Of a DNA stretch of 29,037 nucleotides, positions 1 through 29,037 are shown in pieces. The DNA is taken from the IMG/VR virus record IMGVR_UViG_3300045988_046105, positions 1 to 29,037 of that record. The stretch is one strand, 5' to 3'. Numbering within the stretch: position 1 is the stretch's first letter; the number at the start of each line of letters is the position of its first letter. Under the pieces are notes generated by a model that was given only the letters and a program-made list of their open reading frames with translations, had not been told where the DNA came from and searched no databases. The position numbers and the translations under genes were made by a program. This stretch comes from a virus. Lineage: Duplodnaviria > Heunggongvirae > Uroviricota > Caudoviricetes.

Positions 1-282
1 ACGCTGGAAAATTGCGATGATGACCGTATTGAGGCGGTTAAGGCTGTTTTGCGTAGACTGGCTGGCAACTATCCGGTAACTCCGGATGGTTGGATAAGCT
101 GTAGTGAGCGAATGCCGGAAGAAACGGGTGACATTATTGTTGTTTCGGATGGCATTGTAATGTCAGGGATTTCTTATTCTCGTCGTGACGGGTTCTATAT
201 GGCCGCATTGGAGTACGACGACGACGAACCAATTGACGGTGTAACCCACTGGATGCCGCTGCCAGAACCGCCGCAGGGGTGA
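1..282 (+). CDS. DUF551-like phage protein, 5' partial (reading frame open from window start)
   Basis: Frame 1 is open from nt 1 with no upstream stop; the ORF-track start at 49 is only a TTG. C-terminal ...DGVTHWMPLPEPPQG resembles DUF551-type prophage proteins (recollection). Stop TGA 280-282. Confidence 0.55.
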   Translation, partial: TLENCDDDRIEAVKAVLRRLAGNYPVTPDGWISCSERMPEETGDIIVVSDGIVMSGISYSRRDGFYMAALEYDDDEPIDGVTHWMPLPEPPQG

Positions 283-283
283 A

Positions 284-409
284 ATGATGAACAAGTGCAA
301 CGCTCTGCTTTATGCCATGGTGATTGGTTTCGGCCTGGCTGCTGGTATCCGGGTTTATATTGCCTGGGAGTCATTAATCAATCTGGCGTGGAGTGCGATT
401 CGTGGCTAA
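284..409 (+). CDS. small hydrophobic protein, 41 aa (MMNKCNALLYAMVIGFGLAAGIRVYIAWESLINLAWSAIRG)
   Basis: ATG 284 lies 2 nt after the upstream stop (coupled), AGGGG SD-like element upstream, one predicted TM helix, E. coli-like codons. Below the 60-aa ORF-track cutoff; found by manual translation. Confidence 0.3.
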   Translation: MMNKCNALLYAMVIGFGLAAGIRVYIAWESLINLAWSAIRG

Positions 410-740
410 ATCCCCCGCAGAACGCAAAGCCGCGCAGCGCGCTCGGCAGTCCGCCGCCGGTGAGCGCAAAATTGAACTGGTGCTGGATAAGCAGGAGCAG
501 GAAATGCTGGCGCGGAACTGCGCCGCCCGGCGCCCTGGTCGCGATCCCTATGAAATGGTCGAGTACATCGCGCTGCTGATCCGCCAGGATGATGCACGTG
601 TGCGCGGGCGTATAAAATCGATCAGCAGAAAACTTTGCGGTAAGTGCGGCGAGAGAGTTCCCGTTAATTCATGCCCGTGTAATGGTGACTCGCAATGCTG
701 GGTGACTAAAGGCTGGCATGAAACGAAATTAATAGTGTGA
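402..740 (+). CDS. hypothetical phage protein with C-terminal Cys cluster (possible metal-binding)
   Basis: ORF 393..740; GTG at 402 has GGAG 8 nt upstream. Basic N-terminus, C-terminal CGKCG...CPC...C motif. Stop TGA 738-740 lies inside the GTGACATGTCAC palindrome. Confidence 0.5.
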   Translation: MAKSPAERKAAQRARQSAAGERKIELVLDKQEQEMLARNCAARRPGRDPYEMVEYIALLIRQDDARVRGRIKSISRKLCGKCGERVPVNSCPCNGDSQCWVTKGWHETKLIV

Positions 741-748
741 CATGTCAC
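737..748. repeat. exact palindrome GTGACATGTCAC, copy 1 (14-mer TGTGACATGTCACG)
   Basis: Read directly; overlaps stop codon of 402..740 and lies in the 17-bp gap before the next gene. Confidence 0.9.
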
Positions 749-757
749 GAAGGTGTT

Positions 758-970
758 ATGCCAAAAATACGCTACGACCTTGAAGATATGAGAGATAACT
801 CAGCAAATTTTCCGAAAGAGGTTAAATTTCTCATGCATAAGTATGGTTGCGCCAGGATGGATATAGTTATCGACAGTCAGCACCCTTGCGGCGAGGATGT
901 AATTTTCATTCGCGGTAAATGGGAAGGGTATCTTGACGAGAGTTTTTACGATGAATTTGATGGACTTTGA
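758..970 (+). CDS. hypothetical protein (70 aa)
   Basis: In-frame ATG 758 with AAGGTG SD 4 nt upstream; the track's 737 start is a GTG lying inside the palindrome. No recognisable domain. Confidence 0.45.
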   Translation: MPKIRYDLEDMRDNSANFPKEVKFLMHKYGCARMDIVIDSQHPCGEDVIFIRGKWEGYLDESFYDEFDGL

Positions 971-1011
971 ATACTGCCGCCAACTATGGCGGCTTTATTT
1001 TGCATGGTACT

Positions 1012-1028
1012 ATTACCACAACGGTAAC
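1012..1028. promoter_or_regulatory. operator-like palindrome ATTACC-ACAAC-GGTAAC (site S0) within an 11-bp direct repeat ACTATTACCAC x2 (1009-1019, 1027-1037)
   Basis: Read directly; matches the ATTACC-N5-GGTAAT motif found at five other sites. Lies 17 bp upstream of the terminase small subunit ATG. Confidence 0.35.
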
Positions 1029-1044
1029 TATTACCACGGTGGTT

Positions 1045-1641
1045 ATGATGCCTGCTGAACCTAAAACCTATAAACGCAAATCAACGCAATTTAAGCCACT
1101 AACAGCAATGCAGGAGGCTTATTGCCAGTCATACATCAAAACGCCTGAAAACCAGACTCAGGCAGCGATTAATGCAGGATTCTCCCCAAATACAGCGGCA
1201 GTTAAAGCCAGTGTCATGATGCGCGATGAACGCATTCAAAAACGGATTGCCGAGTTGATGGAGGAGCGCAACAAACGAATGCGCGTCAGTGCTGATTACG
1301 TTCTCATGCGCCTGGTGGAGATCGACCAGATGGACGTGATCGACATCCTCAACGACGATGGGAGCCTTAAGCCAATCCGCGAGTGGCCGAAAATCTGGCG
1401 CACTACGCTTAGCGGCTTTGATCTGTCATCGACCATCATGAACATGAACGAGGATTCGATAGAGACAATCCTCAAAAAAATTAAATGGCCTGACAAGGTG
1501 AAGAACCTCGAACTGATTGGTAAGCACGTCGACGTCAACGCATTCAAAGAACGCCTGGATGTTAATGTGAATGTGACAATTGCTGATCGCATAGCAGCAG
1601 CCAGGAAGCGACTCAAAGAACGTCAGGATGGTAATCAGTGA
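1045..1641 (+). CDS. terminase small subunit
   Basis: ORF 967..1641 (TTG start); a more plausible start is the ATG-ATG pair at 1045. Sequence ...AAINAGFSPNTAAVKASVMMRDERIQKRIAEL... is typical of phage small terminase families (recollection). Stop overlaps the large-subunit start. Confidence 0.7.
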   Translation: MMPAEPKTYKRKSTQFKPLTAMQEAYCQSYIKTPENQTQAAINAGFSPNTAAVKASVMMRDERIQKRIAELMEERNKRMRVSADYVLMRLVEIDQMDVIDILNDDGSLKPIREWPKIWRTTLSGFDLSSTIMNMNEDSIETILKKIKWPDKVKNLELIGKHVDVNAFKERLDVNVNVTIADRIAAARKRLKERQDGNQ

Positions 1642-3113
1642 CAGATACAGTGTTATCTCCTGAAGAGCAGTTGATCGAGGATATTGCAGGGTTCACTCAC
1701 GATCCGCTTGGCTATGCCCTCTATGCGTTCCCGTGGGGGGAAGAGGGGACTGAACTGGCACATGCTACCGGTCCACGTCAGTGGCAGGCCGATGCGTTCC
1801 GAGAGATACGTGATCACCTGCAGAATCCAGAGACGCGTTATCAGCCGCTTATGCTGGCACGTGCTTCTGGTCACGGTATTGGTAAATCCGCATTCATCTC
1901 AATGCTCATCAACTGGGGCATGTCCACTTGCGAGGATTGTAAGGTCGTGGTGACCGCCAACACCGACAACCAGCTACGAACGAAGACCTGGCCGGAAATT
2001 ATCAAGTGGTCGAACCTTGCTATCACGAAAGACTGGTTTACCTGTACCGCTACCGCGATGTACAGCAATGACCCTGGGCACGACAAGCGGTGGCGGGCTG
2101 ATGCAATACCCTGGTCTGAGCACAACACTGAGGCATTCGCCGGACTACACAACGAGCGCAAACGCATCATCGTGGTATTCGATGAAGCGTCGAACATTGC
2201 GGATCTGGTGTGGGAAGTTGCTGAGGGTGCGCTTACGGACGAAGACACTGAGATTATCTGGGTGGCGTTCGGAAACCCTACACGTAATACCGGGCGTTTT
2301 CGCGAATGTTTCCGCAAATACAAACACCGCTGGAAAACTGCGCAGATTGACAGCCGGACGGTGGAAGGTACTAACAAACAGCAGTTGCAGAAATGGGTTG
2401 ATGACTACGGGGAAGACAGCGACTTCGTTAAAATCCGTGTGCGCGGCATATTCCCTGATGCATCTGAATTGCAGTTTATCCCTACCGGTCTTACTGATGA
2501 GGCCATGAAACGGGTGGTAACCGCTGCGCAGGTTGCACATGCTCCGGTGATAATCGGCGTTGACCCGGCATACTCCGGAGTTGATGACGCTGTGATATAC
2601 CTGCGGCAGGGGCTACACAGTAAGGTGCTGTGGACTGGCAACAAGACTACCGACGATCTGATTATGGCGAAGCGTATCGCTGACTTTGAAGACCAGTATC
2701 AGGCTGACGCGGTGTTCATCGACTTCGGTTACGGAACCGGTTTGAAGTCAATCGGTGACGGCTGGGGGCGTACATGGCAACTTGTTCCGTTCGGTGGCGC
2801 GTCTACTGACCCGCAGATGCTCAACAAGCGTGGGGAGATGTTCAATTCATGCAAGACATGGCTGAGGCTTGGCGGCATGCTGGATGACCAGGAAACAGCA
2901 GACGACCTGTCGGCGGCAGAGTACAAAGTTCGAGTGGACGGTAAAATCGTTATCGAACCGAAGGAAGATATCAAGGAGCGGCTTGGGCGTTCGCCTGGTA
3001 AAGGCGATGCGCTACTGCTGACGTTTGCTTTCCCGGTGTCAAAGCGCCTGCGAATTCCCGGGCAGCAGAACCAGCAAGGCAAGGCCATTACAGATTACGA
3101 TCCCTATGCTTAA
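1638..3113 (+). CDS. terminase large subunit
   Basis: 491 aa; Walker A-like GHGIGKS, acidic ...VVFDEAS..., position and size. GTG start overlapping the upstream stop (GTGA). Confidence 0.9.
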   Translation: MTDTVLSPEEQLIEDIAGFTHDPLGYALYAFPWGEEGTELAHATGPRQWQADAFREIRDHLQNPETRYQPLMLARASGHGIGKSAFISMLINWGMSTCEDCKVVVTANTDNQLRTKTWPEIIKWSNLAITKDWFTCTATAMYSNDPGHDKRWRADAIPWSEHNTEAFAGLHNERKRIIVVFDEASNIADLVWEVAEGALTDEDTEIIWVAFGNPTRNTGRFRECFRKYKHRWKTAQIDSRTVEGTNKQQLQKWVDDYGEDSDFVKIRVRGIFPDASELQFIPTGLTDEAMKRVVTAAQVAHAPVIIGVDPAYSGVDDAVIYLRQGLHSKVLWTGNKTTDDLIMAKRIADFEDQYQADAVFIDFGYGTGLKSIGDGWGRTWQLVPFGGASTDPQMLNKRGEMFNSCKTWLRLGGMLDDQETADDLSAAEYKVRVDGKIVIEPKEDIKERLGRSPGKGDALLLTFAFPVSKRLRIPGQQNQQGKAITDYDPYA

Positions 3114-3159
3114 TCCGTTAGCGGGGATAATGACGGAGATATCCTCTGGTGAGGATAAA

Positions 3160-3190
3160 ACAAAGCCAGCTCATCGGCTGGCTGTTTGTG
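3160..3190. terminator. bidirectional intrinsic terminator between convergent terminase and accessory gene
   Basis: Hairpin AGCCAGC-TCATCG-GCTGGCT (3164-3183), A-tract upstream and GTTTGT downstream on + strand. Confidence 0.5.
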
Positions 3191-3199
3191 ACATGTCAC
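3188..3199. repeat. exact palindrome GTGACATGTCAC, copy 2 (14-mer TGTGACATGTCACG)
   Basis: Read directly; 4 bp downstream of the stop of minus-strand gene 3204..3575. Confidence 0.9.
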
Positions 3200-3203
3200 G
3201 GTG

Positions 3204-3575
3204 TTATTGCTCGCTTAACTTCTGCTTCAGCAAGTAACCTTCAAGCATCCAGATTTTGTTTACAGCATTCTGCCGGGCAATCTTCCGACCAATTCCCGCA
3301 TCAAAGTTTTCCGGGCTTGCACAGGCGCTCTCTCCGGTGACGGTGAAGCCGTTGCGCAGCACCAGAACGCAGAACGTCAGCAGAGAAAGTGATTCGTGCG
3401 GCTGGTAGTTTACCTCTCCGCCAGTATGTTTCGCTTTTATGGCTACGCCAAAGACACCATCTTCTGCTGTGAAATATGCCTCCTGAGCAATAATGCTCTC
3501 GATATGGTCTGGCGTAACGCGCGGCGCGGCTAAACCTTTAGCCTGAATTTCAGATTCAATGTCTTTGTCACTCAT
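3204..3575 (-). CDS. conserved small phage protein of unknown function (123 aa); family not confidently identified
   Basis: Strong SD AAGGTGAG 8 nt before ATG; motif ...LLTFCVLVLRNGFTVTGESACASPENFDAGIGRKIARQNAVNKIWMLEGY... recalled from many enterobacterial prophage proteins. Opposite strand to all flanking virion genes. Confidence 0.65.
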   Translation of the reverse strand: MSDKDIESEIQAKGLAAPRVTPDHIESIIAQEAYFTAEDGVFGVAIKAKHTGGEVNYQPHESLSLLTFCVLVLRNGFTVTGESACASPENFDAGIGRKIARQNAVNKIWMLEGYLLKQKLSEQ

Positions 3576-3591
3576 AGTCTAATCTCACCTT

Positions 3592-3615
3592 AAAAAAATG
3601 CCCGGCGAACCGGGC
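3592..3615 (-). terminator. terminator-like hairpin plus U7 immediately upstream of the RBS of 3204..3575
   Basis: Minus strand: GCCCGG-UUCG-CCGGGC followed by AUUUUUUUAAGGUGAG; the SD begins right after the U-tract. Confidence 0.4.
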
Positions 3616-3691
3616 GAACTGGAAGCAATGAGTTATGCCTTCCGTGGCTGTACTGGTTTACAGCATGAAGTCATCGCAATGGCGTCCTGCT

Positions 3692-3735
3692 GTAAAAAGG
3701 GCGGTGATAGTCCTTCAAGGGAAACCATCACCGCC
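3692..3735 (-). terminator. hairpin downstream of tRNA-Arg (possible tRNA terminator)
   Basis: 9-bp inverted repeat GGCGGTGAT/ATCACCGCC with 18-nt loop, followed on minus strand by CUUUUUA. Confidence 0.3.
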
Positions 3736-3778
3736 AAGCACCTGGAACTTCTGGCATCACGGTCCTTAGGCGTGATTC

Positions 3779-3855
3779 TGGCGTGGCATGCAGGATTCGA
3801 ACCTGCGACCAACCGCTTAGAAGGCGGTTGCTCTGTCCAACTGAGCTAATGCCAC
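3779..3855 (-). tRNA. tRNA-Arg (anticodon UCU), 77 nt, CCA encoded
   Basis: Hand-folded reverse complement GTGGCATTAGCTCAGTTGGACAGAGCAACCGCCTTCTAAGCGGTTGGTCGCAGGTTCGAATCCTGCATGCCACGCCA: 7-bp acceptor, 4-bp D stem, 5-bp anticodon stem, loop CUUCUAA, 5-bp T stem with TTCGAAT loop. Confidence 0.9.
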
Positions 3856-4176
3856 AACGCTGAGAGCACTTAGCCTGTTAAGGCGCCACACTTTGTCGCG
3901 GCTCCATAAATGCTCTCATCGTTGTACCCTCGTCTCTTCCGAGGCGTCACACCGAATCGCCGGGATGGTGAATCCCCGTGCGCGGAATAAAACCGCTCGA
4001 CTTGCACATTCCGGCTACCTGGTTCGTTTGCCCGAGCAAGGGAGGGTGCCCCTTAAACGTATCCAGACCGCTATCGTCGCATGTGCCATACGCCGTACTG
4101 CTCAAAATAAAAGCTCACTCCACCTGTTCAATTTAACGACAAGCCAGTCAGGTTAATAACCGGAATGAACTATTTA

Positions 4177-4193
4177 CTTACCTGAAGGGTAAT
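4177..4193. promoter_or_regulatory. operator-like palindrome CTTACC-TGAAG-GGTAAT (site S6) upstream of the portal operon
   Basis: Read directly; sits in the ~420-bp non-coding region 3856-4282 about 90 bp upstream of the first structural-operon ATG. Confidence 0.4.
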
Positions 4194-4282
4194 AATTCGT
4201 GCATTAAATGTCAACTATCTACGATAAATAAATCATATGTGGTTAAATTGGTAATAATTTAATTGCGTACGGAGTCATTGAT

Positions 4283-4489
4283 ATGTGCATGGGTAGCTCA
4301 CCATCAGTGCCTGCAACACCAGAAGTTCAGGCAGCACCACAGGAGCAGGATGCCGCCGTTGTTGATGCCCGCGACGAAGAAACACGTCGCCGTCGCGCTG
4401 CTGCTGGTCGTAGTTCTACGCTGCTTACCGGTTCTCAGGGCGACACATCAACCGCTAATACCAGCGGTAAAACGCTGCTTGGTCAGTAA
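4283..4489 (+). CDS. small hypothetical protein (68 aa)
   Basis: ATG with GGAG SD; RBS context GGAGTCATTGA-ATG is duplicated almost exactly at the portal start (4491-4506). No recognisable domain. Confidence 0.45.
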   Translation: MCMGSSPSVPATPEVQAAPQEQDAAVVDARDEETRRRRAAAGRSSTLLTGSQGDTSTANTSGKTLLGQ

Positions 4490-4503
4490 CCGGAGTCATT
4501 GAA

Positions 4504-6183
4504 ATGGCGGAAACAACTAAAGAGCGATTGAACAAACAGTTCGCACAACTTGAAAGCGAGCGTCAGTCGTTCGAGCCGCACTGGCGCGAGTTGAGTGATT
4601 ACATCAACCCGCGTGGTTCCCGCTTTCTGACTTCTGAGGTCAACCGTAACGATCGACGCAATACACGCATTATTGATTCGACCGGGACTATGGCGGCGCG
4701 CACTCTCGCCAGCGGCATGATGTCAGGCATCACAAGCCCCGCCCGTCCGTGGTTTCGCCTGGCTACGCCAGATCCTGAAATGATGGATTATGGCCCTGTT
4801 AAGTTGTGGCTTGAGGCGGTGCAGAACCGCATGAACGATATGTTCAATAAGTCGAATCTCTACCAGTCTCTTCCGCAGTTATACGGAAGCCTCGGCACAT
4901 ACAGCACTGGTGCAATGGCGGTGCTGGAGGATGACGAGGACATCATTCGCACAATGCCATTCCCTATAGGCAGTTACTACCTGGCTAACTCACCTCGTGG
5001 CAGTGTGGACACCTGTTTCCGCAAGTTCTCTATGACTGTTCGTCAGCTTGTTCAGGAGTTCGGGCTAAATAACGTCAGCGAATCCGTAAAAAGCATGTGG
5101 GAAAGCGGCACCTACGAGAAGTGGATTGAAGTGATGCATTCGGTTTACCCGAACATTGACCGCGATACATCGAAGCTGGATAGCAAGAACAAGCCATTCA
5201 AATCGGTTTATTACGAGGTTGGTGGCGATAACGACAAGTTGTTGCGTGAGTCCGGATTCGATGAGTTTCCAATTATGGCTCCGCGCTGGGAAGTTAACGG
5301 CGAAGATGTTTATGGATCATCATGCCCGGGTATGCTGGCGCTTGGACCTGTTAAGGCATTGCAGCTTCTCCAGAAGCGCAAGTCGCAGTTGATTGATAAA
5401 GCCACCAATCCGCCGATGGTTGCTCCGACTTCCCTCAAGAATCAGCGCGCCTCCCTTCTTCCTGGCGACATCACGTATATCGATCAGATTACTGGTCAGG
5501 ATGGCTTCAGGCCTGCTTATCTGGTTAACCCCAGTACAGCAGATTTGGTGGCAGACATTCAGGACACCCGTCAAATCATTAACAGCGCCTACTTTGTCGA
5601 TCTGTTCATGATGTTGCAGAACATCAATACCCGCTCGATGCCTGTTGAAGCGGTAATCGAAATGAAAGAAGAAAAACTTCTGATGTTGGGGCCGGTTCTG
5701 GAGCGTCTGAACGACGAATGTCTTAATCCTCTCATTGACCGCGCTTTCTCGATGATGGTGCGTAAAAACATGCTGCCGCCACCGCCTGACGCGATGGAAG
5801 GCATGCCCCTGAAGGTCGAATACATTTCCGTCATGGCTCAGGCGCAGAAGTCTATCGGCCTGTCCAGTCTGGCGTCCACGGTTAACTTCATTGGTCAACT
5901 TGCGCAAGCGAAACCAGAAGCTCTCGACAAACTCAACGTTGATCAGGCGATCGATGCATTCGCTGATATGTCCGGAGTGTCTCCAACCGTCATTGTTCCG
6001 CAGGAACAGGTTGAGCAGGCTCGCCAGCAACGGGCACAGCAGCAACAGCAGCAACAAATGATGGCGATGGGGATGGCGGCGGCACAGGGTGTCAAGACGC
6101 TAAGTGAAGCTAAAACTTCGGATCCGAGTGTGTTGTCAGCTATGGCGAATGCAGTTAGTGGTCAGGGTGGGCAATCACAATGA
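4504..6183 (+). CDS. portal (head-to-tail connector) protein, T7 gp8-like
   Basis: 559 aa; overall pattern and Q/M-rich C-terminus (QQQQQQQMMAMGMAAAQG) resemble T7 gp8 as recalled; position after terminase. Confidence 0.85.
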   Translation: MAETTKERLNKQFAQLESERQSFEPHWRELSDYINPRGSRFLTSEVNRNDRRNTRIIDSTGTMAARTLASGMMSGITSPARPWFRLATPDPEMMDYGPVKLWLEAVQNRMNDMFNKSNLYQSLPQLYGSLGTYSTGAMAVLEDDEDIIRTMPFPIGSYYLANSPRGSVDTCFRKFSMTVRQLVQEFGLNNVSESVKSMWESGTYEKWIEVMHSVYPNIDRDTSKLDSKNKPFKSVYYEVGGDNDKLLRESGFDEFPIMAPRWEVNGEDVYGSSCPGMLALGPVKALQLLQKRKSQLIDKATNPPMVAPTSLKNQRASLLPGDITYIDQITGQDGFRPAYLVNPSTADLVADIQDTRQIINSAYFVDLFMMLQNINTRSMPVEAVIEMKEEKLLMLGPVLERLNDECLNPLIDRAFSMMVRKNMLPPPPDAMEGMPLKVEYISVMAQAQKSIGLSSLASTVNFIGQLAQAKPEALDKLNVDQAIDAFADMSGVSPTVIVPQEQVEQARQQRAQQQQQQQMMAMGMAAAQGVKTLSEAKTSDPSVLSAMANAVSGQGGQSQ

Positions 6184-6476
6184 CAGATTACGAAGACGAT
6201 CAACTGAAAGAAGAAAACGCCCGTAAGCAACGTGACATGGCACAGCGTGAAATTGATGACATTCGCTTTGTCATGAGCAGTGAACAGGGGCGTCGCGTTG
6301 TCTGGTCGGTGCTGGAGAAAGGCCGTGTGTTTTCCGCTATCTCTCCGATGGATGCTATGGCAATGGCATTTAATGAGGGGCAACGCAATCTGGCGCTGGA
6401 ACTGTTTCAGCGCGTTATGGCGCATTGCCCTGAACAGTATTTGAAGATGGCCAAAGAGGCCAGTGAACAGGAGTGA
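6180..6476 (+). CDS. hypothetical virion-module protein (98 aa)
   Basis: ATG overlaps portal stop (ATGA); acidic small protein; no family recognised. Confidence 0.5.
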   Translation: MTDYEDDQLKEENARKQRDMAQREIDDIRFVMSSEQGRRVVWSVLEKGRVFSAISPMDAMAMAFNEGQRNLALELFQRVMAHCPEQYLKMAKEASEQE

Positions 6477-6478
6477 TC

Positions 6479-7174
6479 ATGAATTTATTTGAGCGTTTGC
6501 TGTATCGCCGTCTTTGCAATGAGCAACCAGTCGATGGTGGAGCAGCTCCGGCTGCGTCAGAACCGTCAGCGCCTGCAGGTGATAACCCTGCTCCAGTTGG
6601 TGATCCATCACAACAGGAAGGTGATAAGCCACAACCTGTTGCTGATGGCGATAAACCTGCTGATGACAAAAAGCCTGAAAACGATAAGCAGGATGAAAAA
6701 AAGGACGGCGATAAACCAGAGGGTGCGCCTGAGAAGTACGAGTTTCAGGCTGCCGAAGGCGTAGAGCTGGATACAGAAGCGTTGAAGGAATTCGAGCCGG
6801 TGGCGCGAGAACTAAACCTGACCAACGAGCAAGCGCAAAAGCTGGTTGATGCTTATCCGAAGATTCTGGCAGGTGTGCAGCAGCGCCAGGCAGAAGCCTG
6901 GCAGAAAACAACCGAGCAGTGGGCTGCTGATGTAAAAGCTGACAAAGAAATCGGTGGCGACAAGTTGATTTCTAACCTTAGCGCCGCACAGCGTGCGCTT
7001 GACCAGTTCGGGACACCTGAGCTCAAAGAATATCTGAACACCACCGGACTGGGTAATCACCCTGATCTGGTCAAAACGTTCGTGAAAATCGGAAAGGCGA
7101 TGTCTGAGGATGGCATGGTCACCGGTGGTAATGAAGGCCAGCGTAGTGCGGCCGAAGTGCTCTATGGCAAATAA
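6479..7174 (+). CDS. scaffolding protein (predicted)
   Basis: ATG 6479 with AGGAG SD (track start 6473 is GTG). Acidic low-complexity N-half (DGDKPADDKKPENDKQDEKKDGDKPE) and helical C-half; sits between portal and major capsid. Confidence 0.65.
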   Translation: MNLFERLLYRRLCNEQPVDGGAAPAASEPSAPAGDNPAPVGDPSQQEGDKPQPVADGDKPADDKKPENDKQDEKKDGDKPEGAPEKYEFQAAEGVELDTEALKEFEPVARELNLTNEQAQKLVDAYPKILAGVQQRQAEAWQKTTEQWAADVKADKEIGGDKLISNLSAAQRALDQFGTPELKEYLNTTGLGNHPDLVKTFVKIGKAMSEDGMVTGGNEGQRSAAEVLYGK

Positions 7175-7188
7175 GAGAGGAAATAACA

Positions 7189-8175
7189 ATGGCTGTTAAA
7201 GGCTTAACTGCGCTAACGCTGGCTGACTGGGGTAAGCGCGTCGATCCAGATGGGAAAGTCGATAAGATTATCGAGCTTCTCGGTCAAACTAACCCGATCC
7301 TTCAGGATATGCCTTTTGTCGAAGGGAACCTTCCTACCGGACACAAAACCACCATTCGTTCTGGTTTACCTTCAGCTACCTGGCGTTTGTTGAACTATGG
7401 CGTACAACCAAGCAAATCAACCACAGTGCAGGTCACCGATTCCATTGGTATGTTGGAAACCTATGCTGAAGTCGATAAGTCACTGGCTGATCTGAGCGGC
7501 AATACCGCCGAATTCCGCCTGTCTGAAGACCGCGCATTTATTGAAGCGATGAATCAGCAGATGGCGCAGACGCTGTTTTATGGTGATTCCAGCGTTAACC
7601 CTCAGCAGTTTATGGGACTGTCCTCCCGCTATTCCAGCCTGTCTGCGGGTAATGCTCAGAACATCATTGATGCTGGTGGCACGGGTACAGATAACACCTC
7701 AATCTGGTTAGTGGTGTGGGGCGAAAACACCGTGCATGGCATCTTCCCGAAAGGGCAGAAGGCTGGCATCCAGATGGAAGATAAAGGCCAGGTGACACTG
7801 GAAGATGCTAGTGGCGGCAAGTACGAAGGCTATCGTACCCATTACAAATGGGATAACGGACTTTCTCTGCGTGACTGGCGTTATGTTGTTCGCATTGCAA
7901 ACATCGATGTCAGCAATCTTTCAGAACCTTCCTCTGCCGCAAATATTGCGAAGTTGATGGTTAAAGCACTGCATCGCATTCCAAATCGTGGCATGGGTCG
8001 CCCGGTGTTCTACATGAACCGCACTGTAGGCCAGGCTCTTGATCTGCAATCTCTGGAGAAAACATCTCTGGCGATCAGCGTAAAAGAGACAGAAGGAGAG
8101 TGGTGGACTTCATTCCGTGGTGTACCAATCCGTGAAACTGATGCGCTTCTGGAAACAGAAGCCCGCGTGGTGTAA
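7189..8175 (+). CDS. major capsid protein
   Basis: 328 aa, strong SD GAGAGG, directly after scaffold; size and position; family not identified without a search. Confidence 0.8.
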   Translation: MAVKGLTALTLADWGKRVDPDGKVDKIIELLGQTNPILQDMPFVEGNLPTGHKTTIRSGLPSATWRLLNYGVQPSKSTTVQVTDSIGMLETYAEVDKSLADLSGNTAEFRLSEDRAFIEAMNQQMAQTLFYGDSSVNPQQFMGLSSRYSSLSAGNAQNIIDAGGTGTDNTSIWLVVWGENTVHGIFPKGQKAGIQMEDKGQVTLEDASGGKYEGYRTHYKWDNGLSLRDWRYVVRIANIDVSNLSEPSSAANIAKLMVKALHRIPNRGMGRPVFYMNRTVGQALDLQSLEKTSLAISVKETEGEWWTSFRGVPIRETDALLETEARVV

Positions 8176-8226
8176 CGCCTGTTATTAACCTGTGGGTCGT
8201 AACAGACCCACTAATGGAGAAAGAAG

Positions 8227-8664
8227 ATGATCACCGACAAACTGTTGATGTTCTCCGAAGCACAGGCGGTAATTGATACCGCGGCTTCTACTGACGTAAT
8301 CGATCTCGGTCCAATTGACGGAAAACGTCGTGATATCGGCGTTGGTTACCCGCTTGAGTTTTGGGCGCTGGTTAACACAGCCGCCGCGGCAAGCGGTGAT
8401 GCAACTGTAAACATCCAGTTGCAGACGAGTGAGAATAACAGCTCATGGACCACTATTTATGATAGTGGCGCACTGGCAAAGACCGCCCTGACAGCAGGTA
8501 AACGAGTTGTTTCTGCAAAGGTGCCTGCCGGTGTTCAGCGATATCTGCGTGTTAACTACTCCGTCGCAACTGGCCCACTAACGGCTGGCGAATTCACTGC
8601 TGGTATCAGTCTTGATGTTGATGCCAATACGCCGTATCCGATCCGCTCAAAAGTAACTGGTTAA
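8227..8664 (+). CDS. capsid decoration / structural protein (predicted)
   Basis: 145 aa, beta-rich, SD GGAGAAAG, immediately downstream of major capsid gene. Confidence 0.45.
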   Translation: MITDKLLMFSEAQAVIDTAASTDVIDLGPIDGKRRDIGVGYPLEFWALVNTAAAASGDATVNIQLQTSENNSSWTTIYDSGALAKTALTAGKRVVSAKVPAGVQRYLRVNYSVATGPLTAGEFTAGISLDVDANTPYPIRSKVTG

Positions 8665-8674
8665 GGTGATATCG

Positions 8675-9010
8675 ATGTCAGGTGAGAAACCAAGATACCG
8701 CGTTCTGCGCCTCTCTCATATCCATAACACTCTGTGGCCGGAGGGGGCAGAAATCGAATACGAAGGTGAGCCTGGTAGCGCACTGGAACCTGTTAACGAT
8801 GCAGCCAGACAGGCAAAAGCAAAAGTTGCAGGAAAAGTGTCAATGGCAGCAACCAGCACCAAAATCATCAACGATGTGTCAGATGATGGTGAACTGGATA
8901 AGCTCCGTGAAGAGTACGAATTGCTCTTTAACGAGAAGCCACACCATAACGCCAAAGCCGAAACGCTCCGCGAGAAGATCGCAGATAAGCGTAAAGAACT
9001 GGGCGTGTAA
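8675..9010 (+). CDS. hypothetical protein
   Basis: ATG 8675 with AAGGTGA SD (track start 8666 is GTG); charged C-half; followed by a terminator. Confidence 0.5.
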   Translation: MSGEKPRYRVLRLSHIHNTLWPEGAEIEYEGEPGSALEPVNDAARQAKAKVAGKVSMAATSTKIINDVSDDGELDKLREEYELLFNEKPHHNAKAETLREKIADKRKELGV

Positions 9011-9026
9011 GCCTCGCGGATCAGAC

Positions 9027-9048
9027 AAGGGGCTTCGGCCCCTTTATT
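9027..9048 (+). terminator. intrinsic terminator after capsid gene block
   Basis: AAGGGGC-TTCG-GCCCCTT followed by TTATT. Confidence 0.6.
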
Positions 9049-9054
9049 GCAGGA

Positions 9055-9384
9055 GTGTATATGGAACTCGTAAACCTCAAAACCGGCACTGACAGCTACC
9101 AGGATGAGAGCGGAGAAACCAGAACTCGCGATGAATACCCGTGGGGGCTGTGCATCACTCTTAATAACGACACATTGAATAAGCTGAAGGCGCAACCTCA
9201 GGGCGTCGGAACAGAAGTGATGATAACTGCAAAGGCTGTTATTCGAGGTCTGTCTGCCAGAGAAACTGACGATGGTGTTAATCGCAGCGCCGATCTGCAG
9301 ATCACTGATATGGCAATCGCTCCTGTTTCCGGTGATGTAGAAAAATCAGCGGCTGAAACCCTCTACGGTAACGGGGGTGAGTGA
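9055..9384 (+). CDS. hypothetical virion protein (109 aa)
   Basis: SD AGGAG; stop overlaps next start. Confidence 0.5.
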   Translation: MYMELVNLKTGTDSYQDESGETRTRDEYPWGLCITLNNDTLNKLKAQPQGVGTEVMITAKAVIRGLSARETDDGVNRSADLQITDMAIAPVSGDVEKSAAETLYGNGGE

Positions 9385-9989
9385 TGGCCTCTGTAGTAGA
9401 GATCTGTAATCGTGCGCTGTCCAATATTGGCAACAGCCGCAGCATTAACAGCCTGACGGAAGCCAGCAAGGAAGCAGGGGAATGTTCGCTGCACTTTGAG
9501 GCCTGCCGTGATGCTGTGCTTTCTGATTTTGACTGGAACTTTGCTACCAAACGCGTGGCGCTTGCAGATACGAACAATCCACCGCCTGACTGGGAATATG
9601 CGTATCAGTACCCGTCCGATTGTCTGCGCATTACTGAAATTATGCTTCCTGGTGTACGCAATCCAACAGCAGCAATGCGCGTTCAGTACGAAGTTGGTGC
9701 AGACACCAACGGAACAGGAAAGTTGATCTACACAGACCAGCCGCAGGCATGGCTCAAGTATGTCTCTCGCGTTTCAGATGTGAACATGTTTGATGCCATT
9801 TTTATGGAGGCGTTGGCCTGGCGTCTTGCGGCAGCTATTAACATGGCGCTGACTGGGAATGCAGACCTCGGTACGTTTGCCCTCAATATGTACAATCGCG
9901 TGATTCTTAGTGCTGGCTCGCATAGCCAGAATGAATCACAGGAACCACAGCCACCGGTTGATGAGTTTACCATTGCGAGGTTGTCCTGA
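9384..9989 (+). CDS. tail tubular protein A-like (adaptor/gatekeeper, T7 gp11-like)
   Basis: About 200 aa; N-terminal pattern N-AL-IG...L-E......W-F resembles T7 gp11 (recollection); precedes the gp12-like gene. Confidence 0.55.
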   Translation: MASVVEICNRALSNIGNSRSINSLTEASKEAGECSLHFEACRDAVLSDFDWNFATKRVALADTNNPPPDWEYAYQYPSDCLRITEIMLPGVRNPTAAMRVQYEVGADTNGTGKLIYTDQPQAWLKYVSRVSDVNMFDAIFMEALAWRLAAAINMALTGNADLGTFALNMYNRVILSAGSHSQNESQEPQPPVDEFTIARLS

Positions 9990-12460
9990 TGGCTATCAGT
10001 TGGATCCAGCCCAGCTTTGCCGGTGGTGAGATTGGACCGTCGTTGTACGGGCGTATTGACATGGCGAAGTACCAGGTGGCATTGCGCAAGTGCGATAACT
10101 TTATCGTGCGGCAGTATGGCGGCGTTGAGAATCGACCTGGTACGCGTTTTGTCGGTGCCGCCAAATACCCAAATCGGAAATGCCGCCTGATCCCGTTCCA
10201 GTTCTCGACGGTTCAGACCTATGCTCTGGAGTTCGGACACCAGTACATGCGCGTTATCAAAGATGGTGCGTTGGTGCTGAACAGCAGCAATGTTATTTAT
10301 GAAATTGCCACGCCATATACTGAAGCCGATCTGTTCCGAATTAAATTCACGCAAAGCGCCGACGTGCTTACGCTGGTTCATCCGGCATACCCGCCGAAAG
10401 AGTTGCGTCGCTATGCGCATGACAACTGGCAACTGGTTGATGTGGTAACGAAGAACGGGCCATTTGAAGATATCAATATTGACGAGTCAGTGACGGTTTA
10501 TGCCAGCGCCAGCACCGGGACAATTACGTTAACGGCAAGCGCCTCTATTTTTGGCGCGGAGCAGGTAGGCAAATTGTTCTATCTGGAACAGCCTGCAGTG
10601 GATTCTGTGCCGGTATGGGAAACCAGTAAGAGTACGTCGATTGGCGATATTCGCCGTGCAGACAGTAACTACTATCGCGCCGTTACAGCAGGCAAAACAG
10701 GTACTTTGCGCCCTTCGCATACAGAAGGCACATCATGGGATGGCTGGGGCGGATCCGGTGATGATGATACTGGCATTGAGTGGGAATATCTGCACAGTGG
10801 TTTTGGCATTGCCCGTATCACTGCTGCAAATGGAACTACTGCAACTGCCGAGGTGATTTCCTATATCCCTTCGCAGGTAGTTGGCGAGGATAATGCCAGC
10901 TATAAATGGGCTAAATATGCCTGGAACAGTGTTAATGGTTATCCTGGCACTGTTGTTTATTATCAACAACGTCTTTACTTCGCCGCATCGACTGCGTTCC
11001 CTCAGACTATCTGGGCCAGCCGTACCGGGGATTATAAGGATTTTGGCAAAAGCAATCCTACGCAGGATGACGACAGAATTATCTACACCTATGCCGGGCG
11101 TCAGGTTAATGAGATCCGCCACCTGATTGATGTCGGTTCGCTGGTGGCACTGACTTCCGGAGGTGAGTACGTCATCACCGGCTACCAGAACAAAGTATTA
11201 ACCCCATCATCATTTGCATTCAGCTCTCAGGGATCAAATGGCTCGAGCAATGTCCCACCAATTGCCGTGGCGAATATTGCTCTGTTCGTCCAGGAGAAAG
11301 GCAGTGTTGTCCGTGATCTGGCCTACTCATTCGATGTTGACGGCTATCAGGGGAACGACCTTACTATCCTTGCCAATCATCTTTTTCAGAAGCACAGCAT
11401 TGTTGACTGGTGCTTCTCTATTGTCCCTTACTCCAGCGCCTTCTGCATTCGTGATGACGGTAAATTACTGGTGATGACCTATTTGCGTGATCAACAGGTT
11501 TTTGCATGGGCACCACAATCCAGTACCGGAAAATATGAAAGCACATGCAGTATCAGCGAAGGCAATGAAGATGCGGTGTATTTCGTCGTTAACCGAACCG
11601 TTAACGGGCAAACAGTGAGATACATCGAGAGACTGTCCAGCCGTTTATTTACCAGCGATGAAGATGCTTTCTTTGTTGATTCTGGCCTTAGCTATGATGG
11701 AAGAAATACGTCTGACAGAACGATGACCATCACTGGTGGTTCTGGTGAATGGGATTACCGCGCGGAATATACAATCAGTGTTTCTGGTGGTGCGTACTTC
11801 ACCAGTAGTGATGTCGGTGCGCAACTACAGTTCCCTTATGCCGGAACTGATCCTGATACTGGCGATAAAGTGTCAAAAGAATTACGTTGCGACATTATTT
11901 CTGTAACCAGCAATACCGCTGTAGTGGTTCGTGCCAACAGGAACGTCCCGCCATCCCTCAGGAATGCGGCCACCACGAACTGGCAGATGGCGCGCCGGAC
12001 ATTTGGAGGCCTGTCTCATCTTGAAGGCCAGACCGTAAACATTCTCTCTGATGCGAACGTGGAACCACAGAAAGTGGTTTCCGGAGGTGCCGTCACGCTG
12101 GAATCTCCGGGGGCTGTAGTGCACATCGGCCTGCCAATAACTGCTGAATTCGAAACACTGGATGTCAACATTAACGGACAGGAAACGCTGCTGGACAAAA
12201 AACAGGTGATCCCCTCCGTTACTCTGGTTGTGAATGCCAGTCGCGGCATCTGGGCGACTACGCCCGGCGGTAAATGGTACGAATATCCACAGCGTGAATT
12301 CGAGTTCTACGATGATCCTGTTGATGATGCTACCGGAAAAGTAGAAGTGAAACTGGACAGTAACTGGGGCAAAAACGGACGTGTAAAAATCCGTCAGCTT
12401 GATCCGTTGCCGCTGTCTGTTCTTGCCGTTATTCCTCGCCTTACTGTTGGGGGATTCTGA
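9989..12460 (+). CDS. tail tubular protein B-like (nozzle, T7 gp12-like)
   Basis: 823 aa, size and position after gp11-like gene; start overlaps upstream stop (TGATG). Confidence 0.6.
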   Translation: MAISWIQPSFAGGEIGPSLYGRIDMAKYQVALRKCDNFIVRQYGGVENRPGTRFVGAAKYPNRKCRLIPFQFSTVQTYALEFGHQYMRVIKDGALVLNSSNVIYEIATPYTEADLFRIKFTQSADVLTLVHPAYPPKELRRYAHDNWQLVDVVTKNGPFEDINIDESVTVYASASTGTITLTASASIFGAEQVGKLFYLEQPAVDSVPVWETSKSTSIGDIRRADSNYYRAVTAGKTGTLRPSHTEGTSWDGWGGSGDDDTGIEWEYLHSGFGIARITAANGTTATAEVISYIPSQVVGEDNASYKWAKYAWNSVNGYPGTVVYYQQRLYFAASTAFPQTIWASRTGDYKDFGKSNPTQDDDRIIYTYAGRQVNEIRHLIDVGSLVALTSGGEYVITGYQNKVLTPSSFAFSSQGSNGSSNVPPIAVANIALFVQEKGSVVRDLAYSFDVDGYQGNDLTILANHLFQKHSIVDWCFSIVPYSSAFCIRDDGKLLVMTYLRDQQVFAWAPQSSTGKYESTCSISEGNEDAVYFVVNRTVNGQTVRYIERLSSRLFTSDEDAFFVDSGLSYDGRNTSDRTMTITGGSGEWDYRAEYTISVSGGAYFTSSDVGAQLQFPYAGTDPDTGDKVSKELRCDIISVTSNTAVVVRANRNVPPSLRNAATTNWQMARRTFGGLSHLEGQTVNILSDANVEPQKVVSGGAVTLESPGAVVHIGLPITAEFETLDVNINGQETLLDKKQVIPSVTLVVNASRGIWATTPGGKWYEYPQREFEFYDDPVDDATGKVEVKLDSNWGKNGRVKIRQLDPLPLSVLAVIPRLTVGGF

Positions 12461-12924
12461 TGATCGATGTTCGAATTATTCCCGCCACCGAAGAGCATCT
12501 TCAGATGATTTTGCCGGATGTTCGTCAGGCTGATATTGACGAACTGTATGCGGTATCGCTGATGACTACCGAAGATGCGCTGCGTGTTGGTCTTCGCACT
12601 GCGACTATGGCCTGGTCAGGGTTCGCGAACGGAGAACTGGTAACCATGTTTGGTGTATCTCCGGCGTCAATGATCGGTGGCAATGGTACACCCTGGCTGG
12701 TCGGAACCAGCCGTATTGAAAAATATCAGAAGACATTTCTTCGCCACTGCCGACCTGTATTGCAGCAGATGCTGGCAGTTTATCCGCTCCTGGAAAACTA
12801 CGTCGACGAGCGAAACCATGTTGCCAAAGCATGGCTGCACTGGCTTGGATTCAGGCTTGAAGAAGCCGCGCCTTATGGTGCTCTTGGTCTTAATTTCCAC
12901 AGATTTCACATGGAGAGAAAATAA
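12460..12924 (+). CDS. hypothetical virion protein (gp13 position)
   Basis: 154 aa; ATG overlaps upstream stop; located between tail tube B and gp14-like gene. Confidence 0.5.
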   Translation: MIDVRIIPATEEHLQMILPDVRQADIDELYAVSLMTTEDALRVGLRTATMAWSGFANGELVTMFGVSPASMIGGNGTPWLVGTSRIEKYQKTFLRHCRPVLQQMLAVYPLLENYVDERNHVAKAWLHWLGFRLEEAAPYGALGLNFHRFHMERK

Positions 12925-13463
12925 TGTGTAACCCAGCCATCGCTTTGGTTGCCGTCACAGTGGCATCCACAGCCGCGTCAATGTACAGCCAGAGCAAGCA
13001 GGCAAAATACCAGTCAGCCATAGCTGATCGGAATGCTGAAATTGCTGAAGCTCAGGCACAGGATTCAATCAATCGTGGGAATATTGAAGCGGATCAGCGT
13101 CGTCGTGAAATGCGTCAACGCTCAGGCACTGCGGCGGCCACTATGGGGGCTACCGGTGCGGAATTAAGTAGCGGAACAGCTCTTGACGTTTTTGCGGATA
13201 ATGCTCAGTTCGGCACTCTTGATGCGTTAACGACAGTGAATAATGCTCAGCGTGAGGCATATGGGTATCAGGTTCAGGGAATGAATGCTCAGGCACAGGG
13301 GGCTGCTGCTCAGTCGGCTGCTAAATCATCGATGACCAGCACTTTGTTAACGGCACCACTAAAAGCATACGGTGCATACCAGATGGGCGGCGGAACGTGG
13401 AGCCCGTTCTCTCAGAAGGCTGCGCCGATTTCTGCTGCTGTTGGCACTCCAACCGGTCGATAA
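12924..13463 (+). CDS. internal virion protein B-like (T7 gp14-like)
   Basis: N-terminus MC..AIALVAVTVAS and C-terminus ...APISAAVGTPTGR resemble T7 gp14 termini (recollection). Confidence 0.6.
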   Translation: MCNPAIALVAVTVASTAASMYSQSKQAKYQSAIADRNAEIAEAQAQDSINRGNIEADQRRREMRQRSGTAAATMGATGAELSSGTALDVFADNAQFGTLDALTTVNNAQREAYGYQVQGMNAQAQGAAAQSAAKSSMTSTLLTAPLKAYGAYQMGGGTWSPFSQKAAPISAAVGTPTGR

Positions 13464-13475
13464 GGGGATAATAAG

Positions 13476-15989
13476 ATGCCAGTTGTACCAACAACATCGG
13501 GCCGTCAGGTTCAGAGCAGAGGGATTTCGACGCAGGGATTCTCATCGTTTCAGACACCAAATGTCGGTGATGTACTTGGCGATGTTGCAGAGCAATATGC
13601 AGGTATTATTGCGCAGGCAAAACAGCGTGCGAATGTTGCTATGGCTCAGGATGCTTCTCTTAGCTTAAGCCAGATAAGCAGCGATCTGCTGAATAACCCT
13701 GAAACAGGTTTGCTTAACCTGAAAGGGAAAAATGCTATTGGAAAAGGTCAGGAGTATACGCAGCAGTTTGATGCTCAGATCGAACAACTGGCTATGTCGC
13801 TGCCGGATGAACAGGCTCGTAATGCTTTCATGCAGCAGGCGCAGCAGCAGCGCATTCAGTTCACTACGCAGGCCGGGCGGCACGAGATATGGCAAATAAA
13901 TGCCTACGAAGAAGGCCAGTTTCAGGCTACGCTGCTGAACAATGGTAAAAATGCCGCAGCATTGTATGGCGACAACGCCGCATACGTATTGGCTAATAAG
14001 CAAACTTTCCAGCAAATTGAGGATTACGGCATTGCACATGGCTGGAGTGACGAGCAAATCCAGGCCAAGAAAATCGAGTTTAAAGAAGCAACAGCAAAAG
14101 CAACTGCTCAAAATGCTATTGGAGCAAACTATCTTCAGGTAAGACAGCAAAACGGCGAGTTAAGCGATACTGCTGCTGGTTCTCGCCGTGCTGTAGCAGA
14201 TAGTGGCTCTTCCGATCGTACCCGCGGTATACGCAACAATAACCCCGGCAATCTTGAATACAGCAAAACTAATCCGTGGGTTGGGCAGACTGGTGATGAT
14301 GGTCGCTTTGCCAAATTCGAAACCCCTGAACACGGTATTCGTGCATTAGGGCGGAACCTGATGTCGTATCAGCGGCAGGGTATTGATACCGTCAGCGAGA
14401 TAATTAATCGCTGGGCACCGCCTACTGATAAAAATGACACTATGTCGTATATCAAAGCAGTGTGCGAACAACTTGGCGTTTCTGCTGATGAGCCTCTCGA
14501 TGCATCAAATCCTGATACCCTGAAGGCGCTTTGTGCAGCCATTATCCATCATGAAAACGGTAGCCAGCCATACAGTGATCAGCAGTTAACTGCAGGTGTT
14601 AGTGCTGCGCTGGGGCTTTCTCAGCTACCGACAAAAAATAAACGTTATACCGGTGTAGCCTGGTTCGATGCTTTAAGTGAATCAGATCAGGCCAGCGTGT
14701 TGCGACAGACTGATGCACTAGCCAGACAACAGCAGGCTGAATATAAAACGATGCTCGACAGCCGGGTTCGCGATGCGACGGCTGCGTATATGCGTGGCAT
14801 TGAATTTCCTAACCCACCTGGTGAGGATGATTTTATTGCAGCTTATGGAGTCAGAGAAGGAAACCTGCGATATACCGAGTTTAAGAATACGCAGATCGCC
14901 GGACAGTATATAGGCTCTTTCCGCAACATGCCGACAAGCAGCATTACAGCATATGTTGAGCAATTACGCCCGGATACTGGTGATACAGGGGAGGGGTATG
15001 CGGCACGCGCAACTCTTTATGACAACGTTGTTTCGGCTGCAAATCAGGTGATAAAGCAGCGGCAGTCGGATCCTGTGCAGTTCTCTCTTGCCTCCGGACA
15101 GGCAAAGCCTATCGACATGAGCAATAAGGATAACTTTGGACAGAGCGTTGCCTTGCGTGCCGCTCAGGTCAGTGACCTTGCTAAGTCATATGGCACTCCA
15201 CTGACGTTCTTTTCCAAAGACGAGGCCAATCAGATCGGTGTTTTCTTTCGTGATGCGCCAGTTTCCCAACAGGCAGCATATCTCGATACCATCAGGCAGA
15301 GCACTGGTGGTGGGCAGGTGTATATGTCAGCACTACAGCAGATCAGTGCCAACGCTCCATCTGCTGCCGTTGCCGGGATACTGATGGATAAGCCTGGTGG
15401 TATTTTGGCAGAAAAAAACTGGTTTAATCCGGATGTTTCCGTGTCTCCTGAAACCGCTGCGCAGACAATTCTTGCTGGCGCGGCGGCTCGTAAAGGTACT
15501 GATGATGCGAAAGGTATTCCGATGCCTAAAGATGCTGATCTTCGCCTTGAGTTTTCTGACATGGTGAAGGATGCATTTGCTGGTGACGCTCAGGGCGCAT
15601 CAATGGCATACGAGATCGCAAAGGATTATTACGCTGGTGTGATGGCGAAAAAAGGCGTGGTATCAGGCGAAATTGACAATGATGTCTGGAAACAGGCTGT
15701 TAACGTAGCTACAGGTGGCGTGCATGACTATAACGGAATGGGGAATGTCCTTTTGCCGTGGGGAATGTCTGCAGAGCAATTCGATAAGCAGGTTAATCAG
15801 GCTTGGAATGAACAAGTTGTCGGCTCCGGGATAAAAACACCGCCTGGTCAGTATGGTTTGCAAAGTTACGGCGATAGTCAGTACCTGGTGAAACTTGGTA
15901 CTGGTTATCTGCTGAAAGATGATGGTTCTCCCGTTGTTCTTAATCTGACACAGAAGCGTCAGAGATTCTCCGGAGATATTCCGCAATGA
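13476..15989 (+). CDS. internal virion / ejection protein (gp15 position) with embedded NPGN-motif domain
   Basis: 837 aa, SD AAGGGGA; contains GIRNNNPGNLEY...WAPP...IHHENG segment (nt ~14200-14600). Confidence 0.55.
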   Translation: MPVVPTTSGRQVQSRGISTQGFSSFQTPNVGDVLGDVAEQYAGIIAQAKQRANVAMAQDASLSLSQISSDLLNNPETGLLNLKGKNAIGKGQEYTQQFDAQIEQLAMSLPDEQARNAFMQQAQQQRIQFTTQAGRHEIWQINAYEEGQFQATLLNNGKNAAALYGDNAAYVLANKQTFQQIEDYGIAHGWSDEQIQAKKIEFKEATAKATAQNAIGANYLQVRQQNGELSDTAAGSRRAVADSGSSDRTRGIRNNNPGNLEYSKTNPWVGQTGDDGRFAKFETPEHGIRALGRNLMSYQRQGIDTVSEIINRWAPPTDKNDTMSYIKAVCEQLGVSADEPLDASNPDTLKALCAAIIHHENGSQPYSDQQLTAGVSAALGLSQLPTKNKRYTGVAWFDALSESDQASVLRQTDALARQQQAEYKTMLDSRVRDATAAYMRGIEFPNPPGEDDFIAAYGVREGNLRYTEFKNTQIAGQYIGSFRNMPTSSITAYVEQLRPDTGDTGEGYAARATLYDNVVSAANQVIKQRQSDPVQFSLASGQAKPIDMSNKDNFGQSVALRAAQVSDLAKSYGTPLTFFSKDEANQIGVFFRDAPVSQQAAYLDTIRQSTGGGQVYMSALQQISANAPSAAVAGILMDKPGGILAEKNWFNPDVSVSPETAAQTILAGAAARKGTDDAKGIPMPKDADLRLEFSDMVKDAFAGDAQGASMAYEIAKDYYAGVMAKKGVVSGEIDNDVWKQAVNVATGGVHDYNGMGNVLLPWGMSAEQFDKQVNQAWNEQVVGSGIKTPPGQYGLQSYGDSQYLVKLGTGYLLKDDGSPVVLNLTQKRQRFSGDIPQ

Positions 15990-17788
15990 GTTACTTTGGC
16001 CTTAATCCAGTAAACCAGAATCAGCAGCTTGACGAAGCAGCATCAAATCCAGCTGGCTTTAACAGCGATGTTGGTTTTTTCGACAATGCTGTAGGAGCGG
16101 CATTGTCTGGTTTGTACTCCGGGCTGGTGGCAAAGCCAGATCAGTTGCTATGGGCAGGGATGGATAAAATCGTATCCCCGATTGCTCAGTTTGTTAACGA
16201 AAACACCTCGATCAATGACACTTCAGTTTCATACATTGCTGAGCAGAGAAAACTAGCAGAGCAGCAGGTTAAGCGGCTGACGCCTGATGCCGCGACAACC
16301 GGAACCGCCGGGCAGGTCCTTTATGGGTTGTTCGATATGGGCGGGCAGGCTGTTGTCGGTACAACGCTCGGTGGTCCGGTCGGAGGTGCTGCGGCGGTAA
16401 CTTCTCTACAGGGTTTTTCTGAGTTTGAACGGCTTACAGCACAGGGTGTTGATTTCAGGACGGCGCAGGAAGCGGGATTAGTGCAGGGTATTACTGCTGG
16501 TGCCGGAACACTGATCCCTATGAGCCTCGGGTTACGTGCTGGTGGTGCGCTGGCGGAAGGTGTGGCGGCTCAGCTTGCGCGGACGGGTGAAAGTTCAGTG
16601 CGACGCGCCGCAGCAACAGCAGTACGTGCAACGCCAGATATTGCCTATGCCGCAGGTACAAATATTGCGTTCGGTATGGCACAGCGTGGGCTTACTGCAA
16701 AAACGCTTCGTGATGGTGGCTATAGCGAAATGGCTAACCAGTATGATGTGTTGGATCGACAGGCAATTGCTATTGATGCTGTTCTTGGGGTGGCGTTTGG
16801 TGGTGTCGGCAGATTTATTAACTCTCGCGGCGAGTCTACAAGCGCACCAAATTTTTCACCAGTTGATATCGATGCTGCACTGGCGGCGAATGCCGCTCAT
16901 CATGCTGAAATTGATATTGCTCCCGGCGTGCCGATCAACGTGCTTTCGCGTAATTCGCACATTCAGGCTCTGCGAAAAGCCATGTCTGATGTTAGCCAGG
17001 GGAGACCTGTAGACGTTGCCAGCATTGTTGAGTCTGCATCTTTCAGTGAAATTCCTGGACGCAAGAGTCTGCTGTCTCAGGCAGTTAATGAGGCTCTGTC
17101 ATCTGTAGATGATGGAGTAACGGCGCGCGCTATAGAAAATCGGTTGCTTGAAGAACAGGCCGCGCAGCTTTTGCCGCGTGGCGATAGACAGGTTTACCAG
17201 TCTGAAATCGCTAATAGCCAACGAATTATTGAAAATCTCACTGAACAGCGCGCACAAATTCTTGCAGAAGATCCAGCCGGTAGCGGTAAGGCTTTATCTC
17301 GTGCTCGATCAGATAAACAGGCCAGACTTCGCGATATTGACCAACGAATCCGGCAGGCACAAGAACGCCTGGAATTTTCTCGTAACGCGTTGGCACCGCA
17401 TGAGCCTGGCGGTCAGTTTTTTGAAGCTCGAGCAGAACTGGCTCGGAGACAACAGGCAGAAAGTGAACTTAATGCTCAGGCTGTTTCATTCTATAAAACA
17501 GCAGAGGTCAGGACGCCAGACGAAGTATCTCCTTTTGAGCCTGATAAAATATTGCAACAGGCAGAACAAAAAATGATGTCAGATCAGGCAGGAGATATTG
17601 ATTTGCGCATAGCTGAAGACTCGCTGCTTGAATCACCTGACATGATAATCACCGTGCTGGATGATGATGGTAATCCACAATCGCGCAGTGCGCGTGAAGC
17701 ACTGGATGAAGCGAACAGGGAAAGTGAGCAGGCACTACAGGATTCCAGCCTGTTTGATGTCGCTGTGGCGTGTTTCTTGAGAGGTTAA
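15986..17788 (+). CDS. internal virion / ejection protein
   Basis: 600 aa, Ala/Gly-rich with coiled-coil-like C-half; overlaps upstream stop; position in ejection-protein block. Confidence 0.5.
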   Translation: MSYFGLNPVNQNQQLDEAASNPAGFNSDVGFFDNAVGAALSGLYSGLVAKPDQLLWAGMDKIVSPIAQFVNENTSINDTSVSYIAEQRKLAEQQVKRLTPDAATTGTAGQVLYGLFDMGGQAVVGTTLGGPVGGAAAVTSLQGFSEFERLTAQGVDFRTAQEAGLVQGITAGAGTLIPMSLGLRAGGALAEGVAAQLARTGESSVRRAAATAVRATPDIAYAAGTNIAFGMAQRGLTAKTLRDGGYSEMANQYDVLDRQAIAIDAVLGVAFGGVGRFINSRGESTSAPNFSPVDIDAALAANAAHHAEIDIAPGVPINVLSRNSHIQALRKAMSDVSQGRPVDVASIVESASFSEIPGRKSLLSQAVNEALSSVDDGVTARAIENRLLEEQAAQLLPRGDRQVYQSEIANSQRIIENLTEQRAQILAEDPAGSGKALSRARSDKQARLRDIDQRIRQAQERLEFSRNALAPHEPGGQFFEARAELARRQQAESELNAQAVSFYKTAEVRTPDEVSPFEPDKILQQAEQKMMSDQAGDIDLRIAEDSLLESPDMIITVLDDDGNPQSRSAREALDEANRESEQALQDSSLFDVAVACFLRG

Positions 17789-17793
17789 ATTAA

Positions 17794-20268
17794 ATGAGAC
17801 AGGAATGTATACAAGCGGTTCAGCAGGCGGCGCAGCGCATGTTAACGGCGCGAGAAATACAGAACATTGAAGACCGCATTTATCGAAATATGCGCTCCAT
17901 TGCTCGTGATGACCCTATGTCGTGGCGACAACTTTCCGAATCAGAGCGGCTATATCGAGCAGCACAATTGGCATCTGAAGAATTACAGCGAGAAGCGGCA
18001 TTAAAGAAACGTCGTGTGGCTCTCACTATAGCCGCGCGTCAGAGATTGGATAAATTTATCAATAGCTATCAAGGGGCTGATGGGAAACTTGGCGCTCTTA
18101 ACCGTACTATAGCTTTTAATGCAGACGGTAAATCTAATTTCCTCTCTGTTGAATCCAGAACAAAAGCCACCCGTGATTATGCATTGAGTCAATTGCAGGA
18201 GGCATTCGAAGCAGTTGATCCTCGCTTTTTTGGTCTGTTTGAAGATGAAGCGGGCGTACGTGACCTGGTATATGAAATGCGGGGGCAAAATACTGGCAAT
18301 GCTAAAGCAAGAAACGGTGCTAAGGCGTGGAGAGAAGTTACAGAGCTGCTGCGCCGCCGGTTTAATGATGCTGGTGGGGACATTGGCTATCTCGAAAACT
18401 GGGGGATCCCTCAACATCATTCTATGGAAAAGGTTGGGGCAGTATCAAAGGATAAGTGGGTTAGCGATGTTATAGGTAAGCTGGATCGCAAATATTATAT
18501 CCGAGCCGATGGACAACTGATGAACGATGCCGAGTTGTCTTCATTTCTTGGAGAGGCTTATAACACGATCGCTACTGGTGGGCTGAATAAGCTTACTGAT
18601 ACCGGAATGCGAATTTCCGGCGCACGTGCTAACCGTGGTAATGCATCACGACAGATACATTTCAAAGATGCAGATTCCTATCTGCAATATCAGCAACTTT
18701 ATGGCGATCGCTCTCTATGGGAAATCATGGTCGGTCACCTGGAAGGTATCAGTAAAGATATTGCACTGGTGGAAACATATGGCCCAAACCCCGATCATGT
18801 TTTCCGCTCTCTTCTTGATCAGGTGAAGGCAGAAACGGCAACAGCTAACCCGAGTAAAACCGGTAAAGTCGAGCGGCTGGCGAACAACACAGAGAATCTG
18901 TACAACTTTATTTCCGGAAAGACACAGCCTGTAGCGAATCCGCACATCGCGCGATGGTCTGACAATATCCGCAACTGGCTGGTTGCCAGCAGACTCGGAT
19001 CCGCGTTGCTGTCATCGTTCTCTGATCTTGGAACCATGTATCTGTCTGCGAAGGTTACCAACCTTCCAATGAACCAGTTATTCCGCAACCAGCTTGAAGC
19101 TATGGACCCAACGAACCGTACAGAACTTGCGCGGGCTCGCCGCGCTGGTCTGGCGATGGAATCTCTACTTGGCAGCGTTAACCGCTGGGCGATGGATAAT
19201 ATGGGGCCGTCAGTGTCTCGTTGGGCGGCAACGGCGGTAATGCGTGCCAGTGGGCTTACAGCATGGTCAGATGCGCACAAGCGCGCCTATGGCGTAACCA
19301 TGATGGGAAGCCTGGGAGAAGTAGTGTCACGGACACCAGACCTTCGTAGCCTCGATGACTCTGATTTTCGTATCCTGAAAAGCAAAGGGATTACTGACAC
19401 AGACTGGAGCGTATGGAAGCTGGCGAAACAGGAGGACTGGGGGAACGGTAATAATACGATGCTGACACCGGAAAGCATTATGCGTATCCCTGATTCAGCA
19501 GTTAAACATCTTGGTGAGCCTGAACGCGTGAAATTTGAGGCAATGCGTAAACTGCTCGGTGCCGTAACTGAAGAAGTTGATATGGCTGTTATTACACCGG
19601 GAGCACGTGAGCAACTGATAACCGGTTCTGGTATTCAGCGTGGAACATGGAAAGGTGAATTAACGAGAAGTGTTTTCCTGTTTAAATCGTTCCCTATCTC
19701 GGTTGTTATGCGTCACTGGTCACGCGCTATGGGTATGCCGTCTGCTGGTGGGCGTGCGGCATATATTGCGACGTTTATTGCCAGTACGACCATTCTTGGC
19801 GCTTTGTCGCAGCAACTTAACGACCTTGCGTCTGGTCGTAATCCTCGAGAGATGACAGGAGAAGATGCCGCAAAATTCTGGCTTGGTGCTCTACTGAAAG
19901 GTGGTGGTCTTGGCCTTTACGGTGACTTTTTATTGTCAGATCACACTAGGTACGGAAGCGGCGCGCTGGCGTCGATGCTTGGCCCGGTAGCTGGTCTGGT
20001 TGATGACGTAGTGAAGATTGCTCAGGGCATACCGTTAAATGCTGTGGAAGGGAAGAGTGAGCAGACTGGTGGTGATCTGGTGAAGCTGGGGAAAGGTTTG
20101 ATGCCTGGTGCGAATCTCTGGTACTTGAAGGCGGCTCTCGATCACATGATCTTTAACCAGATGCAGGAGTATTTTTCACCAGGCTATTTGCGTAAAATGG
20201 AGCAACGTTCGAAGAAAGAGTTTAACCAGACATACTGGTGGCGACCACAGGATGTCACTCCGCAATAA
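17794..20268 (+). CDS. internal virion protein D-like (gp16 position)
   Basis: 824 aa, SD GAGAGG; last large gene of virion block. Confidence 0.55.
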   Translation: MRQECIQAVQQAAQRMLTAREIQNIEDRIYRNMRSIARDDPMSWRQLSESERLYRAAQLASEELQREAALKKRRVALTIAARQRLDKFINSYQGADGKLGALNRTIAFNADGKSNFLSVESRTKATRDYALSQLQEAFEAVDPRFFGLFEDEAGVRDLVYEMRGQNTGNAKARNGAKAWREVTELLRRRFNDAGGDIGYLENWGIPQHHSMEKVGAVSKDKWVSDVIGKLDRKYYIRADGQLMNDAELSSFLGEAYNTIATGGLNKLTDTGMRISGARANRGNASRQIHFKDADSYLQYQQLYGDRSLWEIMVGHLEGISKDIALVETYGPNPDHVFRSLLDQVKAETATANPSKTGKVERLANNTENLYNFISGKTQPVANPHIARWSDNIRNWLVASRLGSALLSSFSDLGTMYLSAKVTNLPMNQLFRNQLEAMDPTNRTELARARRAGLAMESLLGSVNRWAMDNMGPSVSRWAATAVMRASGLTAWSDAHKRAYGVTMMGSLGEVVSRTPDLRSLDDSDFRILKSKGITDTDWSVWKLAKQEDWGNGNNTMLTPESIMRIPDSAVKHLGEPERVKFEAMRKLLGAVTEEVDMAVITPGAREQLITGSGIQRGTWKGELTRSVFLFKSFPISVVMRHWSRAMGMPSAGGRAAYIATFIASTTILGALSQQLNDLASGRNPREMTGEDAAKFWLGALLKGGGLGLYGDFLLSDHTRYGSGALASMLGPVAGLVDDVVKIAQGIPLNAVEGKSEQTGGDLVKLGKGLMPGANLWYLKAALDHMIFNQMQEYFSPGYLRKMEQRSKKEFNQTYWWRPQDVTPQ

Positions 20269-20487
20269 AAGGAGATATGATAGTTCAAATAACTTTTATT
20301 GTACTAATATGTGCAGCGTTTTTATGCTATTCATACATTTTGATAAAAATGGGTTTCAATTGGAATCTCTGTTGCGTGCAGCGGCATGGTTCGGCTTTGT
20401 AGTATTCGGAATTGTATTGTTCGGAAGAATAATAAAATAACTAGTTAATTTGTGGATTGGTGCTGTTTTTCCATGATAGGGGTAATT

Positions 20488-20868
20488 ATGAGAAAAGTAT
20501 TTTTGATTTTTGGATTTATGCTTCTCGTTGGATGCCAGTCAGCTGCACAGTTTGAAAGAAATATGCTTACGTGGCGCGGGCAGAGTATAGACGCAATGGT
20601 TCAGCAGTGGGGGTATCCTCAGGGAGAGCTTACATCTCCAGATGGAAACAGAGTGTATGTTTACTCAAGCTCTGGTAGTTATAACGTACCACAAACCACA
20701 ACGTATAATACTACGTCTAATCTAATTGGTAATACTATATATTCAAACACATACGCAACAACTGATGGCGGTTATACACTCCATTTCAGTTGCTCTGTTT
20801 ACGTTGAGTTTGGTGCTGATAAGATTATTAAAAATGTTACATGGCGCGGTAATAATTGCGTTGCGTGA
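20488..20868 (+). CDS. lipoprotein (moron; candidate superinfection-exclusion / receptor-masking factor)
   Basis: ATG 20488 with AGGGG SD; signal peptide MRKVFLIFGFMLLVGC with lipobox LVGC; AT-rich gene unlike flanking virion genes; stop inside palindrome copy 3. Confidence 0.6.
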   Translation: MRKVFLIFGFMLLVGCQSAAQFERNMLTWRGQSIDAMVQQWGYPQGELTSPDGNRVYVYSSSGSYNVPQTTTYNTTSNLIGNTIYSNTYATTDGGYTLHFSCSVYVEFGADKIIKNVTWRGNNCVA

Positions 20869-20876
20869 CATGTCAC
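20865..20876. repeat. exact palindrome GTGACATGTCAC, copy 3 (14-mer in inverted orientation, CGTGACATGTCACA)
   Basis: Read directly; overlaps lipoprotein stop codon. Confidence 0.9.
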
Positions 20877-20901
20877 AGGCCGCTTTCGCGGCCTTGTTTT
20901 T
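20877..20901 (+). terminator. intrinsic terminator of lipoprotein gene
   Basis: AGGCCGC-TTTC-GCGGCCT followed by TGTTTTTA. Confidence 0.6.
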
Positions 20902-21061
20902 AACGAATGCCACCGCCACCCGGGCGGGAATCCGCAGAACGCCCACCGCAGCGGGAGCCGTCAGCAGCAGTGTCGCTGTCGTGCTGACAACGACCGGCAA
21001 AGGCCTGAGTTGAAGCTACCAGAGACAACAAAACGAACAGTGCAGCAAATGCTTTTTTCAT
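20900..21061 (-). CDS. small secreted Cys-containing peptide (53-aa precursor; ~31-aa mature Gly/Arg/Asp-rich peptide)
   Basis: Internal ATG 21061 gives MKKAFAALFVLLSLVASTQAFA-GRCQHDSDTAADGSRCGGRSADSRPGGGGIR: classic signal peptide with AxA site, two Cys, E. coli-like codons. SD is weak. Confidence 0.35.
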   Translation of the reverse strand: MKKAFAALFVLLSLVASTQAFAGRCQHDSDTAADGSRCGGRSADSRPGGGGIR

Positions 21062-21133
21062 TGTTAAATTTCCATCTATAAGCCACCTCAATGTGGCGTT
21101 AATGAGTGTAGCACTGACTTTTGTTTCGTCCAC

Positions 21134-21154
21134 AAAAAAGCCCGCAGCGCGGGC
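21134..21154 (-). terminator. intrinsic terminator directly after stop of 21155..21694
   Basis: Minus strand: GCCCGC-GCU-GCGGGC followed by UUUUUU. Confidence 0.6.
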
Positions 21155-21694
21155 TTACCAAAACTTGTACCACGGGGATTTATCCTTCAATGGACAATCC
21201 TTCCATCGTGTGGCCAACCATTCATATTCTTTAAAATATGTGTTTATGTTTTCTTTTTCTCTAATGGCTTGTATAAGAGGTAGCGCAATCTGATAGTTAT
21301 TTACAACGGAGCTGTAAAATACTTCCTTAATCATGGTCTCATCATAAGTTTTCCGCTTCACGCTCACAGCCATGCGTTCGTAGAAACCTAGACAGTAAAT
21401 TATTTCTCTCTTCTCTGTCTTTTCTTCATCCGTAAGATCAGCCTGCCCATTGCTTGGATACATATAAGAGCGGAATGATTTGTTCGATTCGTGAATGCGG
21501 CGCATAGTAGATAGGCCTTTCTTATAATCTACATCAAACCTGCTTTCACCAAGGAATACTGAAGTGTGTACTTTTCTCGCTGTATTTACATTATAAATAA
21601 TAGTAGCGATAGCTATGAACAAGCCAAGCGAAACCGCGACTGCACTTACGATTTGAGCCACAGCCATGGCAAATTGCATTTCTTCACTTAACAC
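21155..21694 (-). CDS. membrane-anchored protein with ~150-aa predicted cytoplasmic domain (candidate exclusion/abortive-infection factor)
   Basis: GTG 21694 with GGAGA SD 6 nt upstream (alternative ATG 21679). One long N-terminal TM helix followed by basic residues. AT-rich. No family recognised. Confidence 0.55.
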   Translation of the reverse strand: MLSEEMQFAMAVAQIVSAVAVSLGLFIAIATIIYNVNTARKVHTSVFLGESRFDVDYKKGLSTMRRIHESNKSFRSYMYPSNGQADLTDEEKTEKREIIYCLGFYERMAVSVKRKTYDETMIKEVFYSSVVNNYQIALPLIQAIREKENINTYFKEYEWLATRWKDCPLKDKSPWYKFW

Positions 21695-21711
21695 AAACTG
21701 TCTCCAGACAT

Positions 21712-21735
21712 GAAAACGGGGCCTAATGGCCCCGT
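21712..21735 (-). terminator. terminator-like hairpin (candidate attenuator) immediately upstream of RBS of 21155..21694
   Basis: Minus strand: ACGGGGCC-AUUA-GGCCCCGU then UUUCAUGU, followed 8 nt later by GGAGA and the start codon. Confidence 0.4.
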
Positions 21736-21753
21736 CATTAAACTATCCGAATG

Positions 21754-21786
21754 TTAAACGCCTTCGTACTCGTCAAATTTTCTCAT
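21754..21786 (-). CDS. candidate leader peptide MRKFDEYEGV (10 aa)
   Basis: ATG preceded by AGGAGGAG at 5-nt spacing; ends 18 nt before the attenuator-like hairpin. Could be coincidental. Confidence 0.2.
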   Translation of the reverse strand: MRKFDEYEGV

Positions 21787-21822
21787 GTGGGCTCCTCCTG
21801 TATCGGTGCCTAATCGCTATGG

Positions 21823-21839
21823 ATCACCCGTGAGGTAAT
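21823..21839. promoter_or_regulatory. operator-like palindrome ATCACC-CGTGA-GGTAAT (site S7) overlapping predicted -10/+1 of the 21155..21694 promoter
   Basis: Read directly; minus-strand promoter TGTACA-N18-TACTAT predicted by eye. Confidence 0.4.
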
Positions 21840-21870
21840 AGTAAGCTATTCACCTGCAATCTGTACAGAA

Positions 21871-21895
21871 TTATTTAAAGGCACATCCCTGTGCC
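21871..21895 (-). terminator. intrinsic terminator after Bro-N gene
   Basis: Minus strand: GGCACA-GGGA-UGUGCC followed by UUUAAAUAAUU. Confidence 0.45.
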
Positions 21896-21903
21896 GCCGC
21901 CCG

Positions 21904-22596
21904 TCAGAAGAACCCTGCTTTGTCGTTGATGTACTCCGCGTGCGTCTGGATATCACGCAGGCATTTGCTCACACCAACGATGTAGCAGAACATGGTGGTC
22001 AGCTCCGCCGCCGCGCCCGATACATCGTGCCCGTCTTCCTGTAACTGGTTCAGCAGATTCATCAGCAGTGAGTTTTCCGTCAGGCCGAGAACACCAGACG
22101 GCGAGTGAATCAGGCTGCGGTAGCCGGGCTTCAGTGGGGCGCTGTAGGTTTTGTTCTCTATCTTCATTGCCTGCATCACTGCTGATGCTGTGGCGTTGGC
22201 TACCTGGTCGGCAACCATCTTTATGCGTTCTTCCTGCGGGAGCGAGTTTTTAATGTAACTTCCGGTGCGGCGGATCTGAGGAAGAACCTCACCTGTAACC
22301 CATTCAAGAAATCTGAATGCTCTCGTTCCCTCAGTCATTGCCTCTTTGCAACGCAGAATAAGGATGTAGAGACCTGATTCTGAAACGATGGATAGTTCTT
22401 GTATTCCACCAGGGGTCTGTATTGAATACAGCCCCTTTTTGTTCCAGCCTTTTTTATCAAGTTTTCTCGCTTGTGTAACATCAATATTCAAAGCATTGCA
22501 CACATCTTTGGTGACAAACCAAGGTTCTCCGTCAATCATGAACATACGGATCTGGCAGGATGACTCAAAGGAAAAGATGGAAGGTTTGGTATTCAT
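21904..22596 (-). CDS. Bro-N domain protein with distinct ~80-aa C-terminal domain (antirepressor-like)
   Basis: ATG 22596 with AAGGTGA SD (track ORF extends to 22641 via non-ATG start). N-terminus FESSCQIRMFMIDGEPWFVTKDV...GLYILILRCKEAMTEGTRAFRFLEWVTGEVLPQIRRTG matches the Bro-N pattern (recollection); C-terminal domain is paralogous to 23743..24000. Confidence 0.75.
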   Translation of the reverse strand: MNTKPSIFSFESSCQIRMFMIDGEPWFVTKDVCNALNIDVTQARKLDKKGWNKKGLYSIQTPGGIQELSIVSESGLYILILRCKEAMTEGTRAFRFLEWVTGEVLPQIRRTGSYIKNSLPQEERIKMVADQVANATASAVMQAMKIENKTYSAPLKPGYRSLIHSPSGVLGLTENSLLMNLLNQLQEDGHDVSGAAAELTTMFCYIVGVSKCLRDIQTHAEYINDKAGFF

Positions 22597-22745
22597 GGCG
22601 ATCACCTTTGTAGTTAGGTTAATCACCACCGCTGAGACCAATCAGATGGTGGTGAACTGTGCAGAGTTGGTCTTACCGGCTACAAAGGAACCCGGCGCAC
22701 CTTTCGGTGCCCCCACACAGCCCACCATAGAATAGGTGCGCTTTA

Positions 22746-22843
22746 CACATAAAAAAACCGCTTATGCGGCATATGTGCCTCTGTAGTAATCCGGGAGACC
22801 AATCCCGGCACTGGATTTTGCCAGTGCCCGATTACTATGGCAC
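22746..22843 (-). ncRNA. structured 5' leader / candidate small RNA upstream of Bro-N gene, ending in hairpin plus U7
   Basis: Nested helices: GTGCC(22775-79)/GGCAC(22839-43) and GTAATC/GATTAC enclose two stem-loops (CCGGGA-N6-TCCCGG; GGCACTGG-N6-CCAGTGCC); then CCGC-N4-GCGG plus U7 (22751-22769). The 69-aa ORF over this region has no ATG and spans promoter elements. Confidence 0.35.
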
Positions 22844-22862
22844 AAGAGGAGTGCGATGTAAA

Positions 22863-22879
22863 TTTACCGCAAAGGTAAT
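22863..22879. promoter_or_regulatory. operator-like palindrome TTTACC-GCAAA-GGTAAT (site S1) overlapping -10/+1 of predicted Bro-N promoter
   Basis: Read directly; minus-strand promoter TTGATT-N18/19-TATCAT predicted by eye. Confidence 0.45.
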
Positions 22880-22955
22880 GATAAGCGCGGATAAATATTA
22901 AAATCAACCGTATTTGGTTGATTGCGTTTAACGCTTGATCACCTGAAAGCAAGAT

Positions 22956-22972
22956 ATTACCTTTAAGGTAAT
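22956..22972. promoter_or_regulatory. operator-like palindrome ATTACC-TTTAA-GGTAAT (site S2) just upstream of RBS of 22992..23720, plus half-site ATCACC-TGAAA at 22938-22948
   Basis: Read directly; perfect 6-5-6 dyad. Confidence 0.45.
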
Positions 22973-22991
22973 GTTATTGTGAGGAAAAGCA

Positions 22992-23720
22992 ATGGAAGTT
23001 TTCTGGATAGTTGTTGGTGTGGTTGCGGTGATTATTTACGTTATCAACCAGAACAAGACTAAGATCTCTGATCGTACGGTCGTTAATCATAACAAAACGA
23101 TAAAGACCGAAGATGGGGAGATAACGATTAATCGTACACAGGTGATAGAACACACCTCTACTCAGTTTCAAAAAACTGGAGGTAATGCGCCTAATATTTC
23201 CGCACCTCCTGCTTATGATAGTGCGGTAATCCAGACATATTATAAACAGCAGGAGTTAGCAAAAGAGAGGCAACTGATTCAGCCAAAGCCGTTTACAGCT
23301 GAGCTTCCACCTGGAGTGTCAATGCGTCCGGCATATCATGGAAGATTCCCTGGTGATGACATATCGTCTCAGTCATCTAAAAAAGCACCTCAGGCAGTAT
23401 CAGAGCCAGCAAGAATACCTTCTGTATCGCCGCCAAAAGAAGAATCAGCTAACAGAGTTTCAAGTGGTAGCAAGCAGTGCTTGCGATGCAGAATAAACCT
23501 ACCATATGAAAAATTCAGGAAATCGTCAAAAAATCCAGATGGATTGACTAAGTGGTGTGCAAGGTGTCTCGATGGCCCAAAGAATACACGCCATATGAAG
23601 TGGTGCCCAATTTGTAATGTCCGCAGAAAACGAACAAGCTTTTACCCTAATAATCAAAATGCGGATGGCTTAATGGCATGGTGCAAAACGTGCTGGGACG
23701 AGCACAAAGCGAAACGATAG
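22992..23720 (+). CDS. membrane-anchored protein with Pro-rich linker and tandem C-terminal zinc-ribbon-like repeats
   Basis: SD GAGGA 6 nt upstream; N-terminal TM helix; two repeats of C-x2-C-x17/18-(P/A)DGL-x3-WC-x2-C (CLRC...PDGLTKWCARC and CPIC...ADGLMAWCKTC). Confidence 0.6.
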   Translation: MEVFWIVVGVVAVIIYVINQNKTKISDRTVVNHNKTIKTEDGEITINRTQVIEHTSTQFQKTGGNAPNISAPPAYDSAVIQTYYKQQELAKERQLIQPKPFTAELPPGVSMRPAYHGRFPGDDISSQSSKKAPQAVSEPARIPSVSPPKEESANRVSSGSKQCLRCRINLPYEKFRKSSKNPDGLTKWCARCLDGPKNTRHMKWCPICNVRRKRTSFYPNNQNADGLMAWCKTCWDEHKAKR

Positions 23721-23744
23721 GCCGCTCTTGCGGCCTTTAAATTT
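23720..23744 (+). terminator. terminator hairpin between convergent genes
   Basis: GGCCGC-TCTT-GCGGCC followed by TTTAAATTT. Confidence 0.5.
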
Positions 23745-24000
23745 ACCGGGTTTGTTTTCGTAATTGTTCGGCACAATAGTCGAGATGTGTTTGCAGATCC
23801 CGCATAGACATCTGTGAGCTGGTGACGTAGTTAATCAGTGCAGTCAGTTCGGCAAGTGGGCCATCGACATTAAATCCATCCTTATCGAGATCCCGGAGTA
23901 ATTTCATCAAGTGCGATCCCTCCACCAGTGACCTGACGCCTCCCGGCGTGTGAATCCTTTCGGTAAATCCGTCTTCCAGTGGATAGTGATACCGCTGCAT
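23743..24000 (-). CDS. small protein (85 aa) paralogous to the C-terminal domain of the Bro-N protein; predicted SOS-inducible antirepressor-like factor
   Basis: ATG 24000 with GGAGA SD 8 nt upstream (track ORF starts further upstream at a non-ATG). Roughly 45 percent identity by eye to the Bro-N C-terminal region. LexA-box-like palindrome 22 bp upstream. Confidence 0.6.
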   Translation of the reverse strand: MQRYHYPLEDGFTERIHTPGGVRSLVEGSHLMKLLRDLDKDGFNVDGPLAELTALINYVTSSQMSMRDLQTHLDYCAEQLRKQTR

Positions 24001-24021
24001 CTTATCTTCTCCATGCAATAA

Positions 24022-24037
24022 CTGTATATTTATACAG
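24022..24037. promoter_or_regulatory. LexA (SOS) box CTGTATATTTATACAG overlapping predicted -10 of the small-gene promoter
   Basis: Matches CTGT-N8-ACAG with AT-rich spacer (consensus TACTGTATATATATACAGTA); sits on a TATAAAT -10-like element of the minus-strand promoter. Confidence 0.65.
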
Positions 24038-24075
24038 TAGCAAATAATTTGTTTGCTATCCAGCACGTTTTGCAA

Positions 24076-24092
24076 ATTACCTGAAAGGTAAT
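24076..24092. promoter_or_regulatory. operator-like palindrome ATTACC-TGAAA-GGTAAT (site S3); half-site TTTCAGGTAAT at 24132-24142
   Basis: Read directly; perfect 6-5-6 dyad between the small LexA-box gene and the tailspike gene. Confidence 0.45.
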
Positions 24093-24195
24093 ATCTATTC
24101 GTATTTACAGCCTTTTTATCCATATGTGGTTTTTCAGGTAATAGAATAACCAGATATGCGGCGCAACGGGTGCTGCGACTATCTGGAGATTTAAC

Positions 24196-26325
24196 ATGAC
24201 GGTCTCAACCGAAGTTGACCACAACGAATACACCGGTAACGGCGTTACGACATCGTTTCCGTATACTTTTCGAATTTTCAGAAAATCAGACCTGGTTGTT
24301 CAGGTGTCTGACCTGAACGGGAACGTAACAGAATTGGTCCTGGATACCGGTTATACGGTAACTGGGGCGGGCACTTATAGTGGCGGTTCTGTGGTTCTTC
24401 CGTCTCCGCTTGCTACTGGCTGGCGAATTACGATAGATCGTGTGCTTGATGTAGTGCAGGAGACAGACCTTCGCAATCAGGGAAAATTTTTCCCCGAAGT
24501 GCATGAAGATGCCTTTGACTACCTGACGATGCTGATCCAGCAATGTTTTGGGTGGTTCAGACGTGCATTGATGAAGCCCTCTCTGCTTGCAAAATATTAC
24601 GATGCAAAGCAAAACAGAATTTCTAACCTTGCAGATCCATCACTTGAGCAGGATGCTGTAAATAATCGCTCAATGCGTAATTATGTCGATGCTGCAATCG
24701 CCGGGGTTGTTGGTGGTTTTGGTTGGTTTATTCAGTATGGTTCTGGGGCTGTGTACCGAACGTTCCAGGATAAGATGAGAGACACCATTAGTGTTCGTGA
24801 TTTTGGTGCAAAAGGAGACGGCATAACAGATGATACTGTAGCAATTCAAAATGCTATTAATGCAGTACCAGAAGGGGCTATACTTGGATTTTATGGTGGT
24901 GAATTTGTTTTTGATAAGGTTGAATTGTTTAAGCCAATAACATTAGTTGGTGATGCAACGTTAATTCACAACGGATTTAGAATAAAATCTAGCAGAATCC
25001 GATCACTTTTATCTGGCGTTCAGAAATGCAAGGATTACTCCGAGTCTTCAAGAGCATTTTATTGCTATGCAAATGAAGACCAAAGAGATTATGACGATAT
25101 TCAGATTTTATTTAATAGATTTGAAGGTTTCTTTTACTCTACGGCATTTGTTGCAAAAAACTATTATTTGGAGAATGACCCTAATTCAAGAATTGTCAAA
25201 AACACAAAAGTAATAGGGTGTACATCAGTTGCTCCTGATTCTGTAAATGCCGGTCATTTTCAACATATAGGCGTTACAAATGCTGAAACATCACATAACT
25301 CAACTTATGGCGGACAAAATGCAACATCATACAACTTCATTAACCAGAATGGATTTGTAAGGATTATAGGAAATTATGACCATAACAATAGCTATGGTTC
25401 ATGTGAGCTTGAGAACTCAATGGTGAGTAACTCAGTCATATCAGGTAATACGTTTTCGTCATATTTATGGGTGGATGATACAAGTAATGTTACTATTTCT
25501 GGAAATACCGTTTCATCAAGGATCAAAGTAACATCGCAAACTGACGATGTTCATAATATAACCATATCAGCAAATACCACAAAACGGATTACTATAGAGC
25601 AATTTGGAGAATCGCCGACAGGTCTGGTATATGGTGCATTAATTTCCTGCAACACTATTACTGGCGACAGTGATGGAAGTTCAGACATTTTATGTGCGTC
25701 ACTTGTTACAGGTGAAATTTCATCAAATTATTGTCATGGATCAGAAAAAAATATATCAATTGTCCGCCTGGATTCTTCTGATATAACTGTTAGAAACAAT
25801 AAAGGAAACAAAGGATTACTTACAATAAGTAACGATGGTGGAAGGATAATTGAATATGGCAATGATTCTATGGTTCTGTCTGGAAGCATAGATAGCAGAC
25901 ATATACATAATTTATTACATCCAGACACATCGTATTTAGACCTACCGGGGAAATATCTGCACGGAACTAAATATACTGGCAGTATCCCCCCCGGTTCCAC
26001 AGGAACTGTATCACTTCAAATACCATCAGGGGCAAGCCTTGTTTTCAGGGGCGTTTCTATATGGGTTCTAATTAGAGATGTTAGCAATAACAATATATCG
26101 TCATTCAGAATTGATGGTTCATATAGAGTTGTTGGTGGAAGTGTTGGTCTTAGTTTTGCTGATGCTTATTCGAAACTCGGGGTGGATGCAAACTCTATAA
26201 CAGTGTCAAACAATAACAGCACTTCTGGCAATATCAGCATAGCAATTAAAAACACAGATTCATCAAAAACCCTTCAGGTTACTGTTATGCCGGAGGTTTC
26301 AAGCAGGTTAGGTATTGAGGAATAG
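24196..26325 (+). CDS. tailspike protein with beta-helix (pectate-lyase-like) receptor-binding/depolymerase domain
   Basis: 709 aa, SD TGGAGA; conserved-looking N-terminal module then DFGAKGDGITDDTVAIQNAI motif typical of right-handed beta-helix glycanases; C-terminal two-thirds AT-rich with Asn/Ser/Thr-rich repeats. Confidence 0.85.
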   Translation: MTVSTEVDHNEYTGNGVTTSFPYTFRIFRKSDLVVQVSDLNGNVTELVLDTGYTVTGAGTYSGGSVVLPSPLATGWRITIDRVLDVVQETDLRNQGKFFPEVHEDAFDYLTMLIQQCFGWFRRALMKPSLLAKYYDAKQNRISNLADPSLEQDAVNNRSMRNYVDAAIAGVVGGFGWFIQYGSGAVYRTFQDKMRDTISVRDFGAKGDGITDDTVAIQNAINAVPEGAILGFYGGEFVFDKVELFKPITLVGDATLIHNGFRIKSSRIRSLLSGVQKCKDYSESSRAFYCYANEDQRDYDDIQILFNRFEGFFYSTAFVAKNYYLENDPNSRIVKNTKVIGCTSVAPDSVNAGHFQHIGVTNAETSHNSTYGGQNATSYNFINQNGFVRIIGNYDHNNSYGSCELENSMVSNSVISGNTFSSYLWVDDTSNVTISGNTVSSRIKVTSQTDDVHNITISANTTKRITIEQFGESPTGLVYGALISCNTITGDSDGSSDILCASLVTGEISSNYCHGSEKNISIVRLDSSDITVRNNKGNKGLLTISNDGGRIIEYGNDSMVLSGSIDSRHIHNLLHPDTSYLDLPGKYLHGTKYTGSIPPGSTGTVSLQIPSGASLVFRGVSIWVLIRDVSNNNISSFRIDGSYRVVGGSVGLSFADAYSKLGVDANSITVSNNNSTSGNISIAIKNTDSSKTLQVTVMPEVSSRLGIEE

Positions 26326-26401
26326 CATCATATATAATTATTTTAATGTTAATGCCGTCTTCTTGTTGGCGGCTTATTTGTGAAAATCGAATGAGTTATT
26401 T

Positions 26402-26701
26402 ATGATGAATATAGAAGTTGATATAACACCAATTCTTCACGCACTTTGCGCTGTTGTCGCACAAGTTCTGGTCGGTCTTTTTACCGGAAACTGGGCTTAC
26501 GGTGCGATAGCCGGTTGTACGTTCTTCATTGCGCGTGAACACACCCAGGCAGAATATCGCTGGATAGAAAAGTTTGGGAAAGGGAAACGTATCAACATGC
26601 CGTGGTGGGGAGGTTTTGATCCGCGCGTATGGGATGTTGGAAGCCTGTTTGACTTTGTTGTTCCTGTTACTGTTTGTTTTTGTGTTTATTTCTCTATTTG
26701 A
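26402..26701 (+). CDS. small membrane protein (3 predicted TM segments)
   Basis: 99 aa, hydrophobic; weak SD; first gene after tailspike. Confidence 0.4.
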   Translation: MMNIEVDITPILHALCAVVAQVLVGLFTGNWAYGAIAGCTFFIAREHTQAEYRWIEKFGKGKRINMPWWGGFDPRVWDVGSLFDFVVPVTVCFCVYFSI

Positions 26702-26914
26702 CTGCTACCGCGCCATTTGATGGTGCGGAATTCAACTAATCCTCTATATTTTGAATCATTTCTGTACTGCAATCTCTTCAGAGTTATGTAAAAGGCAAGC
26801 CTTATTATCGACATGAAAGGAAGGGGATTGACAATACATGGGTAACAAAAAACCATAAATGGTTTATCATGCGTAATGCCTTTACTATTCAGGAGGTAGT
26901 TATGCATATAAACG

Positions 26915-27328
26915 GTGGAAAACATGTCAGCTCAACTAACCAGTGAAACTTTAAATCAGTGGCTTAGCATGAGTTCTCTGGCGGCGGTGATAGCAGGAGC
27001 TCCTCCTGAGGTTGCTTTGGGGGCTTTGGCTGGGGCGGTAATTTTTGTTACCTCTGCGGTAGAGTATCCTATTCGTCGTCGTGTACTCTTGTCGATGCTT
27101 AGCTTTCTCTGCGGCCTTCTTTTTTATAAACCAGCAGCATCAATTCTTATCGGCATAGCCAGCCTGATCCCTACCATCACGCAGGACTCTTTTGAAAAAG
27201 GGATTGTTTTCTCAGCTGGCGCATTCGTGTCAGCAATTGTTGCTGTGCGTATTGGTATATGGCTCTATCACCGTTCCGATAATCCACGCGAGTTAATTCC
27301 GGGGAGAAAAGACGATGGTAACGCATGA
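26915..27328 (+). CDS. holin-like membrane protein
   Basis: 137 aa, 3-4 predicted TM helices, charged C-terminus; two in-frame starts (GTG 26915, ATG 26924); position upstream of endolysin. Confidence 0.5.
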   Translation: MENMSAQLTSETLNQWLSMSSLAAVIAGAPPEVALGALAGAVIFVTSAVEYPIRRRVLLSMLSFLCGLLFYKPAASILIGIASLIPTITQDSFEKGIVFSAGAFVSAIVAVRIGIWLYHRSDNPRELIPGRKDDGNA

Positions 27329-27623
27329 GTTTTTTTTGCTTATCACCAATGCAGTTATTTGTACTGGCATAGCAATTCGCGTTGTCACATTCCGGCGTAA
27401 CGGCTCTCAACATCGAAGATGGGGAGGGTGGCTTGCTTATTTCCTTATTGTTGCTGCGGCCAGTATTCCTGTTCGTGTCGTCTATGCAATCTGGTTACGC
27501 ACGCCAATGGCTGTGGATTTATCTGAGGTCATTATCAACGCTGTCATGCTCGCCGCGGTTATTAAAACACGCGGTAACGTTGTTCAGATTTTCAAAATAT
27601 CGAGGTCTAAACATGGAGATTAA
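27315..27623 (+). CDS. membrane protein (second holin/antiholin-like)
   Basis: 102 aa, 3 predicted TM helices, SD GGGGAG; end overlaps endolysin start. Confidence 0.45.
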
Positions 27624-28242
27624 ACAATTCCAGCGAGCTGCTGGTATTAGCGAGTCGCTGGCCGCACGCTGGTTCTCGCATATAACTTCTGCGATGAAAG
27701 AGTTTGGTATCAGCAAAGCAGAAGATCAGGCAATGTTTATTGCTCAGGTCGGGCATGAGTCTGGGGGCTTCACCCGGTTGCAGGAGAATTTCAACTACAG
27801 CGTCAGCGGTCTGGCTAACTTTGTTCGGGCTGGGCGTCTCACTCAGGGACAGGCCAACGCATTGGGGCGACGCGCAGGCGAACCACCATTGCCACTTGAG
27901 CGCCAGAGAGCGATTGCCAATCTGGTGTACAGCAAACGCATGGGGAACAATGCCCCCGGCGATGGCTGGAATTACCGTGGCCGCGGACTTATCCAGATTA
28001 CCGGTTTGAATAACTATCGTGATTGCGGAAACGGCCTGAAAGTGGACCTGCTGGAGAATCCTGAACTGTTGGCGCAGGACGAATACGCGGCTCGTAGCGC
28101 GGCGTGGTTCTTCTCCAGCAAAGGTTGCATGAAGTATACCGGCGATATTGCACGTGTAACTCTGATTATCAATGGTGGCAGGAATGGCATCGACGACCGG
28201 CGCGCGCGGTACGTCACTGCCAGTAAGGTGCTGGCTGTATGA
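27613..28242 (+). CDS. endolysin, glycoside hydrolase family 19 (chitinase-like) type
   Basis: Internal ATG 27613 (track ORF starts upstream at 27382); motifs [12 protein letters not shown] and [15 protein letters not shown] typical of GH19-type phage endolysins (recollection). Confidence 0.8.
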
Positions 28243-28721
28243 TCTGGTCATTCGTAAAAGCATACCGTAAACAGTTGATTATCATGGCGGTGCTTGCTGT
28301 TCTGGTCATATCAGGAGTTGTTGCCTGGAATGTGCACGGCAGTCGTCAGTACGACGCTGGGTATGCACAGGCGAAAGAAGACCGCAAAACCGAAGATGAG
28401 AGAGTTCGTCAGCACTACGAACAGGAGAAATCGATCAATGAACGTGAAGCGCAGCAGAGGATCGACCAGGCGCGCAATGATGCTCTTGATGCTGCCGCTC
28501 GCGCTGGCCGGTTGCAGCAACAGCTCGTTGCCATCCGTGAGCAGCTCAGGCAGTATAACGCCACTGTCGGCGCTGGGTCGTCAGCCGCAGACACCGGAGT
28601 TTTGCTTGCCGACGTGCTCGAAAAATCTCTCGAACGAAACCGGCAACTGGCAGAATACGCTGACCGGGCAGCTGAAGCCGGAAGGGTCTGCGAAAGACAG
28701 TACGATGAACTAACCAGGTAG
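28239..28721 (+). CDS. Rz: i-spanin (Rz-like)
   Basis: ATG overlaps endolysin stop (ATGA); N-terminal TM helix then charged coiled-coil-like region; embedded +1-frame lipoprotein gene. Confidence 0.7.
28438..28713 (+). CDS. Rz1: o-spanin (Rz1-like) lipoprotein embedded in Rz in another frame
   Basis: ATG 28438 inside ORF 28294..28713 gives [26 protein letters not shown] (lipobox LAGC) followed by a Pro-rich short mature peptide. Confidence 0.6.
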   Translation: MNVKRSRGSTRRAMMLLMLPLALAGCSNSSLPSVSSSGSITPLSALGRQPQTPEFCLPTCSKNLSNETGNWQNTLTGQLKPEGSAKDSTMN

Positions 28722-28874
28722 CATGGTATTTTTCATGGTACTGTTTCCCGGTGACGGTATATAAAACGGTACGCAGAATTTATCGTTTCATAAACTTGTT
28801 TTCAGTCAATTGGTTACGAGTGCTGTAAATAATTGAGTGGGAATAATCCCCGGCGTTAGCTGAGTAAAACGAAA

Positions 28875-28901
28875 CCCTCTGTGTTTACAGAGGGTTTTTT
28901 T
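28875..28901. terminator. intrinsic terminator after lysis cassette (bidirectional-looking)
   Basis: CCCTCTGT-GTTT-ACAGAGGG followed by TTTTTTT, preceded by A-rich tract. Confidence 0.6.
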
Positions 28902-28940
28902 ATAGCTGCTACATTAAGGTCTCCCACCTGACGGCAAGCG

Positions 28941-29037
28941 CTAATCGCGCATATATTGATGCATCTGGGCCGCCGTCAGATCCCACTGGCTTCCTTCAAA
29001 CGGGGGCATATAGCTGCCATCATCTTCGCCAATCTCA
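28941..29037 (-). CDS. 3' end of a convergent ORF running off the window (C-terminus ...EIGEDDGSYMPPFEGSQWDLTAAQMHQYMRD)
   Basis: Manual translation of minus strand; open to window edge; stop TAG at 28943-28941. Identity unknown. Confidence 0.25.
   Translation of the reverse strand, partial: EIGEDDGSYMPPFEGSQWDLTAAQMHQYMRD

Follow-up and report, generated by a model that had tools for sequence, protein, structure and literature searches.

The question raised by this locus is whether a short GC-rich patch in an epsilon15/phiV10-like (Uetakevirus) prophage encodes a real protein and, if so, what such a small product may do. In the window, that is, the whole stretch of 29,037 nucleotides analysed, the GC content is 0.67 at positions 20900-20999 and 0.32-0.46 in the flanks, bearing out the original prediction of a GC-rich patch within AT-rich DNA; only 0.2% of 100-bp segments in the window reach 0.67. 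The part encoding the mature peptide has GC1/GC2/GC3 values of 0.74/0.77/0.55, with GC3 in the range of the neighbouring phage genes. Because GC1 and GC2 are high and GC3 is phage-like, the source of the patch is amino-acid composition, not foreign base composition. At high-GC loci, naive ORF calling gives many spurious ORFs. The minus-strand frame is open across 20900-21133, and an ATG at 21061 and a stop codon at 20900-20902 delimit a product of 53 amino acids, MKKAFAALFVLLSLVASTQAFA followed by GRCQHDSDTAADGSRCGGRSADSRPGGGGIR:

20900-21061, minus strand: coding sequence of the 53-aa pre-peptide, stop codon included (RefSeq WP_000708858.1, PHROG 14503, purifying selection)

In an identical E. 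coli prophage, exactly this CDS is annotated in RefSeq, in agreement with the coordinates, strand and content first proposed. Small secreted phage peptides are rarely annotated, but this one is: it is the RefSeq/GenBank CDS WP_000708858.1 and gp43 of TL-2011b (YP_007001994.1, 'putative transmembrane anchored protein'), and it matches the PHROG 14503 profile with E=2.3e-40, residues 1-53 covering all 53 positions of the profile. PHROG 14503 and PHROG 3117, both named 'transmembrane anchored protein', are thus the same family as the window peptide. This name, also borne by 57 close homologues, is descriptive only. A 77-aa, GTG-started version (PHROG 3117) was rejected, as its start lies inside the T-run of the upstream terminator and the extension is unconserved. 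Full-text literature searches with the family name, DGSRCG, SADSRPGG and other fragments, the RefSeq accession, TL-2011b and phiV10 returned nothing on the peptide.

The ORF is short and overlaps ORFs of 95 aa (plus strand) and 85 aa (minus strand, other frame), several frames being open in the GC-rich patch, so that one might suspect that a GC-rich non-coding element happens to contain an open frame, or that the real feature is on the other strand or at the RNA level. The original prediction had itself left room for a spurious ORF, to be judged by conservation of the frame in homologues. We found that the pattern of synonymous and non-synonymous change is specific to the peptide frame. Specifically, in comparisons of the window with 13 enterobacterial homologues (NG86), the 25 codons of the mature core gave pS of 0.55-1.0 and pN of 0-0.17, the latter rising to 0.11-0.40 in the signal peptide; relative to other enterobacterial genera, synonymous sites of the core are nearly saturated and its amino acids almost unchanged. 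For example, there are 15 synonymous and no non-synonymous differences from Buttiauxella, and three and none, respectively, from TL-2011b. Such strong purifying selection on the core codons, together with a signal architecture that is kept, excludes a spurious ORF. The protein is, moreover, conserved out to cyanobacteria despite diverged DNA, and an Rfam search gave no match at or near the gathering threshold, only two sub-threshold chance matches, both upstream of the peptide gene. What sets the ORF apart from chance is its conservation, not its composition, and the suspicion that there is no gene here is, as far as sequence evidence reaches, already refuted, so that we give it practically no credence.

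The gene lies within a cassette of about 290 bp, in which a promoter-like site and a 5' hairpin precede the ORF and a hairpin terminator comes after it. The elements are the following:

21155-21694: upstream gene DUF4760, adjoining the peptide cassette
21138-21156, minus strand: intrinsic terminator of the DUF4760 gene (8-bp stem with six GC pairs, then TTTTGTGGAC)
21127-21132, minus strand: predicted -35-like hexamer TGGACG (four of six matches), read from the sequence directly after the terminator T-run
21105-21113, minus strand: predicted extended -10-like element TGcTACACT (positional conservation in homologues)
21082-21097, minus strand: 5'-leader hairpin GCCAC-attgag-GTGGC (folding energy and compensatory changes)
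21071-21073, minus strand: weak Shine-Dalgarno-like GGA, 9 nt before the ATG (sequence reading)
20877-20894, no strand assigned: GC-rich hairpin, 5 nt past the stop codon (terminator search)
20865-20876, no strand assigned: 12-bp perfect palindrome GTGACATGTCAC, downstream edge of the shared cassette

The terminator of DUF4760 forms the upstream edge of the cassette, and the block common to TL-2011b and others begins there despite a different upstream gene. The two promoter-like hexamers are spaced by 16 nt and agree with the consensus at 8 of 12 positions, and were thus unreported by our scan, whose threshold was 9 of 12; a TAnnnT hexamer (TACAAT, TACACT, TATTAT, TACTTT or TACGCT) nevertheless occurs at equal distance in most enterobacterial homologues, and the site may have promoter activity. 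The leader hairpin, with a minimum free energy of -9.3 kcal/mol (z -1.98), begins at about the predicted transcript start; four of its five pairs show double-sided compensatory changes, and nine unrelated stems of 5-8 bp occupy this position in different genera. The GGA is contained within a conserved leader motif, (C)TACACAUGG(U/A)AAG. We considered whether the conserved 'CACAUGG' of the leader might be a coding uORF or an extended start; since homologues differ in the frame that it has relative to the main ATG, this idea was dropped. Terminators are present on both sides of the gene, the hairpin at 20877-20894 being a full terminator for the converging plus-strand gene; on the peptide gene's own strand it has no U-run here, whereas homologues outside the uetakeviruses have a post-stop hairpin with a T-run (L005, L006, L013 and L016). 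The palindrome occurs three times in exact form in the window (at 737, 3188 and 20865), and its position is kept in uetakeviruses of E. coli, Klebsiella, Kluyvera and Buttiauxella. The cassette would make up a small transcription unit of its own: starting at a sigma70-like promoter just behind the neighbour's terminator, the transcript would run from a 5'-terminal stem-loop through a weak ribosome-binding site and the ORF to a hairpin terminator. The peptide gene is probably expressed from the lysogen.

The cassette turns up again in other epsilon15/phiV10-like (Uetakevirus) prophages. The shared block (approximately 20864-21155) was found beside different genes in TL-2011b, phiv142-3, HEMP4 and Klebsiella phages: one flank has Ant or a lipoprotein ORF, the other YafO/DUF2335 or DUF4760. 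In the window, the genes flanking the peptide are DUF4760, a lipoprotein-like ORF and BRO-N. Identical or near-identical proteins are encoded by TL-2011b, phiv142-3, HEMP4, EC.W1-9 and 547 complete E. coli genomes, the region being carried by 547 of the 5426 examined. The gene is missing in phiV10, O157 typing phages 9 and 10, and PAS61, and in phiV10 a remnant of only the last seven or so codons is fused onto the end of the BRO-N gene, so that the peptide gene is accessory and probably a classic "moron". Its variable presence among close relatives agrees with the definition of morons as summarised in PMC3573123 (a paper whose subject is neaT and which we used for this definition only), and the gene is dispensable.

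The original prediction of a small Sec-exported peptide with two cysteines on the minus strand is supported both by the features of the sequence and by conservation among homologues. Its first part is the signal peptide:

20996-21061, minus strand: signal peptide, codons 1-22, MKKAFAALFVLLSLVASTQAFA (sequence features and family conservation of positions -3/-1)

The n-region carries K2 and K3, the h-region is AFAALFVLLSLVA, with a hydrophobic core of about 13-14 residues, and the polar c-region ends in STQ-A-F-A|G, so that the 53-aa protein shows the charged n-region, the h-region of 7-15 residues and the small residues at -3/-1 typical of Sec export and signal peptidase I. The site is Q-A-F-A|G-R-C with the cysteine at mature +3, and thus differs from a lipobox, L-[AS]-[GA]-C. 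Placed from these features and from conservation, cleavage is predicted after A-F-A, and would leave a mature peptide of 31 aa (about 3060 Da, pI about 8.1) with eight Gly, five Arg and four Asp, in which Cys25 and Cys38 are separated by 13 residues. All aligned homologues (20 of 20 and 46 of 46) have small residues at -3/-1, while the h-region diverges. Across the family the sequence of the signal peptide drifts but the n/h/c architecture and the A/S/V-x-A|G site stay, as one would expect if an export signal is cleaved off. The leader, being of the Sec type and not double-glycine, the neighbours DUF4760, lipoprotein-like ORF and BRO-N, and the lack of any neighbour conserved across loci led us to reject a class II microcin or bacteriocin precursor.

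The N-terminal helix could also be read as an uncleaved N-in, C-out anchor, leaving the periplasmic cysteine pair to modulate an inner-membrane sensor or transporter in the way that MgrB acts on PhoQ. A length of 53 aa with a hydrophobic helix followed by a periplasmic two-cysteine segment resembles MgrB, and some relatives have the module tethered by a lipobox or a TM helix, so that a function near the membrane would be compatible with it. However, the hydrophobic core of only about 13 residues, followed by a polar c-region, is too short for a typical membrane anchor, and the small-x-small|G site is kept across phyla and the helix sequence is not, which argues for cleavage. There is also no sequence similarity to MgrB, the only NCBIfam matches having E>0.07. 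We thus regard such an anchored regulator as quite improbable, and in the databases a cleavable signal peptide has probably been misread as the anchor of a 'transmembrane anchored protein'.

The mature part contains the segment that is most constrained:

20915-20989, minus strand: conserved mature core, codons 25-49, CQHDSDTAADGSRCGGRSADSRPGG, a Cys-Cys loop module (46-sequence alignment)

Its consensus is C-x4-D-x-A-x-D-G-S-R-C-G-x-R-S/A-A-x-x-R-P-G-G. In the 46-sequence alignment, C25, C38, R41, G48 and G49 are invariant and A32, D34, G35, S36, G39 and R46 nearly so. The four residues after Cys25 vary (QHDS, QHPD, DHSW, NVPS and TYPD). The peptide is not confined to one phage but belongs to a very large family: its close homologues across Enterobacterales fall into 57 clusters, and the family comprises at least 874 clusters when grouped at 90% identity and 356 when grouped at 50%. 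Members occur in Gamma- and Alphaproteobacteria, cyanobacteria and other groups, in most cases close to genes of phages or mobile elements. The family was located in 57 species-level genomes, among them those of Rhizobiales, cyanobacteria, Vibrio, Bacteriovorax and Polyangiaceae, with core identities of about 60-75% in tblastn segments from rhizobia and cyanobacteria. The neighbours of distant members include holin-endolysin-Rz, terminase plus HNH, integrase, Phage_lysozyme2, GTA_holin, Collar, ANT, IS66, KilA-N and Abi_alpha, and some distant members lie on IMG/VR viral contigs of about 40 kb. One, however, is situated among housekeeping genes (bacA, ffh), indicating that the family is not strictly phage-borne. 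All-against-all BLAST of the ORFs from 58 loci revealed no partner gene in common other than those of the phage backbone.

The architecture of the relatives is diverse. Tandem copies of the module were found in P0064, P0081 and P0082; in the P0076/P0097 group the module is N-terminal, with a TM helix and then a cytoplasmic domain behind it; some cyanobacterial relatives are lipobox-tethered; and a 4-Cys variant is fused to SH3_3, with two fusions located (P0203 and P0159). Co-occurring Pfam domains are scarce, SH3_3 being present in 3 and PG_binding_1 in 2 of the 76 long relatives. Neither Pfam nor NCBIfam matched the peptide or the module in longer relatives, PDB sequence and structural searches found no counterpart or structural analogue, and PADLOC defence HMMs gave no match to the peptide at E<=0.1. 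Judged by its sequence, then, the mature core is a widespread extracytoplasmic mini-module outside the curated domain databases.

AlphaFold2 with the wider alignment gave a model of only moderate overall confidence (mean pLDDT 73), in which residues 31-40 reach about 84 and form a beta-bridge between 31 and 37 around a D34-G35 turn, and the C-terminal tail falls to about 50. The spacing D30-x-A-x-D34-G35-x-x-C38 matches that of the Excalibur motif, DxDxDGxxCE; the loop has acidic residues and a His cluster, and P0182, a 4-Cys relative, has a weak Excalibur match elsewhere in the protein, so that a calcium- or other metal-binding mini-domain, of the DxDxDG/Excalibur type or with a Cys/His site, may be envisaged. 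Against this, Ala occupies the middle ligand position in 91% of 197 unique modules, His27 and Asp28 are unconserved, neither the peptide nor the module region of the relatives matches Pfam Excalibur (PF05901) at E<=1, and in P0182 the Excalibur match (residues 94-131) and the module (206-229) are different segments, which makes metal binding very improbable.

This is a real coding gene under purifying selection, with a conserved export signal, a cassette structure, a broad family and an association with mobile elements. The reading that we favour, and hold to be likely, is that this accessory moron gene specifies a Sec-exported, cleaved, disulfide-looped periplasmic binding peptide made by the lysogen. 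Export by Sec and a cut by signal peptidase I after A-F-A would release the 31-aa peptide (about 3 kDa) into the periplasm, where Cys25 and Cys38 would be oxidised to close a 14-residue disulfide loop around the DG turn, followed by an Arg-rich R-S-A-x-S-R-P-G-G tail. The 25-residue core is, in this reading, an autonomous extracytoplasmic module, since in relatives it appears free, lipid- or membrane-tethered, in tandem or fused to envelope domains; this autonomy points to binding of a conserved envelope or periplasmic target, not to catalysis, and binding could result in lysogenic conversion or phage exclusion. The same is suggested by a mature sequence that is recognisable out to rhizobia and cyanobacteria, implying a conserved target.

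A more specific version of the binding model is a periplasmic inhibitor for superinfection exclusion, blocking a muralytic or ejection protein of an incoming phage, or a host or exogenous lysozyme or transglycosylase. Such inhibitors exist: T4 Spackle blocks the gp5 lysozyme, and Ivy, MliC and PliC block lysozyme or transglycosylase via a protruding loop. Consistent with this are the prophage- or mobile-element-borne state of the gene in most sampled contexts in Alpha- and Gammaproteobacteria, its position adjoining internal virion proteins, one of which (13476-15989) has a transglycosylase or endolysin-like region, and a Mesorhizobium neighbour that is a 780-aa Phage_lysozyme2 protein. A fixed scaffold with a variable four-residue loop after Cys25 has the look expected of a specificity loop, and we take the enterobacterial C-Q-H-D to be reminiscent of the CKPHDC loop of Ivy. 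However, this His-Asp pair is unconserved beyond Enterobacterales and some Rhizobiales, homology to Sp, Ivy, MliC and PliC is absent, as is any PADLOC, PDB or fold match, and the tandem and tethered forms suit a module that anchors or binds better than one that inhibits an enzyme, so that inhibition appears unlikely, though less so than an anchored regulator or a metal site. A bolder form of the binding-peptide reading, which we regard as possible but doubtful, is that the core is an undescribed disulfide-loop domain, spread by prophages across Proteobacteria and present in cyanobacteria too, that recognises an envelope component which is universally conserved (candidates being peptidoglycan, lipid-linked precursors and muralytic enzymes), with the x4 loop setting specificity; if so, the free phage form would be a new class of periplasmic effector, for instance one that excludes superinfecting phages or remodels the envelope.

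When accessory prophage genes have promoters of their own, they often alter host surface, phage susceptibility or virulence, and the very small ones are the least studied. The peptide gene is present in about 10% of complete E. coli genomes, ExPEC, APEC and EHEC-associated phages among them. Since a mature peptide of 31 aa can be synthesized, binding, phage-exclusion and structural experiments would be cheap, and practical outcomes could be the definition of a new domain family and the correction of a misleading name.

Among known systems, similar in gene organisation are the morons Bor and Lom of lambda, Cor of phi80/HK022 and Llp of T5, each a small accessory gene between essential modules, variably present and encoding an exported envelope protein. 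A putative promoter and a terminator of its own would add to the likeness, the promoter match here being below threshold but its -10 box positionally conserved. Bor, Cor and Llp are lipoproteins and Lom is an outer-membrane barrel; the window peptide lacks a lipobox, is far smaller and resembles none of them in sequence. The Spackle (Sp) protein of T4, a lytic phage, is small (about 97 aa), helical and periplasmic and has a signal peptide; it has no homology to the window peptide but may be a plausible functional analogue. MgrB, a membrane peptide of 47 aa, inhibits PhoQ and has two functionally important periplasmic cysteines, its helix being an uncleaved anchor; it is similar to the window peptide in size, N-terminal hydrophobic helix and periplasmic cysteine pair, but differs in sequence and in that a conserved signal-peptidase site predicts release of the window peptide. 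With Excalibur (PF05901) and DxDxDG calcium loops the peptide shares the D-x-x-x-D-G-x-x-C spacing and the presumed nature of an extracellular Cys-bridged mini-domain, but its first Cys lies 13 residues before the second instead of about 30, and there is no HMM match. The 4-Cys variant PHROG 27544, C-x-C-P-Y-N-x-A-x-N-G-S-R-C-G-G-R-S-A-Y-S-R-P-G-G-x-x-P-x-C, which is also absent from Pfam, differs in carrying a further two cysteines and helices at its flanks, which make up a domain of about 65 aa, and in often being SH3-fused, but it matches the window peptide with E=4e-6 and has the G-S-R-C-G-x-R-S-A-x-S-R-P-G-G half in common with it.

We found that the minus-strand ORF at 20900-21061 is an ATG-started frame of 53 codons whose product reads MKKAFAALFVLLSLVASTQAFA followed by GRCQHDSDTAADGSRCGGRSADSRPGGGGIR (ORF table and sequence). 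Residues 1-22 are built like a Sec signal peptide, with two Lys, a hydrophobic core of 13-14 residues and a polar c-region ending in A-F-A; the mature part has 31 residues (~3060 Da, pI ~8.1), among them 8 Gly, 5 Arg, 4 Asp and two cysteines, Cys25 and Cys38, 13 residues apart. The GC content is 0.67 at 20900-20999 versus 0.32-0.46 in the flanks, a level reached by only 0.2% of 100-bp intervals across the whole window. Since the GC1, GC2 and GC3 of the mature part are 0.74, 0.77 and 0.55, with GC3 in the range of the neighbouring phage genes, the GC-rich patch stems from amino-acid composition. By ORF, composition and GC profile, the original prediction of such a patch encoding, on the minus strand, a Sec signal peptide and a Gly/Arg/Asp-rich two-Cys peptide was correct in every particular. 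An identical CDS is present in RefSeq (WP_000708858.1, "hypothetical protein", E. coli prophage; 100% identity over a 311-bp query across the locus), and the existence of the gene is not new.

The same prediction had allowed for a spurious ORF and had named conservation of the frame in homologues as the check. A search for close homologues among 5.8 billion proteins gave 57 close clusters, from Escherichia, Shigella, Klebsiella, Citrobacter, Cronobacter, Franconibacter, Salmonella, Pectobacterium and Dickeya, in whose alignment C-x-H-D-x-D-T-A-A-D-G-S-R-C-G-G-R-S-A-D-S-R-P-G-G (codons 25-49) is almost invariant and the signal peptide drifts. Nei-Gojobori counts at the DNA level, comparing the window with homologues of 13 other enterobacterial loci, gave for this 25-codon core a pS near saturation (0.55-1.0) and a pN of 0-0.17, replacements being rare; for example, 15 synonymous and no non-synonymous changes separate it from Buttiauxella, and three and none from phage TL-2011b. 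In the signal-peptide codons, pN was 0.11-0.40, more replacement being tolerated than in the core. The synonymous/non-synonymous pattern and the frame conserved across the 13 loci thus support the ORF and exclude a spurious or non-coding origin. This gene is protein-coding; very strong constraint acts on its mature part, and its export signal is kept as a signal, not as a sequence. Two overlapping ORFs, of 95 aa (plus strand) and 85 aa (minus strand), were rejected as by-products of the GC-rich stretch.

An epsilon15/phiV10-like (Uetakevirus) prophage is represented in the window by its late region and its right end. The genes run, in this order, from the small and large terminase, portal and major head protein through the internal virion proteins, of which one has a transglycosylase or endolysin-like region, to an 824-aa structural protein and an accessory region, and on to the tailspike, holins, a GH19 endolysin, a DUF2514 gene and the host gene yfgI. 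For the internal virion protein at 13476-15989 (plus strand), the matching PHROGs bear the annotations endolysin and tail injection transglycosylase, which points to a muralytic ejection protein carried by the phage. The late genes lie on the other strand from the peptide gene, which belongs to the accessory region and is surrounded by the following features.

21155-21694: DUF4760 gene, upstream of the peptide gene
21156-21138, minus strand: strong intrinsic terminator of the DUF4760 gene
21132-21127, minus strand: promoter-like TGGACG, directly past the terminator T-run (sequence reading)
Between TGGACG and TGcTACACT: spacer of 16 nt (sequence reading)
21113-21105, minus strand: TGcTACACT (sequence reading)
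21097-21082, minus strand: hairpin GCCAC-attgag-GTGGC, 5-bp stem
Between this leader hairpin and the ATG, minus strand: weak GGA ribosome-binding site (sequence reading)
20877-20894: GC-rich hairpin, 5 nt past the peptide-gene stop codon

The putative promoter matches 8 of 12 consensus positions and was not listed by the promoter scan; a TAnnnT hexamer lies at equal distance in most enterobacterial homologues. The post-stop hairpin has a T-run only for the converging plus-strand gene in this phage, and has its own T-run in homologues outside the uetakeviruses. The stems of the leader hairpin differ by genus (GCCGTC/GATGGC, AAGCCGC/GCGGCTT, TCGCCG/TGGCGG, TTGCC/GGCAA, ACAAATCG/TGATTTGT and others), span 5-8 bp, and show double-sided compensatory changes in four of five pairs (RNAalifold). 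A hairpin at the extreme 5' end of an mRNA, as in ompA, stabilises it against 5'-end-dependent decay, and by analogy this would be its likely role here. The enterobacterial genes share a conserved leader with the hairpin and a CTACACA motif; in the window (21062-21113, minus strand) it contains the TAnnnT box, the hairpin, the well-conserved (C)TACACA and AUGG(U/A)AAG just before the start codon. An upstream out-of-frame AUG within the leader motif is conserved in sequence and not in reading frame. The alphaproteobacterial homologues have no shared leader, with strong GGAGG-type sites in its place.

The block at about 20864-21155 is 96-99% identical to TL-2011b, phiv142-3, HEMP4 and EC.W1-9 and about 72% identical to Klebsiella phages, while the genes flanking it differ between phages (Ant or a lipoprotein-like ORF to one side, YafO/DUF2335 or DUF4760 to the other). 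In phage phiV10 the peptide gene is reduced to its final ~7 codons (…GGGGIR*), fused to the BRO-N stop codon. The phiV10 junction (2037-2062 of locus L004 versus 20900-20922 and 21904 of the window) is also where the annotated 29-aa PhiV10p22 starts; this is a deletion derivative, in a viable phage, from which the peptide gene and DUF4760-type genes have been lost. The region is present in 547 of 5426 complete E. coli genomes. With its terminators and leader elements, a shared block among changing neighbours, the phiV10 remnant and this distribution, the cassette appears self-contained and is dispensable and horizontally shuffled, the hallmarks of a moron as summarised in PMC3573123.

A perfect 12-bp palindrome, GTGACATGTCAC, is present in three exact copies (737-748, 3188-3199 and 20865-20876), where chance would give ~0.002 in 29 kb. 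Each copy lies at a gene end or a module junction. After copies one and two comes a similar GGTGTTAT extension; copy two itself follows a hairpin resembling a terminator, and copy three adjoins the bidirectional terminator beside the peptide gene. At this last junction the palindrome is conserved among uetakeviruses of E. coli, Klebsiella, Kluyvera and Buttiauxella despite different flanking genes; it may be an operator or recombination junction sequence. Beside the second copy, between large terminase and portal, a 123-aa ORF (3204-3575, minus strand; PHROG 322) looks like a further moron that has entered the late operon. A predicted lipoprotein ORF of 126 aa (20488-20868, plus strand; MRKVFLIFGFMLLVGC lipobox, PHROG 3716, no Pfam match) lies directly ahead of the shared terminator; in its place other uetakeviruses carry Ant or other genes. 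In E. coli G5 (locus L154, NZ_CM127462.1), which matches 100% at the peptide locus, the left part is different and rearranged relative to window 1-10600, and early-region genes abut a structural gene with a truncated N-terminus, annotated as a pseudogene; the window thus does not derive from G5, whose prophage is probably defective.

A scan of one genome per species gave 57 loci, including Tolumonas, Vibrio, Bacteriovorax and a Polyangiaceae MAG outside the Enterobacterales, many Rhizobiales (Mesorhizobium, Devosia, Rhizobium, Agrobacterium, Bradyrhizobium, Methylobacterium, Microvirga) and cyanobacteria (Dolichospermum, Anabaena, Nostoc and others). Profile searches returned 356 clusters at E<=1e-3 among 1.84 billion cluster representatives, and at least 874 in a 90%-identity collection. 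The conserved unit is C-x4-[D/Q]-x-A-x-D-G-S-R-C-G-x-R-[S/A]-[A/S]-x-x-R-P-G-G; in a 46-sequence alignment C25, C38, R41, G48 and G49 are invariant and A32, D34, G35, S36, G39 and R46 at least 90% conserved, in agreement with the position frequencies over 197 unique, regex-selected modules. The four residues past the first Cys vary (QHDS, QHPD, DHSW, NVPS, TYPD, DYPD). Most members consist of signal peptide, module and 1-5 more residues; the module also stands behind a lipobox (cyanobacteria, Beijerinckiaceae), before a ~120-aa domain (relatives P0086 and P0096), in two tandem copies (P0064, P0081, P0082), and as the sole external part of a bitopic protein (signal, module, "RNPDTDW", TM helix, ~170-aa cytoplasmic domain). 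The core is thus a portable extracytoplasmic module.

A four-Cys variant, C-x-C-P-Y-N-x-A-x-N-G-S-R-C-G-G-R-S-A-Y-S-R-P-G-G-x-x-P-x-C, corresponds to PHROG 27544 and is absent from Pfam and NCBIfam. It forms a ~65-aa domain (P0203, P0182, P0126, P0185 and related), in some cases in 2-3 tandem copies or after SH3_3; a bacterial SH3 domain was found in 3 of 76 long relatives, and the two located, P0203 and P0159, both carry this variant. Only PHROGs 14503, 3117 and 27544 contain the module; the first bears the descriptive label "membrane associated protein" in the moron category, and the other two are unlabelled. With no covering model in Pfam or NCBIfam and no sequence match in PDB, the mature core is a widespread, autonomous module, with a predicted disulfide loop, that has no counterpart in these databases.

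Outside the phage backbone, the loci share no conserved neighbouring gene. Family members are found on ~40-kb viral contigs (IMG/VR), beside holin-endolysin-Rz cassettes (Enterobacter, Kluyvera, Rouxiella), terminase and HNH genes (Devosia, Rhizobium, Agrobacterium) or integrases (Mesorhizobium, Rhodoferax, Kaistia), and near Phage_lysozyme2 virion proteins (Mesorhizobium), GTA-type holin, lysozyme and SLT (Microvirga), IS66 and P4-type cII (Rhizobium), Collar and ANT (Methylobacterium) and KilA-N and Abi_alpha (Rhizobium). Because such neighbours recur and one member lies in a housekeeping region, between bacA and ffh, the family is predominantly, not exclusively, borne by prophages and other mobile elements, in at least two proteobacterial classes.

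We propose that Sec exports the pre-protein, which is then cut after A22. The short hydrophobic core and conserved -3/-1 site count against both a permanent anchor and the name used in the database; the family label "transmembrane anchored" probably misdescribes a secreted peptide, and an uncleaved MgrB-like membrane regulator is improbable given the conserved cleavage site. In the oxidising periplasm, the two invariant Cys would form a disulfide closing a 14-residue loop. When given the wider alignment, AlphaFold2 placed a beta-bridge 31/37 around a D34-G35 turn (pLDDT ~84 for residues 31-40) and left the C-terminal tail poorly defined. That the loop binds calcium, as a DxDxDG/Excalibur type, is very improbable, being contradicted by Ala at the central ligand position in 91% of modules and by the lack of an HMM match. 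A 31-residue peptide cannot be an enzyme; near-invariant across phyla, tolerant of tethering and tandem duplication, and endowed with three invariant arginines, it probably acts by binding some conserved ligand in the envelope or periplasm. Since prophages carry the free form as a moron, its effect would most likely be to convert the lysogen or to exclude other phages. That the peptide is a bacteriocin or an extracellular signal is unlikely, given its Sec-type leader, the lack of export or immunity genes, and a mass of 3 kDa that would not let it pass the outer membrane unaided. Overall, we consider an exported, cleaved, disulfide-looped binding peptide with a conversion or exclusion effect probable. 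A specific version, with the peptide as an inhibitor of a muralytic or ejection enzyme like T4 Spackle or Ivy, is speculative and rather unlikely; the phage's own predicted muralytic ejection protein is relevant to it.

Neither the probable label error, the module nor the conserved leader was found in the searchable curated literature or domain databases, and the peptide is a solid, cheaply tested candidate for a new domain family and a prophage-encoded periplasmic effector. The gene itself will not surprise phage biologists: like phage morons, it codes for a small exported envelope protein, and is a further example of the kind.

Follow-up and report, generated by a model that had tools for sequence, protein, structure and literature searches.

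The window, by which we mean the whole stretch of 29,037 nucleotides that was analyzed, carries on its minus strand two genes whose products share a domain (Table 1). One encodes a protein in which a Bro-N domain is followed by an Ant-like domain (type B), and the other, ant, encodes a small stand-alone antirepressor (type A). The Bro-N gene is preceded by a candidate promoter, an isrK-family small RNA, and a C4-family antisense RNA, while a LexA box lies upstream of the start codon of ant, and copies of an operator-like palindrome are found at both sites. Both genes are intact open reading frames with good ribosome-binding sites, AAAGGTG before the ATG of the Bro-N gene and GGAG before that of ant, and the limits of both coding sequences are identical in the RefSeq annotation of a region of Escherichia coli G5 that is 100% identical to the window. 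The boundaries that the first-pass annotation had assigned to the two genes are thus correct. A longer reading of ant (126 aa, from an ATG at 24123) was rejected, as it would cross the LexA box and the crystallized homologue is 86 aa long.

Table 1. Features of the two antirepressor genes and their control regions (window coordinates)
Feature	Position	Strand	Basis or remark
Bro-N::Ant-like antirepressor gene (type B), 230 aa	21904..22596	-	ORF list; phrog_130 'anti-repressor Ant', E=3.5e-51
Ant-like C-terminal domain, aa 149-230	21907..22152	-	Predicted paralogue of stand-alone Ant
Bro-N domain, aa 16-106	22279..22551	-	Pfam PF02498, 51.4 bits (cut-off, 25.6)
Bro-N gene leader	22605..22641	-	Predicted C4 targets a2, 22635..22641 (TTGGTCT), and b2, 22605..22613 (CTACAAAGG)
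C4-family antisense RNA	22645..22732	-	Rfam RF01695, 78.6 bits (gathering, 45), full-length model
C4 pairing elements	b' (loop), 22680..22688; a' (single-stranded), 22667..22673	-	Predicted fold and pairing
isrK-family sRNA with its own terminator	22751..22827	-	Rfam RF01394, 74.7 bits (gathering, 50)
isrK decoy elements	a1, 22796..22802; b1, 22778..22786	-	Complementarity to C4
Sigma-70-like promoter, TTTACA-17-CATAGT, extended TG	22834..22862	-	Promoter scan; placed to start isrK at 22827
Operator-like palindrome, copy 1	22864..22878		Abuts the -35 element of the isrK promoter
Operator-like palindrome, copy 2	22957..22971		93 bp upstream of copy 1
GC-rich terminator-like hairpin	23719..23736		Terminator scan: AGGCCGCTCTTGCGGCCT, then TTAAATTT
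ant (type A), stand-alone antirepressor, 85 aa	23743..24000	-	Orthologue of SPC32H Ant and epsilon15 gp19
LexA box CTGTATATTTATACAG	24022..24037		Exact CTGT-N8-ACAG with AT-rich spacer; 21 nt upstream of the ant ATG
Operator-like palindrome, copy 3	24077..24091		77 nt upstream of the ant ATG, in the region between the divergent ant and tailspike genes

It had been noticed by eye that a domain of about 80 aa occurs twice, as the C terminus of the Bro-N protein and as the small gene product. BLASTP with the 230-aa query confirmed this, aligning residues 141 to 222 of the Bro-N protein with nearly the entire small product at 35/84 identities (42%) and two gapped positions; the E value of 6e-20 excludes a lack of significant similarity, and all of the shared motifs listed at first sight (H-P-GV, LM-LL, DG-V-G, AELT, and RD-QTH-Y) were found. 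Likewise, phrog_450, the PHROG family of the stand-alone protein, matches both the small protein (E=1.5e-47) and the Bro-N protein (E=3.2e-37). The shared Ant domain has no model in Pfam or NCBIfam, and a DUF724 match of the small ORF (E=0.013) fell under the cut-off and was dropped. Across 30 A-type and B-type sequences 16 positions are invariant, and the A and B copies of the same phage share only 35 to 39% identity. A natural A/B chimera, P0112, was also found. We give next to no weight to the notion that the resemblance is due to chance or that one of the copies is degenerating and no longer translated. The Bro-N gene of phiV10 is indeed split by a frameshift within the B domain, but set against this are the alignment statistics, the intact state of both copies and their ribosome-binding sites, the existence of 963 full-length Bro-N::B proteins in the Enterobacteriaceae (E<=1e-10), and the fact that close homologues of both proteins have already been expressed and tested. 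This explanation is already refuted by alignment statistics and conservation.

The stand-alone product matches the chain 5D50_E ('Anti-repressor protein') of the Protein Data Bank over residues 2 to 84 (phmmer, E=3.5e-46) and is identical to SPC32H Ant at 74/84 positions; its counterpart in phiV10 is annotated as epsilon15p19-like. Entry 5D50 is a Rep-Ant complex in which Ant forms chains E to H, and SPC32H Ant is described as a tetramer that binds two Rep dimers (PMC9638917). The LexA box is found at the same position in the IMG/VR loci examined and in SPC32H, Tyrion, and BUCT554; Salmonella and Enterobacter relatives retain it, and the Klebsiella version (aTGTATATATATACAG) has one mismatch. 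At its other end, the gene is followed directly past the stop codon by the terminator-like hairpin, which it would share with a convergent ORF on the plus strand. Judged by its sequence, the stand-alone gene is the known SPC32H-type Ant antirepressor with a LexA-type control.

The C terminus of the fused protein retrieved the same chain, 5D50_E, in an ungapped match over aa 149 to 225 (phmmer, E=9.1e-14). When the domain was modeled by itself with AF2 (aa 141 to 230, pLDDT 77), 5D50_H and 5D50_G were the sole meaningful Foldseek matches, with a probability of 1.00, a target-normalized TM score of 0.65 to 0.73, and an E value of 0.015 to 0.022. The AF2 model of the full-length protein, in which pLDDT is about 80 over the Bro-N domain and confidence over the C-terminal domain is moderate, gave no significant Foldseek matches in the PDB and did not retrieve 5D50. 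Taken together, the sequence match and the domain-only model identify the fused C-terminal domain as a paralogue of crystallized Ant. For the Bro-N part, the best fold matches were weak and comprised the Ski/Dachshund DHD and the N-terminal domain of baculovirus Orf22; PDB matches of this region to the anti-Thoeris protein Tad2 (E=0.048) and to a DAP-like protein (E=0.0057) were dropped as short or low-complexity chance similarities.

The two copies had also been proposed to be regulated differently, and this agrees with what precedes each of them, in that the LexA box is absent at the Bro-N copy, where isrK and C4 are found instead. The -10 element of the isrK promoter ends 7 nt before the Rfam isrK match begins. 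Further downstream, the ATG of the Bro-N gene follows C4 at a distance of just 48 nt, and the b2 target overlaps the Shine-Dalgarno sequence of this gene, 8 nt from the ATG. The predicted pairing comprises 9 bp for b':b2 and 7 bp for a':a2. Of 90 related modules, 81 could be parsed, and all 81 keep a b':b2 pairing of 8 to 9 bp and an a':a2 pairing of 7 bp through three a-variants and three b-variants; the other nine fall outside the isrK pattern and by eye have the same matching elements. Among E. coli phages, at least six C4 a/b combinations exist, and a fourth a-variant occurs in a Klebsiella module outside the parsed set. No full cross-match was seen between modules of one phage. Hence, the predicted pairing of C4 with the ribosome-binding site of the Bro-N gene is maintained by covariation. 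A 28-aa ORF inside C4 shifts frame among the variants and is not kept in frame. Our scan of the window found no C4 a/b elements near the stand-alone ant gene or any other gene outside the module; they are confined to the isrK-C4-leader module except for a single stray b-like match at 9388..9396, which argues that C4 does not target the stand-alone gene.

The palindrome TTACC-N5-GGTAA is present in five exact copies in the window, compared with 0.00 to 0.03 expected. Its position 75 to 77 nt upstream of the ant ATG recurs in SPC32H, Tyrion, BUCT554, and Kp4865-1, its offset at isrK is the same in the modules checked in related loci, and in both SPC32H and the G5 prophage its copies are grouped near rep.

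With respect to the target, a repressor or a host factor had been suggested for both copies. The first of these stands: it is supported for the stand-alone protein by the complex of its homologue with Rep and by the presence of a Rep homologue in 34/34 phage records that carry the Ant domain. A host factor as target finds no support. The rep gene was not found in the 29-kb window; however, the G5 prophage, which matches the window at 100% identity across the 4-kb ant region, encodes an SPC32H-type Rep (5D50_A match, E=4e-42). This prophage lacks the terminase-to-capsid genes that the window carries. For the fused copy, the closest functional evidence comes from ORF4 of phage ZX5, which as a whole shares 81% identity with the Bro-N fusion and from about residue 105 onward does not differ from it. 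Overexpression of ORF4 is reported to lower lysogens from 10^9 to 10^6 (~1,000-fold) and rep mRNA by 75% (PMC9782041). From the homology and this phenotype we infer that the fused copy, too, binds Rep.

The distribution of the domain points in the same direction. Ant-type domains occur as C-terminal modules on Bro-N, AntA, P22_AR_N, Rha, and ORF6N proteins. B domains 91 to 100% identical to that of the window are attached to Bro-N domains that are just 59 to 66% identical and also to unrelated AntA and P22_AR_N domains, and the Reps of the E. coli phages in this group share 98.5% identity or more with that of G5. The presence of so similar a B domain on such varied N-terminal domains singles out the C-terminal module as the part that fits the near-invariant Rep. 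The distant variants fused to Rha and ORF6N, searched against sequenced phages, gave only cross-matches to the same Uetakevirus set. It might be argued that the C-terminal domain of the fusion is an oligomerization (tetramerization) module only and that the Bro-N domain is the effector, acting on DNA or a host factor, in which case the two copies would not share a target. SPC32H Ant is tetrameric, so the fold does oligomerize, the Bro-N fold is predicted to bind DNA and has relatives in the Ski/Dachshund and APSES domains, and many Bro-N proteins carry unrelated C termini. Nevertheless, we consider this quite unlikely, because the stand-alone 85-aa domain suffices as an antirepressor in SPC32H and every phage record in which the Ant domain was seen encodes Rep as well. 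The presence of a near-identical B domain on five unrelated N-terminal families, with a constant Rep, likewise fits a C-terminal module matched to Rep.

The modest identity between A and B means that their specificities could differ, and B might be aimed at another partner, such as the Reps of heteroimmune relatives, or might form mixed A/B tetramers that tune or poison Ant. The A/B chimera indicates that the two halves are structurally compatible, cross-talk of Gifsy/Fels antirepressors between prophages has been documented (PMC3121763), and the region is matched in 572 of 5,426 complete E. coli genomes (~1 in 10), so that frequent encounters of relatives are likely. We regard this as unlikely all the same, since overexpression of ORF4 affected the lysis-lysogeny decision of ZX5 itself, and since the Salmonella relatives have A alone, implying that A does not need B. 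Furthermore, the divergence of B in E. coli, Enterobacter, and Klebsiella phages (100, 78, and 52%) roughly parallels that of the cognate Rep (100, 78, and 47%), although this point should be read with caution. E. coli and Salmonella phages have type A Ants with 87% identity, compared with an identity of only 43% between the E. coli Rep and the SPC32H Rep. In other words, Ant identity tracks Rep poorly, arguments from co-divergence are weak, and we rejected Ant-Rep co-divergence as a test of the target.

We conclude that the two genes probably encode antirepressors that are paralogues of each other, in a prophage of the epsilon15/phiV10 type (Uetakevirus), and that they place one Rep-binding domain under two control regimes. 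In SPC32H, Ant is a small helical domain that, as a tetramer, pulls Rep off its operator. Following this reasoning, type A may serve as an SOS trigger: LexA would occupy the box by the start codon, and its removal upon DNA damage would allow Ant to be made and Rep to be inactivated. Type B may be a second antirepressor under an RNA lock resembling that of P1 immI. The promoter would drive isrK, and read-through of the isrK terminator would yield C4 and the Bro-N mRNA, whereupon the a' and b' elements of C4 would pair with the Bro-N leader and Shine-Dalgarno sequence and block translation. The decoy a/b copies in isrK might lift this block, as IsrK does for AnrP in Gifsy-1. As to the conditions under which B is made, we infer an SOS-independent route against the same Rep, either at infection or superinfection before cognate C4 builds up or when IsrK rises. 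The operator-like palindrome at the isrK promoter complicates the superinfection scenario, given that transcription of the B module may itself be Rep dependent.

A broader reading is conceivable, though we think it rather doubtful. The Ant fold could be a portable Rep-binding 'warhead' that in Uetakeviruses is mounted on swappable N-terminal domains behind orthogonal RNA locks, with two to four antirepressors per phage facing one near-invariant Rep. The a/b elements would then constitute a second, RNA-based immunity, and the palindromes at every ant promoter would provide a positive-feedback commitment switch. If so, the diversifying a/b elements would decide which homoimmune relatives break each other's lysogeny, and the N-terminal domains would serve something other than repressor binding.

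Bro-N, AntA, Rha, and ORF6N proteins are routinely called antirepressors without knowledge of the part that contacts the repressor. The homology of the C terminus to a self-sufficient, crystallized Rep-binding protein would assign repressor binding to the C-terminal module, and the role of the Bro-N domain thereby becomes a clean, testable question. With one SOS-dependent and one RNA-gated path, the prophages of this widespread E. coli group would have two ways of being induced, which is relevant to spontaneous induction and to the interference of related prophages with one another.

Compared with known systems, the window ant gene is like that of SPC32H in its length, its site divergent from the tailspike gene, its LexA box, and its upstream palindrome. 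However, SPC32H and other Salmonella members have one Ant copy only, compared with two here, and the fused copy differs from SPC32H Ant in being joined to Bro-N and in lacking a LexA box.

The control region of the fused copy is more reminiscent of the immI region of P1 and P7. There, reportedly (Citron and Schuster, in 1990), the c4 antisense RNA, icd, and ant follow one another, the a' and b' elements of C4 are complementary to both a1/b1 and a2/b2 copies, and b2 lies over a ribosome-binding site. As in P1/P7, a C4-family RNA is found upstream of the antirepressor gene on what would be the same transcript, its a' and b' elements match upstream a1/b1 and downstream a2/b2 copies, and specificity variants exist in related phages. 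In contrast to P1/P7, no icd-like coupled ORF is present here, b2 lies on the Shine-Dalgarno sequence of the antirepressor itself, and a1/b1 lie within a separate, terminated small RNA, isrK. In this last respect the module resembles isrK-orf45 (STnc1160)-anrP of Gifsy-1, in which an isrK-family RNA likewise precedes a C4-like RNA and the gene for an antirepressor, and where IsrK acting in trans turns on AnrP translation and prophage induction (PMC4825925). Gifsy-1 AnrP (STM2616), however, is an ORF6N protein to which the window Bro-N protein shows no similarity (E=3.0), and Gifsy-1 couples translation via orf45, a role for which the short ORF in C4, with its shifting frame, has no counterpart here. 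In the relatives TL-2011b (gp41/gp42) and locus L006, the domain is found a third time, as part of a P22_AR_N-type Ant whose gene follows those for an Arc-like repressor and a sar RNA; this module, arranged as in P22 immI (mnt-arc-ant, sar RNA), is not in the window.

The direct orthologues of the Bro-N fusion are ORF4 of ZX5 (vB_EcoP_ZX5) and phiV10 p23, a 'putative anti-immunity protein.' The passages on anti-repressors in the ZX5 paper name ORF4, ORF12, and ORF21 as lysogeny proteins and mention the Bro-N domain only; these passages are silent on the adjoining small Ant gene and on the homology of the C terminus to SPC32H Ant (PMC9782041). In the ZX5 record the small gene is a hypothetical one, and the C4 region is covered by an 'ash family protein' coding sequence. 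Both annotations can be amended: the 85-aa 'hypothetical protein' by the tailspike gene is Ant, as judged by homology, and the 'ash family protein' overlies the predicted C4 RNA. Both kinds of antirepressor were already known, and it is the link between the two that is newly pointed out here.

The two minus-strand ORFs listed between 21904 and 24123, one encoding a Bro-N protein and the other a small protein, share a domain. BLASTP matched residues 141-222 of the Bro-N protein to nearly the whole small protein (35/84 identities, 42%; E=6e-20), and the RefSeq annotation of E. coli G5, which is 100% identical over this region, gives identical limits for both CDS. The first-pass annotation had seen an ~80-aa domain twice and had proposed a pairwise alignment with statistics; that alignment and the agreement of the CDS limits bear out the double occurrence. 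No Pfam or NCBIfam model covers the Ant-like domain, and PHROGs places both proteins in phrog_450, labelled "unknown function."

The stand-alone copy (type A) matches PDB 5D50 chain E, "Anti-repressor protein" (E=3.5e-46), and has 74 of 84 residues in common with the Ant protein of Salmonella phage SPC32H. [quoted passage not shown] The LexA box upstream of ant recurs at the equivalent position in SPC32H, Tyrion, BUCT554, and the IMG/VR relatives examined, with one mismatch in Klebsiella phages. A 126-aa reading from the ATG at 24123 was rejected, as the ORF would cross this box.

In the fused copy (type B), residues 149-225 align without gaps to 5D50_E (E=9.1e-14). In the full-length AF2 model, which did not retrieve 5D50, the Bro-N domain is confident, the linker (residues 118-153) disordered, and the helical C-terminal domain moderately confident. 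Modeled alone, residues 141-230 (pLDDT 77) had 5D50_H and 5D50_G as their sole meaningful matches, with a match probability of 1.00 and a TM-score of 0.65 to 0.73.

Features of the antirepressor region and its surroundings
Feature	Position	Strand	Remarks
Bro-N protein	ATG 22596 to 21904	-	230 aa
Bro-N domain	residues 16-106 of the 230-aa protein		Pfam, 51.4 bits vs cut-off 25.6
Small ORF (ant)	ATG 24000 to 23743	-	85 aa
LexA box CTGTATATTTATACAG	24022..24037		21 nt upstream of ant ATG; consensus match
Sigma-70-like promoter (predicted)	22862..22834	-	placed to start isrK at 22827
isrK sRNA	22827..22751	-	Rfam, 74.7 bits vs 50
a1 TTGGTCT	22802..22796	-	in isrK loop
b1 CTACAGAGG	22786..22778	-	in isrK; complementary to b'
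C4 antisense RNA	22732..22645	-	Rfam, 78.6 bits vs 45
b' CCTTTGTAG	22688..22680	-	C4 loop; complementary to b2 and b1
a' AGACCAA	22673..22667	-	C4 single strand; complementary to a2 and a1
a2 TTGGTCT	22641..22635	-	in Bro-N gene leader
b2 CTACAAAGG	22613..22605	-	over Shine-Dalgarno sequence, 8 nt before ATG
TTACC-N5-GGTAA copies	1013..1027, 4178..4192, 22864..22878, 22957..22971, 24077..24091
Palindrome clusters around rep	L095 5029-7549; L003 11773-14930		SPC32H and G5 prophage loci
tRNA gene	3782..3855	-	Rfam, 73 bits
138-aa ORF	20452..20868	+	phrog_3716
DUF4760 protein	21155..21694	-	PF15956, E=8e-31
242-aa ORF	22992..23720	+	phrog_6762
Tailspike gene	24196..26325

The shared target suggested earlier would be Rep. 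The window itself contains no repressor gene; the G5 prophage, identical to it over the 4-kb ant region, has a gene for a 194-aa repressor that matches chain A of 5D50 (Rep; E=4e-42), and a Rep homologue was present in 34/34 phage records with an Ant domain. Types A and B occur together in E. coli, Enterobacter (Tyrion), and some Klebsiella members, some having the domain at three places; in Salmonella members, only A occurs. ORF4 of phage ZX5 is 81% identical to the Bro-N protein, with an identical C-terminal half, and when ORF4 was overexpressed, lysogens dropped from 10^9 to 10^6 and rep mRNA fell by 75%, as reported in a portion of PMC9782041 that describes ORF4 by its Bro-N domain only and leaves the adjacent small Ant unmentioned. 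We infer that the B domain binds Rep directly. Co-divergence of Ant and Rep is not decisive on the target: the type A proteins of E. coli and Salmonella phages share 87% identity and the Reps of these phages 43%, and B identities of 100, 78, and 52% track Rep identities of 100, 78, and 47% loosely.

Two relatives deserve comment. In the type phage phiV10 (L002, 2561..3240), a frameshift within the Ant-like domain splits the Bro-N antirepressor into p23 (194 aa) and p22 (29 aa), reflecting either real inactivation or a sequencing error. The G5 prophage (L003, 17177..19711), at guaA, is without the terminase-to-capsid genes and has partial CDS flags; it is a deleted and probably defective element that still has Rep and both antirepressors.

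Directly upstream of the Bro-N gene, on the same strand, Rfam identified isrK and C4 RNA genes, whose a and b elements have no other relevant occurrence in the window. In 79 IMG/VR loci plus several phage genomes, we found 90 isrK-C4-antirepressor modules; b':b2 pairing of 8 to 9 bp and a':a2 pairing of 7 bp were present in each of the 81 modules amenable to parsing. The a element reads GGTCT, GGCGT, or TGCAC (TGAGAC in one unparsed Klebsiella module) and the b element CTACAAAGG, CTAAAAGG, or CTAAGTGG, giving at least six combinations among E. coli phages, and where one phage has two or three modules, these never cross-matched fully. These changes are compensatory covariation at three places at once, which supports a P1-type model, in which C4 would block antirepressor translation and the upstream a1/b1 copies would compete for C4. 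The earlier reading of one repressor-binding domain in two genes under two control regimes is supported. In the ZX5 record (L094, 1159..1272), a 37-aa "ash family protein" CDS directly upstream of ORF4 sits where C4 is expected by synteny, and elsewhere gene callers read in frame through C4 to yield 279-aa "Bro-N" proteins (e.g., P0214); both are probable misannotations of an RNA gene.

The B domain also travels between partners. Versions 91 to 100% identical to that of the window occur on at least four Bro-N variants of only 59 to 66% identity, on AntA (proteins of 216 to 218 aa), and on P22_AR_N (312 to 314 aa), the latter lying behind an Arc-like repressor and sar RNA, as TL-2011b gp42 does; more distant versions occur on Rha and ORF6N. 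In every case the common part starts at a Y-x-x-P-L motif, the start of stand-alone Ant. The 84-aa protein P0112 is a natural chimera in which an A-type N-terminal half meets a B-type C-terminal half at the shared motif DGHDVSGAAAELT. In Klebsiella, A-type Ants have a B-like form of this motif, which suggests recombination between paralogues. At E<=0.001, a set of 1.84 billion proteins yielded 57 representative clusters with the domain, a small family. IMG/VR loci L016, L036, L007, L040, L082, and others carry two or three modules, often convergent, that differ in a/b combination and N-terminal domain and have nearly the same C-terminal Ant-like domain.

The palindrome TTACC-N5-GGTAA has five exact copies in the window versus 0.00 to 0.03 expected, three of them flanking the antirepressor gene pair. 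One of these precedes the ant ATG by 77 nt (75 to 77 nt in SPC32H, Tyrion, BUCT554, and Kp4865-1), another adjoins the isrK promoter at its -35 element, at an offset equal to that in the related modules checked, and the third lies 93 bp upstream of the latter. Within pairs, the spacing is 62 or 93 bp. In both SPC32H and the G5 prophage, copies cluster to either side of rep and also past the replication genes. Judged from sequence, the palindrome is most likely the operator of Rep or a Cro-like protein and may act positively or negatively on these promoters.

The window corresponds to the late region of a podovirus prophage of the epsilon15/phiV10 type (genus Uetakevirus); its genes extend from terminase, via those for the portal and virion proteins, to the tailspike and lysis genes, with both antirepressor genes in an oppositely oriented block just upstream of the tailspike gene. 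Between ant and isrK, the 242-aa ORF has an N-terminal hydrophobic stretch, by eye a likely membrane helix, two CxxC...CxxC zinc-ribbon repeats, and weak Stc1 and endonuclease VII-like matches; it is missing at this position in phiV10 and ZX5 and is therefore an inserted cargo gene. The DUF4760 protein and the 138-aa ORF, whose hydrophobic N terminus ends in cysteine, occupy the interval from the last virion gene to the Bro-N gene and are likely moron cargo. The tRNA gene separates terminase and portal genes, where close E. coli relatives have an annotated tRNA-Arg.

The SPC32H-type Ant, the Bro-N antirepressor, and immI-like control by isrK/C4 are already known kinds, and the isrK-C4 cassette, matched in 237 phage records, is widespread. 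In Gifsy-1, an isrK family member switches on translation of the downstream AnrP and promotes induction (PMC4825925); the isrK family is the same as in the window, whereas AnrP is unrelated to the Bro-N protein. Two points appear not to have been described before: the Bro-N antirepressor ends in a paralogue of the crystallized Ant, and the Ant-like domain forms a portable module controlled by orthogonal RNA locks.

Follow-up and report, generated by a model that had tools for sequence, protein, structure and literature searches.

The closest described counterparts of the locus analysed here are the immI region of phages P1 and P7 and the isrK region of Gifsy-1. In the curated annotation of P1, the C1 operator Oc4 and the promoters P2c4 and P1c4 are followed by the boxes a1 and b1, the antisense RNA c4, the boxes a2 and b2, the icd frame and the antirepressor gene ant, with a1 and b1 being labelled only as 'putative' target sites. 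The C4 RNA of P1 is released from its precursor by RNase P. Members of the isrK family, in turn, are expected to have their own promoter and a primary transcript of about 77 nt, and to bind Hfq.

For the IsrK of Salmonella, both the 5' end and the 77-nt length have been mapped experimentally (Padalon-Brauch 2008, PMC2330248). In Gifsy-1, the isrK promoter drives the transcription of the antirepressor gene anrP, with some transcripts stopping at the IsrK terminator and some reading through into the antirepressor mRNA; this read-through RNA is not translated, and IsrK supplied in trans raises the translation of anrP 139-fold (Hershko-Shalev 2016, PMC4825925). The helix between IsrK and 'orf45' was defined by the compensatory mutants G28A/C162U and G31A/C159U, a processed RNA named STnc1160 lies downstream of IsrK, and the mechanism requires the translation of 'orf45' coupled to that of anrP (PMC4825925). 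The authors of that work call IsrK a structural homologue of the SeqA RNA of P4 (PMC4825925). P4 immunity (seqA - CI RNA - seqC) resembles the present locus in that a processed small RNA is flanked on both sides by copies of its own target within one leader transcript. However, P4 CI causes premature transcription termination, and controls replication genes rather than an antirepressor.

The DNA examined here, which we refer to as the window, is a stretch of 29,037 nucleotides from a virus of the Caudoviricetes (IMG/VR record IMGVR_UViG_3300045988_046105). A sequence-only reading of it had flagged positions 22746-22880 as a structured leader RNA ending in a terminator, placed between an operator-covered promoter and a Bro-N gene. 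Since the Bro-N gene is encoded on the minus strand, the leader must be read on the minus strand, where the structured element is indeed found. The structured leader is real, but it is already explained by a copy of the known small RNA IsrK and by the C4 and antirepressor layout described for phage P1.

This identity was obtained by scanning the whole window against Rfam with its curated thresholds, and three matches resulted: isrK, C4, and an unrelated tRNA. The isrK model (RF01394) matches 22827..22751 on the minus strand over its full length, positions 1-77, with 74.7 bits (cut-off 50, E 1.7e-14), and the C4 antisense RNA model (RF01695), also in full, matches 22732..22645 on the same strand with 78.6 bits (cut-off 45, E 4.8e-14). 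These two matches make the flagged interval IsrK, and make the 'further hairpins' that had been described ahead of the Bro-N gene the C4 RNA. A more permissive scan added c4-a1b1 (RF03163, 'a1, b1 targets of C4 antisense RNA') at 22840..22788, with 39.9 bits (E 9e-9), which does not reach the gathering score of 46.7 bits; that cut-off is passed by 5 of 10 phage loci and by P1 (51.0 bits). The stretch of P1 running from P1c4 to c4 scores 51 bits with c4-a1b1, and 35 bits, below threshold, with isrK, a match that includes a hairpin followed by a U run. The same permissive scan gave a plus-strand lysM-TM7 match (18 bits, E 0.74), which was rejected as a chance hit. The sar RNA of P22 immI is antisense to ant, whereas the RNA described here is sense to ant; sar, which we take to be modelled as RF00262, had, if present in the library, no match in the window at the gathering threshold, nor any with E up to 1 within 22560-23000.

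Beyond the scores, the locus has features by which the c4-a1b1 and isrK families are recognized: the adjacent C4 RNA carries a' and b', the complements of a1 and b1, and the middle part of IsrK is complementary to the downstream read-through RNA, ahead of an antirepressor gene. That the flagged interval is an unannotated copy of the prophage small RNA IsrK, preceding a C4 antisense RNA and an antirepressor gene, is near certain as far as IsrK and C4 are concerned. Passing the curated thresholds of two Rfam families with the gene order of P1 immI and Gifsy-1 isrK, the element is a plain member of an already known system. Its parts are as follows:

22751..22827, minus strand: IsrK-family small RNA of 77 nt (Rfam RF01394), made up of two 5' hairpins, an unpaired linker and an intrinsic terminator
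22808..22827, minus strand: IsrK hairpin 1, GCACUGG-CAAAAU-CCAGUGC, 91.6% paired in 53 loci
22792..22807, minus strand: IsrK hairpin 2, CGGGA-UUGGUC-UCCCG, its loop presenting box a1 (UUGGUCU, 22802..22796)
22778..22786, minus strand: box b1, CUACAGAGG, situated in the IsrK linker, with the C4 loop b' as its complement
22751..22770, minus strand: intrinsic terminator GCCGC-AUAA-GCGGU followed by seven U, from sequence and fold
22645..22732, minus strand: C4 antisense RNA homologue (Rfam RF01695), with a 17-bp closing stem and two hairpins
22624..22654, minus strand: hairpin CACCACC...GGUGGUG with box a2 (UUGGUCU, 22641..22635), holding the second motif copy GAUUGGUCUC
22594..22613, minus strand: box b2, CUACAAAGG (22613..22605), overlapping the Shine-Dalgarno sequence AAGGUG, then the ATG (22596..22594)
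21904..22596, minus strand: Bro-N antirepressor gene of 230 aa, the regulated gene

Several E. coli chromosomes contain a copy of the locus with 100% identity, and a near match is present in 482 of 5426 complete E. coli genomes (about 9%); the copy in UTME-9 is identical to that of the window, and the one in VR50 is 99.1% identical. Its closest phages are TL-2011b, phiV10, phiv142-3 and Phi05_2388, all of them Uetakevirus or epsilon15-like, with Stx phages, Gifsy-1 and APSE-1 among the more distant matches. The isrK-C4 pair was found in all ten related phage loci examined, the two elements lying 20-26 nt apart, and the antirepressor gene comes next in every annotated one of these ten loci (the ten include Gifsy-1, phiV10, TL-2011b, Stx phages and APSE-1). 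In RefSeq, the gene of this locus is annotated as a BRO-N domain protein and the IsrK/C4 element is left unannotated; this annotation was taken from the record of E. coli UTME-9, whose collinearity with the window is limited to the surroundings of the locus and does not extend through the full 29 kb. The gene product matches Pfam Bro-N (E 1.8e-13) and PHROG 130, 'anti-repressor Ant' (E 3.5e-51). Taken together, isrK, c4 and ant probably form, in this order, a P1 immI-like operon carried by an E. coli prophage of the phiV10/epsilon15 (Uetakevirus) type, with IsrK representing the 'a1/b1' element that opens the operon and competing for C4, so that translation of the antirepressor is freed.

The conservation of these parts was evaluated on a family alignment. 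Viral contigs were scanned for the C4 pattern, giving 76 distinct genuine loci, which were reduced to 51 at <93% identity; the window stands in for one of these, whose sequence is the same, and with the addition of APSE-1 and YYZ-2008 a total of 53 loci were aligned with MAFFT. The 77-nt IsrK has a folding energy of -26.4 kcal/mol (z -2.8), and its minimum-energy fold consists of exactly the three hairpins. The two adjacent stem-loops (22827..22808 and 22807..22792) and the terminator-like hairpin with seven U that had been noticed beforehand are therefore the constituents of IsrK. Hairpins 1 and 2 are 91% paired in the 53 loci, with compensatory changes, and in hairpin 1 five of the seven pairs have changed on both sides. 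A single-stranded stretch of 21 nt separates hairpin 2 from the terminator, whose hairpin abuts the U run in 51 of the 53 loci when each sequence is folded singly; this count replaces the 53% pairing of the terminator helix on the MAFFT alignment, which results from misalignment. The C4 element starts 18 nt after the U run, and the Bro-N start codon, placed by the sequence-only reading about 150 nt downstream, begins at 22596, 155 nt after it. The stems of C4 are 96-100% paired with many compensatory changes, and the 3' bases after its 17-bp closing stem are ACCA-like, an arrangement compatible with processing by RNase P. Over all the intramolecular helices of IsrK and C4, pairing reaches 91.8%, with 20 pairs changed on both sides and none of 500 shuffles scoring as high.

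Upstream of IsrK, the sequence offers two promoter candidates and a palindrome:

22834..22862, minus strand: isrK promoter at a conserved position, with -35 TTTACA (22862..22857), N17 and extended -10 TGcCATAGT (22842..22834)
22878..22907, minus strand: promoter-like TTGATT-N18-TATCAT, matching 9 of 12 consensus positions
22864..22878, no strand assigned: palindrome TTACC-N5-GGTAA, putative operator, at -51..-37 from the IsrK +1
22957..22971, no strand assigned: the palindrome again, in a second copy located 21 nt ahead of a divergent 242-aa gene (22992..23720)

The sequence-only reading had chosen the upstream of these promoters, TTGATT-N18-TATCAT, as the origin of a roughly 120-nt RNA. That site does exist, but just downstream of it TTTACA-N17-CATAGT, with its upstream TG, is an equally good match to the consensus, and only this second promoter is kept in all 53 loci: its -35 has on average 4.7 of 6 matches, its spacer is 17 or 18 nt, and in 53/53 the distance from the end of its -10 to position 1 of the isrK model is 6 nt. 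Promoter-like matches as such are not above chance in this region, with 3 found in 800 nt for 1.8 +/- 1.4 expected. We therefore predict from the sequence that transcription starts near 22827, from the sigma-70 isrK promoter, and that the RNA is 77 nt long. The palindrome is flanked by the -10 of the promoter-like site on its upstream side and by the -35 of the isrK promoter on its downstream side. Its sites in the window amount to five perfect copies and three with one mismatch, for 0.46 expected. At the isrK promoter it occupies a fixed position in 8 of the 53 loci, -48 in phiV10 and -51 in the other seven; these loci come from at least three unrelated upstream contexts, and phiV10 retains the arms but has the central 5 nt inverted.

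These observations bear on the model in which an RNA of about 120 nt is started at the operator-covered promoter (TATCAT, 22883..22878), folds into a functional three-way junction, and needs an antitermination factor to let transcription reach the Bro-N gene. The promoter-like site is present, in each of the eight palindrome loci the first T of the palindrome is also the last base of a -10-like hexamer even though their upstream flanks are unrelated, and P1 itself has tandem c4 promoters, the upstream one overlapping the C1 operator. The three-way junction is also the minimum-energy fold of the 135-nt stretch, which folds better than its shuffles (-49.1 kcal/mol, z -4.3, 0/200). The covariation by which the junction was to be judged, however, upholds its two inner hairpins (RNAalifold, with compensatory changes) and not its outer helices: AGUAAUC/GAUUACU is 51% paired among the 53 loci, as compared with 42% in shuffles and 37-45% when slid, and one of its strands is the -10 of the family-wide promoter, which lies inside the proposed RNA. 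Moreover, most family members do not have the upstream element, the mapped RNA of Salmonella is 77 nt long (PMC2330248), and neither an antitermination factor nor a binding site for one was identified. As a general account, this model appears improbable; the conserved promoter predicts 77 nt, and neither the 120-nt species nor the junction is a feature of the family. Within the phiV10-like subgroup, where the upstream promoter is plausible, the fixed palindrome, the abutting hexamer and the parallel with the tandem promoters of P1 make a longer species of about 121 nt, starting near 22871, possible. By analogy, TTGATT-N18-TATCAT may be a second, operator-covered promoter equivalent to P2c4 of P1.

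The case for IsrK acting on C4 is carried by the boxes. The sequence GAGACCAATC occurs exactly twice in the 29 kb, for 0.03 expected, at 22795-22804 and at 22634-22643; the repeat had been recognized before, with its second copy placed one base off, at 22635-22644. By sequence, its two copies represent the boxes a1 and a2, whose complement is a' (AGACCAA, 22673..22667), a single-stranded stretch in the junction of the C4 RNA. In a comparison of eleven sequences, joint changes are seen at three sites, namely a1 in the loop of IsrK hairpin 2, a' in C4, and a2 following C4. A second trio behaves in the same way, consisting of b1 in the IsrK linker, b' in the loop of C4 hairpin 2 (CCUUUGUAG, 22688..22680), and b2 in the ribosome-binding region. 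Thus, a1/a' is UUGGUCU/AGACCAA in the window, UUGGCGU/ACGCCAA in phiV10 and Gifsy-1, UUGAGAC/GUCUCAA in APSE-1, and UUAGCAC/GUGCUAA in YYZ-2008; the b box of phiV10, next to its a box UUGGCGU, is ACUAAAAGG.

In the 53 loci, a1:a' is 99.2% paired, with two-sided changes in 6 of the 7 pairs; for a':a2 the pairing is about 90%, also with compensatory changes. The helix of the a2 hairpin itself says little either way, being 96% paired but nearly invariant; its 5' strand doubles as the 3' strand of the C4 closing stem. For the b boxes, the pairing of 48-56% counted on the MAFFT alignment was dropped because the b loops differ in length and fall out of register, and duplex energies of cognate and non-cognate boxes were used instead. 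The means over the 53 loci are:

b':b1 duplex: cognate -11.7, non-cognate -4.5 kcal/mol; window -14.1
b':b2 duplex: cognate -12.2, non-cognate -5.7 kcal/mol; window -12.0
a':a1 duplex: cognate -11.1, non-cognate -5.9 kcal/mol; window -9.6
a':a2 duplex: cognate -9.9, non-cognate -4.0 kcal/mol

Cognate duplexes are thus 5-7 kcal/mol more stable, and for all four box pairs none of 5000 permutations reaches the cognate mean. Such joint change also argues against the reading of the two stem-loops as an element of the HK022 put type, which would act in cis to make RNA polymerase resistant to terminators with no pairing between RNAs. Two adjacent stem-loops just downstream of a promoter bear a superficial likeness to put. 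However, the hairpin-2 loop, as one of three pairing boxes, co-varies together with the linker with two other sites by Watson-Crick complementarity, which would be unexpected for an RNA that binds the polymerase, and the element has a terminator of its own behind it, which does stop the homologous RNA. A put-related family was absent among the matches of the window to Rfam, a library that may hold no put model. We regard this explanation as extremely improbable.

The boxes are highly variable, with at least 19 distinct a' and 40 b' sequences in 51 combinations among the 53 loci, and close relatives of this prophage differ by one box swapped at a time. High variability together with joint change is what would be expected of immunity specificity, and as part of the whole explanation the box sequences are likely to be determinants of specificity (heteroimmunity).

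The same boxes connect the two literatures on this system. In the numbering of the Gifsy-1 locus (L003), G28 and G31 fall in the a1 box, C159 and C162 fall in the a' box of C4, and the first AUG of 'orf45' (A107) corresponds to the conserved AUGGUGGG with which the closing stem of C4 begins. The experimentally validated pairing of IsrK is therefore the a1:a' interaction of the P1 type, and 'orf45'/STnc1160 is C4. This link is made only by the names of the Rfam families: the 2016 paper on Gifsy-1 never mentions P1 c4 (PMC4825925), a 2025 review lists IsrK and c4 RNAs separately, and Tree et al. 2014 mention neither of them. The present locus shares with Gifsy-1 the two 5' hairpins, linker, terminator and promoter distance of IsrK, the C4-type element and antirepressor gene that follow, and the pairing of the hairpin-2 loop with the downstream element, through the positions that compensatory mutations have validated in Gifsy-1. 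Contrary to Gifsy-1, a is UUGGUCU here instead of UUGGCGU (b differs too), a putative palindromic operator is found at the promoter, and the module lies beside the tail-spike gene of a phiV10-like podovirus instead of downstream of a Q antiterminator gene.

With P1 and P7 immI, the locus has in common the whole order of operator, promoter(s), a1, b1, terminator-like hairpin, c4, a2, b2 and antirepressor, a C4 RNA above the cut-off, and two boxes that are each present three times. The sequence-only reading had indeed considered a system like P1 c4 controlling ant; the system was the right one, but the flagged RNA was the wrong component of it, since the c4 homologue is the next element downstream. 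The differences concern the operator, an asymmetric C1 site in P1 and the TTACC-N5-GGTAA palindrome here, the P1 Ant, which is not a Bro-N protein of the same length, and the end of the operon. In P1 the icd frame stands between b2 and ant, and ant is repressed through the translation of icd, whereas here b2 sits directly on the ribosome-binding site of the antirepressor gene, 8 nt before its ATG, so that a2 and b2 occupy the ribosome-binding region as in immI of the P1/P7 type.

No icd-like frame was found between the target boxes and ant. The only candidate, the ORF starting at the conserved AUG (22728), has 28 codons, ends 45 nt before the ATG of ant, and is not conserved in length: it spans 3 to 47 codons in the 29 loci in which it closes within the extracted stretch, and has no stop there in the other 24. 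For this reason, 'orf45' of Gifsy-1 is rejected here as a conserved protein-coding frame, and no frame of that type reaches the antirepressor start as it does in Gifsy-1. Such a short and length-variable ORF means that the coupling step of Gifsy-1 is not transferable, and that translational coupling is unlikely here. Instead, C4 probably occludes the ribosome-binding site of the antirepressor directly in this prophage.

By analogy with P1 and Gifsy-1, we infer both the direction and the details of the regulation in this prophage. The isrK promoter would start an RNA near 22827, and a stop at the terminator (22770..22751) would give the 77-nt IsrK, while read-through past this terminator would continue into C4 and the mRNA of the Bro-N antirepressor. 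C4 would then probably be released by RNase P, as in P1, with an RNA of about 80 nt (22730..22647) as the expected product; like the start site and the length of IsrK, this processing is something that we infer for this prophage. Free C4 would pair with a2/b2 and block the translation of the antirepressor, so that the prophage stays repressed. Since IsrK copies the target boxes, it would compete for C4: in cis, the IsrK boxes of the read-through transcript could pair with a'/b', and in trans, the short IsrK could titrate or displace C4. The removal of C4 would turn the translation of the antirepressor on, as described for IsrK and anrP in Gifsy-1. The earlier idea of a terminator-gated leader fits in this Gifsy-1 sense, as a choice between stop and read-through, but nothing points to a dedicated antitermination factor.

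Folding of the 243-nt read-through RNA agrees with the pairing in cis: in its minimum-energy fold a1/b1 are paired with a'/b', matching 'structure A' of Gifsy-1. Cofolding of whole molecules gives almost no net gain (ddG -1.8 for IsrK with C4, 0.0 for C4 with the leader), and full-length duplex energies are only marginally better than those of shuffles (25/500 and 52/500). Since the method misses loop-loop contacts, the cofolding is not evidence either way, and the case rests on the co-variation of the boxes and not on thermodynamics.

A different use of the same parts has been proposed by the Gifsy-1 authors by analogy with seqA/CI/seqC of P4 (PMC4825925). In a mechanism of this type, a1/b1 would serve chiefly as cis sensors within the nascent leader, and the pairing of C4 with a1/b1 and a2 would enforce termination at the IsrK terminator. 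In this way C4 would restrict, by transcription, both its own production and that of the antirepressor, with the short RNA being a by-product. The geometry lends itself to this: b1 ends only 7 nt before the terminator stem, the last two bases of b1 (GG) can, in the window, join a GGCA-CAUA-UGCC hairpin competing with that stem, and the terminator is kept in nearly all the loci. However, RNAalifold, run on 52 sequences, recovered only hairpins 1 and 2, and no conserved alternative or anti-terminator pairing was found in the IsrK linker. In Gifsy-1, constitutive STnc1160 enhanced, and did not reduce, the growth arrest mediated by IsrK, and IsrK in trans raised transcription only 8-fold, far below its effect on translation (PMC4825925). 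The overlap of b2 with the ribosome-binding site in most loci also points to translational control. Attenuation of the P4 type is hence unlikely to be the main mechanism, and competition of IsrK for C4, acting on translation, is the reading retained here.

The observation that was originally made on this leader is thus partly confirmed, and its interpretation is partly supported. What had been flagged as a 'structured leader' belongs to curated RNA families as one of their ordinary members, and adds little that is new. A further reading, which we find doubtful, is that the boxes form a combinatorial address code in which IsrK is a diffusible 'anti-antisense' RNA switching on only those co-resident antirepressors that match its boxes, with the phiV10-like module being tied to a coordinating operator protein; in this connection, ATTACC-N5-GGTAAT recurs near the 85-aa gene by the tail-spike gene and in the portal and terminase regions. 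If true, one DNA-binding protein would coordinate the control of the antirepressor with other genes across the phiV10-like prophage. Within the retained reading, a target box lying on the ribosome-binding site of the antirepressor, with no coupled upstream frame, would make this prophage a simpler system in which to test the action of IsrK and C4.

Near relatives of the window locus (L110, L022, L119 and L005), compared with window positions 22576-22841, diverge from it one box at a time. One of them has the b box of the window together with an a box reading UUGGCGU, and another keeps both the a and b boxes of the window and has a different C4 hairpin 1. These differences suggest that the specificity boxes are exchanged as modules among near relatives. 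A different kind of change is seen in L022, a close relative (L022:1206-1283), where IsrK hairpin 1 is inverted (GGAUUUUGCC versus GGCAAAAUCC), with its loop reverse-complemented and its stem retained. Separately, a single viral contig (L052:9640-11222) carries three isrK-C4 units in tandem, spaced by 656 bp, with an aligned reading-frame start after each one and with a and b boxes that differ from unit to unit.

Phage P1 has its own IsrK-like unit (L132:218-312, corresponding to positions 48217-48311 of the P1 record), located between P1c4 and c4, and consisting of two hairpins bearing a1 and b1, followed by a hairpin with a U run. This unit scores 35 bits against the isrK model, which is below the threshold, and the annotation of the P1 record across it consists of the a1 and b1 sites only.

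At the 3' end of C4, the CACCACC that forms the 3' strand of the closing stem can alternatively pair with a downstream GGUGGUG (22624-22654, minus strand), and the loop of the resulting hairpin then holds box a2. Such re-pairing is a possible structural switch between precursor and processed C4. In the YYZ-2008 locus, all three strands of the closing stem and the alternative helix carry matching changes; since the helix with the a2 loop is invariant apart from this case, co-variation is little informative here.

The genes encoded around the antirepressor module, together with a tRNA gene found elsewhere in the prophage, are the following:

3782-3855, minus strand: tRNA gene (Rfam tRNA, 73.3 bits), with the terminase region on one side and the portal region on the other
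21155-21694, minus strand: gene for a DUF4760 protein (E 8e-31), immediately 3' of the antirepressor gene
22992-23720, plus strand: divergent 242-aa gene (PHROG 6762), with a weakly zinc-ribbon or endonuclease VII-like C-terminus
23743-24000, minus strand: 85-aa ORF, homologue of phiV10 gp24 and epsilon15 gp19

The 85-aa ORF duplicates the Bro-N antirepressor's C-terminal domain as a free-standing protein, and the two proteins share a match to PHROG 450 (E 1e-47 and 3e-37). Between this gene and the antirepressor module lies the 242-aa gene which, being present in TL-2011b and missing from phiV10 and phiv142-3, looks like an insertion. The slot 3' of the antirepressor gene has the appearance of a variable cargo site; in the otherwise similar prophage of UTME-9, an E. 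coli record, a YafO-family toxin is annotated in place of the DUF4760 protein.

The palindrome (A)TTACC-N5-GGTAA(T) is present in the window in five perfect and three one-mismatch copies, against 0.46 expected:

1013-1027, 1031-1045, 4178-4192, 21824-21838, 22864-22878, 22957-22971, 24077-24091 and 27048-27062: palindrome copies

These sites include the isrK promoter and positions 5' of the divergent 242-aa gene and 5' of the 85-aa gene adjoining the tail-spike gene, with others close to the portal gene and within the terminase region. The palindrome looks like the putative operator of a dispersed regulon. On the minus strand, the copy at 24077-24091 is followed by TTGCAA, in parallel to the TTTACA that follows the isrK copy, and therefore the same operator-plus-(-35) design as at isrK may also drive the 85-aa gene (24000..23743).

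Follow-up and report, generated by a model that had tools for sequence, protein, structure and literature searches.

A perfect inverted repeat is found in an epsilon15/phiV10-like (Uetakevirus) prophage between the minus-strand unit of a Bro-N antirepressor and a plus-strand gene encoding a zinc-ribbon-like protein. The lysis-lysogeny switch of such prophages is known through structures of the SPC32H proteins Rep and Ant. To our knowledge, their promoter architecture has barely been described. An initial reading of the letters without database searches (the sequence-only reading) proposed that the repeat supplies a TTGATT -35-like hexamer on each strand and could be a second regulator site coordinating both units. 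Here, we analyze the repeat within the window, i.e. the whole stretch of 29,037 nucleotides of the viral record IMGVR_UViG_3300045988_046105, and among related loci. The repeat is probably a regulatory site that has so far gone unrecognised, in a phage switch of an otherwise known kind. With moderate confidence, we consider it an extended version of a 14-bp dyad box in the upstream control region of the isrK/C4/Bro-N antirepressor operon, where the box would be a putative second regulator site.

Prophage context of the repeat

The closest phage records to the window are TL-2011b, phiV10 and Tyrion. The window carries terminase, portal and structural genes, a tailspike gene with an epsilon15-type N-terminus, and a lysis cassette. 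The repeat is located in a 395-bp gap between the Bro-N ORF (ATG at 22596) and the divergent Cys-rich ORF. The relevant features are:

402-740: protein gene of the phrog_536, epsilon15 gp49 / phiV10 gp55 family, just before the terminase genes
21904-22596, minus strand: Bro-N / Ant-type antirepressor ORF (Pfam Bro-N 1.8e-13; PHROG 130 'anti-repressor Ant' 3.5e-51)
22645-22732, minus strand: C4 antisense RNA (Rfam RF01695, 78.6 bits against a gathering score of 45)
22751-22827, minus strand: isrK-type RNA with terminator (Rfam RF01394, 74.7 bits against a gathering score of 50)
22902-22923, no strand: inverted repeat AATCAACC-GTATTT-GGTTGATT, from direct reading
22902-22909: left arm AATCAACC
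22910-22915: spacer GTATTT
22916-22923: right arm GGTTGATT
22992-23720, plus strand: divergent ORF whose product has a hydrophobic segment at the N-terminus and Cys-rich, zinc-ribbon-like repeats at the C-terminus (phrog_6762)
23743-24000, minus strand: small Ant gene, matching the SPC32H antirepressor (PDB 5D50 chain E, 3.5e-46)
24022-24037: consensus LexA box CTGTATATTTATACAG, before the small Ant gene

The isrK and C4 RNAs lie directly upstream of the Bro-N antirepressor ORF on the same strand, and the c4-a1b1 Rfam model stayed under its gathering score at 39.9 bits. In the protein encoded at 402-740, the N-terminus is RHH-like and the C-terminus is rich in Cys. The cassette of the zinc-ribbon ORF is missing from phiV10-like relatives.

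The repeat does not belong to a known RNA family, as Rfam searches of 22880-22990 at two thresholds returned only a chance-level lysM-TM7 match (E 0.84). A LexA box was likewise rejected, given no likeness to CTGT-N8-ACAG and the true LexA box at 24022-24037. Consensus sequences of host factors (IHF, Fis, CRP, FNR, DnaA and others) gave no convincing match to the repeat.

Symmetry and folding of the repeat

Positions 22900-22926 read aaAATCAACCgtatttGGTTGATTgcg, which bears out the perfect 8-bp repeat with a 6-nt spacer exactly as first described, including its place between the Bro-N unit and the zinc-ribbon gene. The two arms are fully complementary and the symmetry extends no further. Perfect 8-bp arms with spacers of 3-10 nt occur 12 times in the window (3.6 +/- 2.0 expected in Markov-1 simulations), and the bare 8-bp inverted repeat is statistically not unusual, within chance expectation. 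The window contains no second good copy of the full 22-mer pattern. The 8-mer arm is not enriched in the window, with no other copies beyond chance.

Related loci were collected by scanning viral contigs with the operator to the left of the repeat (described below) as anchor, which yielded about 120 loci. Their right flanks fall into five classes: window-like (zinc-ribbon ORF), DS566-2-like (truncated ant), N1-like (YafO cassette), and two phiV10-like classes in which the small Ant 3' end adjoins the site. The perfect 8/8 symmetry is present in 27 of the ~120 loci, or in 27 of the 41 that share the right-hand gene of the window. The outer four pairs are broken in most relatives, and no part of the intergenic region varies more than positions 22920-22925. 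The full 8+6+8 symmetry is most likely incidental, a local accidental extension of a 14-bp box, and this box rather than the 8+6+8 repeat is probably the functional unit.

The symmetry could alternatively act in RNA. A minus-strand hairpin might form a weak intrinsic terminator or insulator that stops small Ant transcripts, antisense to the zinc-ribbon ORF, short of the antirepressor operon. The predicted hairpin has a free energy of -9.1 kcal/mol in minus-strand RNA (z = -3.8) with the tail UUUUAAUAUUU, and -13.6 in the plus strand. A terminator scan lists the 8-bp stem followed by TTTTAATATTTA. Arms of at least 6 bp are kept in the two main classes despite changes on both sides. Among 32 distinct sequences, two pairs have changed on both sides between the window-like and phiV10-like classes and are still complementary, and covariation reaches 0.276 compared to 0.18 in shuffles. 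However, this covariation amounts to essentially one event between two clades, which is a known caveat of the covariation tool. Only 3 of the 8 pairs are G-C, the U-tract is interrupted, and 14 of the 41 close relatives break outer pairs. The phiV10-like relatives, where Ant reads straight into the site, are without a U-tract, and the gene immediately upstream in the minus direction in the window, the zinc-ribbon ORF, lies on the plus strand. A conserved hairpin with a U-tract and a same-strand gene ending upstream is thus not found in the relatives or the window, and a terminator or insulator role is improbable.

Predicted promoters and repressor operators around the repeat

Promoter scans and operator patterns place the repeat among the following predicted elements:

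22834-22862, minus strand: downstream promoter TTTACA-17-CATAGT, predicted start 22827 (promoter scans)
22863-22879, no strand: 17-bp repressor-type operator TTTACCGCAAAGGTAAT (pattern count and epsilon15 annotation)
22878-22883, minus strand: predicted -10 TATCAT of the upstream leftward promoter (P-up), overlapping the operator edge, start at ~22871 (promoter scans)
22902-22907, minus strand: predicted -35 TTGATT of P-up, formed by the left arm of the repeat (promoter scans)
22928-22958, plus strand: weak candidate rightward promoter TTAACG-19-GATATT, found by one scan and missed by a stricter scan, speculative
22956-22972, no strand: second repressor-type operator ATTACCTTTAAGGTAAT, at a distance of 93 bp from the left one and 20 bp before the zinc-ribbon ORF

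The P-up promoter TTGATT-18-TATCAT was called by two scans, and both leftward promoters are consensus-level predictions with 9/12 matches. The strongest evidence for P-up being real comes from the relatives, since a TTGnnn hexamer, followed at 17-18 bp by a TAnnnT-like one, is present in all five classes despite unrelated spacers. The hexamer pairs found are TTGATT/TATCAT, TTGAAA/TATTAT, TTGCAA/TATATT and TTGAAA/AATCAT. P-up may be a minor promoter, because the 5' end of the isrK model coincides with the predicted start of the downstream promoter at 22827.

The TTGATT hexamer is indeed found on both strands, as the sequence-only reading had stated, but only the minus-strand copy is accompanied by a usable -10. 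Two scans found no -10 at 15-19 bp from the plus-strand TTGATT (22918-22923), and this hexamer varies among close relatives. In none of the sequence classes is there a consistent rightward -10 past the box at this site. A -35 shared by two divergent sigma-70 promoters was therefore rejected, with TATCAT at 18 bp on the minus strand and nothing on the plus strand. A -35 role of the plus-strand half of the repeat is not supported. The -10 of the weak TTAACG-19-GATATT candidate adjoins the second operator.

Repressor-type operators are abundant in the window, with 8 matches to ATTACC-N5-GGTAAT at up to 1 mismatch compared to 0.46 expected. In TL-2011b, phiV10 and epsilon15, the 17-mers cluster around the repressor gene and are also located before the terminase, portal, tailspike and lysis units. 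The same 17-mers carry the annotation 'repressor' protein_bind in the epsilon15 RefSeq record. Based on this annotation and the clustering, we treat the 17-mers as predicted operators of the Rep-type prophage repressor. The left operator covers the -10 and +1 of the predicted P-up. The repeat itself is not matched by the operator pattern at up to 2 mismatches; its half-sites are AACC with a 6-bp spacer, compared to TTACC with a 5-bp spacer. The repeat as an annotated-type Rep operator was rejected on half-site and spacer.

A conserved 14-bp core box

The part of the repeat retained among relatives is its center:

22906-22919, no strand: core box AACCGTATTTGGTT (minus-strand reading AACCAAATACGGTT), AACC-N6-GGTT, kept in all five classes

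The alignment of the core box is gapless with a constant gap of 26 bp to the 17-bp operator in all sequence classes. Bases AACC.TAT.TGGTT are kept across classes, including T-A-T and T of the spacer, with a few variants in the left half (AATC, ATTC) and differing bases around the box. The dyad is 4/4 within the core in nearly all relatives and 8/8 in the window. The genus consensus of the core box is close to AACCATATATGGTT. As judged from these alignments, conservation of the inner 14 bp exceeds chance. One related Klebsiella prophage has no box at this position.

The box stays with the side of the antirepressor operon under every right-hand gene, be it the zinc-ribbon ORF, the YafO cassette, the truncated ant or the small Ant 3' end. 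The idea that the repeat coordinates both divergent units is hence not borne out. Because the box remains on this side and no usable plus-strand -10 exists, we assign the box to the leftward promoter, where its center would lie ~41.5 bp upstream of the predicted start.

The swapping of right-hand genes raises the possibility that the site has no function and is a recombination scar at the cassette joint beside the antirepressor operon, with accidental symmetry. Among 5,426 complete E. coli genomes, 465 match 22840-23140 and only 129 of these cover most of the region. In the remaining E. coli matches, as well as in phage records, homology ends at 22886 or 22924. Positions 22920-22925 are hypervariable, and the cassette at 22920-23752 has GGTT at both sides. 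Nevertheless, the core is conserved in all classes at a constant distance from the operator and recurs in the genome and genus, which makes a mere scar very improbable.

Coding sequence could also hold the box constant. For phiV10-like relatives, coding sequence makes up the right half of the box. The box takes in the end of the small Ant gene, i.e. its last three codons with the stop codon, in both phiV10-like and Tyrion-like relatives. Small Ant genes adjoining the antirepressor operon end in AGA, ACA or AAA before the TAA stop, which fits the box; all three of these sense codons keep T at box positions 8 and 10. Where the small Ant is placed elsewhere, the last codon is CGG (window) or ACT (epsilon15) and the 3' ends form no box. 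The coding constraint on Ant does not appear to fully explain the conservation of the box in these genomes, because the Ant codons fit the box only where the gene adjoins this promoter.

Recurrence of the box at other promoter regions

The box is not restricted to the antirepressor operon. Three further positions in the window carry copies or close variants:

4231-4244, plus strand: box copy AATCATATGTGGTT, before the portal operon, 52.5 bp center to center from the operator at 4177-4193
24118-24131, plus strand: box copy ATCCATATGTGGTT, before the tailspike gene, 40.5 bp from the operator at 24076-24092
26851-26864, plus strand: box-like AACCATAAATGGTT, before the lysis cassette, one mismatch to the degenerate pattern

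The degenerate pattern AWYCNTATNTGGTT (AWYCnTATnTGGTT) has 3 matches in the window compared to 0.01 expected, a statistic inflated by the post hoc refinement of the pattern. Homologous boxes are found at the portal, tailspike and lysis regions of TL-2011b, phiV10, epsilon15, Tyrion and a Klebsiella Uetakevirus. The complete Uetakevirus genomes examined that carry homologous sites are phiV10, epsilon15, TL-2011b and BUCT711, in addition to the Tyrion fragment. Box copies span relatives from E. coli, Salmonella, Enterobacter and Klebsiella, although the occurrences are not independent given that the pattern was tuned on seen sites and the compared genomes are related. A Klebsiella '63-kb phage' with a gp55 homologue was rejected as a separate phage type, being the same kind of prophage with host flanks. 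The tailspike regions of epsilon15 and the E. coli phages have little in common beyond the operator, the box and a TAATAGAAT block. The epsilon15 record holds no annotated feature at any of its box positions, and no description of the 17-bp operator or the box was found in the literature accessible to this search.

The box is also located just 3' of the cro-like gene and its terminator. In phiV10, epsilon15 and TL-2011b, this post-cro region consists of the box, GGTTGATC (GGTTGAT(C)), 16-17 bp, CAAAAT and an ATTACC-like half-site, an arrangement shared with the leftward promoter at the repeat. The post-cro box AACCAAATATGGTT and the minus-strand core AACCAAATACGGTT differ very little. At the portal, tailspike and lysis regions, a -10-like hexamer (TAATAA, TAATAG, TATAAT or TATGAT) follows ~7-8 nt past the box and the -35 is poor. 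There, the box would cover ~-33 to -20 of the predicted rightward promoter. Relative to predicted core promoters, the box is thus centered at ~-41.5 at the antirepressor operon and in the post-cro region, at ~-26.5 at the portal, tail and lysis regions, and within the spacer of a P_L-like promoter. Judging from these predicted positions, no one simple mechanism fits all box locations.

The recurrence bears on whether a protein other than RNA polymerase needs to be invoked. The conserved bases could be the -35 and upstream contacts, with the coding constraint of the small Ant in some relatives, leaving the dyad incidental and RNA polymerase as the sole binder. Consistent with this, the left arm coincides with a conserved -35, the outer arms are not conserved, 8-bp repeats of such a kind are expected by chance, and the right half is coding in phiV10-like relatives. 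Yet the distal half AACCA (minus strand; 22915-22919) lies outside the -35 at ~-44 to -48 and is invariant in six diverged sequences. The same 14-mer is found at other promoters at other positions relative to the -10, and the Ant codon choice matches the box only next to this promoter. We consider a promoter element alone unlikely. The suggestion of a second regulator site in the sequence-only reading thus persists in changed form, with the 14-bp core recurring by repressor operators at other promoter regions rather than the 8+6+8 repeat as the unit.

The distance between operator and box centers is module-specific and identical in all compared genomes carrying the respective module. The distances are 19.5 bp in the post-cro and P_L-like regions, 40.5 bp at the tailspike, 41.5 bp at the antirepressor operon, 43.5 bp at the lysis region and 52.5 bp at the portal. 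At the repeat, the second operator is 51.5 bp from the box center on the other side, so that the flanking operators lie ~4 and ~5 helical turns away. All operator-box distances are within ~1.5 bp of whole helical turns, a post hoc observation among related genomes. A helical-register spacing of box and operators is suggestive.

Candidate binding proteins and proposed mechanism

Binding of the box by Rep or another phage regulator is inferred from the pattern of conservation and recurrence. In the lysogen, tetrameric Rep on the operators would shut P-up, and the box would be a second protein site working with operator-bound Rep. Upon SOS induction, the LexA-controlled small Ant would remove Rep. 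With Rep removed, transcription from P-up could proceed across isrK and C4 to the Bro-N antirepressor gene. The binder might be Rep itself at a low-affinity, differently spaced site. Compared to the operator, the box has AACC instead of TACC half-sites and a spacer one base longer, compatible with low-affinity binding by Rep or with a related protein as the binder. Alternatively, the box might be bound by another phage regulator, such as the Cro-like HTH protein or the RHH/Cys-rich protein encoded at 402-740.

The SPC32H Rep binds DNA as a tetramer with DNA-binding-domain pairs from different dimers (PMC9638917), and its tetramerization domain resembles those of DNA-looping regulators (PMC9986798), as stated by these two papers, which cite the SPC32H work. 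On that basis, one tetramer of the SPC32H type could occupy an operator together with a second site. Every box-carrying genome examined conserves Rep, Cro-like and gp49/gp55-like proteins, with identities between epsilon15 and phiV10 of 42% for Rep, 76% for the Cro-like protein and 78% for gp49/gp55. The comparison cannot choose the binder, because all three proteins are conserved and all could keep their specificity.

The tetramer also opens the possibility of an architectural role. One Rep tetramer could bridge the 93 bp between the two operators, and the repeat, lying close to the middle of the loop, would act as an IHF, HU or Fis site or as an intrinsically flexible TA-rich hinge. The geometry of the window (41.5 and 51.5 bp from the repeat to the operators) and the tetrameric Rep (PMC9638917) with its looping-type domain (PMC9986798) agree with such a loop. 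Furthermore, AATCAA, the core of the IHF consensus, is present in each arm, the box center is TA-rich, and the epsilon15 record predicts IHF sites adjoining Rep operators. However, the TTR part of the IHF consensus WATCAANNNNTTR is mismatched on both strands, and AATCAA is missing from the phiV10-like and N1-like classes, which keep the box. An IHF site at the repeat was hence rejected. Only the window-like class has the second operator at 93 bp, and the box is off center in 62-bp operator pairs (at 19.5 and 42.5 bp). A bending site in a Rep-mediated loop has a low probability given this distribution.

A wider interpretation is that the box (~AACCATATATGGTT) represents a second genus-wide cis-regulatory code beside the Rep operator. 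The box would then stand in helical register at every major lytic unit and at the antirepressor operon, and would be read by the second DNA-binding head of a Rep tetramer or by an uncharacterised phage regulator (Cro-like or of the RHH/Cys-rich gp49/gp55 family). Its effect would depend on position (~-41.5 versus ~-26.5). We regard such a code as possible but doubtful.

Comparison with known regulatory systems

The operon downstream of the box resembles the immI region of P1/P7 (c4 antisense RNA, icd, ant) and isrK-orf45-anrP of Gifsy-1. These share the order of an RNA element (a1b1/isrK), a C4-type RNA and an antirepressor gene. The window has the same components, i.e. a C4-type RNA, an isrK element with a terminator and a downstream antirepressor. 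The P1 immI operon is repressed by the main repressor C1 and also needs C4 RNA (PMC8198154). In Gifsy-1, the isrK promoter drives the whole operon via a leaky terminator (PMC4825925). The two tandem promoters predicted in the window, one overlapped by a repressor operator, may be compared to the P1 immI region, for which a promoter P2c4 is mentioned (PMC4825925). Unlike P1 and Gifsy-1, the phage in the window is a podovirus of the epsilon15 group with another repressor and operator. No description of a counterpart of the upstream box in P1 or Gifsy-1 was found.

A further resemblance is to the Rep-Ant-LexA switch of SPC32H/epsilon15. The window shares the 17-bp palindrome of the epsilon15 annotation, a small Ant similar to 5D50_E and a LexA box before its gene. 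A Rep tetramer with two DNA-binding heads, as described for SPC32H (PMC9638917, PMC9986798), would fit the paired sites in the window. The repeat differs from the SPC32H/epsilon15 operator in having AACC instead of TTACC and a CC-GG spacing of 6 instead of 5.

The position of the box relative to the predicted start has parallels outside this phage group. The dyad is centered ~41.5 bp upstream of the predicted start and overlaps the -35 by 2 bp. Regulator sites centered near -41.5 are known from class II CRP/FNR sites and from lambda CI at OR2 for PRM. Compared to CRP, FNR and lambda operators, the box is unrelated in sequence, and its start is a prediction. Either activation or repression could result. 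Boxes replacing or overlapping the -35 are known from T4 MotA and from the Lpa-dependent late promoters of P1. The portal, tailspike and lysis boxes (~-33 to -20, poor -35) may resemble this type. P1 late promoters need the phage factor Lpa (PMC8198154). The 22902-22923 site departs from the MotA and Lpa type, with no usable plus-strand -10 past the box.

Implications for the prophage switch

If the box amounts only to a -35 with chance symmetry, the finding is ordinary. The prophage type is common, as the matches to the intergenic region in 465 of the 5,426 complete E. coli genomes show, and the box is a short, 14-bp testable target. Provided that the box is genuinely a binding site, it would account for the silencing of late promoters by Rep operators located 40-80 bp upstream. 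It would also reveal the wiring of a second antirepressor operon, one under RNA control, into the switch. Should the genus-wide code hold true, the box would place replication, morphogenesis, lysis and the back-up antirepressor under a common timing set by one protein.

Box sites and paired operators

Sites like the box (the conserved 14-bp core AACC-N6-GGTT of the inverted repeat, 22906-22919) recur beside Rep-type operators, the 17-bp ATTACC-N5-GGTAAT palindromes annotated as repressor sites in the epsilon15 record. Operator pairs at exactly 62 bp recur in phiV10 (L126, 31952-32030), TL-2011b, epsilon15, BUCT711 and UTME-9 (L133, 7760-7838), with a box-like site at distances of 19.5 and 42.5 bp from the two operators. 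The phiV10 region also contains a leftward TTGACA-17-AATTAT promoter, and the box-like sequence lies within its spacer. At the portal and tailspike sites (window 4245-4257 and 24132-24147), GGTAATA follows exactly 5 nt after the box. The heptamer corresponds to half of a Rep operator and shares bases with the -10-like hexamer, and the arrangement is kept in epsilon15, Tyrion and a Klebsiella phage.

Further Rep-type operators occur elsewhere in the window:
1012-1028 and 1030-1046, tandem operator pair, 18 bp apart
21823-21839, operator ATCACCCGTGAGGTAAT, immediately past the end of the Bro-N ORF and ahead of the DUF4760 gene (21155-21694, -)

A terminator-like hairpin (about 975-1000) precedes the tandem pair, and the second operator abuts the small terminase start codon (ATG 1045). 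The operator at 21823-21839 suggests that the DUF4760 cassette has a repressor-controlled promoter of its own.

Exchangeable cassettes

The stretch 22920-23752, comprising the zinc-ribbon ORF and a hairpin (23720-23735), behaves as an inserted cassette. Both of its junctions carry GGTT. The phiV10-like relatives lack it, and in them the box runs straight into the 3' end of the small antirepressor (Ant) gene. Other relatives have a YafO toxin or a truncated ant cassette at this position, and each of these cassettes brings a promoter-like sequence and a Rep-type operator of its own.

Putative late regulator

Two features were annotated around the terminase genes, which directly follow the first:
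402-740 (+), homologue of epsilon15 gp49, phiV10 gp55 and N15 gp46 (phrog_536, 'transcriptional regulator')
3779-3855 (-), tRNA-Arg gene, anticodon tct, between the terminase and portal operons

The 402-740 protein, whose N-terminus is RHH-like and whose C-terminus is Cys-rich, matched nothing in Pfam or PDB and is a candidate late regulator. The Klebsiella relative also has an annotated tRNA-Arg gene at the equivalent place.

Antirepressor control

An 11-nt pair (22784-22794 / 22827-22837, 91% complementary) would bracket the first two hairpins of isrK. With its 5' arm upstream of the 5' end of isrK, the pairing could form only in RNA started at the predicted upstream promoter. Positions 22788-22840 are also matched by the Rfam c4-a1b1 model; the score is 39.9 bits, short of the model's gathering score (46.7).

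A second locus concerns the small Ant gene:
24022-24037, consensus LexA box CTGTATATTTATACAG, upstream of the small Ant gene
23743-24000 (-), small Ant gene, 85 aa, SPC32H antirepressor match (PDB 5D50_E, E 3.5e-46)

Given a LexA box ahead of an SPC32H-like antirepressor gene, the prophage probably uses a LexA-controlled Ant/Rep induction switch in addition to the isrK/C4/Bro-N antirepressor operon.

Follow-up and report, generated by a model that had tools for sequence, protein, structure and literature searches.

What could a temperate phage do with a pair of zinc ribbons anchored in the membrane, and when would it make them? This question is raised by an open reading frame (ORF) for a protein of 242 amino acids in the window, i.e. 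the whole stretch of 29,037 nucleotides that was analysed (IMG/VR record IMGVR_UViG_3300045988_046105). The window is an epsilon15-like (Uetakevirus) prophage, and the region around the ORF is 95.7% identical to phage TL-2011b. The ORF lies behind the structural genes, among an antirepressor gene, small accessory genes and the tailspike gene (Table 1).

The annotation of TL-2011b gives some reason to doubt that there is a gene at all, since its record holds no CDS here but only a misc_feature "similar to hypothetical protein". That the ORF arose by chance or is a decaying remnant is nevertheless hardly credible, and the conservation data already refute it. TL-2011b itself contains the intact ORF at equal length, and at least 80% of the region is present in 129 E. 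coli genomes. A clustered protein search returned 33 homologues, all annotated as hypothetical and none with a Pfam domain, which are mostly full-length and retain eight invariant cysteines. The dN/dS ratio against homologues was 0.05-0.09 for the zinc domain and 0.14 for the N-terminal module (residues 1-55), versus 0.4-0.95 for the linker between them. With values this low (0.05-0.14) in its structured parts, the ORF is a real protein-coding gene under purifying selection. Its start codon is fixed by the N-terminal sequence ME[VI]FW, which is kept across the homologues. A longer gene, as prompted by the 1089-bp extent of the TL-2011b misc_feature, was rejected, as numerous stop codons close the frame ahead of the ORF and leave it as a gene of its own.

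Table 1. Features of the locus in window coordinates, from the end of the structural genes to the tailspike gene. Residue numbers refer to the 242-aa protein.
Feature	Position	Strand	Basis or remark
Last ejection protein (end of structural genes)	17794-20268	+	
Lipoprotein	20452-20868	+	
DUF4760 membrane protein	21155-21694	-	
Operator copy upstream of DUF4760	21823-21839		one mismatch
Bro-N antirepressor	21904-22596	-	divergent from the gene at 22992-23720
Second operator, TTTACCGCAAAGGTAAT	22863..22879	.	one mismatch; at about +1 of the divergent antirepressor promoter
Divergent antirepressor promoter, TTGATT-18-TATCAT	22907-22878	-	predicted
-35 element of own promoter, TTGATC	22935..22940	+	predicted from sequence; geometry conserved in six lineages
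-10 element of own promoter, TACCTT	22958..22963	+	predicted; is the operator left half; A at position 2, T at position 6
Operator palindrome, ATTACCTTTAAGGTAAT	22956..22972	.	prophage repressor/Cro type; perfect match, 19 nt before ATG
Ribosome-binding site, GAGGA	22981..22985	+	read from sequence
CDS, 242 aa, member of phrog_6762	22992..23720	+	ATG start; homologues, conservation, selection
N-terminal transmembrane helix, residues 3-23	22998..23060	+	AlphaFold2 helix, pLDDT ~90; hydrophobicity and flank charges in 71 family members
Conserved juxtamembrane segment, residues 25-52	23064..23147	+	T39 and G42 invariant; beta-hairpin predicted, low confidence
Variable Pro/Ser/Ala/Gln-rich disordered linker, residues 53-157	23148..23462	+	pLDDT <50; dN/dS 0.4-0.95
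Zinc-ribbon unit 1, residues 161-194	23472..23573	+	C163, C166, C189, C192
Zinc-ribbon unit 2, residues 203-236	23598..23699	+	C205, C208, C231, C234
GC-rich hairpin, AGGCCGC-TCTT-GCGGCCT	23719..23736	.	likely bidirectional terminator for the 242-aa gene and the convergent gp19-like gene
85-aa gene	23743-24000	-	paralogue of the Bro-N protein C-terminus, 43% identity, E 1e-16
Operator copy ahead of the 85-aa gene	24076-24092		perfect
Tailspike	24196-26325	+	

A sequence-only reading had described the product as a transmembrane helix followed by a Pro/Ser-rich linker and two copies of a C-x2-C...DG..WC-x2-C motif. This layout proved correct in the AlphaFold2 model and is conserved in 27 homologues. 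Only two residues precede the helix, and it is followed by the sequence NQNKTK..DR; the flank on its C-terminal side is the more positive one in 55 of 71 family members. Both points favour an N-out/C-in topology and with it the cytoplasmic C-terminus that had been suggested earlier. Most of the protein is probably located in the cytoplasm and anchored to the inner membrane, given the positive-inside flank, the eight zinc-ligand cysteines and the existence of soluble cytoplasmic relatives. The linker consists of 14% Pro, 13% Ser, 11% Ala and 9% Gln (counted over residues 56-157), and the distance between the helix and the first cysteine varies family-wide from 49 to 144 residues.

The C-terminal part (residues 158-242) folds confidently, with pLDDT values above 90 in the full AlphaFold2 model and a mean of 87 when modelled alone. 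It comprises the motifs C163-x2-C166...D183-G184...W188-C189-x2-C192 in the first and C205-x2-C208...D225-G226...W230-C231-x2-C234 in the second unit. All eight cysteines, D183, G184, D225 and both tryptophans are invariant in the 27 homologues, while G226 is replaced by K or E in some of them. The two units are homologous to one another: they align without gaps at 13 of 37 identical positions (BLASTP E 3e-7), a score that was reached by none of 5000 shuffles, including those in which the cysteines were held fixed. The domain is strongly basic, with a net charge of +14 over ~85 residues, which is also the family median (minimum +7 among 71 members).

To which known zinc modules are these units related? 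The only Pfam match to the protein was Stc1 (PF12898), in two stretches with 21.0 bits and E 5e-4, which is below the gathering threshold of 24.8 bits. The arrangement typical of Stc1, eight cysteines in two sequential C-x2-C...C-x2-C units, was found in all 27 sequences, and the top PDB fold match of the zinc domain was the Stc1 tandem zinc finger 2LUY (E 3e-3, probability 0.91). The units are classed as Stc1-type (PF12898-like), with a fold that may resemble that of 2LUY. The Schizosaccharomyces pombe protein shares the two consecutive units but is a soluble eukaryotic adaptor, whereas the phage protein has a membrane anchor, a charge of +14 and a sub-threshold Pfam score. Beyond this, NCBIfam contained no match to the protein, and a PDB sequence search returned only an insignificant hit to the PacI N-terminus (E 0.26). 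A zinc anti-sigma factor of the ZAS type (zf-HC2; H-x3-C-x2-C followed by a transmembrane helix) was considered and excluded, since here the helix comes first and all metal sites consist of cysteines; no zf-HC2 match was found by Pfam.

The profile search with the C-terminal domain that had been proposed earlier yielded 3059 cluster representatives, and no well-characterised family of unrelated function claims the protein. Among the best 150 of these 3059, 63 are at most 260 aa long. An N-terminal hydrophobic helix is present in 34 of these 63, and almost all of the 34 have exactly two units. The combination of an anchor with two units is thus recurrent, so that membrane-tethered zinc ribbons are less unusual than the sequence-only reading had held, though the architecture had indeed not been described. 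A further 85 of the best 150 are longer, carry arrays of up to 14 C-x2-C motifs and have the helix in a single case. The 84 relatives without the N-terminal anchor that were searched against Pfam matched Stc1 (52, E <= 1e-3), HNH (13), Endonuclease_7 (12), Bro-N (2), KilA-N (1) and T5orf172 (1); one soluble example combines Bro-N, T5orf172 and five zinc units. Similarly, the PHROG matches to endonuclease VII families (E 2e-11) are confined to their zinc modules, and the viral fold matches of the zinc domain were HNH and endonuclease VII proteins. The repeat unit thus resembles by sequence and fold that of phage and giant-virus nucleases of the HNH, endonuclease VII and GIY-YIG-like types (phrog_1035, phrog_2633). 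Unlike these nuclease arrays, the 242-aa protein has exactly two units and a membrane anchor, and no nuclease domain of the HNH or Endonuclease_7 (beta-beta-alpha-Me) kind was matched by Pfam at E <= 1.

The charge of +14 and the nuclease fusion partners of the module elsewhere suggest that the ligand of the zinc domain is likely a nucleic acid; the case for DNA binding consists of these two observations. Stc1 of S. pombe, on the other hand, is a LIM-like protein-binding module that serves as an Argonaute-binding adaptor (PMC2875855), such that the ligand could also be a protein. In that case a LIM-like zinc domain may hold a soluble regulator of the genetic switch at the membrane and thereby tune the decision between lysis and lysogeny. 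We consider this possible but rather unlikely. The regulator so held could be CI, the antirepressor Bro-N, the small paralogue of Bro-N that is under LexA control, or some host factor. Occasional fusions of the zinc module to Bro-N or KilA-N are in line with such a role, as is the adaptor function of Stc1/LIM domains in protein-protein contacts (PMC2875855), while the high charge and the nuclease-fused relatives speak for a nucleic-acid ligand instead.

The family as a whole is a conserved accessory gene of temperate phages. The protein belongs to phrog_6762, with residues 1-242 aligned to positions 1-242 of the 242-position profile (E 6.3e-151) and the annotation "unknown function". Homologues were found in Escherichia, Superficieibacter, Enterobacter, Citrobacter, Salmonella, Serratia, Providencia, Pectobacterium and Buttiauxella, to which tblastn added the Yersinia phages YeP4-6 and the Aeromonas phage phiARM81mr. 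The carriers are podo-, sipho- and myovirus-like prophages and one island. In complete E. coli genomes the gene occurs in 133 of 5426 (~2.5%), including ETEC H10407 and the laboratory strain ML35, and a scan of species-representative genomes revealed 2 loci.

Close relatives of the prophage show how mobile the gene is. The phages phiV10 and vB_EcoP_ZX5 lack ~860 bp with boundaries at ~22887 and ~23745, which comprise the gene, its upstream region and the terminator hairpin. The gene is thus a cassette inserted as an accessory, and basic replication of the phage cannot depend on it. In several lineages a terminator-like hairpin with a T run is found just upstream of the gene's promoter, which makes the cassette look self-contained. 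Co-transcription with the upstream antirepressor genes was rejected for most lineages because a promoter lies between the gene and the hairpin with its T run.

We surveyed 39 loci. In 29 of them the last ejection-protein gene follows downstream at a distance of one to three genes and is mostly convergent with the 242-aa-type gene, and Bro-N or gp19-like genes are found within a few genes in 21. In other loci the gene lies between putative lysis or terminase genes and the ejection-protein genes; further settings were a siphovirus tail cluster, a myovirus-like region and an island with resolvases. The neighbours are mainly small membrane proteins and lipoproteins, joined by HicAB in two lineages, and their PHROG annotation is nearly always "unknown function". 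This pattern is that of a mobile gene in an accessory hot spot of phages, not that of a fixed part of the antirepressor circuit.

For the binding of a switch regulator the survey is therefore ambiguous. The proximity of Bro-N/gp19-like genes in 21 of the 39 loci agrees with it. The Bro-N protein of vB_EcoP_ZX5 acts as an anti-repressor according to overexpression experiments (PMC9782041), but the closest phages have their Bro-N antirepressor modules without the 242-aa gene. The gene is furthermore found in tail clusters, at lysis/terminase boundaries and in an island where no antirepressor is nearby. Since the region between ejection genes and tailspike is a general accessory hot spot of these podoviruses, adjacency to an antirepressor may simply be positional.

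The same surroundings bring to mind superinfection exclusion or defence, in which a protein made by the lysogen blocks the genome entry or development of other phages during dormancy. The cassette is moron-like, lies beside the ejection-protein operon and is mostly oriented opposite to the late genes. In P22, sieA has the ejection-protein genes on one side and the immI antirepressor region on the other, so that the position is analogous to that of SieA, or else to the location of lambda Rex. A predicted membrane anchor and neighbours such as small membrane proteins, lipoproteins and HicAB would also fit, and SieA (P22), gp15 (HK97) and Imm (T4) are likewise small accessory proteins of phages in the inner membrane. 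No homology to known exclusion proteins was found for the 242-aa protein, however, and none of the PADLOC-DB v2 defence models matched it (0 families at E <= 0.1).

The gene has a predicted promoter of its own, the -10 element of which forms part of an operator palindrome (Table 1). This -10 element is weak: three of its six positions match the consensus, which is why it was missed by a consensus scan. The geometry of the promoter is conserved in six lineages, namely E. coli, Serratia, the loci L070-L076 (61-63% identity), L078, Pectobacterium and the Providencia-type phages. It consists of TTGAnn, 16-17 nt and TACCTT (TAACCT in the Providencia-type), with diverged spacer sequences. In most cassettes 17-20 nt separate the end of an equivalent palindrome from the ATG, against ~23-30 nt in the Serratia and Providencia-type ones. 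A LexA box was not found ahead of the 242-aa gene; the only perfect box of the region is that of the neighbouring gp19-like gene.

The sequence-only reading had noted the divergent orientation to Bro-N and an intergenic region rich in operators. This was borne out: ATTACC-N5-GGTAAT, allowing up to two mismatches, occurs eight times in the window versus 0.89 times expected, and eight occurrences were reached in 0 of 100 shuffles. The palindrome is also present at the Bro-N, gp19-like and DUF4760 promoters. Its identity could be read from an E. coli G5 prophage that is identical to the window over 866 bases (22880-23745). There, TTACC-N5-GGTAA with at most one mismatch is found 14 times (0.76 expected); two of these copies separate the cI-like gene from the divergent cro-like gene, and two more lie just past cI. 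The repressor counterpart in G5 is a 194-aa HTH protein. From the position between cI and cro, the palindrome is assigned as the operator of the immunity repressor (or Cro), and this cI-cro operator covers the promoter of the 242-aa gene at 22956-22972. A Pectobacterium prophage likewise carries the same operator type 12 times, including its cro-cI region and the promoter of the gene. In Providencia-type phages the gene has TAACC-N5-GGTTA instead, which is repeated at their other accessory promoters. The operator variant thus follows the resident phage.

Since the operator overlaps the -10 element, lysogens probably do not express the gene, and its derepression would coincide with that of the antirepressor genes. 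An earlier proposal that the gene belongs to the same regulatory circuit as Bro-N thus holds as far as the shared operator is concerned, which connects it with the Bro-N, gp19-like and DUF4760 promoters and with the cI-cro region of the G5 prophage. Membership is not obligate, as the gene is missing in phiV10 and vB_EcoP_ZX5 and elsewhere has no antirepressor nearby. The operator common to the 242-aa gene and the antirepressor genes also adds to what can be said for a membrane-held switch regulator.

For exclusion by a lysogen-expressed protein this regulation is unfavourable, because an operator over the -10 element in six enterobacterial lineages predicts silence in just that state. We thus assign a low probability to this explanation. 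A different timing is suggested by the homologue of phage phiARM81mr (29% identity), which follows cI on the same strand at a distance of 18 nt; by this position it would be made in lysogens, as exclusion would demand and opposite to what the tether model set out below implies. The phiARM81mr gene is at the same time close to cro and an antirepressor, a location that would equally suit a protein acting on switch regulators.

With expression predicted upon derepression, the protein may alternatively take part in host takeover. Either the nucleoid or some division or replication factor would be fixed to the membrane, and cell division or chromosome segregation thereby arrested during lytic growth. 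The adjoining antirepressor module resembles immI of P1 and contains C4 antisense RNA and isrK elements; the P1 version includes the division inhibitor icd. Analogies with P1 Icd and lambda Kil are therefore conceivable, and the repressor-controlled timing would be appropriate. E. coli ZipA, a bitopic protein, has an N-terminal anchor, a Pro/Gln-rich linker and a C-terminal globular binding domain in the cytoplasm. The 242-aa protein is alike in this topology only, the domains being unrelated. No sequence or fold similarity to known division inhibitors was seen and the argument is one of analogy; we regard this role as very unlikely.

The reading that we prefer, with a probability of roughly 0.4, is that the protein serves as a membrane tether for DNA or a regulator during lytic development. 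The cassette would be an autonomous unit accessory to temperate phages, in which the gene is flanked by a promoter, predicted to be under operator control, and a terminator. In a stable lysogen, repressor bound at the operator would occlude the -10 element and keep the gene off. When the repressor is absent or inactivated, upon infection or induction, the gene would be turned on alongside the antirepressor genes. Its product would be a single-pass protein of the inner membrane, anchored by the N-terminal helix and with nearly the whole chain in the cytoplasm. The flexible linker would present the basic tandem Stc1-type domain, in which two zinc ions are predicted to be bound by four cysteines each. 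The protein would thereby keep a polyanionic ligand, probably DNA, on the cytoplasmic side of the membrane. Of the purposes that such a tether may have, we rank highest an interference with the DNA of competing phages during lytic growth and the anchoring of the phage's own genome.

A precedent for such a mechanism is found in phi29, a Bacillus phage with protein-primed replication. In its early protein p16.7 a spacer joins an N-terminal transmembrane helix to a cytoplasmic domain that binds DNA and has a homeodomain-like fold. Membrane-bound p16.7 brings the DNA of the phage to the membrane (PMC4974454). There is no relationship to the 242-aa protein in sequence or fold, and the 242-aa gene is sporadic and not a core gene.

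A more specific form of the tether model is that nuclease-derived zinc ribbons, gated by the repressor, capture the incoming DNA of rival phages or the host nucleoid, or sequester the repressor or antirepressor. This we regard as speculative and on balance improbable. If true, the protein would stand for a novel kind of membrane effector in phages, and gated DNA capture or a switch based on membrane sequestration would be a mechanism undescribed for enterobacterial temperate phages.

A literature search returned nothing relevant on Stc1 in phages or on any membrane-bound zinc-ribbon protein characterised as an exclusion factor, and we found no description of an anchor, juxtamembrane segment, linker and two nuclease-type ribbons under an immunity repressor. 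The architecture is thus new, while its parts, the Stc1-type zinc module and phage membrane accessory proteins, are known. A zinc module that otherwise occurs on mobile nucleases is here joined to a membrane anchor and placed in a predicted repressor regulon, beside an elaborate antirepressor module. This marks the gene out as a well-defined candidate for a novel step at the membrane, whether in phage development, in phage-phage competition or in the control of the switch. It also provides the widespread bacterial and viral Stc1-type repeat with a testable function, i.e. binding of DNA versus binding of protein.

Two observations concern the part of the protein between helix and zinc domain. 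Conservation of the juxtamembrane segment equals that of the zinc domain, which the tether model does not account for; a profile of the N-terminal module (residues 1-60), used to look for other fusions, found truncated fragments of the same family only. In some distant family members (P0086, P0090, P0137) the spacer is a coiled coil.

Three RNA elements lie on the minus strand in the leader of the gene for the Bro-N antirepressor; together they span positions 22645-22840 of the window (see table). Two of them, the C4 antisense RNA and isrK, score well above their Rfam thresholds, while the c4-a1b1 target element is matched below threshold. On the basis of these elements the Bro-N antirepressor module is of the P1/P7 immI-like or Gifsy-1 IsrK-like kind, controlled by antisense RNA (PMC4825925).

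Features of the antirepressor region
Feature	Window position	Strand	Remarks
C4 antisense RNA (Rfam)	22645-22732	-	78.6 bits (threshold 45); in leader of Bro-N antirepressor gene
isrK (Rfam)	22751-22827	-	74.7 bits (threshold 50); in leader of Bro-N antirepressor gene
c4-a1b1 target element	22788-22840	-	Rfam match, sub-threshold
Likely lipoprotein (phrog_3716)	20452-20868		homologue at another locus has a lipobox
DUF4760 protein	21155-21694		N-terminal hydrophobic segment; own operator copy 5' at 21823-21839
LexA box, perfect, CTGTATATTTATACAG	24022-24037		about 20-35 nt 5' of the gp19-like ATG (24000, -)

The repressor-type operator is spread across many prophage promoters, with copies in the window at 1012, 1030, 4177, 21823, 22863, 22956 and 24076. 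Within the prophage region of E. coli G5 (L015 7654-36313) 14 operator sites were found compared to 0.76 expected. In this the prophage resembles phage P1, whose C1 operators are dispersed likewise. The antirepressor would be under repression by the very repressor that it inactivates, which would constitute a positive-feedback switch.

A candidate trigger of this switch is the gp19-like gene. The mechanical ORF call provided a 126-aa version (23743-24123, -), which is over-extended. The PHROG match to this ORF begins only at residue 42. In the annotations of phiV10, TL-2011b and RefSeq the protein has 85 aa and starts at 24000. This start puts both the perfect LexA box and the operator at 24076-24092 upstream of the gene. 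The 85-aa protein is a paralogue of the C-terminal domain of the Bro-N protein. Taken together, LexA box and paralogy suggest that the gp19-like protein works as a Tum-type small antirepressor, inducible by the SOS response, which triggers the switch.

The antirepressor region is flanked by two more accessory envelope proteins, the likely lipoprotein and the DUF4760 protein. The G5 prophage, which matches window 22880-23745 exactly, is defective: most of its head genes are gone and two are partial pseudogenes (L015 19177-21711). It still has the immunity region and the entire accessory region including the gene of the membrane-anchored zinc-ribbon protein.

In the group of 61-63% identity (L070-L076) the cassette of this gene has a second palindrome, TGTGACATGTCACA, which abuts the predicted -35 element on its upstream side, about 50-65 nt 5' of the ATG; the E. 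coli cassette lacks it. A HicB/HicA toxin-antitoxin pair lies immediately 5' of the gene in the Pectobacterium locus (L013 6446-6892) and in L070.

In Yersinia phage YeP5 (L010 1987-2634) the homologue has probably been annotated with a start 29 codons too far upstream. Right behind its transmembrane helix comes a (Lys-Thr)n repeat expansion, KTKTKTKTKTKTKTKT. Three distant family members from uncultured gut phages (P0086, P0090, P0137) are anchored two-unit proteins, in which a long stretch that reads as coiled-coil-like takes the place of the juxtamembrane segment and linker. Their automatic database name, 'Meiotic chromosome segregation protein', is an annotation inherited from Stc1.

What the first reader, a model, noticed from the sequence alone, without database searches (positions are those of the whole stretch)
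24001..24100. Near-consensus LexA box on the promoter of the stand-alone paralog
CTGTATATTTATACAG (24022-24037) fits CTGT-N8-ACAG with an AT spacer and sits on a TATAAAT -10-like element about 22 bp upstream of the start codon on the minus strand. SOS-controlled small antirepressors are known in Gifsy-type and 186-type prophages (LexA-regulated Tum/antirepressor paradigm). Here the LexA-box gene sits in the late region next to the tailspike, and an ATTACC-N5-GGTAAT operator lies about 45 bp further upstream, suggesting dual control.
Basis: partly seen in the sequence, partly recalled or inferred. Interest (0 to 1): 0.65.

Follow-up and report, generated by a model that had tools for sequence, protein, structure and literature searches.

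The report
Known SOS-controlled phage antirepressor switch
The LexA box is real and very strong, but it sits on the promoter of the E. coli ortholog of the already characterised Ant antirepressor of Salmonella phage SPC32H, so this is a known DNA-damage trigger for prophage induction rather than a new one.

Summary
AACTGTATATTTATACAGTA (24020-24039) matches the 20-bp LexA consensus at 18 of 20 positions. It is the only such site in the 29-kb window, and no shuffle produced one. It lies 19 nt upstream of an 85-aa minus-strand gene (24000-23743).

That gene is the canonical small antirepressor Ant of epsilon15/phiV10-like podophages (Uetakevirus). It is 87% identical to SPC32H Ant and matches PDB 5D50 chain E at E=3.5e-46.

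The box keeps its position and its CTGT/ACAG half-sites in about 93 of 98 related loci, while the AT spacer varies. The genome records of SPC32H and SPC32N differ at two bases only, and one destroys this box.

The mechanism is therefore the published one: LexA represses ant, SOS relieves it, and Ant disassembles the non-cleavable Rep tetramer.

The upstream ATTACC-N5-GGTAAT is real and is the phage Rep operator, since it clusters around rep in epsilon15, SPC32H and phiV10. Its layout is copied at the gp3 late promoter. It therefore most likely serves the tailspike promoter, and dual control of ant is unproven.

The larger "paralog" is a Bro-N::Ant fusion preceded by C4/isrK RNAs.

Novelty: already known. 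Interest: low. The main value is annotation transfer, because the gene is called "hypothetical protein" in 531 of 5426 complete E. coli genomes.

The parts
24020..24039 (.). LexA (SOS) box, AACTGTATATTTATACAGTA; core CTGT-N8-ACAG at 24022-24037
   Evidence: The position, 19-21 nt before the ant ATG, is conserved in 98 loci. SPC32N carries a point mutation in the homologous box.
23743..24000 (-). ant: 85-aa small antirepressor, ortholog of SPC32H Ant (SPC32H_020)
   Evidence: tblastn gives 87% identity to SPC32H/SPC32N 'ant: anti-repressor protein'. phmmer gives E=3.5e-46 to PDB 5D50 chain E 'Anti-repressor protein'. There is no significant Pfam family.
24006..24012 (-). Shine-Dalgarno GGAGAAG of ant
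   Evidence: Read directly from the sequence. GGAG is invariant in most relatives.
24034..24062 (-). Candidate ant promoter: TGGATA (24062-24057), 17 nt, TACTGT (24039-24034). An alternative -10 is TATAAAT (24034-24028), inside the box.
   Evidence: Inferred from conservation of GCTGGATAG and TACTGT across genera. The strict sigma-70 scan did not call it. No transcription start site is mapped here.
24076..24092 (.). Rep (prophage repressor) operator, ATTACCTGAAAGGTAAT
   Evidence: It is annotated 'protein_bind repressor / lysogeny' at the homologous epsilon15 position. The motif clusters on both sides of rep in epsilon15, phiV10 and SPC32H. The window has 8 sites with up to 2 mismatches against 0.89 expected.
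24119..24147 (+). Candidate tailspike promoter region: TCCATA-17-TAGAAT, containing the conserved CATATGTGGTT (24121-24131) and an operator half-site GGTAAT (24137-24142)
   Evidence: The block is conserved in 16 divergent loci. The same block lies upstream of gp3 at window 4234-4255 and in epsilon15. Its function is inferred.
24196..26325 (+). Tailspike gene, divergent from ant
   Evidence: pectate-lyase-like beta-helix; N-terminus shared with the epsilon15/phiV10 tailspikes.
21904..22599 (-). Bro-N::Ant-like fusion (231 aa from the ATG at 22599; the ORF extends to a TTG at 22641), the larger paralog
   Evidence: Pfam Bro-N, E=2e-13. The C-terminus is 43% identical to Ant and hits 5D50_E at E=9e-14. 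It is 81% identical to vB_EcoP_ZX5 ORF4, whose overexpression lowered lysogeny (PMC9782041).
22645..22827 (-). Leader of the Bro-N::Ant gene: C4 antisense RNA (22645-22732) and isrK-like RNA (22751-22827)
   Evidence: Rfam RF01695 at 78.6 bits (gathering score 45) and RF01394 at 74.7 bits (gathering score 50).
22863..22972 (.). Two further Rep-operator sites, 22863-22879 (TTTACCGCAAAGGTAAT) and 22956-22972 (ATTACCTTTAAGGTAAT), upstream of the C4/Bro-N unit and of the + strand gene 22992-23720

Best explanation
The window is the late region of an epsilon15/phiV10-like temperate podophage (Uetakevirus) of E. coli. The 85-aa minus-strand gene next to the tailspike is ant, the ortholog of the SPC32H antirepressor. 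Host LexA binds the near-perfect SOS box that overlaps the ant core promoter and start region, and keeps ant silent in the lysogen. DNA damage activates RecA, LexA cleaves itself, and ant is transcribed. Ant, a tetramer, binds the C-terminal domains of the non-cleavable CI-like repressor Rep, splits the Rep tetramer into dimers, and releases it from its ATTACC-N5-GGTAAT operators. The early and late promoters then fire and the prophage is induced.

Shown here: the box, its strength and uniqueness, its conservation, the orthology of Ant, the orthology of Rep in sister phages, and the identity of the operator.

Taken from the literature on the ortholog: LexA dependence, and the way Ant and Rep interact.

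Inferred: that the same holds quantitatively in this E. coli phage.
For: Box: 18 of 20 consensus positions, unique in the window, 0 of 100 shuffles. Approximate heterology index 0.86, against 13.1 for the next site.

Gene identity: 87% identical to the annotated SPC32H 'ant'; E=3.5e-46 to PDB 5D50_E 'Anti-repressor protein'.

Conservation: the box lies 19-21 nt from the ATG in 98 loci, with CTGT/ACAG kept while the 8-nt spacer takes at least 9 forms. It is also kept across Salmonella, Citrobacter, Enterobacter, Erwinia, Scandinavium and Pseudocitrobacter.

Natural genetics: the whole genomes of SPC32H and SPC32N differ at 2 nt, one of which changes CTGT to CTTT in this box.

Partner: phiV10 Rep matches 5D50_A 'Repressor' at E=4e-42.

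Literature: review PMC7380047 cites Kim & Ryu 2013 for antirepressor synthesis after LexA self-cleavage. PMC9638917 summarises that the Ant tetramer binds two Rep dimers and breaks the tetramer. My own recollection of the abstracts of Kim & Ryu 2013 (J Virol 87:11775) and Kim et al. 2016 (PNAS 113:E2480) agrees, but neither paper could be read here.
Against: There is no direct experiment on this E. coli phage. The rep gene is outside the window, so the partner was checked only in sister phages (phiV10, ZX5). The ant transcription start is unmapped, and the strict sigma-70 scan found no promoter there. The two primary papers were not held in the library, so LexA dependence rests on secondary citations, GenBank and PDB names, and my memory.
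Confidence: 0.9

Rival explanations
1. Dual control. Rep bound at 24076-24092 also represses the ant promoter. Ant synthesis would then need both LexA cleavage and loss of Rep, which gives a positive feedback loop (Ant removes Rep, and more ant is made).
For: The operator is a perfect palindrome only 13 bp upstream of the candidate -35 of ant. The 36-nt distance between operator and LexA box has no indels from E. coli to Scandinavium, although the sequence itself diverges. Rep is a looping-type tetramer (PMC9986798).
Against: The operator lies upstream of the ant core promoter, at roughly -49 to -65, and does not overlap it. The same module of operator, spacer, then CATATGTGGTT-N5-GGTAAT is found at the gp3 late promoter. 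The operator is therefore explained without ant. As I recall, the SPC32N box mutation alone makes Ant constitutive.
Confidence: 0.3
2. The operator serves only the rightward tailspike promoter. Rep binds 24076-24092 plus the half-site at 24137-24142, five helical turns away, traps P_tsp, and has no significant effect on ant.
For: The same architecture occurs at P_gp3 in the window and in epsilon15, with in-phase spacing of 53 and 62 bp centre to centre. The epsilon15 record places a repressor site and an IHF site upstream of both gp3 and the tailspike. The half-site overlaps the candidate spacer and -10 of P_tsp and is invariant in 16 loci.
Against: The P_tsp hexamers are weak (TCCATA / TAGAAT) and are only inferred. 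No binding data could be consulted. Being adjacent to P_ant makes some cross-effect plausible.
Confidence: 0.55
3. The box is a chance AT-rich palindrome or a dead remnant with no LexA function.
For: The loose CTGT-N8-ACAG pattern occurs 3 times in the window, and 5 of 100 shuffles reach that count.
Against: The full 20-mer is unique and absent from shuffles. The half-sites are conserved while the spacer varies. The SPC32H/SPC32N difference falls in the box.
Confidence: 0.02
4. The LexA box regulates the divergent tailspike or late transcription rather than ant.
For: The box lies in the shared ant-tailspike intergenic region.
Against: It is 157 bp upstream of the tailspike ATG, beyond the Rep operator and the candidate P_tsp. 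It is 19 nt from the ant ATG, a distance fixed across all loci.
Confidence: 0.03

Closest known systems
Ant/Rep antirepression switch of Salmonella phage SPC32H (Kim & Ryu 2013, J Virol 87:11775; Kim et al. 2016, PNAS 113:E2480; PDB 5D50, 5D4Z)
   Same: It is the same gene: 87% amino-acid identity and the same length class (85 vs 86 aa). It has the same position, divergent from the tailspike. It has the same LexA box at the same distance from the ATG, the same upstream Rep operator, and the same genus.
   Different: The host is E. coli rather than Salmonella, and Rep of the E. coli clade is only 42% identical to the epsilon15 Rep. The box is closer to consensus than that of SPC32H (heterology index 0.86 vs 2.3, approximate). 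The E. coli, Citrobacter, Enterobacter and Klebsiella lineages carry an extra Bro-N::Ant fusion with a C4 RNA leader, which SPC32H and epsilon15 lack.
LexA-controlled antirepressors of Gifsy prophages (GfoA, GftA, GfhA), 186 Tum and N15 AntC (Lemire et al. 2011, PMC3121763)
   Same: The logic is the same: a non-cleavable repressor inactivated by a small protein whose promoter carries a LexA box.
   Different: No sequence relationship was detected. Ant has no significant Pfam family and no DinI-like part. The Gifsy genes lie in a dinI operon downstream of the replication genes, not beside the tailspike. As summarised in PMC9638917, Ant acts by breaking the Rep tetramer through its C-terminal domain.
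P22 immI antirepressor (mnt-arc-ant next to tailspike gene 9)
   Same: An antirepressor locus is embedded in the late region immediately beside the tailspike gene (established knowledge of P22). The Bro-N paralog shows a faint P22_AR_N match of 17.6 bits, below the cut-off of 30.7.
   Different: P22 ant is controlled by Mnt, Arc and sar RNA, not by LexA, and an ant mutant of P22 remains SOS-inducible (PMC7380047). The small Ant is unrelated in sequence.
P1/P7 immI (c4 antisense RNA - icd - ant)
   Same: The larger paralog (Bro-N::Ant) is preceded by full-length Rfam matches to C4 RNA and to the isrK/a1b1-type leader.
   Different: This applies to the neighbouring gene, not to the LexA-box gene. 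Here the C4 unit is additionally flanked by Rep operators.

Membership tests
SPC32H-type LexA-Ant-Rep switch (Uetakevirus) | Small (about 86 aa) protein homologous to SPC32H Ant | tested here: met
   87% identity by tblastn; E=3.5e-46 to PDB 5D50_E over residues 2-84.
SPC32H-type LexA-Ant-Rep switch (Uetakevirus) | LexA box overlapping the ant promoter, just upstream of the ant start | tested here: met
   The box at 24020-24039 lies 19 nt from the ATG. It occupies the same alignment column as the SPC32H box that is mutated in SPC32N.
SPC32H-type LexA-Ant-Rep switch (Uetakevirus) | Cognate Rep homologous to SPC32H Rep encoded by the same phage | tested here: inconclusive
   rep lies outside the 29-kb window. 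In the sister phage phiV10 (91% DNA identity over the locus, Ant 97.6% identical), Rep hits 5D50_A at E=4e-42. Rep operators are present throughout the window.
SPC32H-type LexA-Ant-Rep switch (Uetakevirus) | Genomic position: minus-strand gene between the last internal-virion gene and the tailspike | tested here: met
   In the window several extra genes (20452-23720) are inserted between gp17-like and ant.
SPC32H-type LexA-Ant-Rep switch (Uetakevirus) | LexA binding in vitro, SOS-dependent ant expression, and Ant-dependent induction | not testable with these tools
   These need gel-shift, reporter and deletion experiments. Only the ortholog has been tested, as cited in PMC7380047.
186 Tum / Gifsy GfoA-type antirepressors | Sequence homology to Tum or GfoA, or association with a DinI-like module | tested here: not met
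   No Pfam domain reaches its cut-off in Ant, and there is no dinI-like gene in the locus. I did not run a direct alignment to Tum or GfoA.
P22 immI Ant | P22_AR_N / P22_AR_C domains and mnt/arc regulators | tested here: not met
   The small Ant has no match. The Bro-N paralog has only a sub-threshold P22_AR_N hit of 17.6 bits against a cut-off of 30.7.
P1-type immI (for the neighbouring Bro-N::Ant gene only) | C4 antisense RNA in the leader of the antirepressor gene | tested here: met
   RF01695 at 78.6 bits (gathering score 45), covering the full model 1-87, at 22645-22732 on the minus strand. The a1b1 target model scores 39.9 bits, below its gathering score of 46.7.

The most novel reading that the evidence does not exclude
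The locus may be a two-stage antirepressor circuit that has not been described. In stage one, the LexA-gated small Ant acts as the SOS trigger. In stage two, a Bro-N::Ant fusion amplifies or broadens the attack on Rep; this gene lies behind Rep operators and a C4 antisense RNA leader and carries the same Rep-binding fold. The Rep operator beside P_ant may add positive feedback on ant itself. The conserved order of ant, Rep operator, then Bro-N gene in six genera fits this idea, but nothing here shows it functionally.
Probability: 0.25. Interest if true: 0.45.

Novelty: already known. Interest (0 to 1): 0.15.

Why it matters
It adds little to biology. The switch from LexA to Ant to Rep was worked out genetically and structurally for SPC32H, a phage of the same genus.

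The practical value is in annotation. The same ant gene with its box occurs in 531 of 5426 complete E. coli genomes, where RefSeq calls it "hypothetical protein". The experimental paper on the E. coli phage vB_EcoP_ZX5 discussed only the Bro-N protein as the anti-repressor and never mentions LexA. Recognising the small gene as the SOS trigger explains why these prophages are induced by mitomycin C. It also identifies the base changes, or IS insertions (L063), that would lock them in or out of lysogeny.

Tried and rejected
1. I tried to read Kim & Ryu 2013 (by DOI and as PMC3807360), Kim et al. 2016 (PMC4983836) and Kropinski 2007 (PMC2698709). None is held. I relied instead on secondary citations, GenBank and PDB annotation, and a direct SPC32H/SPC32N genome comparison.

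2. I looked at the palindrome TAGCAAA-N7-TTTGCTA (24038-24058) between the box and the -35 as a possible third operator. I rejected it because only the right arm (TTTGCTAC) is conserved and the left arm differs in Salmonella, Enterobacter and Klebsiella loci.

3. The strict sigma-70 scan found no ant or tsp promoter. My promoter hexamers are therefore conservation-based guesses.

4. I considered TATAAAT as the -10 of ant. It is not conserved, because the spacer is inverted or altered in many relatives.

5. Consensus folding of the tailspike 5' leader with RNAalifold on my MAFFT alignment recovered only a trivial stem. The hairpin noted below rests on single-sequence folding and inspection.

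7. The heterology index uses LexA sites recalled from memory. Only the ranking should be trusted, not the absolute values.

Full report
**The observation**

The sequence is as described. CTGTATATTTATACAG occupies 24022-24037. With its flanks it reads AACTGTATATTTATACAGTA (24020-24039), two mismatches from the 20-bp E. coli LexA consensus TACTGTATATATATACAGTA.
- A search allowing three mismatches finds only this site in the 29-kb window, and none in 100 dinucleotide-preserving shuffles.
- The loose CTGT-N8-ACAG pattern is much weaker evidence: 3 hits against 0.46 expected, and 5 of 100 shuffles reached 3.
- I built a heterology index from 25 E. coli LexA boxes recalled from memory, so its values are approximate. 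It scores the site at 0.86, better than every reference box. The next best 20-mer in the window scores 13.1, and the best in 20 shuffles scores 8.2.

On the minus strand an ATG lies at 24000-23998, preceded by GGAG at 24012-24009. The 20-mer therefore ends 19 nt before the start of an 85-aa ORF (24000-23743). ATTACCTGAAAGGTAAT is at 24076-24092. The tailspike gene starts at 24196 on the + strand.

**What the gene is**

The window is the late region of an epsilon15/phiV10-like podophage (genus Uetakevirus). The locus is 91-98% identical to the E. coli phages TL-2011b, EC.W1-9, vB_EcoP_ZX5 and phiV10.

The 85-aa protein is 87% identical to the product of SPC32H_020, annotated "ant: anti-repressor protein" in Salmonella phages SPC32H and SPC32N. 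It matches PDB 5D50 chain E, "Anti-repressor protein", at E=3.5e-46 over residues 2-84. It has no significant Pfam family.

The "stand-alone paralog" is therefore the canonical Ant of this genus. The larger relative (21904-22599/22641, minus strand) is a Bro-N domain fused to an Ant-like C-terminus:
- it is 43% identical to Ant over 74 aa, E=1e-16;
- its C-terminus hits 5D50_E at E=9e-14.

**Evidence that the box is functional**

In a tblastn-anchored set of 98 Ant loci (phage records, IMG/VR contigs, and prophages of six other genera), a LexA box sits 19-21 nt before the ATG. CTGT and ACAG are kept while the 8-nt spacer takes at least nine forms, including ATAAATAT, ATATTTAT, ATAAACAT, ATGTTTAT, ACATTTAT and ACATATAT. 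An alignment of 16 divergent intergenic regions shows TAC-TGTA and ATACAGT as invariant blocks within a much less conserved background.

The exceptions are informative:
- One IMG/VR prophage (L063) has an approximately 1.9-kb insertion encoding a transposase-like ORF in the middle of the box.
- Four Klebsiella phages and a Superficieibacter prophage have ATGT-N8-ACAG instead.
- SPC32N carries a point mutation in the box.

I compared the complete 38,689-bp records of SPC32H and SPC32N. They differ at exactly two bases: 19960, which changes CTGT to CTTT in this box, and 20147, in the fifth codon of the tailspike gene.

This agrees with my recollection of the abstract of Kim & Ryu (2013, J Virol 87:11775). 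As I recall it, the two phages differ by two nucleotides, and a single change in the LexA-binding site overlapping the ant promoter makes Ant constitutive and drives SPC32N into lytic growth. I could not read that paper here. A held review does cite it for antirepressor synthesis after LexA self-cleavage (PMC7380047).

**Mechanism**

By orthology, the mechanism runs as follows.
1. LexA represses ant in the lysogen.
2. SOS-induced LexA autocleavage releases ant.
3. Ant inactivates Rep, the non-cleavable CI-like repressor.

PMC9638917 summarises the structural work of Kim et al. 2016. Rep binds DNA as a tetramer, and the Ant tetramer binds two Rep dimers and breaks the tetramer.

The rep gene lies outside this window. 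In phiV10, whose Ant is 97.6% identical, Rep matches 5D50_A "Repressor" over its full length at E=4e-42. The box, the orthology and the operators are shown here. LexA dependence and the mode of Ant-Rep interaction are taken from the ortholog. That they hold in this phage is an inference, which I rate at about 0.9.

**The second palindrome and "dual control"**

ATTACC-N5-GGTAAT is real and is the Rep operator.
- The epsilon15 record annotates the homologous site, and six others, as "protein_bind: repressor, lysogeny".
- In epsilon15 the motif forms two clusters of three on either side of rep, with further sites upstream of terS, gp3 and the tailspike.
- SPC32H and phiV10 show the same distribution.
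- The window holds 8 sites with up to 2 mismatches against 0.89 expected.

Whether this operator acts on ant is another matter. It lies upstream of the likely ant core promoter, not on it. The best conserved candidate for that promoter is TGGATA (24062-24057), 17 nt, TACTGT (24039-24034).

The sequence to the right of the operator copies the gp3 promoter region of both the window and epsilon15. In each case there is a full operator, then about 35-45 bp, then (T)CATATGTGGTT-N5-GGTAAT followed by an AT-rich -10-like element. The full site and the half-site are 53 and 62 bp apart centre to centre, which is five and six helical turns.

The simplest reading is that the operator belongs to the rightward tailspike promoter. 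I put that at about 0.55, and a real contribution of Rep to ant repression at about 0.3. No indels occur anywhere between the tailspike -10 region and the ant start across genera. That would fit a fixed nucleoprotein architecture, but it does not decide between the two.

**Comparison with known systems**

The system is the SPC32H Ant/Rep switch itself, found in a sister species. It works like the LexA-controlled antirepressors of Gifsy prophages, 186 (Tum) and N15 (AntC) described in PMC3121763. No sequence relationship to them was detected, and its genomic position differs. Its placement beside the tailspike recalls P22 immI, but there are no Mnt/Arc-type controls.

**Novelty and value**

This is already known. 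What is worth recording is the annotation gap. The ant gene with its box is present in 531 of 5426 complete E. coli genomes, where it is labelled "hypothetical protein". The functional study of the E. coli phage vB_EcoP_ZX5 treated only the Bro-N protein (ORF4) as the anti-repressor and never mentions LexA. ORF4 is 81% identical to the window's fusion.

The most novel reading that the evidence does not exclude is a two-stage circuit: the LexA-gated Ant as trigger, then a Bro-N::Ant fusion released from Rep operators and C4 RNA control. I rate it at about 0.25.

Noticed in passing
window 22645-22827 (minus strand): Full-length Rfam matches to C4 antisense RNA (22645-22732, 78.6 bits) and to isrK Hfq-binding RNA (22751-22827, 74.7 bits) lie immediately upstream of the Bro-N::Ant fusion gene. 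There is also a sub-threshold c4-a1b1 target match at 22788-22840. Together these form a P1/P7 immI-like c4-ant module inside a Uetakevirus late region.
   Followed up: partly
window 21904-22599 (minus strand); loci L008, L009, L010, L012, L094, L096, L098: The order ant, then a Rep-operator-like site (ATTACC-N5-GGTAAA) about 30 bp after the ant stop, then a Bro-N antirepressor gene is conserved in Citrobacter, Erwinia dacicola, Superficieibacter, Scandinavium, Klebsiella and Enterobacter loci. It is absent from epsilon15 and SPC32H. In the window a + strand gene (22992-23720) is inserted between the two.
   Followed up: partly
window 4177-4255 and 24076-24147; epsilon15 (L005) 2931-3010, 19895-19965, 35906-35985: A repeated late-promoter module is present: a full Rep operator, about 35-45 bp, then (T)CAT(A/T)TGTGGTT-N5-GGTAAT or ATTACC. 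The CATATGTGGTT element is not an obvious sigma-70 -35. It could be a site for a phage activator or part of a second, asymmetric Rep site.
   Followed up: partly
window 24150-24187 (+ strand): A GC-rich hairpin (GCGGCGCAACGGGTGCTGC, 24158-24176) lies in the tailspike leader. It is flanked by CCAGATA / TATCTGG, which would pair across the Shine-Dalgarno region (CUGGAG). A GC hairpin with different sequences and the CCAG...CUGGAG flanks recur in most of the 16 aligned loci. The RNAalifold consensus did not recover it.
   Followed up: partly
loci L094-L097 (Klebsiella phages) and L010 (Superficieibacter): The box is ATATGTATATATATACAGTA or a close variant (e.g. ATATGTATATGCATACAGTT in L010). The left half-site is ATGT instead of CTGT, and the approximate heterology index is 6.7-9.1. 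This suggests a weaker LexA site, or drift, in that clade.
   Followed up: no
locus L063 (IMGVR_UViG_2563366870_000004), about 1078-2967: An approximately 1.9-kb insertion encoding a transposase-like ORF sits in the AT spacer of the LexA box, at a position equivalent to window 24029-24033. It separates ant from its promoter and may be a natural lock-in of the prophage.
   Followed up: partly
window 22992-23720 (+ strand): This is a 242-aa protein with an N-terminal hydrophobic segment and C-terminal CxxC repeats. It has a weak Stc1-like zinc-finger match, E=5e-4, below the cut-off. It is inserted between ant and the Bro-N gene and has a perfect Rep operator (22956-22972) 20 bp upstream of its start. 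It is also present in Superficieibacter L010.
   Followed up: no
window 3782-3855 (minus strand): A tRNA gene (Rfam RF00005, 73.3 bits) lies between the terminase genes and gp3. The corresponding position in SPC32H is annotated tRNA-Arg.
   Followed up: no
window 21155-21694 (minus strand) and 21823-21839: A DUF4760 gene (E=8e-31) in the inserted-gene block has a Rep-operator-like site (ATCACCCGTGAGGTAAT) about 130 bp upstream.
   Followed up: no

Follow-up and report, generated by a model that had tools for sequence, protein, structure and literature searches.

The gene at 24196..26325 of the window (the whole stretch of 29,037 nucleotides that was analysed) very probably encodes the only tailspike of an epsilon15-like temperate podovirus (Uetakevirus) of E. 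coli, with a mosaic make-up in which residues 1-197 would attach the spike to the tail through an anchor specific to this lineage and residues 198-709 would form an exchangeable unit of beta-helix plus beta-sandwich. The exchanged cassette (24786-26656) comprises the receptor-binding domain, a terminator and most of a gene for a 99-aa membrane protein, and probably passed recently between prophages of two kinds, Uetakevirus and P22-like (Lederbergvirus-type). The features of the region are as follows.

24196..26325, + strand: tailspike (receptor-binding protein) gene, an ORF of 709 aa with an ATG start
24196..24543, + strand: anchor part 1, particle-binding N-terminal domain, residues 1-116, GC3 0.50
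24544..24786, + strand: anchor part 2, neck/linker, residues 117-197, ending ...GSGAVYRTFQDKMRDT, with homology to ZX5 and MS198-1
24786..24791, + strand: 5' recombination junction, C-ATTAG, codons T197-I198-S199, where ZX5 homology ends and P22-like homology starts
24787..25899, + strand: right-handed parallel beta-helix domain, approximately residues 198-568, GC3 0.21-0.25
24799..24837, + strand: DFGAKGDGITDDT motif of the beta-helix N-terminal cap, residues 202-214
25378..25479, + strand: candidate active-site carboxylates D395, E404, E406, D427 and D428
25969..26322, + strand: C-terminal beta-sandwich domain, approximately residues 592-709, from the secondary structure of the predicted model
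26354..26373, + strand: terminator-like hairpin and T-tract in the gap between tailspike and small ORF, part of the transferred cassette
26402..26701, + strand: gene for a 99-aa three-helix membrane protein (phiv142-3 Orf5; phrog_1443), the 3' homology arm

The gene matched tail and tailspike families of PHROG (best phrog_13893, E 4e-280) and the exact protein sequence is present in public databases. Over its whole length it is 99.8% identical in nucleotides to Orf6 of phiv142-3, also a Uetakevirus (QGF19612.1, annotated as 'putative tail fiber protein'), and to copies in 32 E. coli genomes. Positions 23743-28847 are 98.9% identical to phiv142-3, whose flanking genes (the Orf5 small ORF, holins and endolysin) match those of the window and which departs from it in the moron region alone, upstream of 23743. 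There is a single slot for a receptor-binding gene, with internal/injection genes and morons upstream and a lysis cassette downstream (two holin-family genes at 26915-27328 and 27315-27623, a GH19 endolysin and an Rz-like gene of the DUF2514 type), in synteny with phiv142-3, EC.W1-9 and ZX5. phiv142-3 Orf6 is the receptor-binding-protein subtype 'X1' of a study in Virol J 2023 (PMC10408124), a subtype found in ST648-type and APEC genomes, and tailspike modularity, phiv142-3 included, is a principle already published there; with this in print and a near-identical orf6 described, both the mosaic principle and the protein itself are already known. A Pfam scan at E<=1 gave PF12708 together with weak End_N_terminal and weak T7-tail matches only, with no PF09008 head-binding domain of the P22-type tailspike and no Peptidase_S74 C-terminal intramolecular chaperone, the C-terminus being modelled as a beta-sandwich. 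The RefSeq name 'GH28-related' was considered and set aside, as the same scan contained no GH28 profile; the NCBIfam rhamnogalacturonidase model scored 21 bits against a cut-off of 500 bits.

The two parts of the protein have different relatives. The N-terminal part matches the Uetakevirus phage ZX5 at 98% identity as far as 24791, the MS198-1 prophage at 93% as far as 24731 and, over nt 1-348, the tailspike of the epsilon15-like Salmonella phage VB_ST_E15 at 74.6% nucleotide identity. These ZX5, MS198-1 and epsilon15/phiV10-type tailspikes (the last at ~74%) share the anchor and its slot before the lysis cassette, whereas their C-terminal receptor-binding domains differ from that of the window; in ZX5 the C-terminus is a K1 endosialidase and the 99-aa ORF is absent. 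The window tailspike thereby carries the Uetakevirus genus anchor of about 200 N-terminal residues, for which the first 205 aa of the phiV10 protein have been used (PMC10408124), and many PHROG families match it at residues 1-166 or 1-206 only. Residues 1-180 match Dpo31, the solved tail-spike of the marine podovirus Carin-1 (28lx/8ck1; PMC13317679), across its D1 beta-sandwich and the beginning of its D2 coiled coil (E 7e-32), whereas the catalytic domain of Dpo31 is unrelated in sequence, and Dpo31 sheds a C-terminal D4 domain, a cleavage of which the window tailspike gives no sign. Among 5426 complete E. coli genomes the anchor was matched from nt 1 in 502 cases and the full length in 32 only, and in a spread sample of 60 rows 28 of 55 anchor-only matches stop at nt 582-651. 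The C-terminal partners of the shared anchor are annotated as endosialidase, GH28-related, SGNH/GDSL hydrolase or beta-helix proteins.

The C-terminal part, together with the 99-aa ORF that follows, is 97-99% identical in nucleotides to P22-like E. coli prophages over 24786-26656, with both boundaries identical in three independent P22-like loci. The 5' boundary overlaps the point at which ZX5 homology stops and lies at nt 591-596 of the gene (codons 197-199), just before ISVRDFGAKGDG. We found the receptor-binding domain in 37 E. coli genomes; five of these carry it, at 98.4-99.1% nucleotide identity, downstream of a P22-type head-binding anchor, and the protein database holds over 100 variants of 663 aa in which PF09008 precedes the same domain, plus one variant with a PF18668 anchor. 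These 663-aa tailspikes have the same fold and presumably the same receptor, but their anchor and neck linker (...SIRRTQHQKNAEH) are unrelated to those of the window, and the prophages that encode them are of another phage type and occupy other integration sites. In strain SCZE5 both arrangements occur on one chromosome, the Uetakevirus one at 1.42 Mb and the P22-like one, disrupted by IS1, at 1.58 Mb.

The preliminary description had proposed a conserved N-terminal module joined to an AT-rich beta-helix through horizontal exchange of the receptor-binding part, and the discordant partners, a K1 endosialidase phage for the anchor and PF09008 tailspikes for the remainder, bear this out. It had counted full-length homology to a single tailspike as grounds for rejection; such homology is found in phiv142-3, EC.W1-9 and the 32 E. 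coli genomes, but as all of these carry the same mosaic allele the mosaicism stands. The donor lineage expected from domain-wise comparison could not be named, the 97-99% copies lying in E. coli prophages only and the next relatives of the domain, at 47-62% identity, belonging to lytic coliphages and to phages of Aeromonas. Nor does low GC3 point to a specific donor, since it is common to unrelated receptor-binding domains of E. coli prophages (MS198-1 0.24, LF82 0.28). The 5' crossover would have fallen inside a conserved hinge motif, R-T-x-Q-x-K-x(4)-I-S-V-x-D-F-G-A-x-G-D-G, and the 3' crossover within the widely conserved small ORF, so that phages co-infecting or co-resident in a cell would need no more than ordinary homologous or short-homology recombination. 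Tailspike receptor-binding domains decide which strains can be infected, and an exact map of the cassette, with its two junctions in the hinge and the small ORF, should therefore help in designing phages or tailocins that target ExPEC and APEC lineages.

A pectate-lyase-like fold had been expected from the DFGAKGDGITDDT motif, and the window tailspike does have it: the motif falls in the PF12708 match (residues 198-255, E 1.3e-11) and aligns with GH55 glucanases and the Sf6 and CBA120 tailspikes in the PDB, the predicted model contains a beta-helix, and the best Foldseek match is the Sf6 endorhamnosidase. A low-confidence loop (residues 579-589) precedes the C-terminal beta-sandwich, which is a separable module, since homologues of the Aeromonas LAh type and of an Arthrobacter phage match the helix part only. 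In 36 homologues, the most distant about 33% identical, D395, E404, E406, D427 and D428 do not vary, and by the strand pattern of the model the 23 residues from E404/E406 to D427/D428 correspond to about one coil of the helix; a catalytic role for these carboxylates is putative. The solved beta-helix O-antigen endoglycosidases of Sf6, HK620, P22 and Det7 are 11-17% identical to the window tailspike, and their catalytic residues do not align confidently with it. Closer relatives over the whole receptor-binding domain (47-52% amino acid identity) are St11Ph5 gp66, the fBC-Eco01 tailspike and Aeromonas phage tail proteins, which are attached to other anchors (PF18668, PF03906, PF12571) in lytic phages of other genera and whose divergence means that their specificity may differ.

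The spike, as a putative trimer, would bind and probably cleave a surface polysaccharide via a groove with E404/E406/D427/D428 (and D395), bringing the short-tailed virion to the outer membrane and setting host range; the glycanase activity and the host range set through one polysaccharide that had been suggested from the sequence at the outset are thus far inferences. With regard to the nature of that polysaccharide, an O-antigen-specific endoglycosidase comparable to those of epsilon15, phiV10, Sf6 and P22 is a serious candidate, if short of probable, the mixed serogroups of its hosts then reflecting later O-antigen switching in lysogenic lineages or related O-unit backbones. The Sf6 match and the invariant Asp/Glu cluster are in keeping with it, as are the O2 hosts of phiv142-3 (DE142) and fBC-Eco01 (domain 52% identical) and the usual O-antigen specificity of Uetakevirus receptor-binding proteins (PMC10408124). 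Copies at least 95% identical, however, occur in prophages of O1, O5, O51 and O102 strains according to the serogroups given in PMC10408124, where no serogroup could be assigned and the published pipeline discarded the subtype for this inconsistency. EC.W1-9 gave spot lysis in 26 of 60 isolates of several sequence types. Resistance to St11Ph5, whose gp66 has a domain 47% identical to that of the window tailspike, is seen in mutants with a normal LPS ladder, which together with hosts that span O1, O2, O5, O51 and O102 makes a single O-antigen receptor doubtful.

The alternative that the target is a glycan common to serogroups, such as a K capsule or other exopolysaccharide, and that the domain is a lyase or a non-catalytic binder rather than a hydrolase, can be entertained tentatively. 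Against it, the acidic cluster seems closer to hydrolase sites such as those of the P22, Sf6 and HK620 tailspikes than to lyase sites. It is highly improbable that in the lysogen the gene serves mainly as a bacterial fitness factor: deletion of orf6 in DE142 is reported to lower growth in serum and in iron-limited medium as well as iutA expression, phenotypes complemented in trans (PMC7724020), but the gene has the sequence, fold and genomic position of a virion tailspike, neither an iron-binding nor a regulatory domain was found in it, and the deletion might act indirectly, for instance by altering prophage induction or changing a surface glycan.

Base composition also changes within the mosaic tailspike gene. 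By maximum likelihood the GC change point lies at nt 627 (support interval nt 384-708), where GC falls from 0.47 to 0.36 (LLR 10.8), and for GC3 alone at codon 130, with a fall from 0.51 to 0.27 (LLR 13.5). The preliminary description had noted a change in composition and codon usage, and the GC break exceeds all 500 codon shuffles of the gene (top LLR 9.2). This is the strongest within-gene break among the long ORFs compared in the window, the seven others having LLR of at most 2.8 (GC3 at most 6.1), and the lowest-GC 1.5 kb of the window (24902-26401) falls inside the tailspike gene. The position first given, about 450 nt, lies within the GC support interval, but the homology junction is sharper and further 3'; composition used alone would misplace the boundary, since the GC3 change point is at codon 130 and the homology junction at codon 197. 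Of the residues said to be abundant in the C-terminal part, Ser (6.2 to 13.4%), Ile (3.6 to 9.1%) and Asn (5.2 to 8.5%) are enriched whereas Thr is not (8.2 to 7.4%), and the repeats described are present as beta-helix coils in the protein but not as notable tandem repeats in the DNA of the gene. That the shift stems from amino-acid or structural constraint on a Ser/Asn/Ile-rich beta-helix in a vertically inherited gene, with no horizontal exchange, is scarcely credible in spite of this enrichment and of a fall in GC1 from 0.56 to 0.42, as synonymous third positions change most (0.45-0.50 to 0.26), GC2 shows no change along the gene, and the anchor differs from the receptor-binding domain in its set of relatives, the junctions being sharp and common.

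The 3' arm of the cassette is the 99-aa gene, of which about the first 255 nt travel with the receptor-binding domain up to the end of P22-like homology at 26656. In the MS198-1 Uetakevirus prophage, which has another receptor-binding domain, homology to the window resumes at 26418. The ORF had no match in Pfam, NCBIfam or PADLOC, Foldseek against viral models gave nothing informative and the literature on 'Ybl63' contained nothing relevant to it; its product may be, for example, a superinfection-exclusion or envelope-modifying moron. The family is marked by a near-invariant polar loop, AREHTQAEYRWI..FG.GKR.NMPWWGGFD.R.W. That it is a general companion of receptor-binding genes and a portable 3' homology arm, and that the receptor glycan is not serogroup specific, we consider on balance unlikely; if true, the small-ORF arm and the hinge motif would make receptor-binding domains swappable across phage families. 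Members of the family adjoin receptor-binding genes in all eight of the phage and prophage loci whose gene context was examined, which include podo-, myo- and siphovirus types, and in prophages of Escherichia, Salmonella, Aeromonas and Comamonas they lie directly 3' of that gene.

The tailspike lies in a 5 kb stretch of the window (23743-28847) that shares 98.9% identity with Escherichia phage phiv142-3, recorded as a Uetakevirus (epsilon15-like temperate podoviruses), and 98.4% with EC.W1-9, whose record gives no genus. Its counterpart in phiv142-3 is Orf6, a 'putative tail fiber protein'. PHROG profiles assign the 709-aa product as a tail or tailspike protein and an identical 709-aa sequence is already held in public databases, where its RefSeq name is 'glycosyl hydrolase family 28-related protein'. 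On its 3' side is a 99-aa ORF, along with two genes of the holin family, a GH19 endolysin and an Rz-like gene (DUF2514). Both the N-terminal anchor (aa 1-197) and synteny mark the gene as a genuine Uetakevirus tailspike, and its predicted fold places it in the beta-helix tailspike class. GH28 membership, P22 head-binding and S74-chaperone assignments were also considered and each was rejected for this protein. Published work already covers the gene, its mosaicism and the general rule of an anchor with an exchangeable domain, and the finding is correct and already known. What is new beyond the literature compared is the exact 5' and 3' junctions of the exchanged cassette (24786-26656), the co-residence of both tailspike architectures in one chromosome and a small, uncharacterised membrane-protein gene that moves with the cassette and very widely flanks receptor-binding genes.

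Features of the tailspike region (window coordinates)
21904-22641, minus strand: Bro-N antirepressor ORF
22992-23720, plus strand: 242-aa ORF in the variable moron region 5' of the tailspike
23743-24123, minus strand: short ORF just 5' of the tailspike, antirepressor C-terminal likeness, phrog_1760
24196-26325, plus strand: tailspike, 709 aa (ORF call)
26354-26373: terminator-like hairpin, intergenic
26402-26701, plus strand: 99-aa ORF (phiv142-3 Orf5, phrog_1443)

The preliminary description had placed a change in composition about 450 nt into the gene, towards AT-rich sequence with Asn/Ser/Thr/Ile-rich repeats. Maximum-likelihood change-point analysis put the break at gene nt 627, where GC falls from 0.47 to 0.36 (support interval nt 384-708; LLR 10.8). 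This value was reached in 0/500 codon shuffles (highest LLR 9.2) and seven other long window ORFs gave LLR <=2.8, so the change is real and far beyond chance. The window's lowest-GC 1.5 kb falls within the gene. The shift is mostly synonymous, with GC3 going from about 0.5 to 0.26, a moderate fall in GC1 and a flat GC2. Enrichment in the C-terminal part held for Ser, Ile and Asn but not for Thr, and the repeats correspond to beta-helix coils at the protein level but not to DNA tandem repeats, none of note being present in the gene. The DFGAKGDGITDDT motif lies at aa 202-214. Although a break at about 450 nt is inside the support interval, the two modules in fact join further downstream. Because of an AT-rich neck segment within the conserved anchor (aa 117-166, GC3 0.34) the GC3 change point falls at codon 130, and composition used alone would therefore misplace the boundary.

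Nucleotide alignment located the 5' junction at C-ATTAG, across codons T197-I198-S199, with a conserved GATTTTGG (Asp-Phe-Gly) patch beginning 12 nt downstream. The Uetakevirus ZX5, which has a K1 endosialidase as its tailspike C-terminus, is 98.2% identical to the window over 23743-24791 and next matches only from 26900. P22-like prophages of E. coli SFAD3, UID2309220041 and SCZE5, which have genes for Arc/Mnt, antirepressor and ejection proteins of gp16/gp20 type and whose tailspike has a PF09008 head-binding anchor, match 24786-26656 at 97-99% and nowhere else. With the one homology stopping at 24791 and the other starting at 24786, the proposal of a conserved N-terminal module joined to an exchanged C-terminal part (the receptor-binding domain, RBD, aa 198-709) was borne out. 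The MS198-1 Uetakevirus prophage, with yet another C-terminal domain in its tailspike, matches the window up to 24731 and again from 26418. Uetakevirus anchors end in ...RTFQDKMRDxIS and P22-type and PF18668-type fusions read ...SIRRTQHQKNAEH-ISVRDFGAKGDG at the corresponding place, placing the crossovers therefore in a weakly conserved hinge, R-T-x-Q-x-K-x(4)-I-S-V-x-D-F-G-A-x-G-D-G.

On the 3' side the P22-like homology runs past the tailspike, across the hairpin and into the 99-aa ORF, of which it covers about 255 nt. The family of this ORF occurs in 1819/5426 E. coli genomes (80-90% nt identity) and directly after a receptor-binding gene in all eight further loci with gene context examined, a count that leaves out the near-identical window, phiv142-3 and EC.W1-9. 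Phage 21 and many lambda-like isolates also encode it. The position of the RBD between two sequences recurring across phage families provides a mechanistic explanation of its swappability; ZX5 is without the 99-aa ORF, which is therefore not obligatory.

Loci of the 99-aa ORF family
MS198-1 Uetakevirus prophage: directly 3' of the receptor-binding gene
P22-like prophages of SFAD3, UID2309220041 and LF82: directly 3' of the receptor-binding gene
BL21 Qin-like lambdoid prophage: directly 3' of the receptor-binding gene
Aeromonas P2-like prophage: 3' of the tail fibre
Salmonella myovirus: flanked by a tailspike on either side
Comamonas lambda-like prophage: 3' of gpJ, with one small gene (72 aa) in between
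Members in comparison loci, each in its own coordinates: L004 6606-6905, L006 4000-4284, L007 3998-4285, L008 3998-4291, L012-L014 5001-5300

Family members are 95-101 aa long, are predicted to have three helices and share a nearly invariant polar loop, AREHTQAEYRWI..FG.GKR.NMPWWGGFD.R.W; the prophages that encode them are of podo-, myo- and siphovirus type and come from Escherichia, Salmonella, Aeromonas and Comamonas. Pfam, NCBIfam and PADLOC searches returned no match, nor was there a fold match. Upstream of the ORF a terminator-like hairpin precedes a promoter-like site, an arrangement that makes the ORF look like a moron, and the membrane protein may act in superinfection exclusion or envelope modification.

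A match starting at gene nt 1 was present in 502/5426 complete E. coli genomes and was full length in 32 alone. Of 60 hits sampled at even spacing, 55 were anchor-only, and 28 of the 55 end at nt 582-651; annotations for the parts 3' of anchor-only matches are endosialidase, GH28-related, SGNH/GDSL hydrolase or beta-helix protein. The C-terminal part was found in 37 genomes, five of which have it solely behind a P22-type anchor. Five complete E. coli genomes hold two RBD copies, and SCZE5 shows that the two types meet in one cell: its Uetakevirus gene, 99.8% identical to the window, is at 1.42 Mb and its P22-like gene, disrupted by IS1, at 1.58 Mb. A large protein database contains >100 663-aa variants joining PF09008 to the RBD and one PF18668-anchored protein, and remoter RBD relatives (46-62% identity) in coliphages and Aeromonas phages carry PF18668, PF03906/PF05662, PF12571 or PF27114 anchors. 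The RBD family is small: a threshold of E<=1e-30 gave 34 clusters from 1.84 billion representatives.

Domain comparison, suggested as a route to the donor lineage, allows none to be named. Low GC3 is common among exchangeable RBDs of E. coli prophage tailspikes (0.24-0.28 in MS198-1 and LF82), and homologous RBDs in lytic phages (0.53 in fBC-Eco01, 0.35 in St11Ph5) drift to the composition of their own genome. In Aeromonas phage P05B (L011, 1421-4039) GC3 is 0.40 in the RBD versus 0.71 in the N-terminal part, a larger break than that of the window tailspike, suggesting recent import of the same cassette family.

Pfam placed PF12708 (pectate-lyase-like) over aa 198-255 above threshold, and PDB sequence matches were limited to the cap region (GH55 glucanases, Sf6, CBA120 TSP3). 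An AlphaFold2 model built from 26 homologues (pLDDT 88.4) has a long right-handed beta-helix (~aa 198-568), a loop of low confidence and, at the C-terminus, a beta-sandwich (~aa 592-709), with the Sf6 endorhamnosidase tailspike ranked top by Foldseek (E 7.6e-11). Across 36 RBD homologues, down to about 33% identity, the acids D395, E404, E406, D427 and D428 are invariant, as are Y314, S378, Y379, N380 and N407, and in the predicted structure E404/E406 and D427/D428 are spaced by one coil. The P22, Sf6 and HK620 tailspikes have carboxylate pairs at the active site, and by analogy we infer that the RBD acids form a putative glycosidase-type site. Residues 1-180 of the window protein are homologous to parts of the solved Dpo31 spike of the marine podovirus Carin-1: the D1 beta-sandwich, which touches the virion there, and the beginning of the D2 coiled coil. 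The EC.W1-9 tailspike gene (L002, PP445227.1, 4001-6129) is 1 nt shorter and annotated as two ORFs, an 'eliminase' of 625 aa and a 47-aa ORF; either a frameshift cuts the C-terminal beta-sandwich short or the sequence is in error.

A host range set by a single polysaccharide was the weak point of the preliminary description: given the predicted fold a surface polysaccharide is the most likely target, but the published serogroups are mixed. An E. coli RBP survey placed the phiv142-3 protein in subtype 'X1' beside St11Ph5 RBP1 (gp66) with serogroup unassignable, recorded RBP copies at least 95% identical in prophages of O1, O5, O51 and O102 strains, and suggested for X1 a capsule or other shared receptor (PMC10408124). 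The phiv142-3 host is O2 (PMC7724020), that of fBC-Eco01 an O2:H1 strain (PMC9825357) and that of St11Ph5 O5ab, with an unaltered LPS ladder in resistant mutants (PMC6393563), while EC.W1-9 gave spot lysis on 26/60 clinical isolates of several sequence types (bioRxiv 10.1101/2024.06.28.601134). The fBC-Eco01 domain has 52% identity to the window RBD. Either the RBD glycan would be an O-antigen and lysogens would have switched serogroup later, or it would be shared between serogroups.

Deletion of orf6 in the lysogen reduced growth in serum and iron-limited medium and lowered iutA transcription, and orf6 was reported to promote lysogen iron acquisition and serum growth (PMC7724020). The sequence and fold of its equivalent in the window hold nothing explaining this phenotype, which is best treated as an indirect effect.

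In SCZE5 (L015, CP051222.1, 6001-9148) an insertion at L015 7509-8276 splits the P22-like RBD copy, its flanks duplicating the 9 bp of window 25833-25841, and at the insertion point the sister contig L016 contains a fragment of an IS1 transposase; the intact Uetakevirus copy is ~155 kb away. In strain XH993 IS1A lies within the RBD. Upstream of the window tailspike, the 242-aa ORF (phrog_6762, unknown function) has a hydrophobic N-terminal segment, two C-terminal CxxC zinc-ribbon-like repeats and weak matches to PHROG endonuclease VII, Lar and HNH-type profiles and to Pfam Stc1; it is kept in the MS198-1 prophage and missing from phiv142-3. The short ORF beyond it also resembles the C-terminus of the Bro-N antirepressor and appears to be an antirepressor module, truncated or duplicated, and homology to phiv142-3 (23743), EC.W1-9 (23720) and ZX5 (23743) starts at or near its 3' end.

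Follow-up and report, generated by a model that had tools for sequence, protein, structure and literature searches.

A conserved leader with a short upstream reading frame between two predicted RNA hairpins may gate translation of the lysis cassette in Uetakevirus prophages

The window, that is, the whole stretch of 29,037 nucleotides analysed here, is a Uetakevirus (epsilon15/phiV10-like) prophage of a temperate podophage. At the locus described below its DNA is 98% identical to that of the E. coli phage phiv142-3, and the lysis region is 81–93% identical to those of phiV10, epsilon15 and SPN1S. The lysis module spans 26851–28721, of which 26924–28721 is a cassette of five genes overlapping head to tail, with successive gene overlaps of 14, 11 and 4 nt. 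Family matches were obtained for all five genes, and their order is that of the annotated epsilon15 record. The cassette is almost certainly the known epsilon15-like lysis module, composed of a PF16931 protein, a PF05449 holin, a GH19 endolysin, Rz and an embedded Rz1. The lysis cassettes of epsilon15, phiV10, phiv142-3 and SPN1S have the same five genes, order and overlaps at 81–98% DNA identity, and no essential difference from them was found in the window. The elements listed by a first-pass annotation of this DNA (membrane ORFs, a mini-ORF, its Shine-Dalgarno (SD) sequence and an embedded Rz1) are all present where it placed them, and hydropathy analysis bears out three hydrophobic ORFs 5' of the endolysin gene, namely those of the 99-aa, gp23-like and gp24-like proteins (Table 1).

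Table 1. Positions of genes and predicted elements in and around the lysis module (window coordinates).
Feature	Position	Strand	Details
Terminator-like hairpin	26354..26373	+	stem of 6 bp with 5 GC pairs, loop of 8, T-rich tail TTATTTGTGA
99-aa three-helix membrane protein, phrog_1443	26402..26701	+	phrog_1443 match 6e-55
14-bp dyad AACCATAAATGGTT	26851..26864		marks where the conserved lysis module begins
Hairpin 1, sense RNA	26859..26916	+	23 bp with two single-nucleotide bulges; 3' arm formed by the mini-ORF SD, AUG and codons 2–4
Mini-ORF SD, AGGAGG	26891..26896	+	5 nt before ATG 26902
Mini-ORF (uORF), 14 codons, MHINGGKHVSSTNQ	26902..26946	+	ATG 26902, TGA 26944–26946
gp23 own weak SD, GGTGG	26914..26918	+	5 nt before ATG 26924; in the single-stranded gap between hairpins 1 and 2
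gp23-like membrane protein, 134 aa, three hydrophobic segments, Phage_holin_8 PF16931	26924..27328	+	first cassette gene
Hairpin 2	26929..26975	+	within gp23 codons 3–18; 5' arm holds the stops of both uORF forms
gp24-like holin, 102 aa, three TMDs, Phage_holin_3_7 PF05449	27315..27623	+	overlaps gp23 end by 14 nt
GH19 endolysin	27613..28242	+	overlaps holin end by 11 nt
Rz-type i-spanin (DUF2514)	28239..28721	+	start overlaps endolysin stop as ATGA
Rz1-type o-spanin lipoprotein, 91 aa	28438..28713	+	lipobox LAGC, Cys26, Ser at +2; phrog_11621 9.8e-39

The first two cassette genes encode proteins of holin families. The gp23-like protein matches PF16931 with 44.5 bits (cut-off 26.4; E 2e-11) and phrog_198, labelled 'holin' (1.9e-41), and the gp24-like protein matches PF05449 with 95.3 bits (cut-off 25.4; E 2.2e-27) and phrog_217, also labelled 'holin' (2e-35). 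At the level of families this agrees with the proposal that one membrane protein is a holin and another an antiholin. The mini-ORF does overlap a start codon, as had been noted, but the overlapped gene is that of the PF16931 protein, while the usual holin annotation falls on the next gene. In the gp24-like protein the hydrophobic segments comprise residues 6–24, 43–61 and 65–83, with R22, R27, R28, R34 and R35 following the first of them, in the predicted basic cytoplasmic loop, and K84, R86, K94, R97, K99 and D102 in the C-terminal tail. Using only the positive-inside rule, we infer an N-out, C-in topology with a basic C-terminus. The sequence, the three TMDs and the adjacency to the endolysin gene are those of a three-TMD class I type holin.

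Homologues of the gp24-like protein were found in 229 phage records, and a PF16931 gene precedes and overlaps the PF05449 gene in all five distant phages sampled (TR2, Brookers, RSA1, PMG1 and yong2), as it does in the window; the Pfam definition of PF16931 does not include such a pairing. The two proteins most likely form a two-component holin or a holin/antiholin pair, in which the gp23-like protein would most likely be the holin partner, co-holin or antiholin. A literature search returned no experimental paper on the roles of the two families. PBSX XhlA/XhlB, Ms6 Gp4/Gp5 and P2 Y/LysA are likewise two adjacent small membrane proteins encoded upstream of or around the endolysin gene, but the pair in the window has no sequence relationship to them. 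The pairing in five phage families suggests that the "two holins" of many annotations are one conserved two-component unit.

The endolysin aligns over residues 1–208 with the SPN1S endolysin 4OK7 (1.7e-116) and scores 38.4 bits against Glyco_hydro_19 (cut-off 25.5). Hydropathy analysis revealed no hydrophobic segment, signal or SAR segment in it, which argues that its action is holin-dependent. Rz matches DUF2514 (1.1e-39) and phrog_312, and has an N-terminal TMD at approximately residues 12–32 followed by a charged periplasmic domain. Rz1, preceded by an AGGAG SD at 28423–28427, lies wholly within Rz in the +1 frame (199 mod 3 = 1), and its length and position equal those of the annotated epsilon15 Rz1. 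The embedding is thus of the lambda type, as the first-pass annotation stated: in both phages an i-spanin with an N-terminal TMD contains, in the +1 frame, the entire gene of an o-spanin lipoprotein. On the other hand, the spanins of the window belong to a different sequence family (the DUF2514/Bcep176 group), and Rz1 has 91 residues compared with 60 in lambda. The assignment to the Bcep176 spanin family follows PMC6139136.

A gap of 222 nt, which holds the conserved lysis leader, separates the cassette from the 99-aa gene. We compared this leader across 47 distinct haplotypes from six genera, whose counts are not independent events. The set includes prophages of Klebsiella, Kluyvera, Scandinavium, Pseudescherichia and Citrobacter with gp23 only 73–93% identical; most of the relatives are close ones, with a gp23 identity of 92% or more, and their common ancestry inflates the figures for conservation and shuffling given below. 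The 14-bp dyad is kept in nearly all haplotypes, even where the upstream DNA is unrelated. Three further copies lie 5' of plus-strand operons at 4231, 22906 and 24118, giving four sites where 0.16 are expected for this pattern, which was chosen post hoc. The dyad is a candidate operator or promoter element.

Two hairpins are predicted downstream of the dyad. Hairpin 1 folds with -21.1 kcal/mol (z -5.04) in the window, and its epsilon15 equivalent, of 24 bp, with -33.0 kcal/mol (z -8.44). For the opposite strand the values are no better than -8.5 and -12.9 kcal/mol, respectively, indicating a structure of the sense RNA, rich in G.U pairs. Across the alignment 86.6% of cells are paired in hairpin 1 and 88.5% in hairpin 2, compared with at most 53.7% and 39.4% in slid controls, a comparison that favours the helices since they were taken from one aligned sequence. 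Eleven pairs of hairpin 1 have changed on both sides, and none of 500 shuffles reached its observed covariation value. Hairpin 2, which lies in coding sequence, is less stable (-14.0 kcal/mol, z -2.63; epsilon15 -16.3, z -2.90); seven of its pairs have changed on both sides (3/500 shuffles), and its covariation score is weak (30/500 shuffles). The RNAalifold consensus recovered neither long hairpin. Rfam 15 models run over 26200–29037 produced no match, only a chance-level Phe_leader hit outside the leader (23.6 bits, where the gathering score is 55).

The stem of hairpin 1 is strand-specific and has at least 20 bp, about two helical turns, as expected of an RNase III site, and the epsilon15 RefSeq record labels its counterpart 'RNaseIII', an unreferenced feature denoting a putative site. 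The cost of opening the ribosome-binding site (RBS) of the mini-ORF is calculated as 13–17 kcal/mol in the window and 22–25 in epsilon15, and falls to 3–7 kcal/mol when the 5' arm is left out. Taken together, these data indicate that the leader is probably a regulatory structure of the sense RNA.

The mini-ORF, hereafter the uORF, is out of frame with gp23 (offset 22), covers the gp23 GTG 26915 as well as ATG 26924, and ends 20 nt past the latter, within the 5' arm of hairpin 2. It was annotated in none of the relatives' records that we inspected. Its SD and start are the only full instance of AGGAGG-N4-8-ATG on the plus strand of the window; a test of AGGAGG with ATG found 2 where 0.95 are expected, so that a single occurrence is not beyond chance. 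An ATG stands at the aligned position in 43 of the 47 haplotypes, covering all six genera, and in 40 it is accompanied, 3–7 nt upstream, by an SD with at most one mismatch to GGAGG (GGAGG, GGGGG or GGTGG). The gp23 GGTGG is likewise present in 40 of the 47. Two forms of the uORF occur: one of 12 codons in 29 haplotypes (offset 23, TAA at gp23 nt +14) and one of 14 codons in 10 (offset 22, TGA at +21), the clade of the window having arrived at the longer form by a 1-nt deletion. Such 1-nt indels shift the frame between clades and produce entirely different peptides; the peptide is not conserved. The TAA at +14 is retained in four of four distant genera by means of CTA or TTA Leu codons.

Four haplotypes lack the uORF ATG, which, together with the differing peptides, indicates that the uORF is dispensable in some phages. 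Three of these (L043, L034 and L036) keep the stem of hairpin 1 without the start codon. L043 is the only haplotype to lack both the upstream SD and the ATG, and it has AGGAG immediately before gp23 instead. Within hairpin 1 the SD Gs of the 3' arm are constant, while opposite them the 5' arm has either C or U. The G of the uORF AUG is opposite U in 32 haplotypes and C in 11, and A, which would pair better with U, replaces it in only three. The uORF therefore has the marks of a regulatory one, with its own SD, a start overlapping the downstream start, a conserved position and a peptide free to vary; conservation of start, SD and stop position independently of the peptide is consistent with selection on the uORF itself.

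These observations bear on the idea that the mini-ORF controls holin timing. The conserved start and SD are in keeping with translational control, but the peptide is not conserved. Likewise the AGGAGG singled out as the best SD in the region is real, but it forms, together with the AUG, the 3' arm of a 23–24 bp hairpin and so is probably closed in the full transcript. Any control would be exerted by RNA structure as much as by the mini-ORF.

We tentatively propose, at a little under even odds, that a uORF between two hairpins makes the leader a gate for translation of the entire coupled cassette. Hairpin 1 would close off the strong SD and AUG of the 12–14-codon uORF. The SD and AUG of gp23 would lie in a 12-nt gap between the hairpins, and hairpin 2 would start 6 nt past that AUG, so that direct initiation at gp23 would be poor. 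Hairpin 1 might be opened, most plausibly, by RNase III processing or, alternatively, by production of transcripts without the 5' arm. Ribosomes would then bind at the strong SD, and their passage along the uORF would unwind the 5' arm of hairpin 2 with the uORF stop; after terminating 14–23 nt beyond the AUG of gp23, they could (re)initiate at it. Through the gene overlaps this gating would pass to the whole cassette, keeping the lethal membrane proteins off until the leader opens and then turning the cassette on together. The specific proposal that the uORF is translated and positively coupled to gp23 is rather more doubtful than it is convincing. Further points run against such a gate: an RNase III cut in the middle of the stem could leave the SD and the AUG on separate fragments, so that the uORF RBS would be lost rather than freed; the gp23 GGTGG, with its 5-nt spacing, may suffice without coupling; and distant PF16931 genes have ordinary SDs and lack the leader.

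Lysis timing determines the burst size and fitness of a phage, and its translational control has been elucidated mainly for lambda S, in which two in-frame starts (Met1-Lys2-Met3) give an antiholin and a holin from one gene and which has the sdi stem-loop. As in lambda, structured RNA where the first lysis gene begins would govern the choice of start, and timing would be the purpose. In the window, however, the upstream start is in another frame and would yield an unrelated peptide of 12–14 residues, and the holin-family functions are on two genes. A lambda-type dual-start motif was found neither at the uORF, with its offset of 22, nor at the holin start at 27315, which has a single Met; the in-frame GTG 26915 would prepend Met-Glu-Asn to gp23, an acidic extension with no basic residue. 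If a uORF between two hairpins does allow the leader to gate an entire coupled lysis operon, it would be a second, mechanistically different solution.

A likeness may also be seen in hok/mok, where a small membrane-damaging protein also has a weak or structured start dependent on an overlapping upstream frame with its own RBS, and where folding of the mRNA keeps that RBS closed until processing, as we propose for the leader. The uORF has only a fraction of the length of mok, and its putative target is a lysis operon of several genes. A scan for consensus matches revealed no minus-strand promoter-like site near the leader from which an antisense RNA might start, the nearest, at 27095–27066, matching at 9/12 positions. 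The lambda N leader and the T7 R sites, both processed by RNase III, and IS10 with its fold-back inhibition would share with the leader a long 5' hairpin over an RBS, whose cleavage or absence activates translation; there the occluded RBS is that of the regulated gene, whereas here, as far as can be judged from sequence, it belongs to the uORF. The cassette itself is known, and a uORF between two hairpins appears to be an undescribed variant of known RNA control. It is conceivable, if on balance unlikely, that lysis in Uetakevirus is timed by a three-part RNA gate with mok/hok-style coupling, possibly triggered by host RNase III and undescribed for a holin operon, in which the 24-bp hairpin would hide the uORF RBS and translation of the uORF would melt hairpin 2 and pass ribosomes to the first holin-family gene. 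The leader is accessible to direct test by a few point mutations in an inducible epsilon15, phiV10 or SPN1S lysogen, and, these phages serving as reporter and biocontrol phages, it is relevant to work that uses late or lysis expression signals.

Several features of the leader could also be accounted for if hairpin 1 were itself the functional element, a site for RNase III processing or mRNA stability that sets the 5' end of the lysis mRNA, with the mini-ORF incidental and gp23 translated from GGTGG. The stem is more widely kept than the ATG, as the three haplotypes with a stem and no start codon show, and its 23–24 bp are the length of an RNase III substrate, which the label in the epsilon15 record echoes. 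The uORF RBS would be shut by 13–25 kcal/mol in full transcripts, the peptide is unconserved, and the conserved block ATGCAYAKTAAAC is accounted for by its pairing with GTTTATTGTGTAT. Pairing alone, however, fails to explain why G is held opposite U where A would pair better, or why the purines are always found in the 3' strand of the stem, as far from the start as an SD would be. Nor does it explain why distant genera use rare Leu codons to hold an in-frame stop in one position, and the sole haplotype without upstream SD and ATG has a strong gp23 SD. We consider this explanation possible though unlikely.

The mini-ORF might instead act negatively. Ribosomes at its RBS, 22 nt upstream, would occlude the weak gp23 RBS and keep the ratio of PF16931 protein to holin low, and lysis time would be set in this way. 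A ribosome that starts at 26902 would cover the gp23 SD and AUG (26914–26926), and occlusion by an upstream RBS is described as a mechanism in bacteria (PMC13285730). However, the holin start lies inside the 3' end of gp23, and repression of gp23 would lower the coupled genes as well and leave the ratio unchanged. The replacement of the uORF in L043 by a strong direct SD fits a uORF that supplies ribosomes better than one that withholds them, and a uORF that stops just 3' of the gp23 AUG is arranged as for coupling by reinitiation. Occlusion is thus improbable.

More improbable still is fold-back insulation of the kind known from IS10, in which the 5' arm of hairpin 1 would contain the -10 of a lysis promoter. 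Transcripts from this nearby promoter would then lack the 5' arm and have the strong RBS open, while read-through from the accessory or tailspike genes would form the hairpin and stay silent, protecting the lysogen. The 5' arm does contain -10-like hexamers (TATCAT/CGTAAT in the window, TATTGT/TATGAT in relatives), the cost of opening drops from 13–25 to 3–7 kcal/mol without this arm, and the upstream slot holds varied accessory genes. Nevertheless, there is no conserved -35 and the key -11 A is unconserved in the clade of the window; the upstream genes are divergent in epsilon15 and Tyrion, which limits read-through; and the gp23 RBS is outside hairpin 1, so that insulation would be incomplete.

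The 99-aa membrane protein lies upstream of this leader. The terminator-like hairpin just 3' of the tailspike stop (26325) marks, by its sequence, the likely end of the tailspike transcription unit. Kyte-Doolittle peaks of the 99-aa protein are at residues 8–26 and 79–97, and an AF2 model (pLDDT 90) has helices at 9–28, 31–57 and 79–98. No match was found in Pfam, NCBIfam or PADLOC, a search that took in known defence and superinfection-exclusion families, and the model gave no fold match at E ≤0.001 among solved and predicted viral folds. In 557 homologues the motif AREHTQAEYRWI...MPWWGGFD is invariant. In podo-, sipho- and myoviruses that are unrelated to one another, genes of phrog_1443 always come directly 3' of a receptor-binding-protein gene.

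That all three membrane proteins form the lysis system, as holin, antiholin and third factor, is very improbable: the 99-aa gene is just upstream on the same strand and its product is hydrophobic, but it is present in only about one quarter of the relatives sampled, most of the Uetakevirus relatives with the same cassette being without it, its position is beyond the edge of the conserved module (~26851–26900), and in P2-like, lambda-like and P22-like phages members of its family follow tail-fibre or tailspike genes, far from lysis genes. The first-pass annotation, which counted three lysis membrane proteins and allowed one of them another role, was right in outline about two holin-family proteins and a non-lysis role, but placed the 99-aa protein within the cassette; for the surface modification it suggested we found no evidence linking this protein to it. 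Judged by its genomic context, the protein is an accessory of the tailspike/receptor-binding-protein module and not a lysis protein. Its annotation is changed here from "lysis" to an RBP-linked accessory, which corrects a tempting error and draws attention to a large family. In podo-, sipho- and myoviruses alike, phrog_1443 may be a widespread inner-membrane partner of receptor-binding-protein genes; a factor for superinfection exclusion is one example of what it could be.

The lysis region of the window is that of a Uetakevirus: by megablast it is 98% identical to E. coli phages phiv142-3 and EC.W1-9, 88% identical to phiV10 and 81-82% identical to epsilon15 and SPN1S. The first-pass annotation had described three hydrophobic ORFs ahead of the endolysin, a mini-ORF with an AGGAGG Shine-Dalgarno (SD) sequence, and an Rz1 gene fully embedded in Rz. 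The ORF list, the hydropathy profiles and the sequence confirm every feature that it described, the hydrophobic ORFs lying between the tailspike and endolysin genes; its interpretation was partly right. The annotated records of epsilon15 and phiv142-3 contain the same five lysis genes in unchanged order, and the spanins of epsilon15 and phiV10 have been assigned to the Bcep176 i- and o-spanin families (Kongari et al., PMC6139136). The five-gene cassette, the embedded Rz1 and the first of the two leader hairpins described here (hairpin 1) are already known or annotated. Overlaps of 14, 11 and 4 nt join successive cassette genes, an arrangement built for translational coupling.

Features of the lysis region and of associated leader elements (window coordinates).
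Feature	Coordinates	Description
14-bp dyad AWYCRTATRTGGTT	4231-4244, 22906-22919, 24118-24131, 26851-26864	four copies
Dyad TTACC-N5-GGTAA	1013-1045, 4178-4192, 21824-21838, 22864-22878, 22957-22971, 24077-24091, 27048-27062	
Tailspike-leader hairpin	24144-24192	-22.4 kcal/mol, z -3.1
Tailspike gene	24196-26325	709 aa (ORF list)
99-aa hydrophobic ORF	26402-26701	2-3 hydrophobic segments (hydropathy)
Hairpin 1, window	26859-26916	23-bp stem; -21.1 kcal/mol, z -5.04; opposite strand -8.5 kcal/mol
Hairpin 1, epsilon15 equivalent		24-bp stem; -33.0 kcal/mol, z -8.44; opposite strand -12.9 kcal/mol
SD of mini-ORF	26891-26896	AGGAGG, 5 nt 5' of ATG
Mini-ORF (uORF)	26902-26946	MHINGGKHVSSTNQ; ATG 26902, TGA 26944-26946
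SD of gp23	26914-26918	GGTGG
gp23	26924-27328	134 aa from ATG (GTG 26915 is the first possible start); 3 hydrophobic segments; PF16931 Phage_holin_8, 44.5 bits; phrog_198 'holin'
Hairpin 2, window	26929-26975	gp23 nt +6 to +52; -14.0 kcal/mol, z -2.6
Hairpin 2, epsilon15 equivalent		-16.3 kcal/mol, z -2.9
gp24	27315-27623	102 aa; 3 hydrophobic segments; PF05449 Phage_holin_3_7, 95.3 bits; phrog_217
Endolysin		no hydrophobic segment; GH19; solved SPN1S endolysin 4OK7 matched at 1.7e-116
Rz	28239-28721	one N-terminal hydrophobic segment; DUF2514; phrog_312
Rz1	28438-28713	signal-like segment ending in lipobox LAGC; phrog_11621; +1 frame, wholly within Rz
Terminator-like hairpin	28872-28897	strong

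The mini-ORF is out of frame with gp23, whose ATG lies 22 nt downstream. The combination AGGAGG-N4-8-ATG was observed twice in the 29 kb against 0.95 expected, and a single such site is unremarkable. The leaders of 86 loci carrying a gp23 relative gave 47 distinct haplotypes (alignment A1). An ATG occupies the aligned mini-ORF position in 43 of the 47, and a GGAGG-like run with no more than one mismatch lies 3-7 nt upstream of that position in 40. Conservation extends to prophages of Klebsiella, Kluyvera, Scandinavium and Pseudescherichia in which gp23 is 73-82% identical. The commoner form, at an offset of 23, has 12 codons (MHSKRWxLCQxS) and ends at a TAA made by gp23 codons 5-6. The clade of the window has a 1-nt deletion in codon 3, which results in an offset of 22, 14 codons and a TGA 7 nt beyond the common stop. 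Its start, its SD and a stop soon after the gp23 ATG are thus conserved among the relatives, in keeping with the translational control proposed earlier, but its peptide is not.

Exceptions to the ATG start comprise ATA in three haplotypes and a TTG-type variant in one, and one further haplotype reads ATG-TGA. In the leader of locus L043 the upstream SD and the mini-ORF ATG are both missing, and AGGAG stands directly before gp23. This locus, like L075, keeps the base of hairpin 1, and the natural variant offers a ready comparison phage for the role of the uORF. Two other readings of the start region were rejected. Programmed frameshifting from the mini-ORF into gp23 would demand opposite shifts in the two clades (offsets 22 and 23) and would meet an in-frame TAA at -15. 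Against a lambda-like dual start stand the frame of the upstream start, which differs from that of gp23, and the acidic character of the GTG extension.

Folding places the mini-ORF's SD, AUG and codons 2-4 in the 3' arm of hairpin 1; the 5' arm starts within a conserved 14-bp dyad, in its right half. The opposite strand folds poorly in both the window and epsilon15, and hairpin 1 is therefore a G.U-rich structure of the sense RNA and not a DNA cruciform. On alignment A1, 86.6% of the cells of its 24 pairs are paired, compared with at most 53.7% when the partners are slid. Both sides change at 11 pairs (at columns 29/72, for instance, A-U replaces G-C in 13 sequences), and the observed covariation was reached by none of 500 shuffles. 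The long hairpins were derived from single-sequence folds with explicit pair counting; RNAalifold on the 47-sequence leader alignment returned a small palindrome only, and an Rfam search of 26200-29037 (E up to 1) gave no relevant match and no family for the leader. A shorter, 9-bp version of the hairpin had weak statistics, and the 24-bp helix was taken instead. The epsilon15 RefSeq record carries hairpin 1 as an 'RNaseIII' protein_bind feature (24755-24817), indicating that the structure had been noticed before and the mini-ORF had not. With the full hairpin in the RNA, the calculated cost of opening the mini-ORF ribosome-binding site is 13-17 kcal/mol in the window and 22-25 kcal/mol in epsilon15; without the 5' arm it is 3-7 kcal/mol.

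Hairpin 2 lies inside gp23. Its pairs are formed in 88.5% of cells compared with at most 39.4% for slid partners, and both sides change at seven pairs (3/500 shuffles), with a weak covariation score (30/500). The 5' arm holds the stop codons of both mini-ORF forms. Given the positions of the two hairpins, the SD and ATG of gp23 are confined to some 12 nt between stable structures.

We infer from the sequence, as for all functional readings offered here, the following control of the cassette. It would be translationally silent because both ribosome-binding sites are poor, the strong one being locked in hairpin 1 and the weak one squeezed between the hairpins. Were hairpin 1 removed or unformed, the strong SD would recruit ribosomes, whose translation of the uORF would unwind hairpin 2; on terminating 14-23 nt past the gp23 AUG, they could reinitiate there, and the genes downstream of gp23 would follow through overlap coupling. 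RNase III cleavage is the obvious candidate for the trigger. A conserved uORF that links two hairpins where a coupled lysis operon begins is new here.

Alternatively, hairpin 1 alone may be functional, in processing or stability, with the mini-ORF as a by-product. Hairpin 1 is kept more widely than the ATG, and cleavage in the middle of the stem might part the SD from the AUG. Three observations, on the other hand, suggest that the start codon is more than a component of the stem. Opposite the G of the AUG stands U in 32 haplotypes and C in 11, while A, which would pair better with that U, takes the place of the G in only 3. At the SD columns the Gs of the 3' side are fixed with C or U as 5'-side partners, the sole 3'-side variation being G/A in the middle of GGNGG, both SD-compatible. 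Lastly, the four distant genera all keep the TAA that ends the 12-codon form, using CTA or TTA Leu codons with ACN or AGC next. Shared descent weakens these arguments, since most haplotypes are close relatives. The uORF may also act in the opposite sense, repressing gp23 by occlusion; L043, in which a strong direct gp23 SD accompanies loss of the uORF, fits the ribosome-supplying role. The divergence of the upstream genes in epsilon15 and Tyrion places the lysis promoter within about 150 bp of the leader, and a promoter inside the 5' arm of hairpin 1, with fold-back insulation as in IS10, is possible; however, no conserved -10/-35 pair could be placed, the -10-like hexamers being inconsistently conserved and a conserved -35 absent.

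The products of gp23 and gp24 belong to two holin families. By tblastn the 102-aa protein was found in 229 phage records from many genera and the 134-aa protein in just 37, a difference that reflects search sensitivity. In a sample of five distant phages (Schitoviridae TR2, Lederbergvirus Brookers, Peduoviridae RSA1, Detrevirus PMG1 and Hafnia yong2; loci L099-L103), all five have a gene of 122-134 aa directly before and overlapping the PF05449 gene, scoring 79-94 bits on PF16931. The two genes thus move together from one phage family to another, which argues for a joint function of the two predicted proteins, either as a two-component holin or as a holin with its regulator. Recognition of PF16931-PF05449 as one conserved two-gene unit in five phage families is new here; in records the pair is often annotated 'holin (x2)' or 'membrane protein + holin'. 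A literature search found no experimental work on Uetakevirus holins, on PF16931/PF05449 or on a holin uORF. The PF16931 genes of the five distant phages have ordinary SDs with no uORF and no hairpin, and on this comparison the leader appears specific to the Uetakevirus-type module.

The 99-aa membrane protein, which the first-pass annotation had included in the lysis cassette, does not belong there. DNA homology common to most Uetakevirus relatives starts at about 26899 and reaches the 99-aa gene only in phiv142-3, EC.W1-9 and HEMP4; the gene is present in about 20 of 80 IMG/VR relatives, every time 206-226 nt before gp23. The protein matches phrog_1443 (6e-55), a family without annotated function; searches of Pfam, NCBIfam and PADLOC gave no match. 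Its homologues number at least 557, ranging from Escherichia to Aeromonas and Comamonas, with an invariant core AREHTQAEYRWI...MPWWGGFD. In every context examined (loci L089, L090, L091-L095, L096 and L097) the gene lies directly 3' of a receptor-binding-protein (RBP) gene. In Aeromonas the RBP is a P2-type tail fibre, in Comamonas a GpJ-like tip protein, in phage 21 and the lambdoid prophages of E. coli a side tail fibre, and in the P22-like phage JEP4 the tailspike, whose stop is overlapped by the 99-aa gene. Members of the family always stand immediately 3' of RBP genes, across P2-like, lambda-like, P22-like and epsilon15-like phages. These RBPs have no similarity among one another, so the 99-aa protein does not go with any single receptor-binding domain. 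Its AlphaFold (AF2) model is a confident three-helix structure (pLDDT 90) with no significant Foldseek match in PDB or BFVD, and the phiv142-3 papers contained nothing useful on orf5. We conclude that it is an RBP-linked accessory membrane protein and not a lysis gene, a reassignment that is new here; a role in superinfection exclusion, or in adsorption or ejection, is our guess.

Between the tailspike and the lysis leader lies a variable cargo site (26702-26850 compared with loci L001 and L098). It holds the 99-aa gene in the window, genes for O-antigen polymerase and a polymerase inhibitor, both on the opposite strand, in epsilon15, and an acyltransferase gene in Tyrion; the right-hand boundary of the exchangeable segment is the conserved dyad and hairpin. 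The tailspike leader also forms a stable hairpin, with its 3' arm extending into the tailspike SD (CTGGAG), and resembles the lysis leader without a uORF.

Each 14-bp dyad lies 45-90 nt 5' of the start of a plus-strand gene or operon: the structural operon, a 242-aa ORF, the tailspike and the lysis cassette. The four copies compare with 0.16 expected for a pattern that was picked after the sites had been seen, and the dyad is a candidate late operator or promoter element. The second dyad, TTACC-N5-GGTAA, gave 18 strand-matches against 3.0 expected (0/100 shuffles). Of the four 14-bp dyads, three have a copy of it 40-52 nt to their 5' side; epsilon15 and Tyrion carry a similar element ahead of the lysis leader. 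Together, the dyads AWCCATATRTGGTT and TTACC-N5-GGTAA suggest a two-site regulatory architecture for the late operons.

In the right flank (28847-29037), which contains the terminator-like hairpin, similarity to phiv142-3 stops near 28847, and E. coli prophages match as far as about 28900. Complete E. coli genomes have no match to the final 140 nt or so of the window, which align with flanking DNA in Klebsiella prophage records that is annotated 'phosphatase'. The right flank is probably a prophage-host junction in an enterobacterium other than E. coli.
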